Below, piece after piece: positions 1-45,150 of a DNA stretch of 45,150 bases. Location: contig CP065011.1 of the NCBI GenBank assembly GCA_016699795.1, positions 1,141,449 through 1,186,598 of the forward strand. The letters run 5' to 3'. The DNA is from Candidatus Moraniibacteriota bacterium (GTDB lineage: Bacteria; Patescibacteriota; Minisyncoccia; Moranbacterales; GCA-2747515). How positions within the stretch are numbered: the stretch's first letter is position 1; every line of letters starts with the position of its first letter. Position numbers and translations under genes: made by a program. The notes below the pieces were generated by a model, which saw nothing but the letters and a program-made list of their open reading frames with translations, ran no database searches and was not told the origin of the DNA.

Positions 1-524
1 ATAACTTTTTGAAGAAGATACAAAATTAAATCAAGATTATCTTCTTTTTTCTTCTTACGAAAAAAAGCTGTGCATATCATATTCCATAGGATAGTACGAT
101 CCATTGACATAAAATATCCCTCGATATCCAATTTCAAAATCCAACATTCTTTCTGATAATTATCAGAACACGAGCGAAGAAAGTAATTCACACGATCAAT
201 TCCACGAGAAGTTCCTTTCTTTTTCCGACAGCTATACGTATCAGCAATAAATTGTTTATCAAAAACAGGGTTTATATATTGGAAAAGAAGATGATGAACG
301 ACACGATCTCGAAAGTCAGCAGCAAATATCTCCCTCTTTACCGGTTTATGTACAATAAAACAAATACTCGGGCGGATTTCATACCGACGTTCGACAATGT
401 CTTGATACAATTCCATGATATTTTTTTCGTATTCGATTTCAAAAGACACGGCATTCATAGTCCCTCTTTTATTTTTTCGAGCAACATAATAGGCAGAGAA
501 AAGATCAAAAAGAAGTTTTTCCAT
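1..524 (-). CDS. Reverse transcriptase, DGR-associated (N-terminal ~174 codons; 3' part lies beyond the left edge)
   Basis: It is absent from the ORF track because there is no in-window stop. The reverse complement starts with ATG at 524..522 and reads MEKLLFDLFSAYYVARKNKRGTMNAVSFEIEYEKNIMELYQDIVERRYEIRPSICFIVHKPVKREIFAADFRDRVVHHLLFQYINPVFDKQFIADTYSCRKKKGTSRGIDRVNYFLRSC...WILKLDIEGYFMSMD. These are RT motifs 1-3 (FRDRVVHH, SCRKKKGT, LDIEGYF). The start lies 37 nt downstream of the TR. Confidence 0.85.
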   Translation of the reverse strand, partial: MEKLLFDLFSAYYVARKNKRGTMNAVSFEIEYEKNIMELYQDIVERRYEIRPSICFIVHKPVKREIFAADFRDRVVHHLLFQYINPVFDKQFIADTYSCRKKKGTSRGIDRVNYFLRSCSDNYQKECWILKLDIEGYFMSMDRTILWNMICTAFFRKKKKEDNLDLILYLLQKV

Positions 525-538
525 AAAAAAACGAAAAA

Positions 539-554
539 AGTACCCGAAGGTACT
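539..554 (-). other. Stable hairpin in the TR-to-RT spacer (6-bp stem, UUCG tetraloop on the transcribed strand)
   Basis: Plus strand is AGTACC-CGAA-GGTACT. On the minus-strand RNA this reads AGUACC-UUCG-GGUACU. It sits between the TR 3' end (562) and the RT start (524). Confidence 0.5.
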
Positions 555-561
555 CCTTTTC

Positions 562-749
562 GAAATCAATACTTAAGGCACCGAACCGTTAACCCGTTAG
601 CGCGGTTGTTGGAATTGGCGGGATTCACACTCCCAGAGTTGAAGTTGAGGTTCAACGCATTTGTACCACTTACACTACTCGACCAATAGTTCCCGTTACT
701 CCCCTGATTGTTGAAACTGCCATTGGAGTTGTTCCGGTTGCCCGCGACG
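562..749 (-). repeat. DGR template repeat (TR)
   Basis: A 188-nt copy of 1382..1569 with no indels. There are 18 mismatches, all at plus-strand T, which is A on the minus (transcribed) strand. One further non-A mismatch (571) lies in the 3' terminal invariant block. The region is rich in AAY codons if read in the VR frame. Confidence 0.9.
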
Positions 750-929
750 AAAGAATACCCACTCCACTTCTTGTGCATTGTCGTAACATCACACAAAACT
801 TCCAAAAAAAATGGAAGAAATTCCTTATAAAGAAACCTCTTTATAAGAGGGGTATTGAATTGATTAAGGGCACTCCCGCTTTCACACGTAGCAAAAGACG
901 GCTCTCGCCCACATACAAAGAGCATATCG

Positions 930-1274
930 TTAGGTACAGCTAGCCTCCCATCCGGTAAGTTGTTTGGAAACCAATTCTATGGATTCTTGCAAAACAACAA
1001 ATTTTTTGAGGCCTATTTGACGAAGATCTTTTAGTATTCGCAATAAAACGCGAATATTTTCAACGCGTTCTCGAGCTAAACTAATATTCTTTTTTCTTTC
1101 TAATCGATCTTTATTGGCACGATAAATACACATCATCATCGTAATCGTTTCGTTTTTTATATGCTCACCCAGAGTAAAACGATAATCCCGAGAAAAATTA
1201 TTCACAACAAGAAAAAGTTCCAGAAGTAAATCATAGCTCGCTTTATATACCGGAAGATTATCGTACGTTGCCAT
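930..1274 (-). CDS. avd: Avd-like accessory protein (four-helix-bundle / 23S rRNA intervening-sequence protein family)
   Basis: MATYDNLPVYKASYDLLLELFLVVNNFSRDYRFTLGEHIKNE...ARERVENIRVLLRILKDL matches the four-helix-bundle family pattern to which DGR Avd proteins belong. It sits between the VR gene and the TR. I chose the ATG at 1274; the track ORF extends to 1361 through low-complexity sequence. Confidence 0.7.
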   Translation of the reverse strand: MATYDNLPVYKASYDLLLELFLVVNNFSRDYRFTLGEHIKNETITMMMCIYRANKDRLERKKNISLARERVENIRVLLRILKDLRQIGLKKFVVLQESIELVSKQLTGWEASCT

Positions 1275-1334
1275 ATATTTTTTGAAAAAAATGAATGAAA
1301 AATATTTTCTGAAGGAAAAGGGGAAAAACTCAAA

Positions 1335-1351
1335 TTCCGCCTCCGGCGGAA
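1335..1351 (-). promoter_or_regulatory. GC-rich hairpin downstream of VR (candidate DGR target-recognition hairpin/cruciform)
   Basis: TTCCGCC-TCC-GGCGGAA forms a 7-bp stem with a 3-nt loop. It lies 31 nt past the 3' end of the VR homology, and the surrounding DNA is AT-rich. Confidence 0.5.
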
Positions 1352-1381
1352 CCCCGCCCAAAATGCAGGGGAGTCAAAGCA

Positions 1382-1569
1382 GAAATCAATTCTTAAGGCA
1401 CCGAACCGGTAACCCGTTAGCGCGGTCGTAGGAATTGGCGGGATTCACACTCCCAGAGTTGAAGTAGAGGTTCAACGCAAGCGTACCACTTACACTACTC
1501 GACCAATAGAACCCGTAACTCCCCTGATTGCCGAAACCGCCACTGGAGCGGTGCCGGTAGCCCGCGACG
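1382..1569 (-). repeat. DGR variable repeat (VR), forming the C-terminal ~60 codons of the target gene
   Basis: Homologous to TR 562..749. All TR-to-VR differences in the body are at TR adenines. The 3' terminal ~27 nt is invariant apart from one T/A difference. Confidence 0.9.
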
Positions 1570-2561
1570 GATAATTTTAAAGTACTCGCGTACGCGGTAG
1601 CGCTATCAGTAATTCCTTCTGCCGAAACAAGAACACTCCATTCTGGTTGAGTAGGAAGGCGGAAACCTGGAGGGCATGGATTATTTGTACCATCGACTCC
1701 TTGCCAGAGAGTATTGTTTTGTGGACTTCTCCAATCATAAGGAGAACTGGGAGCAAGAATAAATTGTCCATGTCCAGGAGTATCCAAAGAAGAAAGCGTT
1801 CCTGTTGTGGTACTAGTTGTAAGTTGATGTCCATCAGTTCCTCTTCCCCACTGATAATAATGTCCGTAAGATTGCGAATCATTGAATGCTGTAGCTACGC
1901 GTGTTGCACCGAGATTTCTGTCGAGCCATACTTTTCCGTCTTTGGCGGTAATAGGACTATAAATTATTCCTTGAAATCCGCAAGGAACTCCGGAAGAAAC
2001 ACTACTACACGAATAAAGACATGTTGTTGAACATACAGATGGTGTAAAACATTCAGTATTGGTCGAACACGTTGCTCCGGGAGGCTTAAGGAGTTTTATA
2101 TCCGCATTCGTTCCTGTTCCGGAGACATATACTCCCGTGTTTGTTCCTGTGGCAAAGTTACTATCCGTCGTCTCTACCCATGTATTCGCCGTCCCCGTAA
2201 TCATTACACCACTTGCATCTGCTTGAATGTTTGCATCTTTCGAAGCAAACTCCGTCCAGTTTTCTTGATTATTGGTATGTGTAGCAGTATTTACTGTTAC
2301 TCCTCCTATCCAACTACTTTGAATCCATCCATACGTTGCTCCTTTTATATTTTTTGAAAAGAAAAAAGAGACTCCTCCTAAGATAAGAATGGTTAAGAGG
2401 AAAGTAGAAGTGAGTTTTCTTTTTTTGGAGAGGAAAGAAAAAAAAGAAGAAAGAGAGATTTCTTTTTTTTCTTTTATAGAATAAGTATTGTTTTTTTCTT
2501 TTCGTATTCCATCAAGAGTTCTTTGTAGTTTGGGGGGAGTATTTTTTTTCGTAAACATCAT
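1386..2561 (-). CDS. DGR variable (target) protein: N-terminal membrane anchor plus C-terminal FISUMP-like (Fibrobacter succinogenes major paralogous domain-like) domain carrying the VR
   Basis: A TM segment LTSTFLLTILILGGVSFFF lies near the N-terminus. The C-terminal part reads CPPGFRLPTQPEWSVL...AGYRHRSSGGFGNQGSYGFYWSSS...ANGLPVRCLKN, matching the CPxGWRLPxxxEW / YWSSS / G-x-S/P-VRC-x-K pattern of that domain family. Confidence 0.9.
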   Translation of the reverse strand: MMFTKKNTPPKLQRTLDGIRKEKNNTYSIKEKKEISLSSFFSFLSKKRKLTSTFLLTILILGGVSFFFSKNIKGATYGWIQSSWIGGVTVNTATHTNNQENWTEFASKDANIQADASGVMITGTANTWVETTDSNFATGTNTGVYVSGTGTNADIKLLKPPGATCSTNTECFTPSVCSTTCLYSCSSVSSGVPCGFQGIIYSPITAKDGKVWLDRNLGATRVATAFNDSQSYGHYYQWGRGTDGHQLTTSTTTGTLSSLDTPGHGQFILAPSSPYDWRSPQNNTLWQGVDGTNNPCPPGFRLPTQPEWSVLVSAEGITDSATAYASTLKLSVAGYRHRSSGGFGNQGSYGFYWSSSVSGTLALNLYFNSGSVNPANSYDRANGLPVRCLKN

Positions 2562-2686
2562 ACTATTTTATTGTATAATAAATGTTCTTTTTTTTGTTTG
2601 TGAAATAATCTTTTTTCTTTTTTTAGTATAGGATGTTTTGTGTTTTTTGTGAAATGGGAGTTTTATTCACACTTTTTTCTGTCTTT

Positions 2687-2763
2687 TCTCCCTGAGGAAA
2701 AGGGATTACCGAGTCTTTCTCTCTTTCTTCTCTCCCTTTGCCAAAAGGGAGTACCCGAGTCTT
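2687..2763. repeat. Two imperfect ~31-33-nt direct repeats, each containing its own hairpin, in a GC-rich island between the DGR target gene and the upstream gene
   Basis: Repeat 1 (2687..2717) is TCTCCCTGAGGAAAAGGGATTACCGAGTCTT. Repeat 2 (2731..2763) is TCTCCCTTTGCCAAAAGGGAGTACCCGAGTCTT. Internal stems are TCCCT/AGGGA and TCCCTTT/AAAGGGA. Confidence 0.5.
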
Positions 2764-2944
2764 CGAGGGGGAGGGATTTGTATTGATTTCACAAAAGAAT
2801 TTCATACAAAGAAAATCCCCCTCAATCCCCCTTTTTCTCAGGGGGAGGAATCCGAACAACGAAAAGAAAATCCGGAAAGTTTTCTTGATTTATCACAAAG
2901 ATTCGTCGGTAGAAAAGGCAAGAATGGGTGTGGAATTATCTCTT

Positions 2945-3670
2945 TTATTTCTTTGGAAAAACATCAAAGAATGGGGCGTATTTATCTTCTTCCATAGAAA
3001 CGAAAAATTCATCAGTTGTATCTTCATTACTAAATTCAACACCCGAAACACCACGAACAAGTGCCAATGGAACCCGTTCTGATCCCTCTCCCATAACCAA
3101 AGTTCCTGCCGAGGCAATCATATCAATCATATTCGATCGCTCGATAACGAAAGGCCTTTCGAATAAATCTTTCTTCCCGATATAATTTTTCAAAGGATGC
3201 ATACCAAAATATCCTATACCCACACCAATAGCACCATAACGCAAGAGAACAGATTGGCTGTCCACAGCAATGACAGCAAAACGCTTAAGATGATATTTCT
3301 CTCTCAAAAATGTCTGAATCTCTCGACACAAAGAAGTACTATTTTCTGGCCAAAGAATATAATACCCATTACCATTTGATTCATCGATACCTGCCGAACT
3401 TACCAATGTATTTCCCTTGATAGTAAGAGAAAAATTTCTTTTCAAAGCTTTGTTGTGATAAGAAAAAAAATGATCTGCTTCAAGAAGAATTAAATCTTCT
3501 TTTGAAATATGTTTGGTGGGTACGCATCTACCTTGATGAATAGCTAATACTTTTGAAGAAATCAATAAAATATCTTCTTCTCGGATATCGGAAATACTTT
3601 CTTCAAAAACAGTATAAAGATCATCTTTTGGAGGATGCACTATTCTTGTTTGTATACCGATAACTTCCAT
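2945..3670 (-). CDS. CofE-like gamma-glutamyl ligase family protein (F420-0:gamma-glutamyl ligase fold)
   Basis: The motifs ISSKVLAIHQGRCV and SSAGIDESNGNGYYILWPE resemble the sKvvS..eGr and aGIDaSN motifs of the CofE family. Confidence 0.65.
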   Translation of the reverse strand: MEVIGIQTRIVHPPKDDLYTVFEESISDIREEDILLISSKVLAIHQGRCVPTKHISKEDLILLEADHFFSYHNKALKRNFSLTIKGNTLVSSAGIDESNGNGYYILWPENSTSLCREIQTFLREKYHLKRFAVIAVDSQSVLLRYGAIGVGIGYFGMHPLKNYIGKKDLFERPFVIERSNMIDMIASAGTLVMGEGSERVPLALVRGVSGVEFSNEDTTDEFFVSMEEDKYAPFFDVFPKK

Positions 3671-3778
3671 ATACTGTGTATAAAATTCTTATGAATTTTC
3701 TTTCGTCACAAAATTTTCATCGCTATACGGTAAAAATTTCGAAATTGTAGGAGAAAGAAAAAATTAATAACAATCATT

Positions 3779-4306
3779 TTATAAAGCTCCCCAGCTACTC
3801 AAAACCGATTCATAGATAGCTATAAGCTCTTTTGCTGTGGAATGATCAAGAGAGAAAGAAGATTCTTTTATTATAGAATTTCGAATAAGATGCGCTCTAA
3901 GAAGGTCTTCTTTTCTGCTCAATTGTTCTGAAGAAGCCAACTCCACTCGTTCTCGAAAATTCGTTCCTGGAAATCTCGAAATTTCCAGAACATAATCAAC
4001 GATTCTATCCGCTTCCAAAATAGCAATTTTCCAATCTGAATCCGTATGTCCCGACATATGCTCGGATACAATTTTCCATTGTTTTTTTATGAATTTTCTA
4101 TGAGCTACTGGCATATCGGCTCCAAATTTCCCTACACGAATATCTTTTTTCACATCACGCAAAATAAGAAGCATTATCAGATCAAGAAAAAGAACTATGG
4201 TATACACAGCCAAAAGAAAGCGTAAAAAATCCAAAAAAGGTGAATTCCAAAAGGAAGCAATAAATCTAAGTAAAGATGCAACTATTTCTCCAAACGTTAT
4301 CTCCAT
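3779..4306 (-). CDS. Hypothetical membrane protein
   Basis: A 175-aa ORF with a hydrophobic N-terminus (FLDFLRFLLAVYTIVLFLDLIMLLIL). It is packed tightly between gatA and the CofE-like gene on the same strand. Confidence 0.55.
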   Translation of the reverse strand: MEITFGEIVASLLRFIASFWNSPFLDFLRFLLAVYTIVLFLDLIMLLILRDVKKDIRVGKFGADMPVAHRKFIKKQWKIVSEHMSGHTDSDWKIAILEADRIVDYVLEISRFPGTNFRERVELASSEQLSRKEDLLRAHLIRNSIIKESSFSLDHSTAKELIAIYESVLSSWGAL

Positions 4307-4316
4307 AAAAAAAGTA

Positions 4317-5753
4317 TTATTTTGACATCAACGCCTTCTCAAACACATCCGCAGCGGCAAGAAGACCTTCTTCATCAAACCACTTCGCCATCAGCTGGCC
4401 TCCAATAGGAAGAGATTTTCCATTTTTTTCAAGAGAGCCAATAGGAAATGAAATAGCTGGAACGCCTGCAATATTGGCAGTAACTGTATATATATCCGAA
4501 AGATACATTGAAAGTGGATCCTCTATTTTGGCACCAAATTCAAAAGCAACTTCTGGACTTGTGGGACCAAACAAAAGATCAACTTCTTCAAAAACCCGTT
4601 CAAAATCTTTGCGTATAAGAGATCGCACTTTCTGAGCTTTTTTGTAATAGGCATCGTAATATCCTGAGCTTAGCGCATACGTTCCAAGCATAATCCTTCG
4701 CTTCACCTCAGAACCCAAAAATTGAGATCTTGATTTTGAGTATACTTCGAAAATTGTCTTCGCTTCAGGACTCCCCGAGCCAAATCGAATACTGTCATAT
4801 CGAGCCATATTTGAGCTTACTTCAGAAGATACGAGAATATAATACACAGGTATCGCATATTCAATCGTTGGCAAAGAAACATATTCCACAATCGCTCCTT
4901 TTTCTTTAAAAAGAGTAAGAGATTCTTCGATTTTTTGTCTGATTTCAGGATCTAATCCCTTGTGCTCAATCCATTCTTTAATAACGCCTATCTTCTTGCC
5001 CGTTATATCTCCCGTAAGAAAATCTTCATATCGTTTTCCAAAACTCTGCGCAGTGGTCGCATCATGAATATCCTCTCCCGATAAAGAAGAAAGTATAATA
5101 GCCGTGTCTTCCACGCTCATAGCAAAAGGACCGATTTGATCCAAACTCGACGCCATAGCCAAAAGTCCATAACGAGAAACCCTTCCGTATGTAGGTTTCA
5201 AACCGACAGTGCCACAAAAAGACGCAGGCTGACGAATAGATCCTCCTGTATCCGAACCAAGAGCCCATGGCACCATACCCGAAGCGACAGCGACAGCAGA
5301 CCCACCCGAAGATCCACCAGGAACTCGAGAAATATCATGGGGATTTTTTGTTTTTTTATAAGCACTTGTTTCTGTGGATGACCCCATAGCGAATTCATCC
5401 ATATTGGTTATACCAACAAGAATAGCTCCTTCCTCTGCCAATCGTTGAATAACCGTAGCGTTATAGGGAGCACGAAATCCGGAAAGCATTCGGGAACCCG
5501 CAGTTATGGATTCTCCCTCTACACACATATTATCTTTTGCTGCATAGGGAATTCCTGAAAGCATCCCCATTTCTCGGCCAAGATCAAACTGGATATCCAT
5601 TGTATCAGCCTCTTGTAAAGCCTTTTCTTTTCTTAAAGTAACAAAAGCATCAAGATCTTTTTCTTTCTTTTCGATAACTTCAAAATAACTTTCCACGATT
5701 GATCGGCTGGTTATTTCCCTCTTTCGCAATTTTTCTTGTAATTGACGTATCAT
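4317..5753 (-). CDS. gatA: Glutamyl-tRNA(Gln)/aspartyl-tRNA(Asn) amidotransferase subunit A
   Basis: Amidase signature [14 protein letters not shown]...[16 protein letters not shown]. The length fits (478 aa) and it lies immediately downstream of gatC. Confidence 0.95.
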
Positions 5754-5760
5754 AAAAAAT

Positions 5761-6051
5761 TTAAGCTAAAACTTGCTTTACTACTATACAATCATTTTTT
5801 TTCTTCGGAATATTTTTTATAAGTAACTCATGTTCTTGTTCTTTAGCGCTATGAACACGATCCTCACGGTAGATATTTACCATACCCGTTATATGTCCGA
5901 TAGGAGCAATCTCTTGCGTATCAAGCTCATTAAGTTTTTCTATATATTCCAAGATGGCACTCATTTCTTTACCAAATTTTTCTACCTCTTGATCTGATAA
6001 TTCAATACGAGCGAGATGCGCAATATGACAAACTTCTTCTTTGGAAAGCAT
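5761..6051 (-). CDS. gatC: Glutamyl-tRNA(Gln)/aspartyl-tRNA(Asn) amidotransferase subunit C
   Basis: MLSKEEVCHIAHLARIELSDQEVEKFGKEMSAILEYIEKLNELDT is typical of GatC. I prefer the internal ATG at 6051 over the track start at 6069. Confidence 0.9.
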   Translation of the reverse strand: MLSKEEVCHIAHLARIELSDQEVEKFGKEMSAILEYIEKLNELDTQEIAPIGHITGMVNIYREDRVHSAKEQEHELLIKNIPKKKNDCIVVKQVLA

Positions 6052-6292
6052 AAAGAAAAAAATTAACAACTATTCAAAAATAGAAAAGATTCTCTATCCA
6101 CACAATGCTTTCTATTTATTTTCTTAAGTATAAATCAAAGAAACATTTTATGCGATATTGACACTTTTGTGTTTTTCTGATGTTATTCTTGTGTCGTTAT
6201 CGAAGAATCTTCGTAACGACGATATAGCTATCACGATGTTATTTAACAACGCAAGATGCATTTTAACTTAAAAAATAAGAGGTATACATACA

Positions 6293-6685
6293 ATGGCTAC
6301 GTTCTTTATAAATTCAAAGAATATTTTCACCGCTGTAATCAGAGAGAATCACATTCCTCTCTATAAAGAAATAAGAAAGTCCGGAGGATGCCCCCCTTTA
6401 GGAGGTGCTAAAATATTTGTTTTCTATAAAAAAGAAATGGGTATATTTAGCGATATTTTTTCCAACATACCACCTGTAAAGGATCTTTATAGAAACTGCG
6501 CAGGAACTATAGATGATTTTCATTGGCTTATCCAAAAAGGACAACATAGGTATACACAAGAGTATCGATTTACTGGGTGGGATGGTTTTATCCCATTTTG
6601 TGACGAAAATCTCTTTTGTAATGAAAAAGAAGAATATTATCTCACCAATCTTAGTGACATAAGAAAAATATTTTTCTCAACATAA
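6293..6685 (+). CDS. Hypothetical protein
   Basis: A 130-aa ORF with an AAGAGG ribosome-binding site about 11 nt upstream, followed by a strong intrinsic terminator. Confidence 0.55.
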   Translation: MATFFINSKNIFTAVIRENHIPLYKEIRKSGGCPPLGGAKIFVFYKKEMGIFSDIFSNIPPVKDLYRNCAGTIDDFHWLIQKGQHRYTQEYRFTGWDGFIPFCDENLFCNEKEEYYLTNLSDIRKIFFST

Positions 6686-6717
6686 AATACTAATCCAAAG
6701 TTAGAATAAAGAAACCG

Positions 6718-6765
6718 AGTCCCGATGACTGAAAAACTTTCAGAAAATCGGGACTTTTTTATTTT
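6718..6765 (+). terminator. Rho-independent terminator
   Basis: The stem AGTCCCGAT...ATCGGGACT has an inner CTGAAA/TTTCAG extension and is followed by TTTTTTATTTT. Confidence 0.65.
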
Positions 6766-6800
6766 CAAATAAAAAATGATGAAGGCGGAGTATGAGAAAA

Positions 6801-9035
<2,235 letters not shown>

Positions 9036-9065
9036 TCAACTAAAAAAATAGAGGAGAAATTCGTT

Positions 9066-9326
9066 ATGATTTCCCTACAAAGAGGCACTCTTTTTAAATG
9101 CTCAGATTATCGTGCGGGCATTATTGTGAGAGTAGAATGCGATAGAATAATCGCGATAGTCCTCTGTGAACAGCAACACCACCAAGAAAGAGGTTGGCGT
9201 CTCAGAACAAAAAATCTAGATTTTAAAACGCCTTTTAGTCCTATGAATATTGCTGAGATTCCAAGAGTAGCATCTTCAGCATTGGCTACTATATGGAAAA
9301 CTCTCCAATTTTCAAAACGCACATGA
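9066..9326 (+). CDS. Hypothetical small protein (86 aa)
   Basis: An internal ATG is preceded by AGAGGAG at good spacing, and a terminator follows the stop. No family was recognised. Confidence 0.4.
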   Translation: MISLQRGTLFKCSDYRAGIIVRVECDRIIAIVLCEQQHHQERGWRLRTKNLDFKTPFSPMNIAEIPRVASSALATIWKTLQFSKRT

Positions 9327-9353
9327 AAAGGTTCTTATGAACTCTATCCCCCA

Positions 9354-9399
9354 CCCCCAAAAAGTTAACAAAAAGAACTTTTGGGGGTTTCTTTTTTTT
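9354..9399 (+). terminator. Rho-independent terminator
   Basis: The stem CCCCCAAAAAGTT...AACTTTTGGGGG is followed by TTTCTTTTTTTT. Confidence 0.6.
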
Positions 9400-9468
9400 A
9401 AAAATGAAGTTTTCTCATTTAAATTCTATGAGTATTACAATTAATTGTTGAACGTAGTGAAATAAAAT

Positions 9469-9497
9469 TTGACATTCTCTCTATTTTTCGTTATATT
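9469..9497 (+). promoter_or_regulatory. Sigma-70-like promoter upstream of tmRNA
   Basis: TTGACA (9469..9474), a 17-nt spacer, then TATATT (9492..9497). It lies about 37 nt upstream of the mature tmRNA 5' end. Confidence 0.45.
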
Positions 9498-9533
9498 CAG
9501 GCAAAGATGAGTGCAAAAACTCTTCTTTCTCAA

Positions 9534-9956
9534 GGGGCTGTTAGACTTGACGGAATGATCTTTGTCAAAGAAGCGAACCGATCTATCACGATTATATCGA
9601 TAAACTGATCGTGAAAACATACGTGCAACCGTATTCAACAAGGCTAAAGAAGCTATTGCGAAAGCATTTAATCCTTCTTTTGCCCCAGCTTTAGCCTAAA
9701 TTGCCAAAGCCATCGAAATTTGTGAGTGTCTCATAACAAATTTTCGGTGTCATATATATGAGACTGGTTTTTCTTTTTTCTCACAAAAGAAAAATAAGAT
9801 ATTGTGAGGCGATAGCTATATTTTTTCTGTCTTTCTCCAAGATATATCTACCGTAATCGAGATTCCGTATTGCACGGATTCTCGTTAAGAAAGACTGCGT
9901 TCGGAGAAACTTTGATATTTACGTTACCGGACATGGGATCAATCCCATCAGCTCCA
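9534..9956 (+). ncRNA. ssrA: tmRNA (SsrA)
   Basis: The 5' end GGGGCUGUUAGACUUGACGG resembles the conserved GGGGCUG...UUCGACGG start. The 3' end GGACAUGGGAUCAAUCCCAUCAGCUCCA is a tRNA-like T-arm plus acceptor strand. The acceptor helix GGGGCUG/CAGCUCC contains the G3:U wobble used as the alanine identity element. An internal reading frame ends ...AKAFNPSFAPALA-TAA (stop at 9697..9699), a typical hydrophobic Ala-rich tag end. CCA is not encoded, and the T-loop appears to be 6 nt rather than 7. Confidence 0.78.
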
Positions 9957-9996
9957 CATAATATATAAAATCCTTTCTCCAAAGGAAAAAAATACC

Positions 9997-10545
9997 ATGA
10001 GAAGACGATTTCGACGGCCAAAAAAATTTAAAGTCGAGGTTCCCCGATATCGCTCCAATGAGCAAATAAAGACATCGAGAGTTTTTGTTATTGACGAAAA
10101 TAACAATCAAATTGGAGAAATGGACATCAGAGACGCTCTTACTATGGCAAAAGAAAGAGAGTTTGATTTAGTTGAGGTTGCCCCTAAAGCCGTTCCTCCT
10201 GTATGTCGTATTTTGGATTTTGGAAAATTTCAATACCAACAAGCCAAAAAAGAACAACAGCAAAAAACGCATCAAAGAAAGACAGGAACGAAAGGTCTTC
10301 GTATAGGATTTCGAACAGACACTCATGATCTCGAATTCAAAAAGAAGCAAACAGAAAAATTTCTTGATAAAGGATATAAAGTTAAAATTGAAATTCGACT
10401 TCGAGGTCGAGAAAAGGCTCATCAAGATATGGCTCGTGATAACCTTAAAGAATTTATATCTACTCTTGACATCCCCCACAAAATAGAAGAAGATATCAAA
10501 AGGTTTCCTGGAGGATTCCATGTTGTTATTGCTTCCGAAGAATAA
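9997..10545 (+). CDS. infC: Translation initiation factor IF-3
   Basis: SNEQIKTSRVFVIDENNNQIGEMDIRDALTMAKEREFDLVEVAP... is followed by a C-domain. It sits in the conserved infC-rpmI-rplT order. Confidence 0.95.
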   Translation: MRRRFRRPKKFKVEVPRYRSNEQIKTSRVFVIDENNNQIGEMDIRDALTMAKEREFDLVEVAPKAVPPVCRILDFGKFQYQQAKKEQQQKTHQRKTGTKGLRIGFRTDTHDLEFKKKQTEKFLDKGYKVKIEIRLRGREKAHQDMARDNLKEFISTLDIPHKIEEDIKRFPGGFHVVIASEE

Positions 10546-10573
10546 AAGCTGATTCATCTGTAGAAAAATAATA

Positions 10574-10771
10574 TTGTCTATGAAACTCAAAACCCGTAAA
10601 TCCGTTTCGAAAAAATTCTCTGTAACCAAAACAGGAAAAGTAAAGCGTCAGTTTTCTAAGCAAAATCATGCCAATAGCAAAGAAACAGGTGCATTCGGAA
10701 GAAAGAAGAAAAGAGCTCAATTTCTCAAAGGAGCAGATCGAGCAAATGTTCTTCGAGCCCTCTCTAATTAA
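10574..10771 (+). CDS. rpmI: 50S ribosomal protein L35
   Basis: MKLKTRKSVSKKFSVTKTGKVKRQFSKQNH is the L35 pattern. The start could be 10574 or 10580. Confidence 0.9.
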   Translation: MSMKLKTRKSVSKKFSVTKTGKVKRQFSKQNHANSKETGAFGRKKKRAQFLKGADRANVLRALSN

Positions 10772-10808
10772 GAATCAGTTGCCTAATCGATAGCGAATTT
10801 GAAGTACT

Positions 10809-11156
10809 ATGAGCCGAGTAAAACGCGGAGTTGCCGCATCCAAAAGAAGAAAGAATGTTCTGAAACTTACGAAAGGTTTCAAATGGAGACGAAAGTCTCA
10901 TTACCGAGCAGCAAAAGAAGCTGTTCTTAAAGCAGGAAAATATGCTTATCGTGATCGTCGAGCCAAAAAGCGAACTATGCGACGACTTTGGATTACTCGA
11001 CTCAATATCGCTTTGAGAGAACTTGGAGTAAAGTACAGCCAATTTATTAATATGCAGAAAGAAAAGAAAAATGAACTTGATCGAAAAGTTCTTTCTCAGA
11101 TGGCTGTAGAAAATCCTGAAATGTTTAAAACACTTGTACAAGAAATTATCAAATAA
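10809..11156 (+). CDS. rplT: 50S ribosomal protein L20
   Basis: MSRVKRGVAASKRRKNVLKLTKGFKWRRKSHYRAAKEAV is the L20 pattern. Confidence 0.95.
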   Translation: MSRVKRGVAASKRRKNVLKLTKGFKWRRKSHYRAAKEAVLKAGKYAYRDRRAKKRTMRRLWITRLNIALRELGVKYSQFINMQKEKKNELDRKVLSQMAVENPEMFKTLVQEIIK

Positions 11157-11191
11157 AGTTTTTCTTTATTTGTATTATTCCTTGAGAATAA

Positions 11192-11225
11192 AAATACCAG
11201 CTCTCCGGCTGGTATTTTTATTTTC
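11192..11225 (+). terminator. Rho-independent terminator of the infC-rpmI-rplT operon
   Basis: A 10-bp stem AAATACCAGC/GCTGGTATTT with a 6-nt loop, followed by a T-rich run. Confidence 0.7.
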
Positions 11226-11495
11226 TCTAACAAGTTTCTAAACGTAGCTGAATATATTATATATGAAACTTCGAAATAATTTTTCCTCTCTAGCTTACAT
11301 AAAAAAAGAACTTAACCGTGTTTTGAATTTTAATTCCTATGGTGAAGATACATTCTATTTTTTCTTTTTGAAAAAATTTCAGTCTTGTTTTCCATTATTC
11401 TCATAACGCATAGACTGTTCGCATGCCCGAAAACACAGAACAACTCTTAAAAAATATTCTTTCTTGATAATTATTTCTTTATAAAAAATAGAATC

Positions 11496-11525
11496 AAAAA
11501 AAACTCCCGAAAATACATCGGGAGT
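11496..11525 (-). terminator. Rho-independent terminator (minus-strand orientation)
   Basis: An 8-bp stem ACTCCCGA/TCGGGAGT. On the minus strand it is followed by a run of eight T. It lies just downstream of the 43-codon ORF at 11559..11690. Confidence 0.55.
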
Positions 11526-11558
11526 TTTTGAAAAAAAGTAAGTCTGTTAATATTTTCT

Positions 11559-11690
11559 TTATTTTTTTTGACGTTCATTGTCCCACTCTTGTAATTTAGA
11601 GAGGACTTCTTTCCACAAGCGGTAAAAGGCTACAAAAGGAAGCCATAACCACAATGTTTTTCTCAGAAGTTTATCGATGAATTGATTCAT
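11559..11690 (-). CDS. Possible small protein (43 aa), below the ORF-track size cut-off
   Basis: ATG at 11690 and TAA at 11561..11559. It reads MNQFIDKLLRKTLWLWLPFVAFYRLWKEVLSKLQEWDNERQKK, with a hydrophobic core. It has its own downstream terminator. No homology was recognised. Confidence 0.3.
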   Translation of the reverse strand: MNQFIDKLLRKTLWLWLPFVAFYRLWKEVLSKLQEWDNERQKK

Positions 11691-11784
11691 AAACAAAAAT
11701 TCAAATGGCTATAGCTTTATAGTACCTTTCATAAAAAGTTCGGTCAAATTTTAAGGAAAAATGAAAGATTCTTTTTTTTTCTTT

Positions 11785-12990
11785 CTAACGAAAGTTCTCT
11801 ACAAAAGTCAAGGCATATCCTACGCGTCCAGCGCGTCCAGCACGTCCTATTCTATGAATATAATCAGAATAGCTTTGTGGTGTTGAATAATTGATAACGT
11901 GAGTTATATCAGCGACATCAATACCACGAGCTGCTACATCAGTAGCTACGAGAATTTTTATATAACCAGATCGGAACTTAGCAAGAACTCGCTGACGTTG
12001 TCCCTGTGTTTTATCTCCATGTGTAGCTTCTGCATAGAATCCTCGATCTTGAAGTTCTTTGCTCAAAGCATCAACGCCTCGCTTTGTTTCATCAAAGATT
12101 AATATTTTTTCGTCACGCTTCTCTATAAGAAGTTGGTGAAGTTTCTCAATTTTTTCTTGTCGAGAAACGTATTTTACAATATTTTGATGAATATTTTCAC
12201 TCGTTTTTCCTTTCGTTACAGAAATAGTTACTGGATTCTTTGAAAATTCATTAATAAGATTTCGAGCTTTATCATCCAAAGTTGCAGAAAAGAAAAATGA
12301 TTGTCTCTCTTTTGAACTTCGTGAAAGTATATCTCTCATATCTTCTACGAAACCCATATCGAGCATACGATCAACTTCATCAAGAACGATATGGTTGAAA
12401 AAATTCAATCGAAGTGTTTCTCTTTCAATATGATCTTTGATTCGTCCAGGAGTTCCCACAACCATTCGTGGTCGATGGGATAAATCTTTAAATTGTTGTC
12501 TCATAGGCGTTCCTCCTATAAGAAGAGCCCAAGGAATATTTCCTCCTTGAGAAAGGGTTCTCATTTCAAGAAAAATCTGTTCTGCCAATTCTCTTGTCGG
12601 AGCCATAATCAAAGCATGTGCTCGAGGGTCAGACAAAAGTCTGTGAATGATAGGAATAGCAAATGCCAAAGTCTTTCCTGTTCCTGTATTAGCAAGTCCA
12701 ATAACATCTCTTCCTTCCAAAGCTAGAGGAATAGTTTGGTCTTGTATCGGAGAAGGATTTTGAAACCCTTTCTTCTCGATATTTCTTTTAAGCAAAGAAT
12801 CTACAAAAAAATCACTAAAAGCGTTTTTTGGTTTATAGATATCTTCAGCCGAAATGATTGCTGGCTGAATAAATCTTGTTGGATGTATATTCTCTTTCTT
12901 TGGTCCTCTACTTCGAGTAGTCGGTCTTCTTCTATCAGAACCAAAAGCACTACGACCAAATTTTGGTCGATTATTTTTTTGAAAAGTCAT
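11785..12990 (-). CDS. DEAD-box ATP-dependent RNA helicase
   Basis: Q motif GFQNPSPIQ, motif I ANTGTGKTLAF, motif II DEVD, motif III SAT, motif VI HRIGRAGRAG. The N-terminal tail is basic. Confidence 0.9.
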   Translation of the reverse strand: MTFQKNNRPKFGRSAFGSDRRRPTTRSRGPKKENIHPTRFIQPAIISAEDIYKPKNAFSDFFVDSLLKRNIEKKGFQNPSPIQDQTIPLALEGRDVIGLANTGTGKTLAFAIPIIHRLLSDPRAHALIMAPTRELAEQIFLEMRTLSQGGNIPWALLIGGTPMRQQFKDLSHRPRMVVGTPGRIKDHIERETLRLNFFNHIVLDEVDRMLDMGFVEDMRDILSRSSKERQSFFFSATLDDKARNLINEFSKNPVTISVTKGKTSENIHQNIVKYVSRQEKIEKLHQLLIEKRDEKILIFDETKRGVDALSKELQDRGFYAEATHGDKTQGQRQRVLAKFRSGYIKILVATDVAARGIDVADITHVINYSTPQSYSDYIHRIGRAGRAGRVGYALTFVENFR

Positions 12991-13257
12991 AAATATGAAT
13001 ACTAAGAAAACAAATAATTATTTCGAGTGTTTCTGAAGATGAACATCGAAATAAGCTTGCCTTCTTCGGATTCATCACCAAGTTGAACAAAATTATCACA
13101 TTTTTTTTAAAAAGTCAAGGGAATCGAAAATAGTATTAAAAATAAACCTTATTTCATTATTTTATCCCCTGAAAATTCTTTCTTTTTGGTAAAAAACGTA
13201 AAAAAGTCTGGCTATTTTCCATCTTTACTTTCTATAAAAGCAATTTCAATTCCTTTC

Positions 13258-13455
13258 TTATTTTTTCTTCAAAGGACATGTCTGAATTCCCAAAAGTGAA
13301 TATAACCCGCAATAACCAAAGAAAACCGTCAATAAAAGCATTCCAGCAAATATATAGAACCAAGGGCTTACAGCGTAACCCAAATAAGCAAGGATAAGAG
13401 CGCCTATTCCGCGAACAATTTTATCAACATTTCCTATATTTTGTTTCATACCCAT
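13258..13455 (-). CDS. DUF2892 (YgaP-like) small membrane protein
   Basis: NIGNVDKIVRGIGALILAYLG...GYCGLYSLLGIQTCP matches the DUF2892 pattern (N-x-G-x-x-D-[RK], then C-x-x-Y-x-x-x-G-x-x-T-C). Confidence 0.7.
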   Translation of the reverse strand: MGMKQNIGNVDKIVRGIGALILAYLGYAVSPWFYIFAGMLLLTVFFGYCGLYSLLGIQTCPLKKK

Positions 13456-13566
13456 TTTTCTTATTATTTTTTAATACTCCATTTATTTCTCATACAAAAC
13501 ACTATCAACCAAAAAGAATTCTCAAAAGATTTCTTCACCCACATCACAAGTATACCACAAATTTCT

Positions 13567-14562
13567 TTATAAACTCGTCACACCCGTTTCTTTCATACTC
13601 ACTGGAAATTCTTTTATTTCTATAGATTTTTTTTCTTTATCAAACATCACATTAACGACAAGTCCTTTTTTTACAGAAGTGTCAAAATACTGATCAAAAA
13701 TAAAATTTCCTAAAGAATAATAAATAGTTTTTCCTTTATATACTTCTTTTTCTTGAATTACGTGAGGATGTGATCCTATTATCAAATCTGCACCCTCATC
13801 AATAAATGCATGCGCAAATTCTTTTTGTTTCTGATTGGAAATTGTTTTATACTCTTCTCCCCAATGAGTATAAACAATAACAAAATCAGATTGCTTTCTT
13901 TCTTCTCTTATGTGAAATAATGTTTCCTGCAAAGAAAAAGATGAAAACTGATTATAACTTACAAACGATAACATTACTCCTTGTATATTTTTTCGAAACG
14001 TGGTTTTTCCAGCAATTTCATCAAGAGCACCGAAATAATCCAAAGAGTTTTTTTCCAAATAATTTTGCGTCGAACGAATACCCTCATTACCAAAATTTCC
14101 TATATGATTGTTCCCCAAATGAGCAATTCGCATATTATATTTTAAAAGAAAAGAGACACTCATTGGATCAAAAGTGAAATAATAATTATCTCGAGAACCT
14201 ATGGCACTTTTTTCTGATCGAGAAGGATTCTCTGTTATAGGACCTTCCAGATTCATTACCACAGCATCACTTTTTTGAAGAATATTTTGACTATCTTGAA
14301 GAAGAAAATCATAGCCATTTTTCTTTGCAACCGTTCGGATATACCGATCTAACATCACATCTCCTACAAAAAGCACCGATGCTTTTTTAGAGAGTTCTTT
14401 TTCTTCTTGAAAAACTTGGTCTTTTATTTCTTCAGATAAAACTAATTTTTTTCCATCACTTTCCTTTTCGATAGGAAAAATGTTTTTTCCCAAAAGAAAT
14501 AAAAAGAATCCCAAAAAAGAAAGAATGAGAATAAATTTTAAATACTGTTTATTTTTCTTCAT
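13567..14562 (-). CDS. CapA-family metallophosphoesterase (poly-gamma-glutamate synthesis CapA-like), membrane-anchored
   Basis: Motifs FVGDVMLDR, MNLEGPIT, HLGNNH, YTHWGEEY, GADLIIGSHPHV and YSLGNFIFDQ, plus an N-terminal TM segment. Confidence 0.85.
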   Translation of the reverse strand: MKKNKQYLKFILILSFLGFFLFLLGKNIFPIEKESDGKKLVLSEEIKDQVFQEEKELSKKASVLFVGDVMLDRYIRTVAKKNGYDFLLQDSQNILQKSDAVVMNLEGPITENPSRSEKSAIGSRDNYYFTFDPMSVSFLLKYNMRIAHLGNNHIGNFGNEGIRSTQNYLEKNSLDYFGALDEIAGKTTFRKNIQGVMLSFVSYNQFSSFSLQETLFHIREERKQSDFVIVYTHWGEEYKTISNQKQKEFAHAFIDEGADLIIGSHPHVIQEKEVYKGKTIYYSLGNFIFDQYFDTSVKKGLVVNVMFDKEKKSIEIKEFPVSMKETGVTSL

Positions 14563-15529
14563 AAGGAAGTGTCGCTACTATACCAAAATAACTTGTTGTT
14601 TGTTCGAATGGCTTTCCTGTGAGCACACCCGAGTCTGTATCATACAAAACATGGAGTTTATTAAAGCCTGTTTTTTCCATCGTTCGAAGAAAAATTTCTA
14701 ACGTTTCAGGAGAATCCACATTTTTATCATCGAATGATCGAATACTCGTATAATCATATGATTGCATAGCTTTCAAAGTTTCTTTATTTCGAATTTTTGC
14801 TTCCTTATTTGAAAGATAATGCGAGAAATCAAGAGAAGCTATAAATAAATTCTTTCCTTTTTTGTCCGAAAAATTCGAAAGAATCTGACTCATAGTTTCC
14901 ACCATTTCATTCTCTGTATCCATTCTCACCAAAATAGGAACTACTCGAGCATTCGGGAAAAAAAACTTAACATGAGGAAGAATTCCAGAAATAGAATGCT
15001 CTCCTTCTAATACCTGAGGATTATTTTTTACAAAAGAATTTTGTAAAAGCGAATGGATTTTTTGTCCTTCACAACCAAAAGTACCCAAAGAAGTTTCCCA
15101 ATTATAAAGACTTGTAGTAAAAAACGTTTTTCCTTTTCGATAATGATCGGGACCTATTACAAAAACCGTTTCGATACTATCCGAGGAAATTGACTCTAGA
15201 GTTCCAGCAATAATACGACTAGCCAATAAATGATGAGGGATAATTACACCACCAACATTTTCATTTGCATATTTTTTTCCTGTTTTTTCGTTTTTGGTAC
15301 GAAAAAAGAGATCCTCATCAAAAAATCGATTTGTGTGTAGACCATTTTGACATACCATTTCTTCATTGTTCGAAAAACTTTCTTTTTCAGATGCAACAGA
15401 CAAAGAATTAGTGTTCTTGTAGAAGAAAATCCCCACCGTAACACCACATAATAACAAAGTAATGGTTATCCCAAACGCAATATTTTTATTCATTCGTATT
15501 ATTCTTTTTTTCATCCATTTTTTCTTCAT
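14549..15529 (-). CDS. MEMO1 / AmmeMemoRadiSam system protein B-like, membrane-anchored
   Basis: Motifs GGVIIPHHLLAS, VFVIGPDHY, EHSISGILPHVKFFFP..VVPILV and ASLDFSHYL follow the Memo-family metal-site pattern, with an N-terminal TM segment. Alternative starts at 15514 or 15493 would reduce the overlap with the upstream gene. Confidence 0.7.
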   Translation of the reverse strand: MKKKWMKKRIIRMNKNIAFGITITLLLCGVTVGIFFYKNTNSLSVASEKESFSNNEEMVCQNGLHTNRFFDEDLFFRTKNEKTGKKYANENVGGVIIPHHLLASRIIAGTLESISSDSIETVFVIGPDHYRKGKTFFTTSLYNWETSLGTFGCEGQKIHSLLQNSFVKNNPQVLEGEHSISGILPHVKFFFPNARVVPILVRMDTENEMVETMSQILSNFSDKKGKNLFIASLDFSHYLSNKEAKIRNKETLKAMQSYDYTSIRSFDDKNVDSPETLEIFLRTMEKTGFNKLHVLYDTDSGVLTGKPFEQTTSYFGIVATLPYEEK

Positions 15530-18500
15530 TTCCTACGTTATTTTCAGTGTTCGAGTTATCTTCTGTTATGTTATTATTCTCTTTTTCATTTTCGAATTCT
15601 TCTTTTTTTCCCTTATTTAAGGAAAGAATTATCGCTTTTATACCAAAACCAACAGAAATAGCTCCAATAAGAAACAATATCATTGAAACAATATTTTTAA
15701 AAATACTGGATAAGTTTTTTTGTTGTTTATCTTTTTCTTGATGAATAAAATATTCAGATTCTTTAGCCAAATCTAACTTCTCAACAGCAGTTCTTCCATA
15801 TACTTTGGGTTCATACATAAGCGATACAGTCGCTGGAGGTGCGAAAAACGTTCCAGCATGAGTCACTCGTGCCTTATAAGAATACCTTCTTATATCTGAG
15901 TCTGAGACTCCTTGGTCGGAAAAGATAACTCCATTTTTTGTATATTCTTTTTGTACTTGCCAATAAGAATCTTCCCAACCACTATAATTACCTTGAGACA
16001 TTTGCTCATTTTTCATCTTCGTATTCACCGGAACCATTCCCGAAGGAAGTTGATCCTCTAATACAATATATTGTGATTCTGGTCGAATACCCGTTACTTC
16101 AAAGACAATATCAATACTATCTCCTACTCCAAAAGAATATTTTTCTCCTTTCGTATTTTTATATGATCGAGTGATGGTTAATCCTTGCGATTCTTGTGAT
16201 TCTTCCATATTCGTTCGATATTCTCGAATCAAAAGAGTAGAAAAAATATTTCCCTGATCTGAAGTAATTCTTGCCTTGATATTTCCATTTTTGTCCGATT
16301 CAGAAAGAGGAAGTGCGATAGTGTCAAATTGATTCTTCGCATCAAAATATCCTCGTGCAACTTCTTTATCAGCAAGAAAAACTGAGTATGAAGAGGGTTT
16401 TTGATCTTGTCTTTCCAATCGAGCATATTCTGTAAGTCCTTGAATAACTTGTGCCGTAGCAAAAGTATTATGCCAATGTTGTTCCGTTCTATTTCTTGTA
16501 AGATACCTCACTATACCCACAATCATTTCACGGTCACCACCACCCATTACCAAAGCTCGAAGTCCCATTCCTGTAGAAGCAAATACTGAGCCAAAGTGAT
16601 CCTTATTTCCAGTAGGAAAATAAAAAGCATCGCCTTCCTTTTGAAGTCTTGCCTGTAAGATATCTATTCCATTTTCAGAAGTATCGGTATATCCATTTCG
16701 AATATTAGTCATAACAGCATAAGAAAGTATATCTGGCGTTGCCTGGGAAGGAAAAAAATTAATCTTTTCTTTTGTTGTATTTTTCTCAAAAAGTGATCTT
16801 CCGTAGAGAGCCAAAACAGTCTTATCATAATTATCTTCACTCATTTCCACACTCTGTTCTTGGAAAAATCTCCTAGCTATATCAAGGACAACTTCATCAA
16901 CAGGAAAACCACTCTTTTGAGCTCGAAGAAGATATTCTGTGACATAAACACTCACAAAAATATCTGACTCTCCATAATTACCCCACCAGTTCCAGCCTCC
17001 ATCTTCATTTTGCATATTTAAAAGACGTTTCACGCCTTCTTCCAACATTTTAGAAATATTTTTATCTTCCAAAATTTCCTTATAAAAATCAGAGTTTTCT
17101 TTGGCAATAACAGTAGGAACAAATCGACTCGTTGTTTGTTCCACACAACCATAAGGATAATCGACTAAATATTTCATAGCTGAAGGAAGAGAACCTACCA
17201 ATGTAGAAGAAATATTTAATTCAAACAAAGATTTTTCAAGATAGCTATCGTTATGAAGACTAAAAGTATATTCTTTCTCCCCTTCTCCTCCAAAAGCCTG
17301 CTGATCCCAAAATCCCTGTTTTATAATAGGAAGGGAAAGCGTAACAACATCCCGAACAGACTCATCATTGATATCTTGTAGAGAAAAAGATATTTCATGT
17401 TTTTCTTTCTCCTTCTTTGGTTGTATTTTCCAAAAAACTCTCTGTGATTTTTCAGATTCTAAAGTAATTTTCTTTTCACTTTCTTCCACATCCCCCCCAT
17501 CGGAAAAATCTAAATTAACACGAAATGTTCTCTCTTTATCGCTAAAATTTTGAATAAGAGCAGTGAGATACAAGGAATCCCCTTTATAAAGAATTCTTGG
17601 AAGTTGTGGCCGGATAATAACATTTTTAGATACAATAATTTCATTTGTGGCATTTCCAACTTTTGCGTCTTTCGTTGCAGAAACAGCAGAAAGCACCCAC
17701 GTAGTGAGATTATCAGGAACGACAAAAGAAACAGTAGCTTTTCCATTTTTATCTGTTTGAATAGAAGGGTTCCAATAAGCCACATCTTCAAAAACTGTTC
17801 GTGCATCTCCTCCATCCTTACCATTATGAACCCAGAATCCATTCGCAAAATATGAATAATAAGTATCGATTTCTAGATTAAAAACATCCATCGAATCTCG
17901 TTTCCAATCGAGAGTTTCCACAACGACATTTTTTCCTTCTTTATCAACCAAAACATCTCCTTTTCGTATTTCATCTGCACGTTTCCATATGCCATTAGCA
18001 AAGAGAATGTGATTTGTAGTCACACGAAGATTCTCATTAAACGTTATATACCCAGAAACTTTTTGATGATGCGTTTTTTCTACCTGTGCCGAGATGAGCG
18101 TTGCATCTGTCGAACTTTTTCTTGTTTGTATCCATTCACCCATTTGAACATCTTTTATCGATTTTTCTGAACCATCCGCCATAAGAATTTGTGTATCTCC
18201 AGAAAAACATCCCCCCATTTCGGCAGTGTTAATTCCAATACCTTCAAGAGAATGTGCGTCTTCAGTACCATTCCACCTAAGTCCCCAAAATGTTGAAGAG
18301 ATATCTAAAGTATTTGCATCAGAAAGTTCAAATATTGCCTTATCAACAGCCCAAAGTGTAACTTCTGCTTCTTGAGGAATTCCTTTTTTATTTTTTACAT
18401 CCAAAGATACTGTAACTGTTTCCCCGGGTTCATAATGATTCTTATCCGGAGTAATACTTATATCAAGCAATTCAGAATCCGTAGAGACTTTAATTTCTTT

Positions 18501-20570
18501 TTGCACATCTTCAAGGGAATTATTATTAAAACTCGAAACATTTAAAAATATATTAGGCATATCACGTTCCCCGATAGATTCTTCCCATACAGTATCTTTT
18601 CCTGAAAGAGAAAGTACTTTATAGCGGTGGACATATTCTCTTTCAAAAGTAACAAAAACATCTCTTTTGGAAATATCTGAAACGAGTTTTATTTCTGCTT
18701 TTTCTCCTGGATTATATTTTTCTTTTTCAAGTAATATATTTAGAAGAGAATCCTCACCACTCGGGGAAGAATCATATCCATTCTCATCAACTATCCAAAG
18801 ATAAAATTTCTTTCCTACAACATTTCCTTGATCATCCATTCCCGAAACAAGAACAGAATAAGATCCTTCATGGGTAGGGGAAAATTCAATAGAAGCTTTC
18901 CCTTTTTTATCTGTTTTTATTTTCCAGGTATCTAATATTCCTTCTTTATTTTCAAAACCGTTTGGGAACTCATATTTATCAGCATTTTTCTCCCACCATG
19001 AATAGGAAACATCCACAGAAAGATCTCTTCCATCAAGAGAAGTATCTCTGAACGCATGGAGTTGAATATCTATTTTTTGTTTTTCTCCAACACGACTCCC
19101 GTACCATTCATTATCTCGATATATTCCAAAGTCAGCACTTCGTACAAGAACATTTTTTCTTTCTATAACAGACTGTCCTGTTTCTGACTCCATTACCATT
19201 TCAATTCCATATATTTCTGTAGCATTTTGAGTATTTTTTGCCAAAAATGAAATAGTTCCTTCTCCATTATCATCAAGAACTATCTCTTCTGAAAGATTCT
19301 CTTCTTCACTATAGTATCCATAGAAATTATTACTATCATCTTCTTCAGTAAAAAAATCATATTCATAATAAGCACTCTGAGACACCTTATAAGAAACCTT
19401 TTGTCCAGAAACAGGCTCTCCAGAAAAATAAGAACCCTTCACATTCAAAGTAATTTCTTCTCCCGAAATAATCTCTTTTTCAGTTACAAGTTCAGCATCA
19501 AGTCCGAACTCTGGTTTTTCGTAATATTCTATAGAGAAATAATTAGATGAAGAGGGGTAATCTTCCTCATTCGAACCCTCAAAATACACATCCAAATTAT
19601 ATCCACCAGTCTTTACACTTTCAGGTATTTGAAATTCTCCATCAAAAGAACCTTTTTCGGAAATAGTATATGTTTTGGTAAAAATAACCTCTCGCTCTTC
19701 TCCCCAACCAGAATATAACTCTACACGAGCCGATCCTTTGGGAATACTATAGCGAACATCATCATCTTCTCGAAGTATCGATTTAAAATAAATCTTATCT
19801 CCAGGTTGATACATCGGTCTATCTAAAAAAAGAAATGATTTTTGACTAGGAACACGTTTATCAAAGATAGTATAATCCCCCCAACCATAATTCAGATATC
19901 GCAAATTAAGAGGAATCACTGCGTATGATCCACCATATTCTGCTACCGCAATATCATAATCCTGAGAAAGAGGAGTTATCGCTATACCATCATCACCACT
20001 AGAGGCGAGCTCTTTTTCAGAAACTTTTTCTCGCAAATTATATACACGAATATTTGCCCCAGCGACCGATCGTTTCGTTTCGAAGTCTTGTGTCCAAAAA
20101 ATAAATTCATTATCCCCTTCTTTTGCAATTGTCCCAAAAGTCGAACGAATAACAAAAGAATATAACGATTCCTTTTCACTATAAATATGTAATAAAAAAA
20201 TTCCACTTTTCTCTAAGGGCAAAGTAACTCGTCCATTTGAATGAGGAAGAGAAATAATTTTTGTTAATTGAGAAGGATCGATGATAAAGGATTTTTGCTC
20301 TTTTTCTTTCTCATATCGAAGAAATTCAAGGACTTTTCCAATATTTGATCGATAGACATCCACCGTTATTTCTCCTGAGATATTCTCTCCTCCTACATTT
20401 ACCACAGGTTCATCCGTAGAGGCTATAGGTATAATTCCATTTCTTTCATACATATTCTGACCATATACATAGAGATATGGGTCATCATTTCCTTGAGCTT
20501 TCGCAGTACATTCAACTCTCAAAAAAAGAAAAGAAACAAGAATCCAAAAAAACAAAGAAGGATATTTCAT
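15486..20570 (-). CDS. Alpha-2-macroglobulin family protein (thioester-containing) with an inserted Hint domain and a C-terminal membrane anchor
   Basis: It has an N-terminal signal peptide (MKYPSLFFWILVSFLFLRVECTAKAQ) followed by long beta-rich MG-like repeats. The conserved post-bait segment is ARTVFEDVAYWNPS...VPDNLTTW. The thioester motif YPYGCVEQ has its Cys codon at 17147..17145. A C-terminal TM segment (IVSMILFLIGAISVGFGIKAIIL) precedes an acidic, Asn-rich tail. Confidence 0.9.
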   Translation of the reverse strand: MKYPSLFFWILVSFLFLRVECTAKAQGNDDPYLYVYGQNMYERNGIIPIASTDEPVVNVGGENISGEITVDVYRSNIGKVLEFLRYEKEKEQKSFIIDPSQLTKIISLPHSNGRVTLPLEKSGIFLLHIYSEKESLYSFVIRSTFGTIAKEGDNEFIFWTQDFETKRSVAGANIRVYNLREKVSEKELASSGDDGIAITPLSQDYDIAVAEYGGSYAVIPLNLRYLNYGWGDYTIFDKRVPSQKSFLFLDRPMYQPGDKIYFKSILREDDDVRYSIPKGSARVELYSGWGEEREVIFTKTYTISEKGSFDGEFQIPESVKTGGYNLDVYFEGSNEEDYPSSSNYFSIEYYEKPEFGLDAELVTEKEIISGEEITLNVKGSYFSGEPVSGQKVSYKVSQSAYYEYDFFTEEDDSNNFYGYYSEEENLSEEIVLDDNGEGTISFLAKNTQNATEIYGIEMVMESETGQSVIERKNVLVRSADFGIYRDNEWYGSRVGEKQKIDIQLHAFRDTSLDGRDLSVDVSYSWWEKNADKYEFPNGFENKEGILDTWKIKTDKKGKASIEFSPTHEGSYSVLVSGMDDQGNVVGKKFYLWIVDENGYDSSPSGEDSLLNILLEKEKYNPGEKAEIKLVSDISKRDVFVTFEREYVHRYKVLSLSGKDTVWEESIGERDMPNIFLNVSSFNNNSLEDVQKEIKVSTDSELLDISITPDKNHYEPGETVTVSLDVKNKKGIPQEAEVTLWAVDKAIFELSDANTLDISSTFWGLRWNGTEDAHSLEGIGINTAEMGGCFSGDTQILMADGSEKSIKDVQMGEWIQTRKSSTDATLISAQVEKTHHQKVSGYITFNENLRVTTNHILFANGIWKRADEIRKGDVLVDKEGKNVVVETLDWKRDSMDVFNLEIDTYYSYFANGFWVHNGKDGGDARTVFEDVAYWNPSIQTDKNGKATVSFVVPDNLTTWVLSAVSATKDAKVGNATNEIIVSKNVIIRPQLPRILYKGDSLYLTALIQNFSDKERTFRVNLDFSDGGDVEESEKKITLESEKSQRVFWKIQPKKEKEKHEISFSLQDINDESVRDVVTLSLPIIKQGFWDQQAFGGEGEKEYTFSLHNDSYLEKSLFELNISSTLVGSLPSAMKYLVDYPYGCVEQTTSRFVPTVIAKENSDFYKEILEDKNISKMLEEGVKRLLNMQNEDGGWNWWGNYGESDIFVSVYVTEYLLRAQKSGFPVDEVVLDIARRFFQEQSVEMSEDNYDKTVLALYGRSLFEKNTTKEKINFFPSQATPDILSYAVMTNIRNGYTDTSENGIDILQARLQKEGDAFYFPTGNKDHFGSVFASTGMGLRALVMGGGDREMIVGIVRYLTRNRTEQHWHNTFATAQVIQGLTEYARLERQDQKPSSYSVFLADKEVARGYFDAKNQFDTIALPLSESDKNGNIKARITSDQGNIFSTLLIREYRTNMEESQESQGLTITRSYKNTKGEKYSFGVGDSIDIVFEVTGIRPESQYIVLEDQLPSGMVPVNTKMKNEQMSQGNYSGWEDSYWQVQKEYTKNGVIFSDQGVSDSDIRRYSYKARVTHAGTFFAPPATVSLMYEPKVYGRTAVEKLDLAKESEYFIHQEKDKQQKNLSSIFKNIVSMILFLIGAISVGFGIKAIILSLNKGKKEEFENEKENNNITEDNSNTENNVGNEEKMDEKKNNTNE
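17823..18209 (-). other. Hint / mini-intein-like autoprocessing domain (aa 788-916 of the A2M ORF), +1 residue Gly
   Basis: Block A is GG|CFSGDTQILMADG, block B is RVTTNHIL (TxxH), block F is DVFNLEIDTYYSYFANG, and block G is FWVHN followed by G (GGT 17822..17820). There is no homing-endonuclease insert. Confidence 0.8.
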
Positions 20571-20858
20571 ATTTTTTAATTTTTATAATTCTATCTTTAT
20601 AATACTCTCAAGAAAGAAAATGTAAAAATCAAAAAACTTTTTATCCATCCTCCCACGCGTTCCTTTCAAGTCAAAAATATATTTTTTAAAAAAAATAATT
20701 TAACTCTTCTTTATTCTTTTTAAGTTCTTACTCATGAAAAAATATGAAATAATCCTAATGCTGAAACAATATAGCTCCTCCCTCTTCCCCCCAGCCCTCT
20801 TTTGTGCTATAAAAGAAGGAGTTTTATTCAATTGAACAAGCAATAAAAAAATAAATAT

Positions 20859-23800
20859 ATGCAATGGAAAGAGAAAAAGATTTCGATACTTCTTTTCGGA
20901 ATGTTTTTTTTGTTTTTCTCTTTGATTTCTCCTATTTTTGCACAGGAGACAGAAGAGCAAACACAAGAATCATTAAGAAAAGATCAGATACTCTTTAAAG
21001 AACCAACAGAAGAAGAATTAAAAGCTTCCAAACCCGATACTACAACGGAAGTTATGGATGCTCGTATTCTTTCTCAAAGAGGAAATGTTTTTGATATAGA
21101 ATTTTCTCTTACGAATGGATTAGGAATACAACCTGATGTTCGTTATAGCATACGTCTTGTAGATGGAACGACTAATGATTTCTATTTCGCAACTCTCGAT
21201 GAAAAAATATATCCTGAAATCATTTCTTTAGGAGAAAATGCTTCCCTTAAAAAACAAATTACCTATACAGCTCCAGAGTATCTTTCGGGAGAATACACAC
21301 TTTCTCTTTTTGCTTCCAATAGTTCTGGAAGACTTCTTAGTCTTAATACAGTAGGAGAAGGAAAGATAACACTTACTTCTTCTAAACCTTTTGTATTTAT
21401 TGAAAGAAAAAGTTGCAAACTTAGTGTAAAAGGAGAAGCAGGAAAAGAATATACTCTTGAACAAGGACTTGATGTAAAAAAAGAAGAAACCATGCTTCTT
21501 ACTTGTGGAGTAAAGAATAATACAAAAGAGAAACTCACTCTTATTCCTACTTTCAAAACATTTGAGCGAAATAGTTTCGGAAAACCCATAGAAGACATTC
21601 CGGCTTCTCAAGAACAATTTATTCTTAATGCTGGAGAAACAAAAACACTCACTCTAGAAGTTCCTTTGGCAAACATCCCTCAGGCTTACGATACAAAACT
21701 GAGTTTTACAAATACAGAAAACATTCCTTCCAATGAAATCATTAGTCACTATGTCATACAGGGAAAGAGTGCGACCATAGGTAATCTTCTTTTAGATAAG
21801 AAATCTTACACAAAAGGAGAAACAGCAAATGTTGAGCTTTTTTGGTCTGGATCTGCTGATACTTTTTTTGGTTCTCGAGCAGGACTTCAAGAAAAAGAAG
21901 ATATCATAGCAAGTATTCTTCTTTTGGATGAAAAGAATACTCCTTGCACACAAGAATCAAAGACTGTTTTAAATAATCTCAATAGAAACAAAGCTTTCAT
22001 TCAAATTCCCATAATTGCAGAATGTCCTTCTTACCAAGCTCAAGTAGATATGAGAGATGCGAATGGAAATGTTCTTGCGCAAAAAACCTATTCTTTTTTG
22101 AAAGTACAAGAGAAAGGAATAAATGATTTAAGAGAAAAAGCTTTAATCAACGAAGAAGAAAGAAATCCAGTTTTTCTTTTTCTTTCTCTTAGTGTTTTTC
22201 TTTTGCTTGTTATGCTTATTCTCTTCGTAGTAAAGAAAAGAGGAGGAAGAAAGAGTGTGCAAAAAATAGTTTCTTTTCTATTCTTCTTGGGGTTTTTTTC
22301 TGTAGGATTGATGACGAATGTTCATGAGGCGGATGCGGCATCACAAACTGCAGACTACGGGGCGTGTGTGACGTATTATTCAGCAAAAGACTGGAAAATC
22401 GAAGATTGTACCCAAAATCATAAAACAGCCTTCTTTAGTAAACCTGATGGCATTGTATGGTCTGGAGCACCAGGGACATATCCTGCTTTTACATTCATAG
22501 ATTATGGCTATACCCTTACGATTTCCACAGAAAAATCAGTATATCAAGATAATGAGGGAATAAAGTATAATTTTTCTTTGAGCAATGTTGCTCATGGAGG
22601 CTCTTTAATACTAGGACAACGAGATCTTAGTTGTCCCGACATGGCCTTTGGTTGCGGTGATATAATTCGCTATACTCAAAATATTCATTGGAGTAATGCA
22701 AGTAGCGTGATTAGTGAACCCGCCCTGCTTTTGGGATATACTCATGTACACTATATGTGCTACAGCACTAATGGTAAACCTAATGAGTTTGACATTCCTG
22801 TTGGCATGTGGGAACAAGAAACGTATGGAAAATATGGCCCCAAATTTGTAGGCAAAACGGGAATAAATTTTTACGTTAAAATTAAAGGAATTTATGATTC
22901 TCAGTGGGACTCTTGGGACGGCTCTTGTGGACTCGCTGATAGAGGAAAATATCAAGATAAATCTGAAATAAAGGGAAGTGATTTATGTAATACCTATCCT
23001 CTTCCTAGAAATGGACTCCCGACATCCCCTCTTCCTATTTCTTCTCCTACTACTGAGCTTATAACTCTTAAGGGTAATAAATTTACATGGTCTTGTCCGG
23101 GAAATTGCTACGGAGAAGCAGATCAATGTAGTGCAGATTATGTTGTGGGCGTTTGTGGCTCCGCCAATGGGACTCATCCCTATTATGAAACAATATTTGC
23201 TCCAGGGAGAGATCAATTCTGTAGTTCAGGAACAGCTAGTCCTGTAAAACCAATTTTTCCAAATGTTCAAGGAGGTTCTGTTTCTTGGACGTGTGACAAA
23301 ACCTTTTGCACTGCGTATCGCGGACTTCAAGGTGTGTGTGGATCTGCTAGCGGGAACTCATTTGAAACGTTAACCCCTACCTCTCCTAATATGTGTTCTC
23401 GGGGATCAGTAACAGGATTTAAATTAGTAGGATCTACTTTCAGTTGGGTTTGTGCAGGTTCAAATGGAGGGCCTAATTCTCTTCCTCCCTGTTCAGCAAA
23501 TAAATCTATAAGTCCTCCAGAAGCAATAAATGGAAAATGTGGAACGAATTCAGACAATTATTCTTGTTCTACTAATACATATCCTGGTGGGGGAACATTT
23601 TGTGCACTTGGAACATTAAGCCCTCCTTCACCACTACCAGACTTTCCTGTTCAGGGAGGTGTGGAAACTTGGGACTGTCTAGGTGAAAATGACGGCACGA
23701 AAGCGCCGGGGGGTTGTATAGCAAAAAGAGATGATGTTAGTCAAGTTTCTTGTAAAGCAGACATATCTTGTCTTAAAGGAAATGTGAGTGAATATGATGC

Positions 23801-23969
23801 AGGTCAGCTTTGTGGCACAGGAAATACTTTTGCGATTGGGGGGAAACCAAAATATGCTTCTGGGGAATGGACATGGACCTGTCAGGGGAATAGCTGCACA
23901 TCTCCTCCAAATCAAACTAAAGAATGCAAAGCTCCTCAATGTGCAAAATACGAAGAAGTAGCTCCGTAA
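20859..23969 (+). CDS. Giant surface protein: signal peptide, N-domain, internal TM hairpin, Cys-rich repeat C-domain ending in YEEVAP
   Basis: The signal peptide is ...FFSLISPIFAQE. The internal segment at aa 437-494 is TM, KKRGGRKSVQK, then a hydrophobic stretch ending VHEADA|AS. Repeated C-G-S-A-x-G ... W-x-W-x-C modules follow. It is a paralogue of 42283..45150. Confidence 0.85.
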   Translation: MQWKEKKISILLFGMFFLFFSLISPIFAQETEEQTQESLRKDQILFKEPTEEELKASKPDTTTEVMDARILSQRGNVFDIEFSLTNGLGIQPDVRYSIRLVDGTTNDFYFATLDEKIYPEIISLGENASLKKQITYTAPEYLSGEYTLSLFASNSSGRLLSLNTVGEGKITLTSSKPFVFIERKSCKLSVKGEAGKEYTLEQGLDVKKEETMLLTCGVKNNTKEKLTLIPTFKTFERNSFGKPIEDIPASQEQFILNAGETKTLTLEVPLANIPQAYDTKLSFTNTENIPSNEIISHYVIQGKSATIGNLLLDKKSYTKGETANVELFWSGSADTFFGSRAGLQEKEDIIASILLLDEKNTPCTQESKTVLNNLNRNKAFIQIPIIAECPSYQAQVDMRDANGNVLAQKTYSFLKVQEKGINDLREKALINEEERNPVFLFLSLSVFLLLVMLILFVVKKRGGRKSVQKIVSFLFFLGFFSVGLMTNVHEADAASQTADYGACVTYYSAKDWKIEDCTQNHKTAFFSKPDGIVWSGAPGTYPAFTFIDYGYTLTISTEKSVYQDNEGIKYNFSLSNVAHGGSLILGQRDLSCPDMAFGCGDIIRYTQNIHWSNASSVISEPALLLGYTHVHYMCYSTNGKPNEFDIPVGMWEQETYGKYGPKFVGKTGINFYVKIKGIYDSQWDSWDGSCGLADRGKYQDKSEIKGSDLCNTYPLPRNGLPTSPLPISSPTTELITLKGNKFTWSCPGNCYGEADQCSADYVVGVCGSANGTHPYYETIFAPGRDQFCSSGTASPVKPIFPNVQGGSVSWTCDKTFCTAYRGLQGVCGSASGNSFETLTPTSPNMCSRGSVTGFKLVGSTFSWVCAGSNGGPNSLPPCSANKSISPPEAINGKCGTNSDNYSCSTNTYPGGGTFCALGTLSPPSPLPDFPVQGGVETWDCLGENDGTKAPGGCIAKRDDVSQVSCKADISCLKGNVSEYDAGQLCGTGNTFAIGGKPKYASGEWTWTCQGNSCTSPPNQTKECKAPQCAKYEEVAP

Positions 23970-24125
23970 ACTAAAAAAGAAACTAAAAAATAATTTGATA
24001 AAATATATTATTTCTAATAGAGTTGGCGAGTTTAGAATAAATTATTTATTTCTAAAAATAAATAAAAAGAAAAAATTGCAGCTATGTGCTATGATTGTGT
24101 TCGTATCTAATATTTTATCTACTCT

Positions 24126-24743
24126 ATGTTTGAAAAAGCTTTCATTCCTTCAAGTAATTCTTCTGAAAAGAACAATCAAGAATTTTTTTCTCCTTCTGAA
24201 AAAATAGAAAATTTTCTTCGCGATCACAATTTCAACAAAGCCAATCAAAGAGATGTTCTTGCTATAACTCAAGATTCTTCTCTTTTATGTAGGAGTCTTA
24301 ATTTTTCTGATATTGAAAAGCTTTTAGAAGAGCAATATAAAACATTCAGAATACCTACCCAAGAAGAGGCCAATACTTGCTCGATGTCTTTTGGAGAGGG
24401 AATACGCACAGCTTTACAAGAGGGTTTTTCTCAAGATATTTCTCGTGGTATGAAATTTGTCCTCTCCTTCACATCTAGTTCAGTCAAACAATCTTCTCTT
24501 CAAAAAGATTCTCCTCTTTGGGAAACAAAACCAAAAAATTCTCATCTTTTTTGTAAAATAGAAGGTCATCTTAGTTTGAGCAATATAAAAATGATAACCA
24601 TTCGTTTTCATAAAGATGCCCTTCCTTTTGATGAACAAGAAGATCTCGAAGAAAATGAACTTTCTTTTCTCACGAAACATTATATAAAAAAAGAGGCTGA
24701 ATTATCCGAAGATATTCAGCCATTTTCCCCAACTATTCACTAA
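24126..24743 (+). CDS. Hypothetical protein
   Basis: A 205-aa ORF with no family recognised. Its coding character is moderate. Confidence 0.45.
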   Translation: MFEKAFIPSSNSSEKNNQEFFSPSEKIENFLRDHNFNKANQRDVLAITQDSSLLCRSLNFSDIEKLLEEQYKTFRIPTQEEANTCSMSFGEGIRTALQEGFSQDISRGMKFVLSFTSSSVKQSSLQKDSPLWETKPKNSHLFCKIEGHLSLSNIKMITIRFHKDALPFDEQEDLEENELSFLTKHYIKKEAELSEDIQPFSPTIH

Positions 24744-25023
24744 TTTCCTTCACACAGAAGGAGTAAAAAGGAGTTTCGGGGATAATCTCAATCCTTTTCT
24801 GTTCGATAATCGTGCCACAATGAGCGCAAATACCAAATTGTCCCTGTTCAATCCTTTTGAGAGCAAAATCAATCCGAACAATGTCGGAACGAGAATGCCC
24901 CAAAGATCGAGACCCACCAGTTTTCAGGATCTGTTCTTTCGATTCCCTCCTGGCAATGAGCCATCCTCTAATAAATTGGAGGTACCCCTCCGAAAGATAA
25001 TTGTCATGATCACTTTCCTTCAT
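24733..25023 (-). CDS. DksA/TraR-type zinc-finger protein (degenerate second Cys pair)
   Basis: The C-terminal sequence GICAHCGTIIEQKRIEIIPETPFYSFC resembles the CxxC...R...P...C of the TraR/DksA C4 finger, but only three Cys are present. Confidence 0.55.
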   Translation of the reverse strand: MKESDHDNYLSEGYLQFIRGWLIARRESKEQILKTGGSRSLGHSRSDIVRIDFALKRIEQGQFGICAHCGTIIEQKRIEIIPETPFYSFCVKEISE

Positions 25024-25252
25024 AAAAAACTCCACTTCTTTAGGGAGGAAAAGAATACCACACTTTAATAATAAAGTTAATGTTTTCGTAATAGCCCAAT
25101 AGCTTGGACACTTTACTATATTTTTTCGTAAACTCTATAGATAGTATCATATAGTCAAGACATTTTTTCACTACGAAAAACTAGCCCCTCTTTCTCCAAG
25201 AAATCTCATTATATTTTTATTTGATTTTTTAATAAATAATTAATACAAAAAA

Positions 25253-26425
25253 CTACATTCTCACCGCATCAGAAACCGCTCTAAGAACATTTCTGTCAAA
25301 AGGTTCTGGAATAATATTTTCCGCTGTAATTTCTTGTACACAACCAGCGAGATTATAGGCCGCTCGAAGAAATATTTCATCGTTAAATTGAATTATTTTG
25401 TGATCCAACGCCCCACGAAAAAGTCCTGGGAAAACGAGGACGTTATTAATTTGATTGGGAAAATCACTCCTTCCCGTAGCAACCACGCTCGCCCCAGCTG
25501 CTAAAGCATCCTCTGGCAAGATTTCAGGCGTAGGATTGGCAAGTGCAAAAATAATAGGATTTGGATGCATACGTCGAATCAAATCTTTTGTCAAAACACC
25601 TCCAAGACTCACACCTATAAAAACATCCGCATCTTGAATTCCAGCTTCTAATCCCCCCGTGATACAACGCGGGTCATCAATATCTATTCGGCATGCAATA
25701 TTTGTAAGAATAGAAAGTTTTTCTTTTTCACTATTCATATCTATCCGTCCAGGATAAAGTGCTCCTCTACTGTCGGAAACAATAATATTTTCAAATCCAT
25801 CCAAAAGTAATAATTTTACAATAGCCACGCCAGCAGAGCCTGCACCATTTACCAAAATTTTAGCTGTTTTTTTATCTAAGCCTCGGAACTTTAAAGCATT
25901 TAGAAGCCCAGCCAAAACGACGATGGCTGTTCCGTGTTGATCATCATGCATCACTGGAATATCCAATTCTTTCGTAAGTCTTGATTCTATCTCGAAACAA
26001 CGAGGTGCTGAAATGTCTTCGAGATTTATTCCTCCGAATGTTGGAGCAATTGCCTTAATAATAGACACAATTTCATCCACATTCTGTGTATTAAGAACAA
26101 TTGGCACAGCATTAATATCTCCAAATCTTTTAAATAAAGCTGCTTTCCCCTCCATAACAGGAAGCGCGGCCAAAGCACCAAGATTTCCTAATCCTAAAAT
26201 TGCAGAACCATCAGAAACGACAGCAATGGAATTATGTTTAAAAGTAAGTTCTTTAGCTCTCTCTGGATCTTTATCAATCACACGGCATACTTCTGCCACA
26301 CCAGGAGTATACGCTAGCGCAAGATCTTCTCGAGTTTCCAAAGGAACACTACTTTCAACAGAAATTTTCCCATGATGTTTTTTATGAAGTTCAATTGATT
26401 TATCCCCAATATTTTCTATTATCAT
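25253..26425 (-). CDS. NAD(P)-dependent malic enzyme (short form, no PTA domain)
   Basis: Motifs LALAYTPGVAEVC, VVSDGSAILGLGNLG, FGGINLEDISAPRCFEIE, HDDQHGTAIV and GAGSAGVA. Confidence 0.9.
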   Translation of the reverse strand: MIIENIGDKSIELHKKHHGKISVESSVPLETREDLALAYTPGVAEVCRVIDKDPERAKELTFKHNSIAVVSDGSAILGLGNLGALAALPVMEGKAALFKRFGDINAVPIVLNTQNVDEIVSIIKAIAPTFGGINLEDISAPRCFEIESRLTKELDIPVMHDDQHGTAIVVLAGLLNALKFRGLDKKTAKILVNGAGSAGVAIVKLLLLDGFENIIVSDSRGALYPGRIDMNSEKEKLSILTNIACRIDIDDPRCITGGLEAGIQDADVFIGVSLGGVLTKDLIRRMHPNPIIFALANPTPEILPEDALAAGASVVATGRSDFPNQINNVLVFPGLFRGALDHKIIQFNDEIFLRAAYNLAGCVQEITAENIIPEPFDRNVLRAVSDAVRM

Positions 26426-26579
26426 AATTTTTCCTTAAAAATACCATTCTTAATACACCACCACTCCTATAAAAGTCACTTAGCCAAAAGATTTGAAAAA
26501 AATTACTTTTATCCCCCTTTTTTGAGATTGTACGTTACTTTTCAATTTTAATATACATTTTAGTTCCTTTTATTTTAGA

Positions 26580-28304
26580 TTATTTCAATTCTTCTCTCAC
26601 AAAATTCATCAATTCACGAATATATTCTTTTGAGAAATCAAATCGTATACCAGCGGCCTCATAGATTTCCGATACTGTTTGAGAGTATCCAAGACGCATA
26701 AAATTTTTATATTGTTCTATTGTTTTCTTTGGATCTTTCTTGTAGTTACGCCAAATAGCCAAAGCTCCTAACTGTGCTAGAGTATATTCGATATAATAAA
26801 ATGGAATTTCAAAAATATGTAATAACATCATCCATCGCACTACCTTTTCTTTCTCTAAACCAGTCCAATCTCCACCTACATTAAATCGATCCATAAGTTC
26901 AGAAAAATATATTCGTCGCTCGTCCGCATTTCTTTCGGGATTGAGATAAATCCAATGCTGGAAGGCATCTATCACTATTTCCCAAGGAAGATGTTGTATT
27001 TTTGTTTTGAGTTCATCTCGATAAAGCCCTTCCAAATCTTTCAATTTATAAAATTCTTCTCTGTGTTTAAAAGATAAAAGCTCCATACTCATCGAGGCTA
27101 ATTCTGCAACTTCACTAGGCCCTTCCCGATATTCTAGAATTTTCTCATCCCTTTTCATCATATTATGCATAGCATGTCCCGCTTCATGCATTAATGTTTC
27201 TATATCTCCTCGCACACCAACAGAATGCATAAATATAAAAGAAGATCCTTTCTCATAAAGAGGATAGCAATAACCACCCGGAGCTTTCCCTTTTCGATTT
27301 TCCGCATCAATTCGATTATGTTTCCACATAGATTCTAATTCTCTTCCAAATCCCTCATCTACTTTTACAATCGTTCGAATGCTCTTTTCTACCAATTCGA
27401 TATGAGTATGAAAAGGATTATCAACCTCCTCCTCAAGACTCACTTTTAAATCCCAAGGTCGAACTGTTTCAAGTTGTAATTTTTCTTTTCTTTCTTTGTC
27501 AAATTCTGAAACCAAAGGAACGACTACTTGCAACACAGATTCATGTAATTGAAGAAGGTCTCCTGGACTATACGAAAAACGTCCCTTAGCCTTATGTACA
27601 TAATCACGATAATTTTCAAATCCAGCATTCTTTGCTATTTGAATTCTAATTGTTTTAAGATTATCAAATAAAATATCCAGCTGTTCCTGATCTCTCATAT
27701 ATCTTTCATACATTGCCCTCCAAGCACATTCACGAATAGTTCGATCTTTATTTTCAAGATACCCATTAAGCTGTTGAATTGTTTTTTCTTCTCCATCAAA
27801 TAAAACAGTCATCTTAGATGTTATCTCAGCATATTTTGCAGTTAATTTTTCTTCTTCCACAAGAAAAGCGACGTTTTCTTCTCGAAAAATATCTTTATCA
27901 TTTTTCAATATATTTCCCAAGTGAATATATTCTTTTGGTAATTGAGAGAAATAAAGACTTTCACAAAATTTCTTTTTGAGTTGAAATTCTATTGGCTGAC
28001 ATCTTGCCACAATTTCATCAATATAACGATGAAATTCTTTTGCATATTTCGGCTGATCAGAAAATTGCGTCATCTTGATATACAATTCCCCATAAACATC
28101 CGAAACAATAATAGTGAATTCACTTACATTTTCCCAAAAATAAATAAGATCCTCTACTGATTTAATGGGAAGTTCTAATAACTTCTTTATCTCCAATTCA
28201 ACATCTTCCCACACAAGAGGAGAAAATTTTTCTGAAAAGTATCTTCGTTTCATAATTTCATAAAATTCAATCTTACTTTTTAATAAAAAGATTATTCTCT
28301 TCAA
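26580..28304 (-). CDS. pepF: Oligoendopeptidase F-like M3B metallopeptidase
   Basis: The zinc site HEAGHAMH has a downstream E. Length and helical N-domain are typical of the PepF family. The start may be the internal ATG at 28253. Confidence 0.8.
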   Translation of the reverse strand: MKRIIFLLKSKIEFYEIMKRRYFSEKFSPLVWEDVELEIKKLLELPIKSVEDLIYFWENVSEFTIIVSDVYGELYIKMTQFSDQPKYAKEFHRYIDEIVARCQPIEFQLKKKFCESLYFSQLPKEYIHLGNILKNDKDIFREENVAFLVEEEKLTAKYAEITSKMTVLFDGEEKTIQQLNGYLENKDRTIRECAWRAMYERYMRDQEQLDILFDNLKTIRIQIAKNAGFENYRDYVHKAKGRFSYSPGDLLQLHESVLQVVVPLVSEFDKERKEKLQLETVRPWDLKVSLEEEVDNPFHTHIELVEKSIRTIVKVDEGFGRELESMWKHNRIDAENRKGKAPGGYCYPLYEKGSSFIFMHSVGVRGDIETLMHEAGHAMHNMMKRDEKILEYREGPSEVAELASMSMELLSFKHREEFYKLKDLEGLYRDELKTKIQHLPWEIVIDAFQHWIYLNPERNADERRIYFSELMDRFNVGGDWTGLEKEKVVRWMMLLHIFEIPFYYIEYTLAQLGALAIWRNYKKDPKKTIEQYKNFMRLGYSQTVSEIYEAAGIRFDFSKEYIRELMNFVREELK

Positions 28305-28546
28305 GCAGCTCTTTTAAAAATAACATCTTCACACAAAAAAACCAATAAAAAATGCCCTATATATTTCTTAAAAGTATATTCACACTGCTTAAATTTCCTT
28401 TTTAAAAGGATAGTTTTTTTATATAATACAAAAAAATATCTTGACAAAAATGTAAAATTATTACATATTAAATCTATAATCTTTTCTTTTTCCTTGTCTA
28501 TCGGGGCATTTTGATGAGAGATATTTTATCCTAATTCTCTCTTTTC

Positions 28547-29428
28547 ATGTCTCAAAAAAAATTTTCCCTTCTTGTGCTCCCCGCAGTAAAAGGTACGTTA
28601 GAAGTCGTACAAAAGTTTCCTTTTGAAATACATTTCACCAAAGGAACGTATCGAGACATTGCTTTTGTTTTTCACAAAAAAACCGTTACCGTATTCCATC
28701 GAGGAATTGACCTTCGATCTTTTTCTTTTGTTTGGTTGAGTTCAAATTGGGAAACTCGAGATCTTGCGTATGCTGTTCATCTTTATCTTATATCGGTCAA
28801 AACTCCTCATTCCTATGTGGAAGAAGGCTCTTCCAAAATAACTGATTGTATGTTTTTTGGTCTTCATAATCTTCCTATGCCAGATACCGTATTTGTAAAC
28901 AGATCCCAGATACTAAAAAATTTGTCCCTTATCAAAGATGTCTGCGGATATCCCCTTATTATCAAAGACATAAAAGGTGCCCAAGGGAAATATTCAGAAT
29001 TTGTCACCTCAGAATTAGAACTTCTTGAAAAAATTTCTCTTCTTCCAAAAGATAGAAAATTTCTTTTTCAACGTTATATACCCAATGAATATGATTGGGG
29101 TATTATGATGGCAAATGGAGAAGTAGTTGCGGGAGAAAAAAGCTATCCTCTCGATGGTGAGTTTCGAAACAATTCTTGCAATGGCGCTAAGGAACATTTT
29201 ATTGAAATTTCCGCCATACCCAGAAAAATAAAAGAAATTGCACTTGCTACAAACAATCTTCTCGGACTTTCCTGGTGTCGGGTTGATATTATTGTTGATA
29301 AAAAAACAAATCTTCCATATCTTTTGGAAATAAATCGTTTTCCAGGAATCACTTCAGCCTCCAATGAAGTTCTTGGTGCTTATACATTTCTCGCCTCTCA
29401 TATTTTTCCGAACAAGAAAAAAATATAA
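28547..29428 (+). CDS. ATP-grasp enzyme, RimK-like (alpha-L-glutamate ligase family)
   Basis: Motifs PLIIKDIKGAQGKYSEFV, FQRYIPNEYDWGIMM and LEINRFPG form the ATP-grasp pattern. Confidence 0.65.
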   Translation: MSQKKFSLLVLPAVKGTLEVVQKFPFEIHFTKGTYRDIAFVFHKKTVTVFHRGIDLRSFSFVWLSSNWETRDLAYAVHLYLISVKTPHSYVEEGSSKITDCMFFGLHNLPMPDTVFVNRSQILKNLSLIKDVCGYPLIIKDIKGAQGKYSEFVTSELELLEKISLLPKDRKFLFQRYIPNEYDWGIMMANGEVVAGEKSYPLDGEFRNNSCNGAKEHFIEISAIPRKIKEIALATNNLLGLSWCRVDIIVDKKTNLPYLLEINRFPGITSASNEVLGAYTFLASHIFPNKKKI

Positions 29429-29462
29429 CACTCTCTAAAGCATATTTATTTTAGAGAATATT

Positions 29463-29497
29463 AAAAAAACCGTCTTCTTTTATGAAAAGAAAACGGT
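29463..29497 (-). terminator. Rho-independent terminator for the minus-strand gene 29511..30014
   Basis: A 13-position stem ACCGTCTTCTTTT/AAAAGAAAACGGT with one mismatch and a 3-nt loop. It is followed by a T run on the minus strand. Confidence 0.6.
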
Positions 29498-29510
29498 TCA
29501 ACGCACGAGA

Positions 29511-30014
29511 CTACAAAGAGCTTACATAGATAGCAACATTTCCATTTCGAATTCCATCGCTTCGAGAAATGTCTACTGTGAATTTCTTCGGCATATTCTG
29601 CCCAAGAGCTCTGCGCTCTACAGAAAGGCACTTATTTTCACTATTATAATGAAAGTTTGTATAGTCTATAAGAGGCAGAGGAAAACCATCGTCAAAAACA
29701 AGCATTGATCTTGACGCATTCATAATTTCGAACATATGAGGAACAGTTTTCGTCCCAAGATATCGAAGAAGAATCTGAACGATTCCTCCTTTATTTATGA
29801 ATTGCATTGGAATCCAAAGAAATCGGTCATCAGACATCCAATTAAATGGCTTCTCTGAGACATCTTCCTCACCGCAGTGCCACTTTTGAATAAGGGTGAG
29901 ATCACGCTCTGTAATCTGAGGAGCCCAGTATTCAGGATGCTTATGACGATTCACACGACGAACCTTTTGAACATCTTCTTCGATTTTTTTGAGAAAATCT
30001 TTATTCAAATGCAC
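29511..30014 (-). CDS. Hypothetical protein
   Basis: A 167-aa ORF with a downstream terminator and no recognised family. Confidence 0.5.
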   Translation of the reverse strand: MHLNKDFLKKIEEDVQKVRRVNRHKHPEYWAPQITERDLTLIQKWHCGEEDVSEKPFNWMSDDRFLWIPMQFINKGGIVQILLRYLGTKTVPHMFEIMNASRSMLVFDDGFPLPLIDYTNFHYNSENKCLSVERRALGQNMPKKFTVDISRSDGIRNGNVAIYVSSL

Positions 30015-30097
30015 AGTACACCTCTTTTCCTATGGAAGAAAGAACCATCTCTCTTATGCCACAAAAAAGAATATATAGCAAATTTTTGAAAAAGAAA

Positions 30098-30334
30098 TCA
30101 GTTCCTCATTTCATTTCCCTCTATAAAAATACCTTTTTCTTTTGCTTCTTCAACTTGCTTATCAAATGCTATGAATTTTTCAAGAGTATTTTCTGAAACC
30201 GATTCAAGAAGATCCCTCAGTCTCTTTATTTTTTCTTCAATTTTTTGTATTTCTTGACGAACATACTCTACTGATAATTTATCAATATATTCACCCCGTC
30301 TTTCAAACCATGCTTCATTTTTCTCTAACTCAAT
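30098..30334 (-). CDS. Coiled-coil ORF without ATG/GTG/TTG start; either an ATT-initiated gene or the continuation of 30338..30649 across an in-frame TAG
   Basis: It reads (I)ELEKNEAWFERRGEYIDKLSVEYVRQEIQKIEEKIKRLRDLLESVSENTLEKFIAFDKQVEEAKEKGIFIEGNEMRN-TGA. It is in the same frame as the upstream ORF. GGAGG lies 8 nt before the ATT at 30334..30332. Confidence 0.3.
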   Translation of the reverse strand: MELEKNEAWFERRGEYIDKLSVEYVRQEIQKIEEKIKRLRDLLESVSENTLEKFIAFDKQVEEAKEKGIFIEGNEMRN

Positions 30335-30337
30335 TTC

Positions 30338-30649
30338 CTAATCCTCCCGAAGCAATTGAAACCGTTCAGAAAATTTTCGCATTGACTGAATAAAAGATTC
30401 TGTTTCCTGATCCCATTTAAGAGCTTTTTCAGCATTTGGTTCGCCATCAGCAACTGGCGGAAAAATATGTAACTTTTCCATAAAAATTTCCTTTAAAAAA
30501 TACCTTTTATACTCACTTGTGTTCTTTAGTATACCAGAATTCAAATAATCATAAAAGCTGTTTATCCCAAAATAAAAAAGACCAATCTCATAAACAAGAT
30601 TGGTCTCTATTTCATTATCTACGCTTCCCCCTACGAATCTTTTCTCCAT
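30338..30649 (-). CDS. Hypothetical protein (real start possibly the internal ATG at 30481)
   Basis: The track ORF ends in TAG (30340..30338), and the frame stays open for 79 more codons after it. Confidence 0.4.
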   Translation of the reverse strand: MEKRFVGGSVDNEIETNLVYEIGLFYFGINSFYDYLNSGILKNTSEYKRYFLKEIFMEKLHIFPPVADGEPNAEKALKWDQETESFIQSMRKFSERFQLLRED

Positions 30650-31199
30650 TCATATCGAGATCTGCAAGATGGATAAGATGAGTGAGATCAAAATTCACCT
30701 CATTATCTTTTATTGCAACCCCTGTTGTATAACCAAGATCATACTTATCGAGTTTCGGTTGCAAATGATCTTCTATCCTCTGAATAAGTTTGTTTATAGA
30801 ACAACTTTCAGACTATTCCATAACAATAACAAATTCATCTCCAGATATATGTCCCACAATATCTTCCCCTCTCATACAATTTTTCAATGTCTCAGCTATA
30901 ATTCGAAGTGCTTCATCTCCAACTTTATGTCCTCGTGTATCATTAAGACATTTAAAGCCATCCATATCAATAAAAACTGCAGCAATCTTCGTTTCACCTT
31001 TTCGAAGCCACCTTTCTGTTAGAAAACGTCCCTGTTTTTCAACGCCTCGCTTATTGAGAATGCCTGAAATAGGACTTTCATGAAGAAGTGTTTCTAATTT
31101 ACCAATTTTTTGCAAAAGGACTCCAACAAGAAAAAGTATGATAAGGAACATAAAACAAAGAACTATAAAAACTACGAGAAAGATTTCATTCATTTTCAA
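30615..31199 (-). pseudogene. GGDEF-domain (diguanylate cyclase-like) gene interrupted by an in-frame TAG at 30815..30813
   Basis: The upstream part has a TM segment, then FIDMDGFKCLNDTRGHKVGDEALR...ISGDEFVIVME. After the TAG the same frame continues SESCSINKLIQRIEDHLQPKLDKYDLGYTTGVAIKDNEVNFDLTHLIHLADLDMNGEKIRRGKRR-TAA. That is the expected C-terminal half of a GGDEF domain (the SiGvA-like and AD-x-x-x-Y/M-x-x-K segments). Confidence 0.7.
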
Positions 31200-31336
31200 C
31201 GCTCTCCTCTTGATTATGAAAGTAGATTCTCTTCCCTCAAAGTAATATAAAATGAATAAAATGTCAAGATATTACATTCCTTTATGAAAACTTTTTGTCT
31301 TCTTTTCTTATTTAAAAAAATAAGAAAAAGACTGCT

Positions 31337-31804
31337 CTATTTAAGAAGTAGTCTCAAAATTCGATCAGAGAATCTCTTGAAGAACGATGTTTTTTTCACA
31401 CCCTTTACTTGTACAACAACTTCGTGACCCGCTTCGCATCCAAAAAATGGAAAAATTATAGGTGAAGTATATTCAACAATGACTGGTTTAGCTAGGAAAT
31501 TTGAATCACCAAAACCTCCAACCTGAAAGTGTACAGCGATCCCATCTTCTCTAAAAAAAAGTTCTGCTACATGTCCGATTTGTAACGTTTCTTTATTTTG
31601 TGAAAAGTCGGGAACAATAATCACTGAGCTAAGAATTCTTTTTACATCAAGAAGTTGTCTTTCCACAACATTCTCTTGAAAAGTAAGTTCTTTGAAAGCA
31701 AAATCCTCGTGCCCAGTATCAACACTACTTGCAAAAACTTCCCCCTTTTGTAATTGTAAAAATTCGAACGTATTAAGCAATTTATCATGTCGCTCTTGAA
31801 GCAC
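31337..31804 (-). CDS. GreA/GreB-family transcript cleavage factor-like protein (start uncertain)
   Basis: The C-domain pattern is LQIGHVAELFFREDGIAVHFQVGGFGDSNFLAKPVIVEYTSPIIFPFFGCEAGHEVVV, and the N-terminus is coiled-coil. The track start is GTG. A conserved-looking VTKNGLKVLQE segment lies just upstream in the same frame, with no in-frame start codon. Confidence 0.6.
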   Translation of the reverse strand: MLQERHDKLLNTFEFLQLQKGEVFASSVDTGHEDFAFKELTFQENVVERQLLDVKRILSSVIIVPDFSQNKETLQIGHVAELFFREDGIAVHFQVGGFGDSNFLAKPVIVEYTSPIIFPFFGCEAGHEVVVQVKGVKKTSFFKRFSDRILRLLLK

Positions 31805-32069
31805 TTTCAGACCATTCTTCGTAACAAAAAAAATTTTGCATTTTTACACACCCTGGTTTTTGTGAGAAATATTCTTTGAAAGTTTTTCAAAGAACCTTTA
31901 TTGCCTTGAGGTTTTCTCTCTATAGAGAACTCAAAAAGAACTATCCTCCAGTATCAAAAGAATACTCAAGTAGTATTCATCATACAGAGAAAGGGTGTTA
32001 TCGTCAACATTTCTTTTAAAAAATTTTTATAAAAAGTCTTTTTTATAAAGCATCTCTAGATAAGTACCT

Positions 32070-33344
32070 TTATTCATTTCCCTCCATAAGTTCCAAGCTT
32101 TTAATTTGAGGTAGAGTTACCAATCCACTCAAATCTCCATACATTCCTACGGTATTTGTAATAACTTTTCTTATTTGTTTTTCACGTTCACTCCATATTT
32201 TTTCATAGGCCATTCGCTCTTTACGAAGACCTTCGTCCATACTTGAGAAAGCTTCAACAATAGCTTCTACTCGTTGCTTAAACTCTACCCCCGTTAAATA
32301 GGAATACAAAATTTCCATTTTTTCATTCTTCCCCACAGACATTGATTTCTCTCGAGTAATTGATTCTAAATTTATTCTCAATGCCGTTGCAAGAGCTGTA
32401 GCGAGTTTTATATCACAAATCCATATACCATCACGAAAAGCAAATCCTTTTACGTCTTGAGGCAAAACTGAAGATACGATCACAGCCAAATCAGCTCTTA
32501 CTAGACGTTGGTCATCTTTCAGTTTTTGAACCCAACCCTCACTCCATGCTTTTGTTTTTTTGAATTCCCAAACAATTTGTCCACACAACCTTCCATTTCT
32601 ATCCATTACCTTATGAATAATATCAGCGCCATTCACTCCTTTAGGGACTGGGGTTATTTCATCAAAGGGAAATTCTAATCTCAATGTTTCTTCAAGCTCC
32701 AATTCCAAAACTTCTCCTTGGGATTGTTGCGATCCTTGTTCCAATTTACGAGCAAGGTCATCTTTAGCTTTAGTTGCATCAGTAAGTTGTTTCTTTAATT
32801 GAGCAATTACATATTGTTGTTCCTCTCCAGCCTTTCTACTCGCTTCTTCAATTATTCCCTTTCTTTCTTCATCAAGTTGTCTTTGTTTTTCCAATTCAAA
32901 GTTTTTTCTTTCCTCCTCGATTTTTATTTTTTCTTTTCGCATTTCTAATTCTTTTTGATTAGCTTCTTGAAGTTTCGTATCTTTTTCTCTCAAAAGCTCT
33001 TCGTACATATTTTTCTCCGCCAATTGCTCTTTCTGGACTTCTGTCTGAAGTTGCTTTCTCAAATTTATTTTTTCAATTTCAATTTTTTGAGCCACTTGCT
33101 GTTCCATTTCAAATTGCGATCTTTCTCTCTCTTCCTCTAATTGTTTTTTCTGAATTTCCAATGTTCTTTTTTGATTTTCCAGTTCAGCCTCTTTCTCTTT
33201 TTGCTCATCCTGCATTTCCTTTCGTATATCTTCTCCTATTTGTTGTGTCAAAACATCGTCGATAGAAATTGATTCTCCACATTTCGGACACTTTATTTTC
33301 TGTTCTTCGTAAGACATAGAAGTATGTTCATAATTATTCTTCAT
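32070..33344 (-). CDS. DUF2130-family protein (N-terminal CxxC, long coiled coil, C-terminal nuclease-like domain)
   Basis: It begins KIKCPKCGESISIDD, followed by about 200 aa of E/K/Q-rich coiled coil. The C-terminal part reads NGADIIHKVMDRNGRLCGQIVWEFKKTKAWSEGWVQKLKDDQRLVRADLAVIVSSVLP. The start is set at the ATG at 33344 to clear the upstream HNH gene. Confidence 0.7.
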   Translation of the reverse strand: MKNNYEHTSMSYEEQKIKCPKCGESISIDDVLTQQIGEDIRKEMQDEQKEKEAELENQKRTLEIQKKQLEEERERSQFEMEQQVAQKIEIEKINLRKQLQTEVQKEQLAEKNMYEELLREKDTKLQEANQKELEMRKEKIKIEEERKNFELEKQRQLDEERKGIIEEASRKAGEEQQYVIAQLKKQLTDATKAKDDLARKLEQGSQQSQGEVLELELEETLRLEFPFDEITPVPKGVNGADIIHKVMDRNGRLCGQIVWEFKKTKAWSEGWVQKLKDDQRLVRADLAVIVSSVLPQDVKGFAFRDGIWICDIKLATALATALRINLESITREKSMSVGKNEKMEILYSYLTGVEFKQRVEAIVEAFSSMDEGLRKERMAYEKIWSEREKQIRKVITNTVGMYGDLSGLVTLPQIKSLELMEGNE

Positions 33345-33390
33345 TCCAGCATAACACAAGCCCATGAGAGAAGACAGAAATACTTTTTTT

Positions 33391-33789
33391 CTATCGATGC
33401 ACTTCTCCGTGACAATTTCTACAAAAAGAAATTCCATTTTCTACAGATTCATCCCCTCCATGTTCTCTTGGAATGATGTGATGTATTTCCAAAATAGCAT
33501 TCTGCCGACTTCCACCAGATACCCCACCTCCACACGAAGAACATCCACCAATTTTCTTTATCAATCGTTCCTTTGCGCTTTTTGAAAATCGTGCCGATCG
33601 ATCCACATTTTCATGAGGAATATCACGAAATAAGGCTATTATTTCCCTACAATCAAAGATAAAATCTGGACTTGGAAAATCCCCCAGTTCAATACGACTT
33701 TTCATTCGAGAACGAAGAAGAGAGGCCTTCTCAAAAATAGACTCTTTACCTTCTATTTTGTTTGTAAAGATATTTTCAAAACTCGGCAT
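33391..33789 (-). CDS. HNH endonuclease-domain protein
   Basis: CSSCGGG...EIHHIIPREHGGDESVENGISFCRNCHGEVH is an HNH motif with flanking Cys pairs. Confidence 0.75.
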   Translation of the reverse strand: MPSFENIFTNKIEGKESIFEKASLLRSRMKSRIELGDFPSPDFIFDCREIIALFRDIPHENVDRSARFSKSAKERLIKKIGGCSSCGGGVSGGSRQNAILEIHHIIPREHGGDESVENGISFCRNCHGEVHR

Positions 33790-33873
33790 AACATAAAAAT
33801 TATATATTCATTTCTTTATCTATATACTATTTTTTGCGAGAACCATTTGGAAATCTAAACATCGAATAATGAA

Positions 33874-35925
33874 TTATTTTCGTTTCGATATTGTTATCGT
33901 CGTATTTGCCTTTGCAGTAGTCCCATTAGCTCCAGTACACAGTATAGAGTAGGTAGTAGTTTGTTTTGGCGTAAGTACTATTGAACCATTCGCTTGACCA
34001 TTAGTATTAAAGCCAGTTCCCTTACAAGTTGAAGCATTCGTACTTTTCCAAACAAGAGTCCAAGTGAAAGACTTGCTATTGGAAGGACTAGATTTTTGAG
34101 AGGCTGTGAGTGAAACAGTGGGGGTAATAGTAGGATTAGGATTGGTATCTCCTCCTCTAGAAACTTTTAGTATGACAGCTCCTCCCGTCGGAACATACAC
34201 TTTTTGATCATAACTTTTGCCACTACCCATATCTTTATCTGTCAATAAATCTCTCCAAGAAAAGGTATCTGCACCCCAACCTAATTCTTTTGCAGGAAGG
34301 CTAAAATTTACATAACCAGCAGGAGTGTTATTTTTTGCGATCACAATAATAGCGGTATTATCTTTCCACATAATATAAGGTTGTAAATCTGTTCCACTAT
34401 ATTTTGTTATATTTTTAATTCGAGTATCTGCTAAGTGTTTTTCAAAAGGACGAATAATATCTTTGTATTCTTTTCTAATTTTAATCAACTTTTTTACTTG
34501 TTGGTAGAAAGTATTGTTTTCTTTAAGCTTGTCCCATTTAATTTCATTAAAGAAGAGTTTAGATTGATCAGGATTAGGATGAATACTCTTGAAAGGGTTA
34601 TTAAATTCCTCTCCAGAAAAAATTTGCGGTATGAAAGGAGAAATCAGAACACCATAAGCTAATCGTCCCAAATTACCTCGAGCGCTATAAGAAATAAAAG
34701 CAGAATCGCTTAATGTTAAGTCGACATACTGCGCATTCTTTAAAATACCCGCATGAATTTCATTGGCTACATTTCTTTTCCCGTCAAAAAGGTTCATTAA
34801 AGAATCATGTCCCGTTGCTTGTGGATCATTAACACTGTCTAAATAACCATAATCATGTTCAGAAACATTTATTGCATATCCTCTTGAACTCCTATCAGTT
34901 CTTGGATATGATTCAGACATCATAAAGATTTTCTTCTTTGTTTTATCAAACACTTCTTCTCTTGCTTTTTTGATAACCATCATTCCCGCATGATTAGGCT
35001 CAAGGTCCCAACGAAAACCATCAACGCCATATTTAGCCACAGAATCAACTATGATTGTTTGAATATACCACTGACGAAAATCAGGGTTTGTCCAACTCCA
35101 TTGGGGAATTTTACCCCATATAGAATTTAGATAGAGTGTTCCGTCAGGATTCTTAACAAACCAATCTTTTTTTGATGATTCATTCAAATGTACGCTGTCT
35201 TTAGAAATACCATGAGTTCCTATATTTCTTATCACCTTCAAACCTCTCGCATGGGCAGCATCTACAAATTCTTTAAAGCCAACGCCATCACGTTCTAAAC
35301 ACGATTCAATCTTGGTTAAATCTCTAGCACCAAAAGCTCCTAAGTTATGACCACCGCATGTGATTTTATTTCCATTAATATTTTCACCTTCCGGAACGTG
35401 CTCAGAAATAGGAGTAATATGTATAGCAGTAACGCCCAAATCAGCAAGATGATCTAATTTAGGTATAGCAGACTTAAAAGTTCCTTCGGGAGTAAATGTC
35501 TCAATGCGCATTTGATAAATAATCAAGTCCTTAACCCAATCAGGCGTAATCTCATCCGAAGGAACGGCACTCTCACCCGTAGCTCGACAACGTAACGGTT
35601 TCCATTTCCCCGTAACCATACTCATTCGTTTGGAAAGTTCCATTGTGTCTGTGGTGGTGAGATGATAGGTACTATCAGCACCTCCTCCACTAGAAAAAGT
35701 ATTTTTAAGAAAAACAGCTCCTTTATTATTAAATAATCCTACGGTATCAATACCATCTCCATTCCAATCCCCTGCAACAGGAAGATAATACGGCTGTTTA
35801 GCCCCTCCAAAATTAAATGTTTTATCAGCAGGACCAGGTTCATGTTTATCCTTCAAATAAAATTTACTTGTACTACGATCATAAAAACCTATAGTATCTT
35901 TTCCATCTCCATTCCAATCACCCAC
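33874..35925 (-). CDS. GH13 alpha-amylase-family catalytic module with N-terminal GDWNGDG (FG-GAP/VCBS-like) repeats and a C-terminal beta-domain; lacks its own signal peptide
   Basis: Motifs DLIIYQMRIETFT, LADLGVTAIHITPI, GLKVIRNIGTHG, GVDGFRWDLEPNH and MMSESY are GH13-like conserved regions. The GTG start is in frame with the upstream ORF across a TAA. Confidence 0.75.
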   Translation of the reverse strand: MGDWNGDGKDTIGFYDRSTSKFYLKDKHEPGPADKTFNFGGAKQPYYLPVAGDWNGDGIDTVGLFNNKGAVFLKNTFSSGGGADSTYHLTTTDTMELSKRMSMVTGKWKPLRCRATGESAVPSDEITPDWVKDLIIYQMRIETFTPEGTFKSAIPKLDHLADLGVTAIHITPISEHVPEGENINGNKITCGGHNLGAFGARDLTKIESCLERDGVGFKEFVDAAHARGLKVIRNIGTHGISKDSVHLNESSKKDWFVKNPDGTLYLNSIWGKIPQWSWTNPDFRQWYIQTIIVDSVAKYGVDGFRWDLEPNHAGMMVIKKAREEVFDKTKKKIFMMSESYPRTDRSSRGYAINVSEHDYGYLDSVNDPQATGHDSLMNLFDGKRNVANEIHAGILKNAQYVDLTLSDSAFISYSARGNLGRLAYGVLISPFIPQIFSGEEFNNPFKSIHPNPDQSKLFFNEIKWDKLKENNTFYQQVKKLIKIRKEYKDIIRPFEKHLADTRIKNITKYSGTDLQPYIMWKDNTAIIVIAKNNTPAGYVNFSLPAKELGWGADTFSWRDLLTDKDMGSGKSYDQKVYVPTGGAVILKVSRGGDTNPNPTITPTVSLTASQKSSPSNSKSFTWTLVWKSTNASTCKGTGFNTNGQANGSIVLTPKQTTTYSILCTGANGTTAKANTTITISKRK

Positions 35926-35943
35926 AATAGGTAGCCAACCCGA

Positions 35944-36633
35944 TTAAACAGTGCCAAATTGAAAAGTGAAATCAGCAGAATTCGAAGCTACATTTTTATT
36001 GAGAAGGAAAAATCTACTCTCTTGAGGATCAAAAAGACCAACAGTATCTATTTTATCACCGTTCCAATCTCCAGTAAGAGGAATTAAATTATTCAAACCT
36101 TTTCCATTCGTAGGATTAAAAATAAATTCTGCATCTGCATTTCCAGGAGCATTTTGATTTTTTAGAAAAAACTTTGCCTTTGCTGGATCATACGTCCCGA
36201 TAGTATCCCAACCATCACCATTCCAATCCCCTACTAGACCTTTCCAATTTGCATCCTTAAGTCCATACTGAATTTCTTTTGTTAGCCCTGAGCCATCACT
36301 ATCTTCAAGTAAGAACATTCCATATTGTGTAGAATAACGACCTAAAGTATCTCCTGCTTTATAGTTAGCACACGATGCTGAACCTTCACCATCTGGATTA
36401 GAAGCAGCATCTATATCTGAGCCTACCTCAATTGTCACAGGAACAGATCCAAAAATACGATTCCACACATTCTTCATATAATCTATTCCAAGAAGTGAAG
36501 AAAATGATTGGGGAATATATTCTTCTCCTGAAGAAGTGGGTTGGAGAAGTGGTGATCGAGTAGCAAAGATTGATACAACAAGAGCTATTCCGACAAGAAA
36601 AGTAATTTTAGTTATGGGTTTTTTGGTAAACAT
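35944..36633 (-). CDS. Signal/anchor peptide plus GDWNGDG repeat protein; probably the N-terminal part of the downstream GH13 gene
   Basis: An N-terminal hydrophobic segment (ITFLVGIALVVSIFA) is followed by repeats: GLVGDWNGDGWDTIGTYD..FFLKN...ADAEFIF, then LTGDWNGDKIDTVGLFD..FFLLN..ADFTFQFG. Confidence 0.7.
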   Translation of the reverse strand: MFTKKPITKITFLVGIALVVSIFATRSPLLQPTSSGEEYIPQSFSSLLGIDYMKNVWNRIFGSVPVTIEVGSDIDAASNPDGEGSASCANYKAGDTLGRYSTQYGMFLLEDSDGSGLTKEIQYGLKDANWKGLVGDWNGDGWDTIGTYDPAKAKFFLKNQNAPGNADAEFIFNPTNGKGLNNLIPLTGDWNGDKIDTVGLFDPQESRFFLLNKNVASNSADFTFQFGTV

Positions 36634-36982
36634 ACAAAGTAAAAGAATTTTTTATACATAACATCTGTACAATGAAATAGATACAATTTTAAAAGTTCTA
36701 CCCACTTGAATATTTTATACTTTTTTTCATATTTTTTTGTTTCATTCTATTTTTTCTTTTATTGATTACTCGATTTCATTTAATAGAATACTATCAAATA
36801 AAAGAACTTTATTCAATTTGAATTACTGAGGAATAATTACCTTATTTTTTATTATACGAAATAAATAATAGAAGTTTATGCAGTGCTTTGGATTAGAAGG
36901 GGGTACTTTCAATTTCATTCATTATACAACAAAAAACTAAATAATTAATTTTTTGTTAACTATTTAGGTCATTTGTTTTCTA

Positions 36983-37298
36983 GAAAGGGATTTTCTTCTC
37001 GTCCCCAAAGCGGAAACTTGTTGTCCTGAGCAGCGCCAGATGTTCCTTGTATAATATCCAAGCCCGTCGATACTCGCTAGCATCGCCTCTCAAGCTTTGA
37101 TTCGCCCCTTCACCCCCCTCACAGATGCCAAGCAGTTGGCATCTTTCTCTTTCTCGTTCGCTATACTCACTGCGGAGAGAGAGGGATTTTCGCCTCACTC
37201 CCAAAATGGGAGTTCGTTGTCCTGGGTAGCGCTGAATGCTCATTTATTCGCATCCATCGATGCTCGAGGACTCGCTCCTACCCGTTCGAATCCCTTTC
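36983..37298 (-). ncRNA. Unclassified structured RNA candidate (closing helix plus two homologous sub-domains)
   Basis: A 10-bp terminal pairing joins GAAAGGGAUU with AAUCCCUUUC. A central perfect 8-bp hairpin GAUGCCAA-CUGC-UUGGCAUC lies at 37124..37143. Two ~85-nt modules share GCGCU(A/G)C(C/U)CAGGACAAC, then a hairpin, then GA(G/A)G(C/A)GAAAAUCCCU. The module hairpins differ by compensatory changes (ACUCCCA/UGGGAGU versus GUUUCC/GGGGAC). The G:U pairs in the second hairpin form only on the minus strand. No convincing ORF is present. Confidence 0.4.
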
Positions 37299-37359
37299 AT
37301 TTTTCACAATATTTTCTCCAATACGGGGAATTAATCCCATATCGGAAAAAACTCTATAG

Positions 37360-37446
37360 CGGAGAGAGAGGGATTCGAACCCCCGATGCCCTTTCGGACA
37401 CGACAGTTTTCAAGACTGTTGCCTTCAACCACTCGGCCATCTCTCC
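37360..37446 (-). tRNA. tRNA-Ser (anticodon UGA), class II with long variable arm
   Basis: The reverse complement is GGAGAGATGGCCGAGTGGTTGAAGGCAACAGTCTTGAAAACTGTCGTGTCCGAAAGGGCATCGGGGGTTCGAATCCCTCTCTCTCCG. It has a 7-bp acceptor stem, anticodon loop CUUGAAA, a long variable arm and a GGTTCGAATCC T-arm. CCA is not encoded. Confidence 0.9.
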
Positions 37447-37582
37447 AAAACATTTATATAGTATCTTTTTTAGAGAGTAAAATCAAGTGTCTCTGCCCAG
37501 CGCATTACACCAAAAAATATTACTAGAATTATAGTATTCTTTTCCCCTCAAATTTCTTTTTATTTTAGATAATTTTTTTGAC

Positions 37583-39016
37583 TTATTTAAAAAGTTTCCA
37601 AGAATCAAGCATTAAAAGAGCATTACTATATTCAACGTCATATTGATTACTATTTGCAGAATAAGAAAATAATTCTATTCTTTTCCCGTTAGGAATAATG
37701 ATAGTCCATTGTTTCATATTCACGCCTTTATCTAAATATTCCACTTTAAAGGCTTTTCCTATACTTTTTTCTCCATCTGTATATGTGTACACAAAATCTT
37801 TTTCGTCATATATTTTTTTATTTTTATCTTCCGCGCCCAAACCGCTCTGTAAGAATTTAATAAAAGTATTAAGAATCTCGGAAGTTATTAATTCCTGACC
37901 TTCAACACTTTGTATCGCTACAATAGGTGAAAATAAATCAGCTTCTTTTGAAAAAAAACTCGTAGTAACAACTCCCAAATCTTCAATTAATTCTCTTTTT
38001 TGAGTCCAATTTTTTGGATAGATTATTTCATATTTCGAAGAATCATCCTTAAAAATATTTTGAGAAAGTGTTTCTGCAGAATCTTTCTCAAGTAAAGTTT
38101 GTTCATTTTGCAATGTCTGTTCAGAAACATTCAAAGGATTACAGCTCGTTGCATTACCTTTTGCATAAAAATCATCTACTTCCTTTTTAGTACCAGAAAT
38201 ATCCCCACAAAAATATTTTTTTTCATCAGAACATGATTTTACAAAAACTGCCATATTCTCGCCATTAGGAGCGATATTCAAAATAGGTCCCTCTCCACAC
38301 TTTGTAACTTTAAAATTTTCTGAAATTTTGTATCCCGAATACGTACCTTTTTCATCTTTATATAACAAAGCATCAGGAATAATTAATCCTACCAAATCTT
38401 TAAGTGAAGCGTCTGACGCTCTATCTTTAGCATTATTCAAACTAACAAGAACAATAGAAGAAAAGATTCCAATGATGGCAAAAAAGAATACGAACAAAAC
38501 ACCTATAATAGCAACCCAAACCCAAACAGTTCTTTTTTTATTAGGGTCTTTATAAATAACTAAAGTGTCTGCAATTTTATCATGAAGAGCTTGTTTCTTT
38601 TCTGTAAAACCAGCCATTATGAAGCCAATAAACAAAGTGAATAATGAAGCAAGTTTTCCAATTGTTTCGCGAAGTAGTATTTGTTTTAGCGTTACATTTT
38701 CAGACGTAGAAGAAATAACCATAAGTCCCAATGCTTTTTTACCAAGCGTCATTTGATAGGTATGGGTCATAGCTACAAAATAAACCCAAGAGACCAATAA
38801 GCCCGAGAGAGACGTAAGAATAATCTGAACGATACCGATCGTAGTAAATTGGATAAAAAATCCCACCATTATATTAGGAATAACCAAAACTAATCCATCA
38901 AGAAAATTTGCTACAAATCTGATCCAAAATCCCGCACACAAAACTCGTCTTGTTGTTACTTCTTCGACTGGTTGTTGTTGGGGAACCTCAGCTGAATATA
39001 TTTGTTCTTGTTCCAT
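37583..39016 (-). CDS. RDD-family membrane protein with a large extracytoplasmic C-terminal domain
   Basis: The N-terminal GFWIRFVANFLDGLVLVI... is followed by several TM segments (the RDD domain pattern), then about 290 aa of soluble domain. Confidence 0.7.
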   Translation of the reverse strand: MEQEQIYSAEVPQQQPVEEVTTRRVLCAGFWIRFVANFLDGLVLVIPNIMVGFFIQFTTIGIVQIILTSLSGLLVSWVYFVAMTHTYQMTLGKKALGLMVISSTSENVTLKQILLRETIGKLASLFTLFIGFIMAGFTEKKQALHDKIADTLVIYKDPNKKRTVWVWVAIIGVLFVFFFAIIGIFSSIVLVSLNNAKDRASDASLKDLVGLIIPDALLYKDEKGTYSGYKISENFKVTKCGEGPILNIAPNGENMAVFVKSCSDEKKYFCGDISGTKKEVDDFYAKGNATSCNPLNVSEQTLQNEQTLLEKDSAETLSQNIFKDDSSKYEIIYPKNWTQKRELIEDLGVVTTSFFSKEADLFSPIVAIQSVEGQELITSEILNTFIKFLQSGLGAEDKNKKIYDEKDFVYTYTDGEKSIGKAFKVEYLDKGVNMKQWTIIIPNGKRIELFSYSANSNQYDVEYSNALLMLDSWKLFK

Positions 39017-39269
39017 ATTTATTTTTATTTCAACACGTGTATCATAGCAACTATTTCTTATTGCTACAATCAGAAAAAATATTTTTTAAAAATTTTTCTT
39101 CATCAAAAAATACATTTTTTCTTCCATTATTCATAATGAAAGAAAAGAATTTCAAAAATATTTTTTCTAAAACTAGGCCCTATTTAGGAACTATTTAGAA
39201 TTTGCTTTTTGTTAGAAATAAGCTTACACTTTCACTTTGACAATTATTTATTATCTTTAACTCTATTTT

Positions 39270-40682
39270 ATGCATCATCCAAAAACTAAAATTGTTGTTT
39301 CTCTTGGTCCTGTAAGTGAAAAGCCTGTCATGCTTACAAAACTTCTTCGAGCCGGTATGAATGTCTGCCGTCTTAATTTCTCTCATGGAGATGCCGAGGA
39401 ACATCAAGGGAGATTAAAAAATCTTCGCGAAGCTTCGAAAAAAACTAGTATTCCTGTTGCTGTATTACAAGATCTTGGAGGTCCAAAAATTCGAACGGGA
39501 GAATTTGAAAATGGAGAAGTTATCCTGAAAAAAGGAGAAACGCTCACTTTTGTATCTGAAAAAATTCTTGGAACCAAAAATCGATGCTTCCTTTCTTATA
39601 CTGATCTTTGGAAAGAAGTTAAAAAAGGACAAGTTATTTATTTGGATGATGGAAAGAAATCTCTTCAGGTTGTTACTATTGGAAAAAATGAAGTAACATG
39701 TAAAATCCTTTCTGGCGGACTCATACGAAATCGAAGAGGAGTTAATATTCCTGGTGTTCGTCTTAAAAAAGTTACAGCCCTTACTGAAAAAGATAAGAAG
39801 GATGTTCTTTTTGGAATAGAAAATAAACTTGATTATATAGCACTCTCCTTTGTCCAAGATGCACAAGATATCGAAGATCTTCGTGTTGTTCTTGATCGCA
39901 AAAAATCGTCAGCAAAAATTATTGCGAAAATAGAAACTTCCAGCGCTATACAGCATATTGATGAAATTATCCAATCTGCGGATGGTATTATGGTCGCACG
40001 TGGAGATCTTGCTGTAGAGATTCCCGCCGAAGAAGTTCCTCTTATTCAAAAAGAGATCATAGCCAAATGTAATCAGGCTGGAAAACCTGTAATCGTAGCT
40101 ACTCAAATGCTTCTCTCTATGGTTTCCTCTCCTCGACCCTCTCGAGCGGAAGTAAATGACATTGCCAATTCTATTCTTGATGGTGCTGATGCCATTATGC
40201 TCAGCGATGAAACGACTATTGGCGAATACCCGGAAGAATCTGTTTTGATGATGAAGTCCATTGCCGATCACATTGAAAAAAATCTTACCCCAAAAGAATA
40301 TTTAAGACGGACAGATTATTGCAATATCAATGATGCTATTTCCCACAGCGCCTTAGAAGTTGCTGAAGAAGTACACGCTCGTTTTATCATAGCCTTCACT
40401 GAATCTGGTCGTACAGCCAATATGATTTCACGATTTCGACCCAGACAACCTATTCTCACATTTTCTCCCAATGAGCAAACTCGCACCCAAACTCTTTTAA
40501 GTTTTGGATGCTTTGCCTATGAGTCACCTTCCTATAAAAATATCGAAGAGGTTATTAAATTTATACGTGAATTTCTTATCACAAAACGCCTCGCAAAAAA
40601 AGGCGAAGCGTTTGTCTTAGTTGCAGGAATTCCTTTTGGTCAAACAGGAGCAACTAATATGATTTTAGCAAAGAAAGTATAA
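39270..40682 (+). CDS. pyk: Pyruvate kinase
   Basis: Motifs KTKIVVSLGPVS...AGMNVCRLNFSHG, IAKIETSSA, MVARGDLAVEIP and ATQMLLSM. Confidence 0.95.
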   Translation: MHHPKTKIVVSLGPVSEKPVMLTKLLRAGMNVCRLNFSHGDAEEHQGRLKNLREASKKTSIPVAVLQDLGGPKIRTGEFENGEVILKKGETLTFVSEKILGTKNRCFLSYTDLWKEVKKGQVIYLDDGKKSLQVVTIGKNEVTCKILSGGLIRNRRGVNIPGVRLKKVTALTEKDKKDVLFGIENKLDYIALSFVQDAQDIEDLRVVLDRKKSSAKIIAKIETSSAIQHIDEIIQSADGIMVARGDLAVEIPAEEVPLIQKEIIAKCNQAGKPVIVATQMLLSMVSSPRPSRAEVNDIANSILDGADAIMLSDETTIGEYPEESVLMMKSIADHIEKNLTPKEYLRRTDYCNINDAISHSALEVAEEVHARFIIAFTESGRTANMISRFRPRQPILTFSPNEQTRTQTLLSFGCFAYESPSYKNIEEVIKFIREFLITKRLAKKGEAFVLVAGIPFGQTGATNMILAKKV

Positions 40683-40842
40683 AACTTCTTAGGAATTCGA
40701 GCACGAGCTTTATTTAAATATTTTATTCAATTTACATAGAATAAATATAAATACTTCATTTTTATTTTTACCCTCTCTCCTTTCTCAAAAGTAAAAGGTT
40801 ATTTTTTATTTTCCTTTGTAAAAAGAAGGTATAAGAATCTTT

Positions 40843-42009
40843 TTATAATAAAGTGAAACGAAAAGAATGTCTTCTTTGTGATTTCTCATGAAAAACAGAG
40901 TTATAAAGAGATGCTGTTTTTTTAGCTATAACACTCCAATCATAAGCATGCTCTACCCTTATTCTTGATAGAATACCAAGCCATTTTACATCTTCTTTTT
41001 CTTGGAGAAGTAGTTTCATTTTTTCTTCAAGATGTTCTACATCTCTCGAACGAAAGGTTTTCCCAGCATATTCTATAGCTTCTCTATTTTCTGGAATATC
41101 ACTTACAAGCGACGCGATTCCATACCCCATAGCTTCCAAGAGAGCAATAGACAAGCCTTCTGAGAAAGAGGGTTGCACAAAAAGATAGGCATGAGAAAAT
41201 AATTCTTGAAGTTCTTTTCCTTTTCGTTCCCCTGCGAAAACAATATTAGGATTGCTATTTGAAAGTTTTTTTACCTCATTAACATATTCATCCGTATGAG
41301 AAGAATCTCCCACGATGACAAGTTTCCAATCAGAAAGGTGAGGAGACTTCCTTTGCATTTTTTCAAAAGCTTCCACAAGAAAATGAATACCTTTATGTCG
41401 AACAAGCCTACTTACTGTAAGAATATATTTTTTAGATACAAGAGAAAGTTCTTTCAATACATCTTGTGTATTCACTGAAGAAACAGAACATCCGTTGGGT
41501 ATGTACATGATATTTTTTCCATATTTTCTTCTCGCATAATCAGCTATAGAATGGCTAATAGCAATAGTTTTATGTGGTATATGACAAGTTACCCATTCTC
41601 CAAAATAGAAATACATTTTAGCAAATAATCCCCATTTTTCATGTTCATAATCTCGAGAATGGAATGTGGAAATAACTTCTATATCAGGGCGAAACAATCG
41701 AACTAAAAAAGAAAGAGAAGTAGGGCCAATACCATGAAAATGTACAATATCGTAATGACTAAATAAGATTCGAATAACCGAAACAAATGTTGCTGTTATT
41801 GCATCAAGATTTTTGGTTGGAATACTCAAACAACCAAAAACACGAATACCTTTATAAGTACTTTCTTTAGGAATTCCGTAGCTCTTTCGGCCAAAAACAT
41901 CCACACCAAAACCCTCTTGAACCAATCGAAGAGAAAGCTCTTCGACATGACGTTCAACACCACCGGATTTTGTAGGAATCCCTTTTGAACCAAGCATCGC
42001 TATTTGCAT
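40843..42009 (-). CDS. GT4-family glycosyltransferase
   Basis: The N-terminus is MQIAMLGSKGIPTKSGGVERHVEELS, and the C-terminal sequence is PSFSEGLSIALLEAMGYGIASLVSD (the E-x7-E region). The start is set at 42009; the track start is 42045. Confidence 0.85.
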   Translation of the reverse strand: MQIAMLGSKGIPTKSGGVERHVEELSLRLVQEGFGVDVFGRKSYGIPKESTYKGIRVFGCLSIPTKNLDAITATFVSVIRILFSHYDIVHFHGIGPTSLSFLVRLFRPDIEVISTFHSRDYEHEKWGLFAKMYFYFGEWVTCHIPHKTIAISHSIADYARRKYGKNIMYIPNGCSVSSVNTQDVLKELSLVSKKYILTVSRLVRHKGIHFLVEAFEKMQRKSPHLSDWKLVIVGDSSHTDEYVNEVKKLSNSNPNIVFAGERKGKELQELFSHAYLFVQPSFSEGLSIALLEAMGYGIASLVSDIPENREAIEYAGKTFRSRDVEHLEEKMKLLLQEKEDVKWLGILSRIRVEHAYDWSVIAKKTASLYNSVFHEKSQRRHSFRFTLL

Positions 42010-42282
42010 AATAAAAACATTATCAATGACAGTCATTAATAGCATTTTTTTATACTTTTGTCAATGTTTGTAACATTGTAGCATCAAATTTACACTCTCG
42101 CATATTCCGCCAATCTCTTTATAATTCTCTTCTTTCTTCTTAATTATTTCTTTCATTCTTATTTAATACCCATTATTCTATAAATTCTTCCGCGACAAAT
42201 GAAAGAAGACTCCTCCCTCAGGAAGAGTCTTCTTTTTAAGTTTTTGTTTTTATCTCTTTATCTTCTCAGATTTTTTCTCTAT

Positions 42283-45150
42283 TTATGGAGCGACTTCTTC
42301 GTATCTTGCGCATTGATTTGTGGTACAAAAAGCATCTCTAATCCCCCCTCTGCACGTCCATGTCCATACACCAGAAGCGTATTTTGGATCTTGCATAGTA
42401 GTAAGATCTCCCTCGCTACAAATAGTAGCTCTTATTGAATAAAGATTTCCTTCGTAACAAGAATCTGTAATATCTTCATTACATTTTCCTATATCAACAC
42501 TACAAGCAGATCCATTCCAAGTATAGCCAGAATTACAATAATATTGACATTTAGGAGTAGTGTCTGTTGCACTATACACATAGGAAGTATTTGCAGTAAG
42601 TCCTGTTTCATCACCGCTATATACCGTTGTATGTAGAGGACGTGTTCCTGTACAAGAATAAGCAGGAAGAACACAAGCAGATCCATTCCAAGTATAGCCA
42701 GTATTACAACGATATTCGCATTTACGAGCAGTACCTGTTGCGTGATAAAGATAATCTATATTCTGAGTAAGATTTATTGTATCACCATCATATATTACTG
42801 TATTTGCAGGACGTGTTCCTGTACAAGAATAAGCAGGAAGAACACAAGCAGATCCATTCCAAGTATAGCCAGTATTACAACGATATTCGCATTTACGAGC
42901 AGTACCTGTTGCGTGATAAAGATAATCTATATTCTGAGTAAGATTTATTGTATCACCATCATATATTACTGTATTTGCAGGACGTGTTCCTGTACAAGAA
43001 TAAGCAGGAAGAACACAAGCAGATCCATTCCAAGTATAGCCAGTATTACAATAATATTGACATTTAGGGGCAGTATTTATTGCGCTATATGTATAGGAAA
43101 CATTCGCAGTAAGTCCTGTAGTATCGCCACTGTAAACAGTTGTATTTGCAGGACGTGTTCCTGTACAAGTAGGAATTAAATTAAATCTTGCCGTAACTGT
43201 TTTCGCTGCATTCATAGTAACCGTACAAGTTGCACCGTTTACACTATCGCATCCTGTCCAACTTGAAAAAGTACTTCCAGCTAAAGGCGATGCTGTAAGA
43301 GTAACCGTCGTTCCGGTATTATAATTTTGTGAACAATCAGCTCCACAATTTATTCCGGAAGGAGCTGATGTTACGAGCCCTGAACCCGTGCCACTTTTGG
43401 AAACGGCGAGAGCCTTTTCAGAAACAATGGAGTAGGGAATGGAAAAAGTACCTGTTTGATATTGATTATAACCATCATATACGACCATATCCAACTTATA
43501 ATTCGCATTTTTAGTACTTGGATAGGTAGCACTAGTGCCAACATTAAAAGTTCCTACTCCATTACTTGTACAGCGATAATGATCATGATAAAAATTAAAA
43601 GCAAATGTACAGTTTGACCAACCGCTATTAATAAAAGTATTCGCTAGCCATGTATTTATTTTTTTACTTTGTGGACTCGTCAGCCACAACTCTGCACTAA
43701 GACCCATCCAACCATTATTACATGCTATCGCCTTTATAGTTGTTGTAGTGGTAGCATTTTCATTTGGAGAATATTCGTTTTTATTATGATTTGCAGTTAC
43801 AACAAAATTTGTATTTGTAACTGTAAACACAAACGTATCCGCACTCACATCTTGAGCTACGAAAAACATATTAACACCCAAGAAGAAAGCAAAAAGAGAA
43901 ACTATTCCTTTCCTTCTTCTACTTTTTTTTAATACGATAAAAGCAAGAAATCCTGAAAGCAAAGCTAAGAGAGAAATAAGAAGAGTTTTTTGGGAAATAC
44001 CTGCGTAAGATATTCCTTCTTGTTTTTCTTCTGTATTTGCTGAGACGCTTCGTTCATCCAAAGTTTTTCCTTCTTTGTTTTTTACTACCACACGTATTGT
44101 TGGCTGAGTACAATTTTTTGTTATTTCAATATTCATCGCTTTATGCTCATAACCCGATCCTGAAGCTGAATCAAAAGGTGCTTCAACTTCTTTTGCGCAC
44201 ACTCCTTGAGCATCAGATATTTCTAGATAGGCAGTCCCTGCTATCTTTGTTTTATTCCTCGCTCCTAAAAATTGATCAGCAGACCCTGTCCAACCAAAAG
44301 ATACATTAGCTGTTTCTCCTTTTGTATAACTTTCTTTATCAAAAACAATATTTTGAATAGTTGCAGATTCTCCAGAAACAACATAATGCAATTGAGCTTC
44401 AGTAGAAATGATCTTGTTACTCTCATCTTTCAAAACAAGATTTTGTGTATAGGATTGAGGTAGTGTATTTTTTTCTATCAAAAAAGAAACTTCCTTCTCT
44501 TTATTTGGCTCAAGAACAAAGGAATCTCTTTTGTAGACATTAAGAGCTTCTCCAAAAAGAGATCTTCTATATTCAGTAAATTCTGGTTTTACTGTTACTG
44601 ATTCAAGGAAGGTGCTTTTATAAAAACAAGAAACATATAATTCTTCAACAGGGAGAACATCAATACCTTCTGATGGACTATACACTTTTTCTTCTTTATT
44701 TATTGTCAAACGACAACTTTCAATCTTTACATATCCTGTAGTTATACCTGCAATTTCTACATCTTTAATACTACTCTGAGCAAGAGTTAAGCCAGAAGAG
44801 TTTGAAACTTCTATACCAATATCATACGTACCATTTGGAAAGAAAGGAAGTTCTAGTTTTTGAATGATTTTTTTTGTTTCATCATTTTTAAGAGAGATAG
44901 GATCTTTGAAAACATTTTGAAATAATGGTATTCCCTCTTTATTAAGAAGAAGCAATGAAGTTATGATATCTGTTTGTATCCCCTCTCTGTTGTTTATATC
45001 ATAAGCAACTTCTATAGAAGTTCCTTCTTTTGATACCACTACAGGATTATATACATTCACGCTCGCTATACGAATTATTTCCATTTCTTGTATCATCTCT
45101 GGATTTTCTGCTTTTATTCTATCGAATTCTTCTCGAGGAAAGTCTTTTGG
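42283..45150 (-). CDS. Giant surface protein, paralogue of 20859..23969 (5' end beyond the right edge of the window)
   Basis: The frame stays open from the track ATG (45096) to the window edge. The upstream residues PKDFPREEFDRIKAENPE align with FKEPTEEELKASKPD of the paralogue. Shared blocks are HYV(I/V)xGxSATIxN..DKxSYTKGETANV, an internal TM hairpin (43837..43986), KYASGxWTWTC and QCA(K/R)YEEVAP at the stop. Confidence 0.85.
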   Translation of the reverse strand, partial: PKDFPREEFDRIKAENPEMIQEMEIIRIASVNVYNPVVVSKEGTSIEVAYDINNREGIQTDIITSLLLLNKEGIPLFQNVFKDPISLKNDETKKIIQKLELPFFPNGTYDIGIEVSNSSGLTLAQSSIKDVEIAGITTGYVKIESCRLTINKEEKVYSPSEGIDVLPVEELYVSCFYKSTFLESVTVKPEFTEYRRSLFGEALNVYKRDSFVLEPNKEKEVSFLIEKNTLPQSYTQNLVLKDESNKIISTEAQLHYVVSGESATIQNIVFDKESYTKGETANVSFGWTGSADQFLGARNKTKIAGTAYLEISDAQGVCAKEVEAPFDSASGSGYEHKAMNIEITKNCTQPTIRVVVKNKEGKTLDERSVSANTEEKQEGISYAGISQKTLLISLLALLSGFLAFIVLKKSRRRKGIVSLFAFFLGVNMFFVAQDVSADTFVFTVTNTNFVVTANHNKNEYSPNENATTTTTIKAIACNNGWMGLSAELWLTSPQSKKINTWLANTFINSGWSNCTFAFNFYHDHYRCTSNGVGTFNVGTSATYPSTKNANYKLDMVVYDGYNQYQTGTFSIPYSIVSEKALAVSKSGTGSGLVTSAPSGINCGADCSQNYNTGTTVTLTASPLAGSTFSSWTGCDSVNGATCTVTMNAAKTVTARFNLIPTCTGTRPANTTVYSGDTTGLTANVSYTYSAINTAPKCQYYCNTGYTWNGSACVLPAYSCTGTRPANTVIYDGDTINLTQNIDYLYHATGTARKCEYRCNTGYTWNGSACVLPAYSCTGTRPANTVIYDGDTINLTQNIDYLYHATGTARKCEYRCNTGYTWNGSACVLPAYSCTGTRPLHTTVYSGDETGLTANTSYVYSATDTTPKCQYYCNSGYTWNGSACSVDIGKCNEDITDSCYEGNLYSIRATICSEGDLTTMQDPKYASGVWTWTCRGGIRDAFCTTNQCARYEEVAP
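42467..43150 (-). repeat. Four tandem 171-bp (57-codon) coding repeats; the two central units are identical
   Basis: The unit-boundary string GGACGTGTTCCTG recurs at 42638, 42809, 42980 and 43151, giving a 171-nt period. Units 42638..42808 and 42809..42979 match at every base I compared. The encoded unit is CTGTRPANTVIYDGDTINLTQNIDYLYHATGTARKCEYRCNTGYTWNGSACVLPAYS. The outer units are diverged. Confidence 0.9.

Follow-up and report, generated by a model that had tools for sequence, protein, structure and literature searches.

A probable chromosomal diversity-generating retroelement in a Candidatus Moraniibacteriota bacterium, with an RT-7-like RNA beside its template repeat

Overview of the cassette

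The left end of the window (the whole stretch of DNA analysed here, 45,150 nt) very probably carries a diversity-generating retroelement (DGR), which lies on the chromosome of a CPR bacterium (Candidatus Moraniibacteriota). All its parts lie on the minus strand, in the order target gene with its variable repeat (VR), avd, RT-7-like RNA, template repeat (TR), stem-loop and reverse transcriptase (RT) gene (Table 1). The host has a small genome, and the Moranbacteria contig that carries the cassette is 1.19 Mb long. [quoted passage not shown] Its list of parts was incomplete in one respect: the 180-nt gap between avd and TR is not empty and holds the RT-7-like structured RNA. It had also regarded the class as already known in CPR genomes, and rightly so, as the target-avd-TR-RT order and FISUMP/CLec2 targets have been catalogued before. 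DGRs are known to abound in CPR bacteria, and this element is a further instance of a familiar class.

The lineage of this cassette is well populated. A scan of genomes and metagenomes gave at least 80 related close loci, and the VR-avd-TR-RT order together with A-biased mismatches was found in 36 of the about 44 that have a callable TR/VR pair. The closest full cassette among the matches listed (locus L084) contains the same set of parts; its RT (intact, 400 aa) and Avd are 70% and 73% identical to those described here, and a target homolog that is 63% identical (P0135) comes from a contig of equal length. The genome and metagenome scans gave relatives of at most 66% identity and no contig that is identical or nearly so; the locus is represented by a single sequence.

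Table 1. Features of the cassette, with positions in the window.
Feature	Coordinates	Strand	Description
RT gene, N-terminal 174 codons	1..524	minus	ATG at 524-522; open frame; runs off the window
Stem-loop directly 3' of TR	534..559	minus	AAAGGAGUACC-UUCG-GGUACUUUUUU, UNCG tetraloop, then U run
Template repeat (TR)	562..749	minus	188 nt; from direct-repeat comparison
RT-7-like structured RNA	748..908	minus	within the 180-nt avd-TR gap; Rfam RF03028 match and covariation
avd, accessory variability determinant	930..1274	minus	114 aa; PF22296 bAvd, 53.9 bits (cut-off 40)
GC-rich inverted repeat	1332..1354	minus	core 1351-1335 TTCCGCC-GGA-GGCGGAA, then T run; 28 nt past the end of VR homology
Variable repeat (VR)	1382..1569	minus	188 nt; last ~60 codons of the target gene
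Target gene	1386..2561	minus	391 aa, open ORF; C-terminal FISUMP/Fib_succ_major domain ending in VR

Template and variable repeats differ almost only at adenines

TR and VR form a 188-nt direct repeat that is 90% identical and whose flanks fail to align on both sides. In 18 of the 19 mismatches the TR copy has an A on the minus strand, a bias with P = 8.9e-10 in a binomial test that takes into account the 51 A of the 188-nt TR. The preliminary description would have been undone by the loss of this relation on realignment, and the relation holds. The variable-protein gene that it had delimited is indeed an open ORF ending in the VR, which covers codons ~331-391, the stop codon and 4 nt further. 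These last 60 codons of the target recur in the TR as a copy that is rich in adenines and never translated.

The 18 A-to-N differences span VR positions 1559 to 1409 and fall in 15 codons, where they result in 14 amino acid changes and one silent change. The part of the TR that matches VR codons 335-385 contains 17 AAY codons and 47 adenines, and none of its codons can be turned into a stop by an A-to-N change. Downstream of the variable positions lies a 27-nt 3' block that begins with CGGTTCGGTGCC (VR 1408-1382; in the TR, the IMH*-like 588-562). It contains the lone difference that is not at an adenine of the TR (A1391 in the VR, T571 in the TR), and we infer that it acts as the IMH. At every non-adenine position of the 188 nt, save this one base of the block, TR and VR agree, and homing was therefore recent.

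The target is a putative membrane-anchored surface protein

The target has a basic N-terminus, one hydrophobic helix (aa 50-68, nt 2358-2414) and a Cys-rich stretch (aa 165-194), as judged from hydropathy and Cys positions. These are followed by the FISUMP/Fib_succ_major domain (aa ~208-391), which matches PF09603 with 37.7 bits (cut-off 33.9) and TIGR02145 with 42.8 bits (cut-off 41.65). The search for homologs of the target gave 3121 proteins. From this layout, the target is predicted to be a surface protein anchored in the membrane by its single N-terminal helix, with the VR at its C-terminal tip. The FISUMP-type domain corresponds to target category d and VR class CLec2, which make up 14% of the 372 DGRs of Wu et al. 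(2018, PMC5758913).

Structure prediction gave poor models, with a mean pLDDT of 64 for the full-length protein and 51 for the C-terminal domain alone (AlphaFold2), and Foldseek searches with these models against PDB and BFVD returned no match with E < 0.6 to any fold, C-type lectin included. A profile search of the PDB sequences with the target gave only a chance-level match to CotH, and single-sequence PDB searches with the target and with Avd were uninformative.

Diversification of the FISUMP domain likely varies a surface that binds a ligand or a host. The organism is presumed to be attached to other cells, which makes the target a candidate determinant of host attachment. A paralog (P0235) has a 109-aa N-terminus identical to that of the target and a different VR-like tail. 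This points to a second surface protein that would be, or would once have been, diversified. As the element sits on a 1.19-Mb contig, its targets could be listed across the genome.

The reverse transcriptase is open where visible and is cut by the window

The preliminary description had read an RT in the frame running from 524 to 1 and absent from the list of ORFs. This frame (frame 1) is open over its 174 codons, whereas stops are numerous in the two others, and it is absent from the list only because ORFs that leave the window are omitted there. The fragment represents the first ~45% of the gene (174 of ~390 codons) and includes RT motifs 1-3 (PVKREIFAADFRDRVVHH, SCRKKKGT and ILKLDIEGYFMSMD); the window ends before motif 4 ([LIV]GxxxSQ) and the YxDD motif. 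Its match to Pfam RVT_1 is weak. It keeps all 30 invariant columns of an alignment of 40 sequences, and its sole PDB match is 8ub7_A, a chain of 328 aa named 'Reverse transcriptase' (145 residues aligned, E 5e-16), which we take to be bRT, the DGR RT of the Bordetella phage studied by cryo-EM by Handa et al. The relatives of the fragment (48-70% identical, ~390 aa, range 385-400) sit in DGR cassettes and have the motifs IGNLTSQ and YGRYVDD. Across 83 related loci, IGNxTxQ was found in 76 and YxRYVDD in 72, 3' of the part that corresponds to the fragment and nearly always in the same frame. On this evidence, the fragment is the N-terminus of an RT of the DGR clade.

Many RT homologs are only 150-215 aa long. 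We considered that they might represent a systematically split RT and rejected this, since in the DNA of the related loci most RTs are intact at ~390 aa; the short homologs are explained by in-frame TGA codons, by a handful of frameshifts and by genes cut at contig ends. The hosts with in-frame TGA codons in their RT probably use genetic code 25.

What had been described as an Avd-like ORF scores above the cut-off of the bAvd family in Pfam, and below that of the NCBIfam model NF033474 DivGenRetAVD (50.4 bits, cut-off 80). The annotation of the source record has the same 114-aa form. Relatives of this Avd are up to 73% identical, and those at 70-71% are named 'four helix bundle protein' and come from Candidatus Moraniibacteriota, in line with the CPR-type host suggested beforehand. 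A search for Avd homologs found no second Avd on the same contig.

The preliminary description had called every visible part of the element intact. This is true of the 174 visible RT codons but could not be extended to the whole RT, for which ~390 codons are expected. The RT of this locus is missing from a collection of 5.8 billion proteins, where the best match has 66% identity, and the same collection contains the Avd, the target, the GatA and the folate-type ligase of the locus. The absence of the RT when four of its neighbours are present suggests that the source record does not have it annotated as an intact protein. A frameshift is one possible cause, whether genuine or introduced during assembly; another is a gene that extends across the first position of the record. 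It is conceivable, though we think it rather unlikely, that the cassette is a real DGR that was recently inactivated, with an RT broken beyond the window and a VR that is now frozen. Apart from the missing protein, this reading draws on the existence of broken RTs in a few relatives of the lineage, frameshifted or truncated (L033, L072, L047 and L051). Yet an assembly frameshift, or an RT gene that spans the record start, would account for the absence from the collection just as well. The visible part of the gene is open and keeps every invariant residue, TR and VR are identical at non-adenine positions save one base of the IMH-like block, the TR retains its 17 AAY codons and no stop-capable codon, and all the cis elements are conserved relative to L084. 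Given that visible parts, repeats and cis elements are intact, any inactivation of the RT would have to be very recent.

The genomic context is that of a chromosome

Within the 45-kb window, the neighbours of the cassette are gatC, gatA, ligA, tmRNA, infC, pyruvate kinase, malic enzyme and others of this kind. The chromosomal location that had been proposed on the basis of the gatCA flank is thus reinforced by further housekeeping genes (ligA, tmRNA and infC). We found neither a second FISUMP gene nor a second copy of the TR within the 45-kb window; further TR copies had been singled out in the preliminary description as something to look for.

A DGR borne by a prophage or phage and diversifying a receptor-binding protein, as in BPP-1, is very improbable here. 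Phage DGR RTs are 35-48% identical to the RT fragment, but cellular and metagenomic RTs are much closer (up to 70%, among the matches listed). No phage-type gene was found with Pfam among the 24 proteins of the window, which spans 45 kb and has its left edge inside the RT, and the neighbours are the housekeeping genes listed above. The cassette of L084, the closest relative among the matches listed, adjoins ftsA and ftsZ, and the target has an N-terminal membrane anchor and not the architecture of a tail fibre.

That 562-749 is instead a decaying pseudogene duplicate of the 3' end of the target, lying beside an unrelated group II intron or retron RT, can practically be dismissed: the RT fragment does match the NCBIfam model of group II intron RT/maturase (TIGR04416) and JGI labels some of its homologs 'retron-type reverse transcriptase', but this match is weak (46.9 bits, far under the cut-off of 300), a search of positions 1-2700 at E up to 10 revealed no RNA family of group II introns or retrons, the single PDB match at E up to 0.01 is the Bordetella phage DGR RT and not an RT of the group II or retron type, neutral decay would not be expected to place 18 of 19 mismatches at adenines (P 8.9e-10), Avd sits between the repeats, and the relatives share the same four-part cassette.

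A divergent RT-7-like RNA abuts the template repeat

The gap between avd and TR matches the Rfam family RT-7 (RF03028) over the full model (1-191), with E 9.3e-8 and a score of 41.6 bits, far under the gathering threshold (116.8). The blocks that are conserved in RT-7 (GCNAGAG, GAGUGC, AAUUCANUANCCC and GAGUGGNUA) are present, as are the 5' hairpin and the closing helix, whereas the inner hairpins are shorter than those of RT-7. The long-range closing helix (AAUACCCC...GGGUAUU) stops a few nt short of the TR/VR homology. By its score, the element is best described as divergent and RT-7-like, and not as a curated member of RT-7. Nine relatives score 38-85 bits to RT-7, none of them at the gathering score, and every one of these matches abuts the TR. 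In L084, Rfam gave no RT-7 match at E up to 0.01, although a pairwise alignment with the RNA of this locus shows the same element, with compensatory changes.

Using RNAalifold and pair counting, we found that 90% of the cells of the 21 pairs of this structure are paired, against 76% in shuffles and 39-46% in slid controls. Changes on both sides of the pair (compensatory) were found in 12 of the 21 pairs, and 0 of 500 shuffles matched the observed values.

RT-7 is one of the motifs RT-1 to RT-19 described by Weinberg et al. (2017, PMC5737381), who linked RT-10 alone to DGRs and left the remaining RT motifs without assignment. We suggest, tentatively, that in the lineage with FISUMP/CLec2-type targets (CPR, Omnitrophota, Bacteroidota and others) an RT-7-like element might constitute the large structured part of the template RNA, lying immediately 5' of the TR, with only a short stem-loop of 25-95 nt on the 3' side. 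If this RNA were the scaffold of the RT-Avd ribonucleoprotein, the orphan family RT-7 would gain a function, and the geometry of priming and stop would differ from that of the solved ribonucleoprotein of the Bordetella phage. The latter is, to our knowledge, the only DGR ribonucleoprotein solved so far, and the link between RT-7 and TR provides a testable contrast with it. A tie of RT-7 to the 5' edge of TRs would also be an additional marker for RNA annotators and DGR finders.

Stem-loops and other candidate cis elements

The spacer between TR and RT is 37 nt long (561-525), as the preliminary description had it, and its stem-loop is a candidate for the binding of Avd and/or for an attenuator before the RT. 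A hairpin of different sequence is found at the same position in L084 and in about 13 of 30 relatives, and Handa et al. (bioRxiv 10.1101/2023.10.23.563531) reported stem-loops of this post-TR kind for 207 out of 278 Avd-type DGRs. The GC-rich inverted repeat past the VR may serve as a hairpin at the target site, as the terminator of the target gene, or as both. It is kept in L084, there with a GAA loop, and small GC hairpins are likewise placed in many relatives; a GC-rich repeat of this sort is present 3' of the IMH in about 34% of DGRs (PMC5758913). Tandem units of TATTTGAC follow the VR in 22 of 38 relatives (a single degenerate unit at this locus) and may be a second element in target-site recognition.

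Two other candidates were rejected. A duplex across the TR like the "cPRT stop" of BPP-1 (GGGUAUUCUUU with AAAGGAGUACC, -20.8 kcal/mol) was not specific in 29 loci, where cognate and non-cognate combinations were equal (medians -8.0, P 0.44). For a template:primer duplex of the TR 3' end with the 5' coding region of the RT, the positions of the best duplexes were inconsistent across 27 loci.

Proposed mechanism and comparison with known systems

By analogy with the Bordetella phage, the RT-Avd complex would bind a transcript that runs from the structured RNA through the TR to the 3' stem-loop. Reverse transcription would start at the 3' end of the TR, with bases misincorporated at random opposite adenines, and the cDNA would replace the VR, guided by the IMH and aided by the GC hairpin that lies shortly after it. 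Such a process could re-randomise as many as 29 codons, 17 of which are AAY, giving ~10^26 protein variants with no accessible stop.

The locus resembles the BPP-1 DGR (mtd-avd-TR-brt) in the order of target with 3' VR, avd, TR and RT, in adenine-specific mutagenesis, in an IMH-like block that differs between TR and VR, in the GC inverted repeat after the VR and in the stem-loop with UNCG loop 3' of the TR. The differences are also clear. BPP-1 has a TR of 134 nt (188 nt here), is borne by a phage and diversifies the tail-fibre protein Mtd, whereas the present element is chromosomal and its target is a putative membrane-anchored protein with a FISUMP domain. The spacer between TR and RT has ~140 nt in BPP-1 (Sp, Rfam RT-10), against 37 nt at this locus, and we found no match to RT-10 in positions 1-2700. 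In BPP-1, Sp is an essential structured spacer that lies 3' of the TR and contains the priming adenosine, while the large structured RNA of this locus lies 5' of the TR.

The element can also be set beside the DGR of Legionella pneumophila (LdtA), a comparison of descriptions. Both are chromosomal cellular elements with the VR in a C-terminal domain of the DUF1566/DUF823/Fib_succ_major type, in a protein that is, or here would be, exposed at the surface. LdtA is an outer-membrane lipoprotein of a Gram-negative bacterium, whereas the target described here is a CPR protein with a single predicted N-terminal transmembrane helix. Finally, Wu et al. (PMC5758913) describe the VRs and targets of most CPR DGRs as unclassifiable; in contrast, this locus falls in a recognisable class, FISUMP/CLec2, which is common to Bacteroidota, Omnitrophota and others.

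The repeat pair and the target gene

The first 4 kb of the window contain a single long direct repeat (188 nt, 90% identity by the repeat finder). When the copies are compared on the minus strand they differ at 19 positions, and at 18 of these the copy closest to the window edge has an A where the other has T, C or G. Given 51 adenines per 188 nt, the probability that at least 18 of 19 mismatches fall at an A is 8.9e-10. The flanking sequences do not align on either side. The adenine-specific mismatches and the non-aligning flanks thus identify the two copies as a template repeat (TR) and a variable repeat (VR), respectively (see table).

The VR spans codons ~331-391 of an open 391-codon ORF, i.e., its 3' end, in agreement with the preliminary description of the repeat pair and its variable-protein gene. 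The differences between TR and VR affect 15 codons and produce 14 amino-acid changes. In the TR stretch for codons 335-385, 47 adenines are concentrated within 29 codons, 17 codons read AAY, and no codon becomes a stop upon A-to-N change; the computed repertoire is ~10^26 protein variants. The sole non-adenine difference (T571 in TR, A1391 in VR) lies inside the 27-nt block past the last A-to-N site. This block, which starts with CGGTTCGGTGCC, has the sequence features expected of IMH/IMH*, the 3' block of VR and TR (as defined in PMC5758913). Further TR copies or further FISUMP genes were not found across the 45-kb window.

The C-terminal half of the target protein (P0121) matches Fib_succ_major/FISUMP above the curated cut-offs of Pfam and NCBIfam. 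The protein starts with a basic stretch, after which come one strongly hydrophobic 19-mer (aa 50-68), a group of six cysteines (aa 165-194) and two residues invariant in the family, Cys296 and Cys388. We read these features as those of a membrane-anchored protein with the variable tip probably facing outward. The target belongs to category d / CLec2 of Wu et al., exemplified by Legionella LdtA (PMC5758913); the C-type-lectin fold of the window protein is putative. The Avd-like ORF does encode Avd, since its 114-aa product, the form that also occurs in the public protein collection, scores above the cut-off of Pfam bAvd (53.9 versus 40 bits); it is below that of the NCBIfam DGR Avd equivalog (50.4 versus 80 bits).

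Features of the window
Feature	Position	Strand	Remark
RT fragment	524->1	-	continues past window edge
Stem-loop after TR	559-534	-	AAAGGAGUACC-UUCG-GGUACUUUUUU; then more U, then RT start codon
TR	562-749	-	
Alternative pairings of the last pre-TR bases, GGGUAUUCUUU	748-775, 534-561	-	with AAUACCC in the RT-7-like RNA or AAAGGAGUACC after TR
RT-7-like RNA	908->748	-	
avd	1274->930	-	
GC hairpin after VR	1354-1332	-	28 nt past VR homology end; T run next
Degenerate 8-mer unit	~1377-1370		CTTTGACT
VR	1382-1569	-	
Target gene	2561->1386	-	
tmRNA	9534-9959	+	93 bits
Alpha-2-macroglobulin-family protein	15486-20570	-	1694 aa
ORF without Pfam match	20859-23969	+	1036 aa
tRNA-Ser(TGA)	37359-37446	-	curated RNA family
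ORF with InlB B-repeat-like domain only	42283-45096	-	937 aa

Structured RNA elements around the repeats

The described parts of the cassette were confirmed, but the preliminary list had missed an RNA between avd and TR, a stem-loop after TR and a hairpin after VR. The 180-nt gap between avd and TR matches the whole Rfam model RF03028 (RT-7) with 41.6 bits (E 9.3e-8), well under the gathering score of 116.8. Nine relatives also match RT-7, at 38-85 bits, and all ten matches end, on their 3' side, no more than ~8 nt from where TR/VR homology begins; in the related locus L013 the match abuts TR though avd comes after TR. RNAalifold on a MAFFT alignment of the ten sequences gave a 5' hairpin and a long-range closing helix. 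The predicted pairs are formed in 90% of cells, versus 76% in shuffled alignments and 39-46% with slid partners, both sides have changed in 12 of 21 pairs, and none of 500 shuffles attains any observed pairing measure. Rfam RT-7 was not detected in L084, the closest full cassette, and its pairwise alignment with the window shows compensatory changes in each hairpin of the element. RT-10 had no match in the window. Weinberg et al. tied only RT-10, found in the spacer 3' of TR in the Bordetella phage BPP-1, to a DGR, and offered, as speculation, a role in DGRs for other RT motifs (PMC5737381). A tentative proposal, less likely than not, is that RNAs of the RT-7-like type form the scaffold of the ribonucleoprotein in this DGR lineage, the geometry of which would then differ from that of BPP-1.

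A hairpin follows TR in ~13 of 30 relatives, and L084 has one of other sequence in the same place. Putative Avd-binding tetraloop stem-loops were described just downstream of TR in 207 of 278 Avd-type DGRs (Handa et al., bioRxiv 10.1101/2023.10.23.563531). In the window, the stem-loop and its U run could attenuate read-through into RT. Its 5' arm, AAAGGAGUACC, is also one of two mutually exclusive partners of the last pre-TR bases, which hints, at the level of base complementarity, at a conformational switch, but a test across relatives of such a duplex of the TR flanks found no support. A second proposed duplex, in which the 3' end of TR pairs with RT coding sequence, was tested in the same way and also rejected as unsupported.

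The GC hairpin after VR is conserved in L084, with loop GAA versus GGA in the window. A GC-rich inverted repeat downstream of the IMH promotes BPP-1 homing (PMC5758913), and by analogy the window hairpin fits this type of element; transcription of the target may also terminate there. Tandem copies of TATTTGAC occur within 80 nt after VR in 22 of 38 relatives (L012, L015, L026, L031, L038, L061, L066, L068 and others). Those loci contain the 8-mer 42 times on the plus strand, and 29 of these copies belong to such tandem units. Only one degenerate unit is left in the window and in L084.

The reverse transcriptase and its relatives

Frame 1 of the RT fragment is open over 174 codons and the other two frames are closed. 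The fragment matches Pfam RVT_1 weakly, as it does the NCBIfam group II RT (46.9 bits versus a cut-off of 300). In the PDB, at E up to 0.01, the fragment matched a single sequence, 8ub7_A, a 328-aa "Reverse transcriptase" chain (E 5e-16, residues 7-151), which we take for the Bordetella phage RT studied by cryo-EM. The protein collection yielded 685 homologs, with a top identity of 66%, and those that are long enough read LPIGNLTSQ and YGRYVDD, at positions that in the window RT (motif 4 and YxDD) lie beyond the edge.

At the DNA level, relatives were found at three loci in the genome scan and at least 80 in the metagenome scan. IGNxTxQ is present in 76 and YxRYVDD in 72 of the 83 loci listed, downstream of the fragment-homologous part and in nearly all of them in the same frame, and the RT is ~385-400 aa long. 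Three causes account for the short homologs: truncation at contig ends, frameshifts in a few cases, and TGA codons in frame at four loci (L055, L057, L058 and L078). In these four loci IGNLTSQ and YGRYVDD stay in one frame, and the hosts probably use genetic code 25 (UGA = sense). Such codons lie behind many of the truncated 'RT' entries of the public collection. Among the ~44 listed loci with an A-biased repeat pair, 36 have the order VR-avd-TR-RT, as in the window, four have VR-TR-avd-RT and three have VR downstream of RT. Since the related loci carry DGR-RT motifs and cassettes, we place the fragment, by homology, in the DGR-RT clade.

L084 was found via its Avd, which is 73% identical to that of the window. 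Its RT is intact (400 aa, 70% identical to the fragment) and carries FPIGNLTSQ and YGRYVDD; the cassette adjoins ftsA and ftsZ. L084 also has ~1.1 kb extra between the target gene and avd (5919-6966 of that locus), with a GIY-YIG-domain ORF, two domainless ORFs and several 49-70-nt repeats, which looks like a mobile insertion within the cassette.

The element had been described as intact-looking, and this holds for the visible TR/VR, Avd and open RT codons. It is less secure for the RT gene as a whole. The same protein collection contains the source's Avd, target, GatA and folate-type ligase, and the RT search of it returned nothing above 66% identity, so that the source record is probably without this RT annotated as a protein. 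Possible reasons are that the gene is frameshifted or stopped, be it in reality or by assembly error, or that it spans the start of the source record. Long-standing decay is at odds with the identity of TR and VR at all non-adenine positions except one, with the preserved codon design of TR, and with the conservation of every cis element relative to L084.

Genomic context and proposed mode of action

Downstream of the cassette lie genes for a folate/F420-type gamma-glutamyl ligase, gatA, gatC, ligA, tmRNA and infC and, further on, a DEAD-box helicase, pyruvate kinase, malic enzyme and others. Phage-type genes were not recognised among the 24 window proteins scanned against Pfam, and the GC content of the window is 31-40%. 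The nearest named Avd relatives are from Moraniibacteriota, and the window RT shares no more than 35-48% identity with DGR RTs of phages. The housekeeping neighbours, the affiliation of the relatives and the distance to phage RTs thus show that the element is chromosomal and comes from a CPR bacterium, as previously proposed.

The element works like a DGR and behaved as one in every test of membership that could be applied. Its parts are ordered as target, avd, structured RNA, TR, stem-loop and RT N-terminus. By analogy with the Bordetella phage, an RT-Avd complex would bind the RNA around TR and copy TR with misincorporation opposite adenines, and the cDNA would take the place of VR up to a 3' boundary defined by the IMH. 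BPP-1 has the same gene order, but the window element differs from it in being chromosomal, in having another target protein, a 3' spacer of only 37 nt, and a large structured RNA 5' of TR. The order, target class and host group are all already known for DGRs, the CPR being DGR-rich (PMC5758913).

A target paralog and other genes

P0235 (QQS61037.1, IPN70_04085; Candidatus Moraniibacteriota/Moranbacteria bacterium) is a paralog of the target that was not found within the window. Its first 109 residues are identical to those of the target, after which it diverges and has a different FISUMP domain. Its VR-like tail has many mismatches to the TR translation where TR is without adenine, and P0235 is therefore no remote target of the window TR. 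It may be served by a different TR located elsewhere, or be a fossil. These patterns point to gene conversion or duplication of the N-terminal part in the recent past, and perhaps to another TR or DGR in the genome; a second Avd from the contig of P0235 was not found in the collection.

Of the curated RNA families, only tmRNA and tRNA-Ser(TGA) reach the gathering score in the window. An intein-like module (Hint/PT-HINT) interrupts the alpha-2-macroglobulin-family protein at aa ~783-916, and the 1036-aa and 937-aa ORFs possibly encode further surface proteins.

Follow-up and report, generated by a model that had tools for sequence, protein, structure and literature searches.

What might a self-processing domain do in the bait region of an alpha-2-macroglobulin (A2M)? 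As far as we know, all A2M, C3 and TEP proteins are triggered by scission of the bait. In the stretch of DNA that we analyzed (the window; 45,150 nucleotides of contig CP065011.1 from a Candidatus Moraniibacteriota bacterium), an A2M-family gene encodes a Hint domain at just this place. From its conserved residues and from the chemistry of related domains, we propose that the domain most likely excises itself after export of the protein, whereupon the two flanks would be either rejoined via an amine or left cut.

A Hint domain in the bait loop

By its domain set, the host protein is a thioester-containing bacterial A2M of the ECAM type, laid out as a signal peptide, MG domains, a bait-region domain (BRD), a Hint domain, A2M/MG8, TED, bMG10 and a C-terminal transmembrane (TM) anchor. 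The features of the gene and its neighborhood are as follows.

15486..20570, minus strand: A2M-family gene, 1694 aa, thioester-containing
20496..20570, minus strand: predicted N-terminal signal peptide MKYPSLFFWILVSFLFLRVECTAKA, read from the sequence
18324..18743, minus strand: A2M_BRD (bait-region domain, Pfam), aa 610-749, 53.6 bits (cut-off 22.7)
18210..18272, minus strand: bait-loop N-flank, aa 767-787, NGTEDAHSLEGIGINTAEMGG, with Gly-Gly at -2/-1
17823..18209, minus strand: Hint domain with type A bacterial intein-like (BIL) features, aa 788-916, 129 aa (Pfam, NCBIfam, AF2, Foldseek)
17802..17822, minus strand: C-flank GKDGGDA, aa 917-923, with Gly at +1 and Lys918 at +2
17772..17801, minus strand: post-bait motif RTVFEDVAYW, aa 924-933, which opens the second half of the MG domain
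17136..17150, minus strand: thioester motif GCVEQ, aa 1141-1145 (Cys1142, Gln1145)
15618..15692, minus strand: predicted C-terminal TM anchor IVSMILFLIGAISVGFGIKAIILSL, read from the sequence, then a K/E/N-rich tail
14549..15529, minus strand: Memo-like gene with an N-terminal TM segment, overlapping the A2M 3' end by 44 nt
13567..14562, minus strand: PGA_cap (CapA-like) gene, often present as the cluster's third gene

Around the Hint domain, Pfam detected A2M_BRD before it and A2M (aa 931-1020) after it, and elsewhere MG2, TED_complement and bMG10; the open reading frame matched ECAM at E 2.5e-22 with phmmer, and a Foldseek search with the host protein returned C3, ECAM and SaA2M. Translation confirmed in every detail the coordinates, residues and motifs of the original prediction, including the 226 residues that separate the thioester Cys1142 from Asn916. 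As the protein carries a putative signal peptide, it is probably exported, and the Hint domain would then act outside the cytoplasm. The signal peptide has no lipobox, and the anchor appears to be the C-terminal TM segment. Like ECAM/YfhM (4RTD, 4ZIQ, 5A42) and SaA2M (4U48), the host has the MG/BRD/TED/MG10 set and a CxEQ thioester, and its bait is a disordered stretch that leads from the BRD helices to the next MG strand. ECAM, however, has a plain bait of 40-50 residues, an N-terminal lipoprotein anchor and, in E. coli, a pbpC neighbor, whereas the host has a Hint domain in its bait, a C-terminal TM anchor and Memo-like and PGA_cap neighbors. By analogy with such proteins, protease trapping after bait cleavage is a putative function of the host.

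The placement of the insert in the bait region, as originally predicted, was borne out by alignments to ECAM, human A2M and the C3b alpha' chain, as well as by disordered linkers on both sides of the domain in the AF2 model. Seven residues lie between the end of the Hint domain and the R-x-x-F-x-D-x-x-x-W motif, whose first residue, R924, aligns with R732 of human A2M and, in the C3b alpha' chain, with residue 16. The human bait comprises residues 690-728 (PMC8267569), and R732 comes just after it. On the other side, the N-flank of the Hint domain aligns with ECAM R923-L942, a segment that is disordered after cleavage and that makes up the ECAM bait together with R956-N963 (PMC4498604), and ECAM residues 932-980 form the sole unaligned part around the domain. 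In the AF2 model, the folded Hint domain is held between two linkers with pLDDT < 50 (aa 775-785 and aa 919-929). Hence, alignment and modeling place the Hint domain within the disordered bait loop, with the BRD helices before it and the R-x-x-F-x-D/E-x-x-x-W strand after it.

Complement C3, C4 and C5 resemble the host in that they also hold a folded domain, the anaphylatoxin (ANA), at the bait position, and its removal just upstream of R-x-x-F-P-E-x-W activates them. With its C-junction 7 residues before R924, the Hint domain thus holds the topological place of the C3a/ANA domain. The two domains are not homologous, and while ANA is removed by an external convertase, the Hint domain could in principle remove itself.

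Kinship and catalytic residues

By profile matches and predicted fold, the insert is a member of the HINT superfamily in which blocks A, B, F and G are all present, and the minus strand of 17823..18209 translates to CFSGDTQILMADG...VTTNHIL...DVFNLEIDTYYSYFANGFWVHN. A 156-aa segment matched the Pfam models PT-HINT (49.9 bits, cut-off 27.7, E 5e-13), Hint (36.0, cut-off 29.7), Hom_end_hint (35.0, cut-off 32.1) and Vint (30.3, cut-off 27), and NCBIfam intein_Cterm at 18.7 (cut-off 15.6). The AF2 model of aa 772-934 adopted an all-beta Hint fold with 125 residues at pLDDT >= 90. Upon searching with this model, Foldseek ranked BIL2 of Tetrahymena first (E 2e-12, TM 0.73-0.78), followed by a C. thermocellum BIL (TMt 0.85) and then by mini-inteins; among 65 matches at E <= 1e-3, the 50 listed were all BIL, intein, Hedgehog or Vint proteins, i.e., of the Hint fold. 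A profile of the Hint family searched against PDB sequences gave the same order as the fold search, with CthBIL4 (2LWY, E 1e-17) and BUBL BIL2 (6TMM/6Y75, 1e-17) on top and true inteins such as Mtu RecA far behind (about 1e-10 to 4e-10). The BIL-like character that had been suggested for the domain is therefore supported by both searches, with 2LWY and 6TMM closest in each. A pretoxin domain, to which the matching PT-HINT model might point, was rejected, since A2M/MG8-TED-bMG10 and no toxin domain lies downstream. The window contains no further Hint domains.

The original prediction had proposed a search for A2M homologues with the same insert. An exhaustive search of representative proteins returned 134 A2M-like, Hint-bearing representatives across Patescibacteria, with the domain at the same site, a GG|C N-junction and an HN C-junction. 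We counted residues in an alignment of 86 homologues, 58 of which carry the Hint domain; C788, T851, H854, N898, H915 and N916 are each found in 58/58.

18207..18209, minus strand: Cys788, Hint residue 1, predicted nucleophile of the N-S acyl shift
18009..18020, minus strand: block B, T851-T-N-H854, with Thr and His invariant
17877..17879, minus strand: Asn898 of block F (V-Y/F-N-L)
17823..17828, minus strand: His915-Asn916, the C-terminal His-Asn of block G, of which Asn is predicted to cyclise

At the junctions, Gly-Gly occupies -2/-1 in 132/134 homologues and Lys occupies +2 in 129/134, while +1 is Q in 59, D in 34, G in 16, E in 14, N in 5, S in 3, K in 2 and L in 1. The absence of a nucleophile at +1, said to bar class 1 splicing, thus proved to be a property of the family, with Q/D/G/E/N in 128/134 and Ser in 3, and this pattern excludes a read error at codon 917 (GGT, 17822..17820, Gly). 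We consider it hardly credible that the domain is a class 1 mini-intein whose +1 Ser or Cys was lost by sequencing error or recent mutation. While GGT is one substitution away from AGT or TGT and the three homologues with Ser would be in line with such a loss, the +1 residue is non-nucleophilic (Q/D/G/E/N/K/L) in 131/134 homologues from independent assemblies, block F has Asn at position 4 instead of the intein-typical Asp in 58/58, and the match of the profile to BILs exceeds that to inteins by seven orders of magnitude. Furthermore, by length the 134 members hold no homing endonuclease or remnant of one (129 aa in 104/134, 126-130 aa in 133/134 and 154 in a single case), in agreement with the endonuclease-free, mini-intein-like Hint domain first predicted, for which the Pfam scores above cut-off and the AF2 fold speak as well. 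The vertical co-divergence with the host (see below) and the site itself, a variable loop of a surface protein and not a conserved catalytic site, also argue against an intein, and the comparative data at +1 refute an ordinary class 1 intein.

Lack of Cys, Ser or Thr at +1 is a criterion of type A BILs (PMC4031507, PMC7664689), together with Cys1 and a C-terminal His-Asn (PMC4031507), and by these defining features of its sequence the domain is a type A BIL. CthBIL4 of Clostridium thermocellum, its best profile match, shares with it Cys1, the block B T..H, the block F V-Y-N (VYNF in CthBIL4, with Asn as at Asn898), the C-terminal His-Asn and the lack of a +1 nucleophile, and both have about 130-140 aa without an endonuclease and lie within variable regions of exported proteins. 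In comparison with type A BILs, the A2M Hint domain occupies a new host and site (the bait loop), carries GG at -2/-1 and Lys at +2 almost invariably, and is inherited vertically across many Patescibacteria lineages instead of being scattered. BIL2 of the Tetrahymena thermophila BUBL protein, the top Foldseek and equal-best sequence match, likewise has an N-flank that ends in Gly-Gly, but it is eukaryotic and cytosolic with ubiquitin-like flanking domains. A Hedgehog-type domain, offered as an alternative in the original prediction, fits poorly: Hog has in common with it the Hint fold, the N-S acyl shift and a GG|CF sequence at the N-junction, but it has no terminal His-Asn, carries a sterol-recognition extension and matches less well in structure (1AT0 in 27th place), whereas in the A2M family the His-Asn is invariant, a sterol-recognition region is absent and the A2M body resumes after 7 residues.

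Descent and Hint-less orthologues

The Hint domain is kept by about 88% of clade members, and Hint-less proteins nest at no fewer than three places (at least 3) inside the Hint clade in an NJ tree, which is rough and without support values. At the site of insertion, these Hint-less orthologues have an oligo-glycine bait, AEKGGG-GGDVR, of about the length of the joined flanks. The Memo-like gene is a conserved operon partner of Hint-bearing and Hint-less A2M orthologues alike, and three Hint-less proteins that we checked lie in the same A2M-Memo(-PGA_cap) operon, a shared context that rules out paralogues for these three. Pairs of members share on average 49% identity in the Hint domain and 41% in the host, and the two sets of identities correlate (r = 0.77). 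The GC content shows no anomaly (0.36-0.38 for the Hint domain, 0.32-0.39 for the gene), which together with the co-divergence of domain and host led us to dismiss a recent horizontal acquisition. From these comparisons, the domain is judged to be under purifying selection and vertically inherited. It is equally conserved in a sub-family that lacks the thioester (26/134 Hint-bearing proteins).

Searching the literature on macroglobulins with Hint, intein-like, BIL or Patescibacteria/CPR, we found no description of the arrangement; a patescibacterium paper in mBio (2026) does no more than cite the SaA2M structure. The original statement that no such A2M had been described therefore stands for the searchable literature, but the arrangement is not unique to this genome: on the sequence evidence, the Hint-in-A2M combination is shared by a protein family spread across Patescibacteria, present in public databases but unremarked.

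Excision, ligation or cleavage

We favor, with a probability of roughly 0.5, a vertically inherited type A BIL-like Hint domain in the bait loop that would excise itself and have its flanks rejoined by an amine. The parts of this proposal differ in strength: that the domain is catalytically active and excises itself is probable, whereas ligation as the main physiological outcome is put forward tentatively, at somewhat less than even odds. After export and folding, Cys788 with Thr851/His854 would turn the Gly787-Cys788 bond into a thioester, upon which Asn916 with His915 would cyclise, breaking the Asn916-Gly917 bond and freeing the Hint domain. As Cys, Ser and Thr are absent from +1, a branched ester cannot form; instead, an amine of the released C-flank would attack the Gly787 thioester and rejoin the flanks. 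We infer these three steps from the invariant catalytic residues and the chemistry of type A BILs, in which splicing by aminolysis is possible, the freed C-flank amine attacking the N-terminal thioester, although cleavage products dominate (PMC4031507). The amine might be the new alpha-amine of residue 917, as in this published route, or the epsilon-amine of the near-invariant Lys918, which would yield an isopeptide as in BUBL BIL2, where a lysine epsilon-amine resolves the thioester of the GG-ending N-flank into a K(epsilon-NH2)-C-terminal bond (PMC8616854); such a use of Lys918 is putative. Joined in this way, the flanks would form a short bait rich in Gly, …AEMGG-GKDGGDAR…, which corresponds to the oligo-Gly bait of the Hint-less orthologues, and a human A2M with a Gly-Gly-Ser repeat bait is native and inducible (PMC8267569). 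Alternatively, the thioester would be hydrolysed or taken by another nucleophile, leaving a severed bait, an A2M-activating event. The original view of BIL-type domains as cleaving or transferring but not ligating thus needs correction, as type A BILs can splice, and ligation was missing from the three outcomes then listed. A further role for Lys+2, as acceptor of the TED thioester in an auto-conjugation with a precedent in the engineered K704 of human A2M (PMC8267569), is weakened by the equal conservation of Lys+2 in the 26 thioester-less Hint proteins.

Ligation gains weight from the Hint-less orthologues, which have a continuous oligo-Gly bait in the same operon, yet it may be a minor outcome, given the dominance of cleavage products for type A BILs in vitro. 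The argument from operon and orthology shows that the protein is viable without a Hint domain, but not that both mature forms are the same. Moreover, the bait loop tolerates replacement (PMC8267569, PMC9918453), and a neutral splicing element in so tolerant a loop should vanish easily, so that its retention by ~88% of the clade hints at a benefit beyond simple splicing.

Such a benefit could come from cutting without rejoining, through hydrolysis of the Gly787 thioester and/or Asn916 cyclisation, a possibility that we regard as the less likely course but take seriously. Cleavage by a built-in Hint domain would mimic bait proteolysis, and the result would be a C3-like two-chain protein or a self-fired conformational change that exposes the Cys1142-Gln1145 thioester without a protease, e.g., in a timed or signal-dependent covalent adhesin or trap. 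The prevalence of cleavage products for type A BILs (PMC4031507, PMC7664689) is in line with this, as are the triggering of A2M capture through scission of the bait by cutters of any catalytic mechanism (PMC9918453, PMC4498604), the C-junction 7 residues before the counterpart of C3b alpha' residue 16, and the persistence of the domain in a loop that should put up with imprecise deletions. By contrast, the Hint-less orthologues of the same operon carry an intact bait, and constitutive self-firing would waste a single-use trap. Since the domain is equally conserved where the thioester is missing, its role cannot be thioester release only.

It is also conceivable, though quite unlikely, that the nucleophile resolving the Gly-Gly~S-Cys788 thioester, an amine or another group, comes from outside, for instance from a target-protein lysine or from amines of the cell wall or host surface. 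The N-terminal 787-residue fragment would then be attached covalently through Gly787, in the way that BUBL BIL2 attaches ubiquitin-like domains and Hedgehog attaches cholesterol. The GG at -2/-1 resembles the ubiquitin-like GG end used by BIL2, which is among the two nearest relatives of solved structure and joins its N-flank to lysines in other proteins (PMC8616854). However, transfer on the N-side alone needs neither the invariant His-Asn nor Lys+2, terminal Asn is absent from Hedgehog-type domains, the acceptors are hypothetical and GG may simply be a flexible linker. A similarly low expectation attaches to a Hint domain that remains within the bait, as a folded plug or a decoration, with foreign proteases cutting the linkers only: these linkers are predicted to be disordered and accessible, but the residues for the N-S acyl shift and Asn cyclisation are all invariant over many Patescibacteria lineages, which is not expected of a purely structural domain. 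With little confidence, we further suggest that the Hint domain might serve as a built-in convertase whose Gly-Gly thioester is resolved by a nucleophile of the target, be it a host surface or an attacking protein. If true, a single event would tether the 787-residue fragment, sever the bait and fire the A2M body, including the thioester where present, making this a self-activating, double-warhead, complement-like protein of episymbiotic Patescibacteria for attachment or defence, and giving BIL domains a first clear physiological role.

BIL domains have been known since 2003, mostly from variable regions of secreted bacterial proteins, and we know of no established physiological role for them. 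While type A BILs and bacterial A2Ms were known already, a putatively self-processing Hint domain at the A2M bait is new to the literature that we searched, and as it places a BIL where the consequence of a chain break is well understood, the family could make BIL function directly testable. Autoprocessing by the A2M Hint domain is a prediction from its sequence and its relatives. If the domain only splices, it would be a deeply conserved splicing element of an exported protein that does without endonuclease and nucleophile, of value to studies of how +1-independent ligation evolved and to its engineering; if it cuts, a thioester protein would be activated without a protease, in analogy to C3a release. 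In either case, the retention of this 5-kb gene in many Patescibacteria lineages with small genomes, for the most part together with the Hint domain, suggests that it is important at their cell surface.

The Hint segment as a bacterial intein-like domain

The minus-strand ORF 15486..20570 encodes a 1694-aa alpha-2-macroglobulin (A2M) in which the Hint domain (aa 788-916) is situated between the A2M_BRD and A2M domains.

Pfam domains of the window A2M
aa 245-335, MG2
aa 610-749, A2M_BRD
aa 931-1020, A2M
aa 1129-1235, TED_complement
aa 1463-1588, bMG10

Direct translation bore out the original prediction for Cys788 (18209..18207), the blocks CFSGDTQILMADG, VTTNHIL, DVFNLEIDTYYSYFANG and FWVHN, Asn916 (17825..17823), the GGT codon of Gly917 (17822..17820), the C-flank GKDGGDA followed by RTVFEDVAYW, and the thioester motif GCVEQ with Cys1142. 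Cysteine occurs just three times in the whole protein, as C21 of the signal peptide, C788 (Hint residue 1) and the thioester C1142, so the mature form has Cys only at the two thioester-forming sites. Given the signal peptide and a C-terminal TM anchor, the Hint domain would fold outside the cytoplasm.

As an isolated segment, the domain exceeded the Pfam cut-offs of PT-HINT (49.9 bits vs 27.7), Hint (36.0 vs 29.7), Hom_end_hint (35.0 vs 32.1) and Vint (30.3 vs 27), as well as that of NCBIfam intein_Cterm. Modelled by AF2 from 40 family sequences, aa 772-934 displayed an all-beta Hint fold with pLDDT >= 90 at 125 residues and disordered flanks. The model's best Foldseek match in the PDB was BIL2 of the Tetrahymena BUBL locus (E 2e-12, TM 0.73-0.78), followed by 2LWY (TMt 0.85), a bacterial intein-like (BIL) domain from C. 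thermocellum, and then mini-inteins, while Hedgehog 1AT0 ranked 27th. A family-profile search of PDB sequences (2LWY 1.1e-17, BIL2 1.3e-17, Mtu RecA intein ~4e-10) agreed in ranking order. The closest characterised relatives are BILs and, judged by sequence-level criteria, all of which it shows, the domain is a type A BIL. Such domains can splice: a thioester forms, Asn cyclises and the freed C-flank amine attacks (PMC4031507; also PMC7664689). A canonical intein was ruled out by the failed +1 rule, endonuclease and mobility features, a Hedgehog-type domain by the retained His-Asn and the absent adduct-recognition region, and a functional pretoxin Hint by the absence of a downstream toxin.

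The nearest non-A2M relatives are proteins with 2-5 tandem Hint domains (homologues P0121-P0126, P0128, P0129, P0132, P0136, P0141, P0142), often joined by 'VHN|KGGG|CF' linkers only and accompanied by Tim44-like, PKD, Big_9 or pilin N-methylation domains. They resemble self-processing domains arrayed back to back; to our knowledge, no role for them has been described.

Position in the bait loop

Alignments and modeling place the Hint domain in the A2M bait loop. Using phmmer, query 536-775 aligned with chain 665-909 of the E. coli A2M (ECAM), and query 943-1226 with chain 959-1251 (chain numbering is UniProt minus 22, since CLEQ lies at UniProt position 1187), leaving only query 776-942 and ECAM 932-980 unaligned between the blocks. 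Elastase-cleaved ECAM has its bait disordered at R923-L942, with R956, G958 and N963 also belonging to the cleaved bait (PMC4498604). MAFFT set query R765-E784 opposite R923-L942, with the Hint domain directly after. On the C-side, R924 aligned with R732 of human A2M (6TAV), whose bait comprises residues 690-728 (PMC8267569), and with residue 16 of the C3b alpha' chain. A second AF2 model (aa 600-1125) showed beta-sandwich domains and BRD helices, a linker (aa 775-785, pLDDT < 50), the folded Hint domain (pLDDT 80-94), a second linker (aa 919-929, pLDDT < 50) and the next MG domain; its best structural matches were C3, ECAM, Salmonella A2M, C5 and CD109. In C3, C4 and C5, an anaphylatoxin domain occupies the same topological place.

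Family, gene neighbourhood and loss of the domain

The arrangement is not confined to the window genome. Among the best homologues aligned, 58/86 carry the domain at the same column, all 58 with HN at the C-junction. When the Hint domain alone was searched exhaustively with HMMER against 1.8 billion representatives, 5919 matches resulted; the best 150 of these together with the earlier homologue set yielded 135 proteins with a single Hint and a length of 1400 aa or more, 134 of them scorable at the junctions. GG|C forms the N-junction in 132/134 and Lys occupies +2 in 129/134, while +1 varies (Q59, D34, G16, E14, N5, S3, K2, L1). The domain measures 129 aa in 104 and 126-130 overall, bar one of 154, indicating that no endonuclease was ever present. 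Invariant in the aligned family are the block B Thr and His and the block F Asn898, where CthBIL4 likewise has V-Y-N; HN is spaced 4-10 residues from R..F.D. The GCxEQ thioester motif occurs in 108/134. The other 26 lack the CxEQ thioester and mostly make up a longer sub-family (~1720-1900 aa, Hint at ~950-1250), but still have the domain at the bait, HN|DK (HN|DKGG) and the R..F.D motif; they include P0083, P0085, P0181, P0186 and P0191, with a Big_5 domain in the two checked (P0083, P0085).

A scan of GTDB species genomes, with taxon labels as in the database records, located Hint and motif in Moraniibacteriota, WWE3, Magasanikbacteria, Parcubacteria/Paceibacterota, Buchananbacteria, Saccharibacteria, Peribacteria and, within Microgenomates, Daviesbacteria, Woesebacteria, Amesbacteria, Woykebacteria and Blackburnbacteria; the proteins are annotated simply as 'alpha-2-macroglobulin family protein'. 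Another 40 loci, mostly TPA assemblies (including L008, L013, L014, L017-L020, L022), bear other MAG labels (Gammaproteobacteria, Pseudomonadales, Bdellovibrionales). These labels are doubtful and probably wrong, because GC range and A2M-Memo synteny (downstream Memo gene in 26/40 vs 23/40) match those of CPR-labelled loci.

Downstream of the window A2M lies a cluster whose Memo-like gene shares its first 44 nt with the A2M 3' end:

13567-15529, minus strand, Memo-like (PF01875, N-terminal TM segment) and PGA_cap/CapA cluster

In E. coli, yfhM is instead partnered by pbpC. The cluster, often with PGA_cap/CapA, recurs at loci L002, L003, L005, L087, L088 and L089, and was present in 49/80 GTDB loci with enough downstream sequence. 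A2M is followed by a Memo-like gene, either overlapping or adjacent, and usually by PGA_cap after it, in the window and at Hint-bearing P0025 and P0046, at thioester-less P0083, and at Hint-less P0048, P0060 and P0043; these Hint-less proteins are orthologues rather than paralogues. The gene divergent from A2M (20859-23969, plus strand) encodes 1036 aa without a Pfam match; besides a signal peptide and an internal TM segment, the product carries Cys-rich repeats in the C-terminal half.

In a neighbour-joining tree from host columns (Hint excluded; distance-based, without support values), eight Hint-less close homologues fell at at least three places within the Hint-bearing clade, and the basal proteins P0064, P0083 and P0085 bear the domain, which indicates one old gain followed by repeated loss. 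Hint and host pairwise identities correlate (r = 0.77), the domain is conserved above its host (49% vs 41%), and its GC is unremarkable. Hint-less proteins read AEKGGG-GGDVR at the site, approximately what the flanks would give if joined without residues +1 and +2; this would fit deletion between flanking Gly-codon runs. Aligned to window aa 785-923, the Hint-less orthologues P0034, P0042, P0043, P0048, P0055, P0057, P0060 and P0063 have a penta- to hepta-glycine bait core (e.g. AEKGGGGGDVR); such a composition is odd in a protease trap and, speculatively, might suit Gly-Gly endopeptidases.

Excision and the fate of the flanks

Beyond residue conservation, we infer the whole mechanism. As the N-side (Cys1, Thr/His) and C-side (His-Asn) sets are both invariant, we argue that both junctions would be processed and the domain excised; an inert domain seems improbable. 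Ligation of the flanks, to which we assign a probability of about 0.4, is favoured because orthologues that lack the domain and have an unbroken oligo-Gly bait are viable in identical genomic context, because the flanks are short, Gly-rich and length-constrained, and because type A BILs are splicing-competent. An A2M can be native and inducible with a bait of Gly and Ser only (PMC8267569). Since GG at -2/-1 and the near-invariant Lys+2 recall BUBL BIL2, which resolves its GG-thioester by a lysine epsilon-amine (PMC8616854), an isopeptide 'splice' is also conceivable; GG|C and HN|K are found again in the closest Hint relatives outside the A2Ms. Trans-conjugation we regard as quite unlikely.

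Cleavage without ligation, or self-activation of the A2M, is somewhat less probable than ligation; BIL behaviour in vitro favours it, as does retention of the domain in a loop that should tolerate sloppy deletions. Bait proteolysis triggers A2M irrespective of the cutter (PMC9918453; PMC4498604), and Hint cleavage, if true, would functionally equal it. In our search of the open-access literature, no paper connected macroglobulins with domains of the Hint, BIL or intein-like kind. Both BIL domains and bacterial A2Ms are familiar; the new element is that a BIL is conserved within the bait loop, where its chemistry can be read in a functional context.
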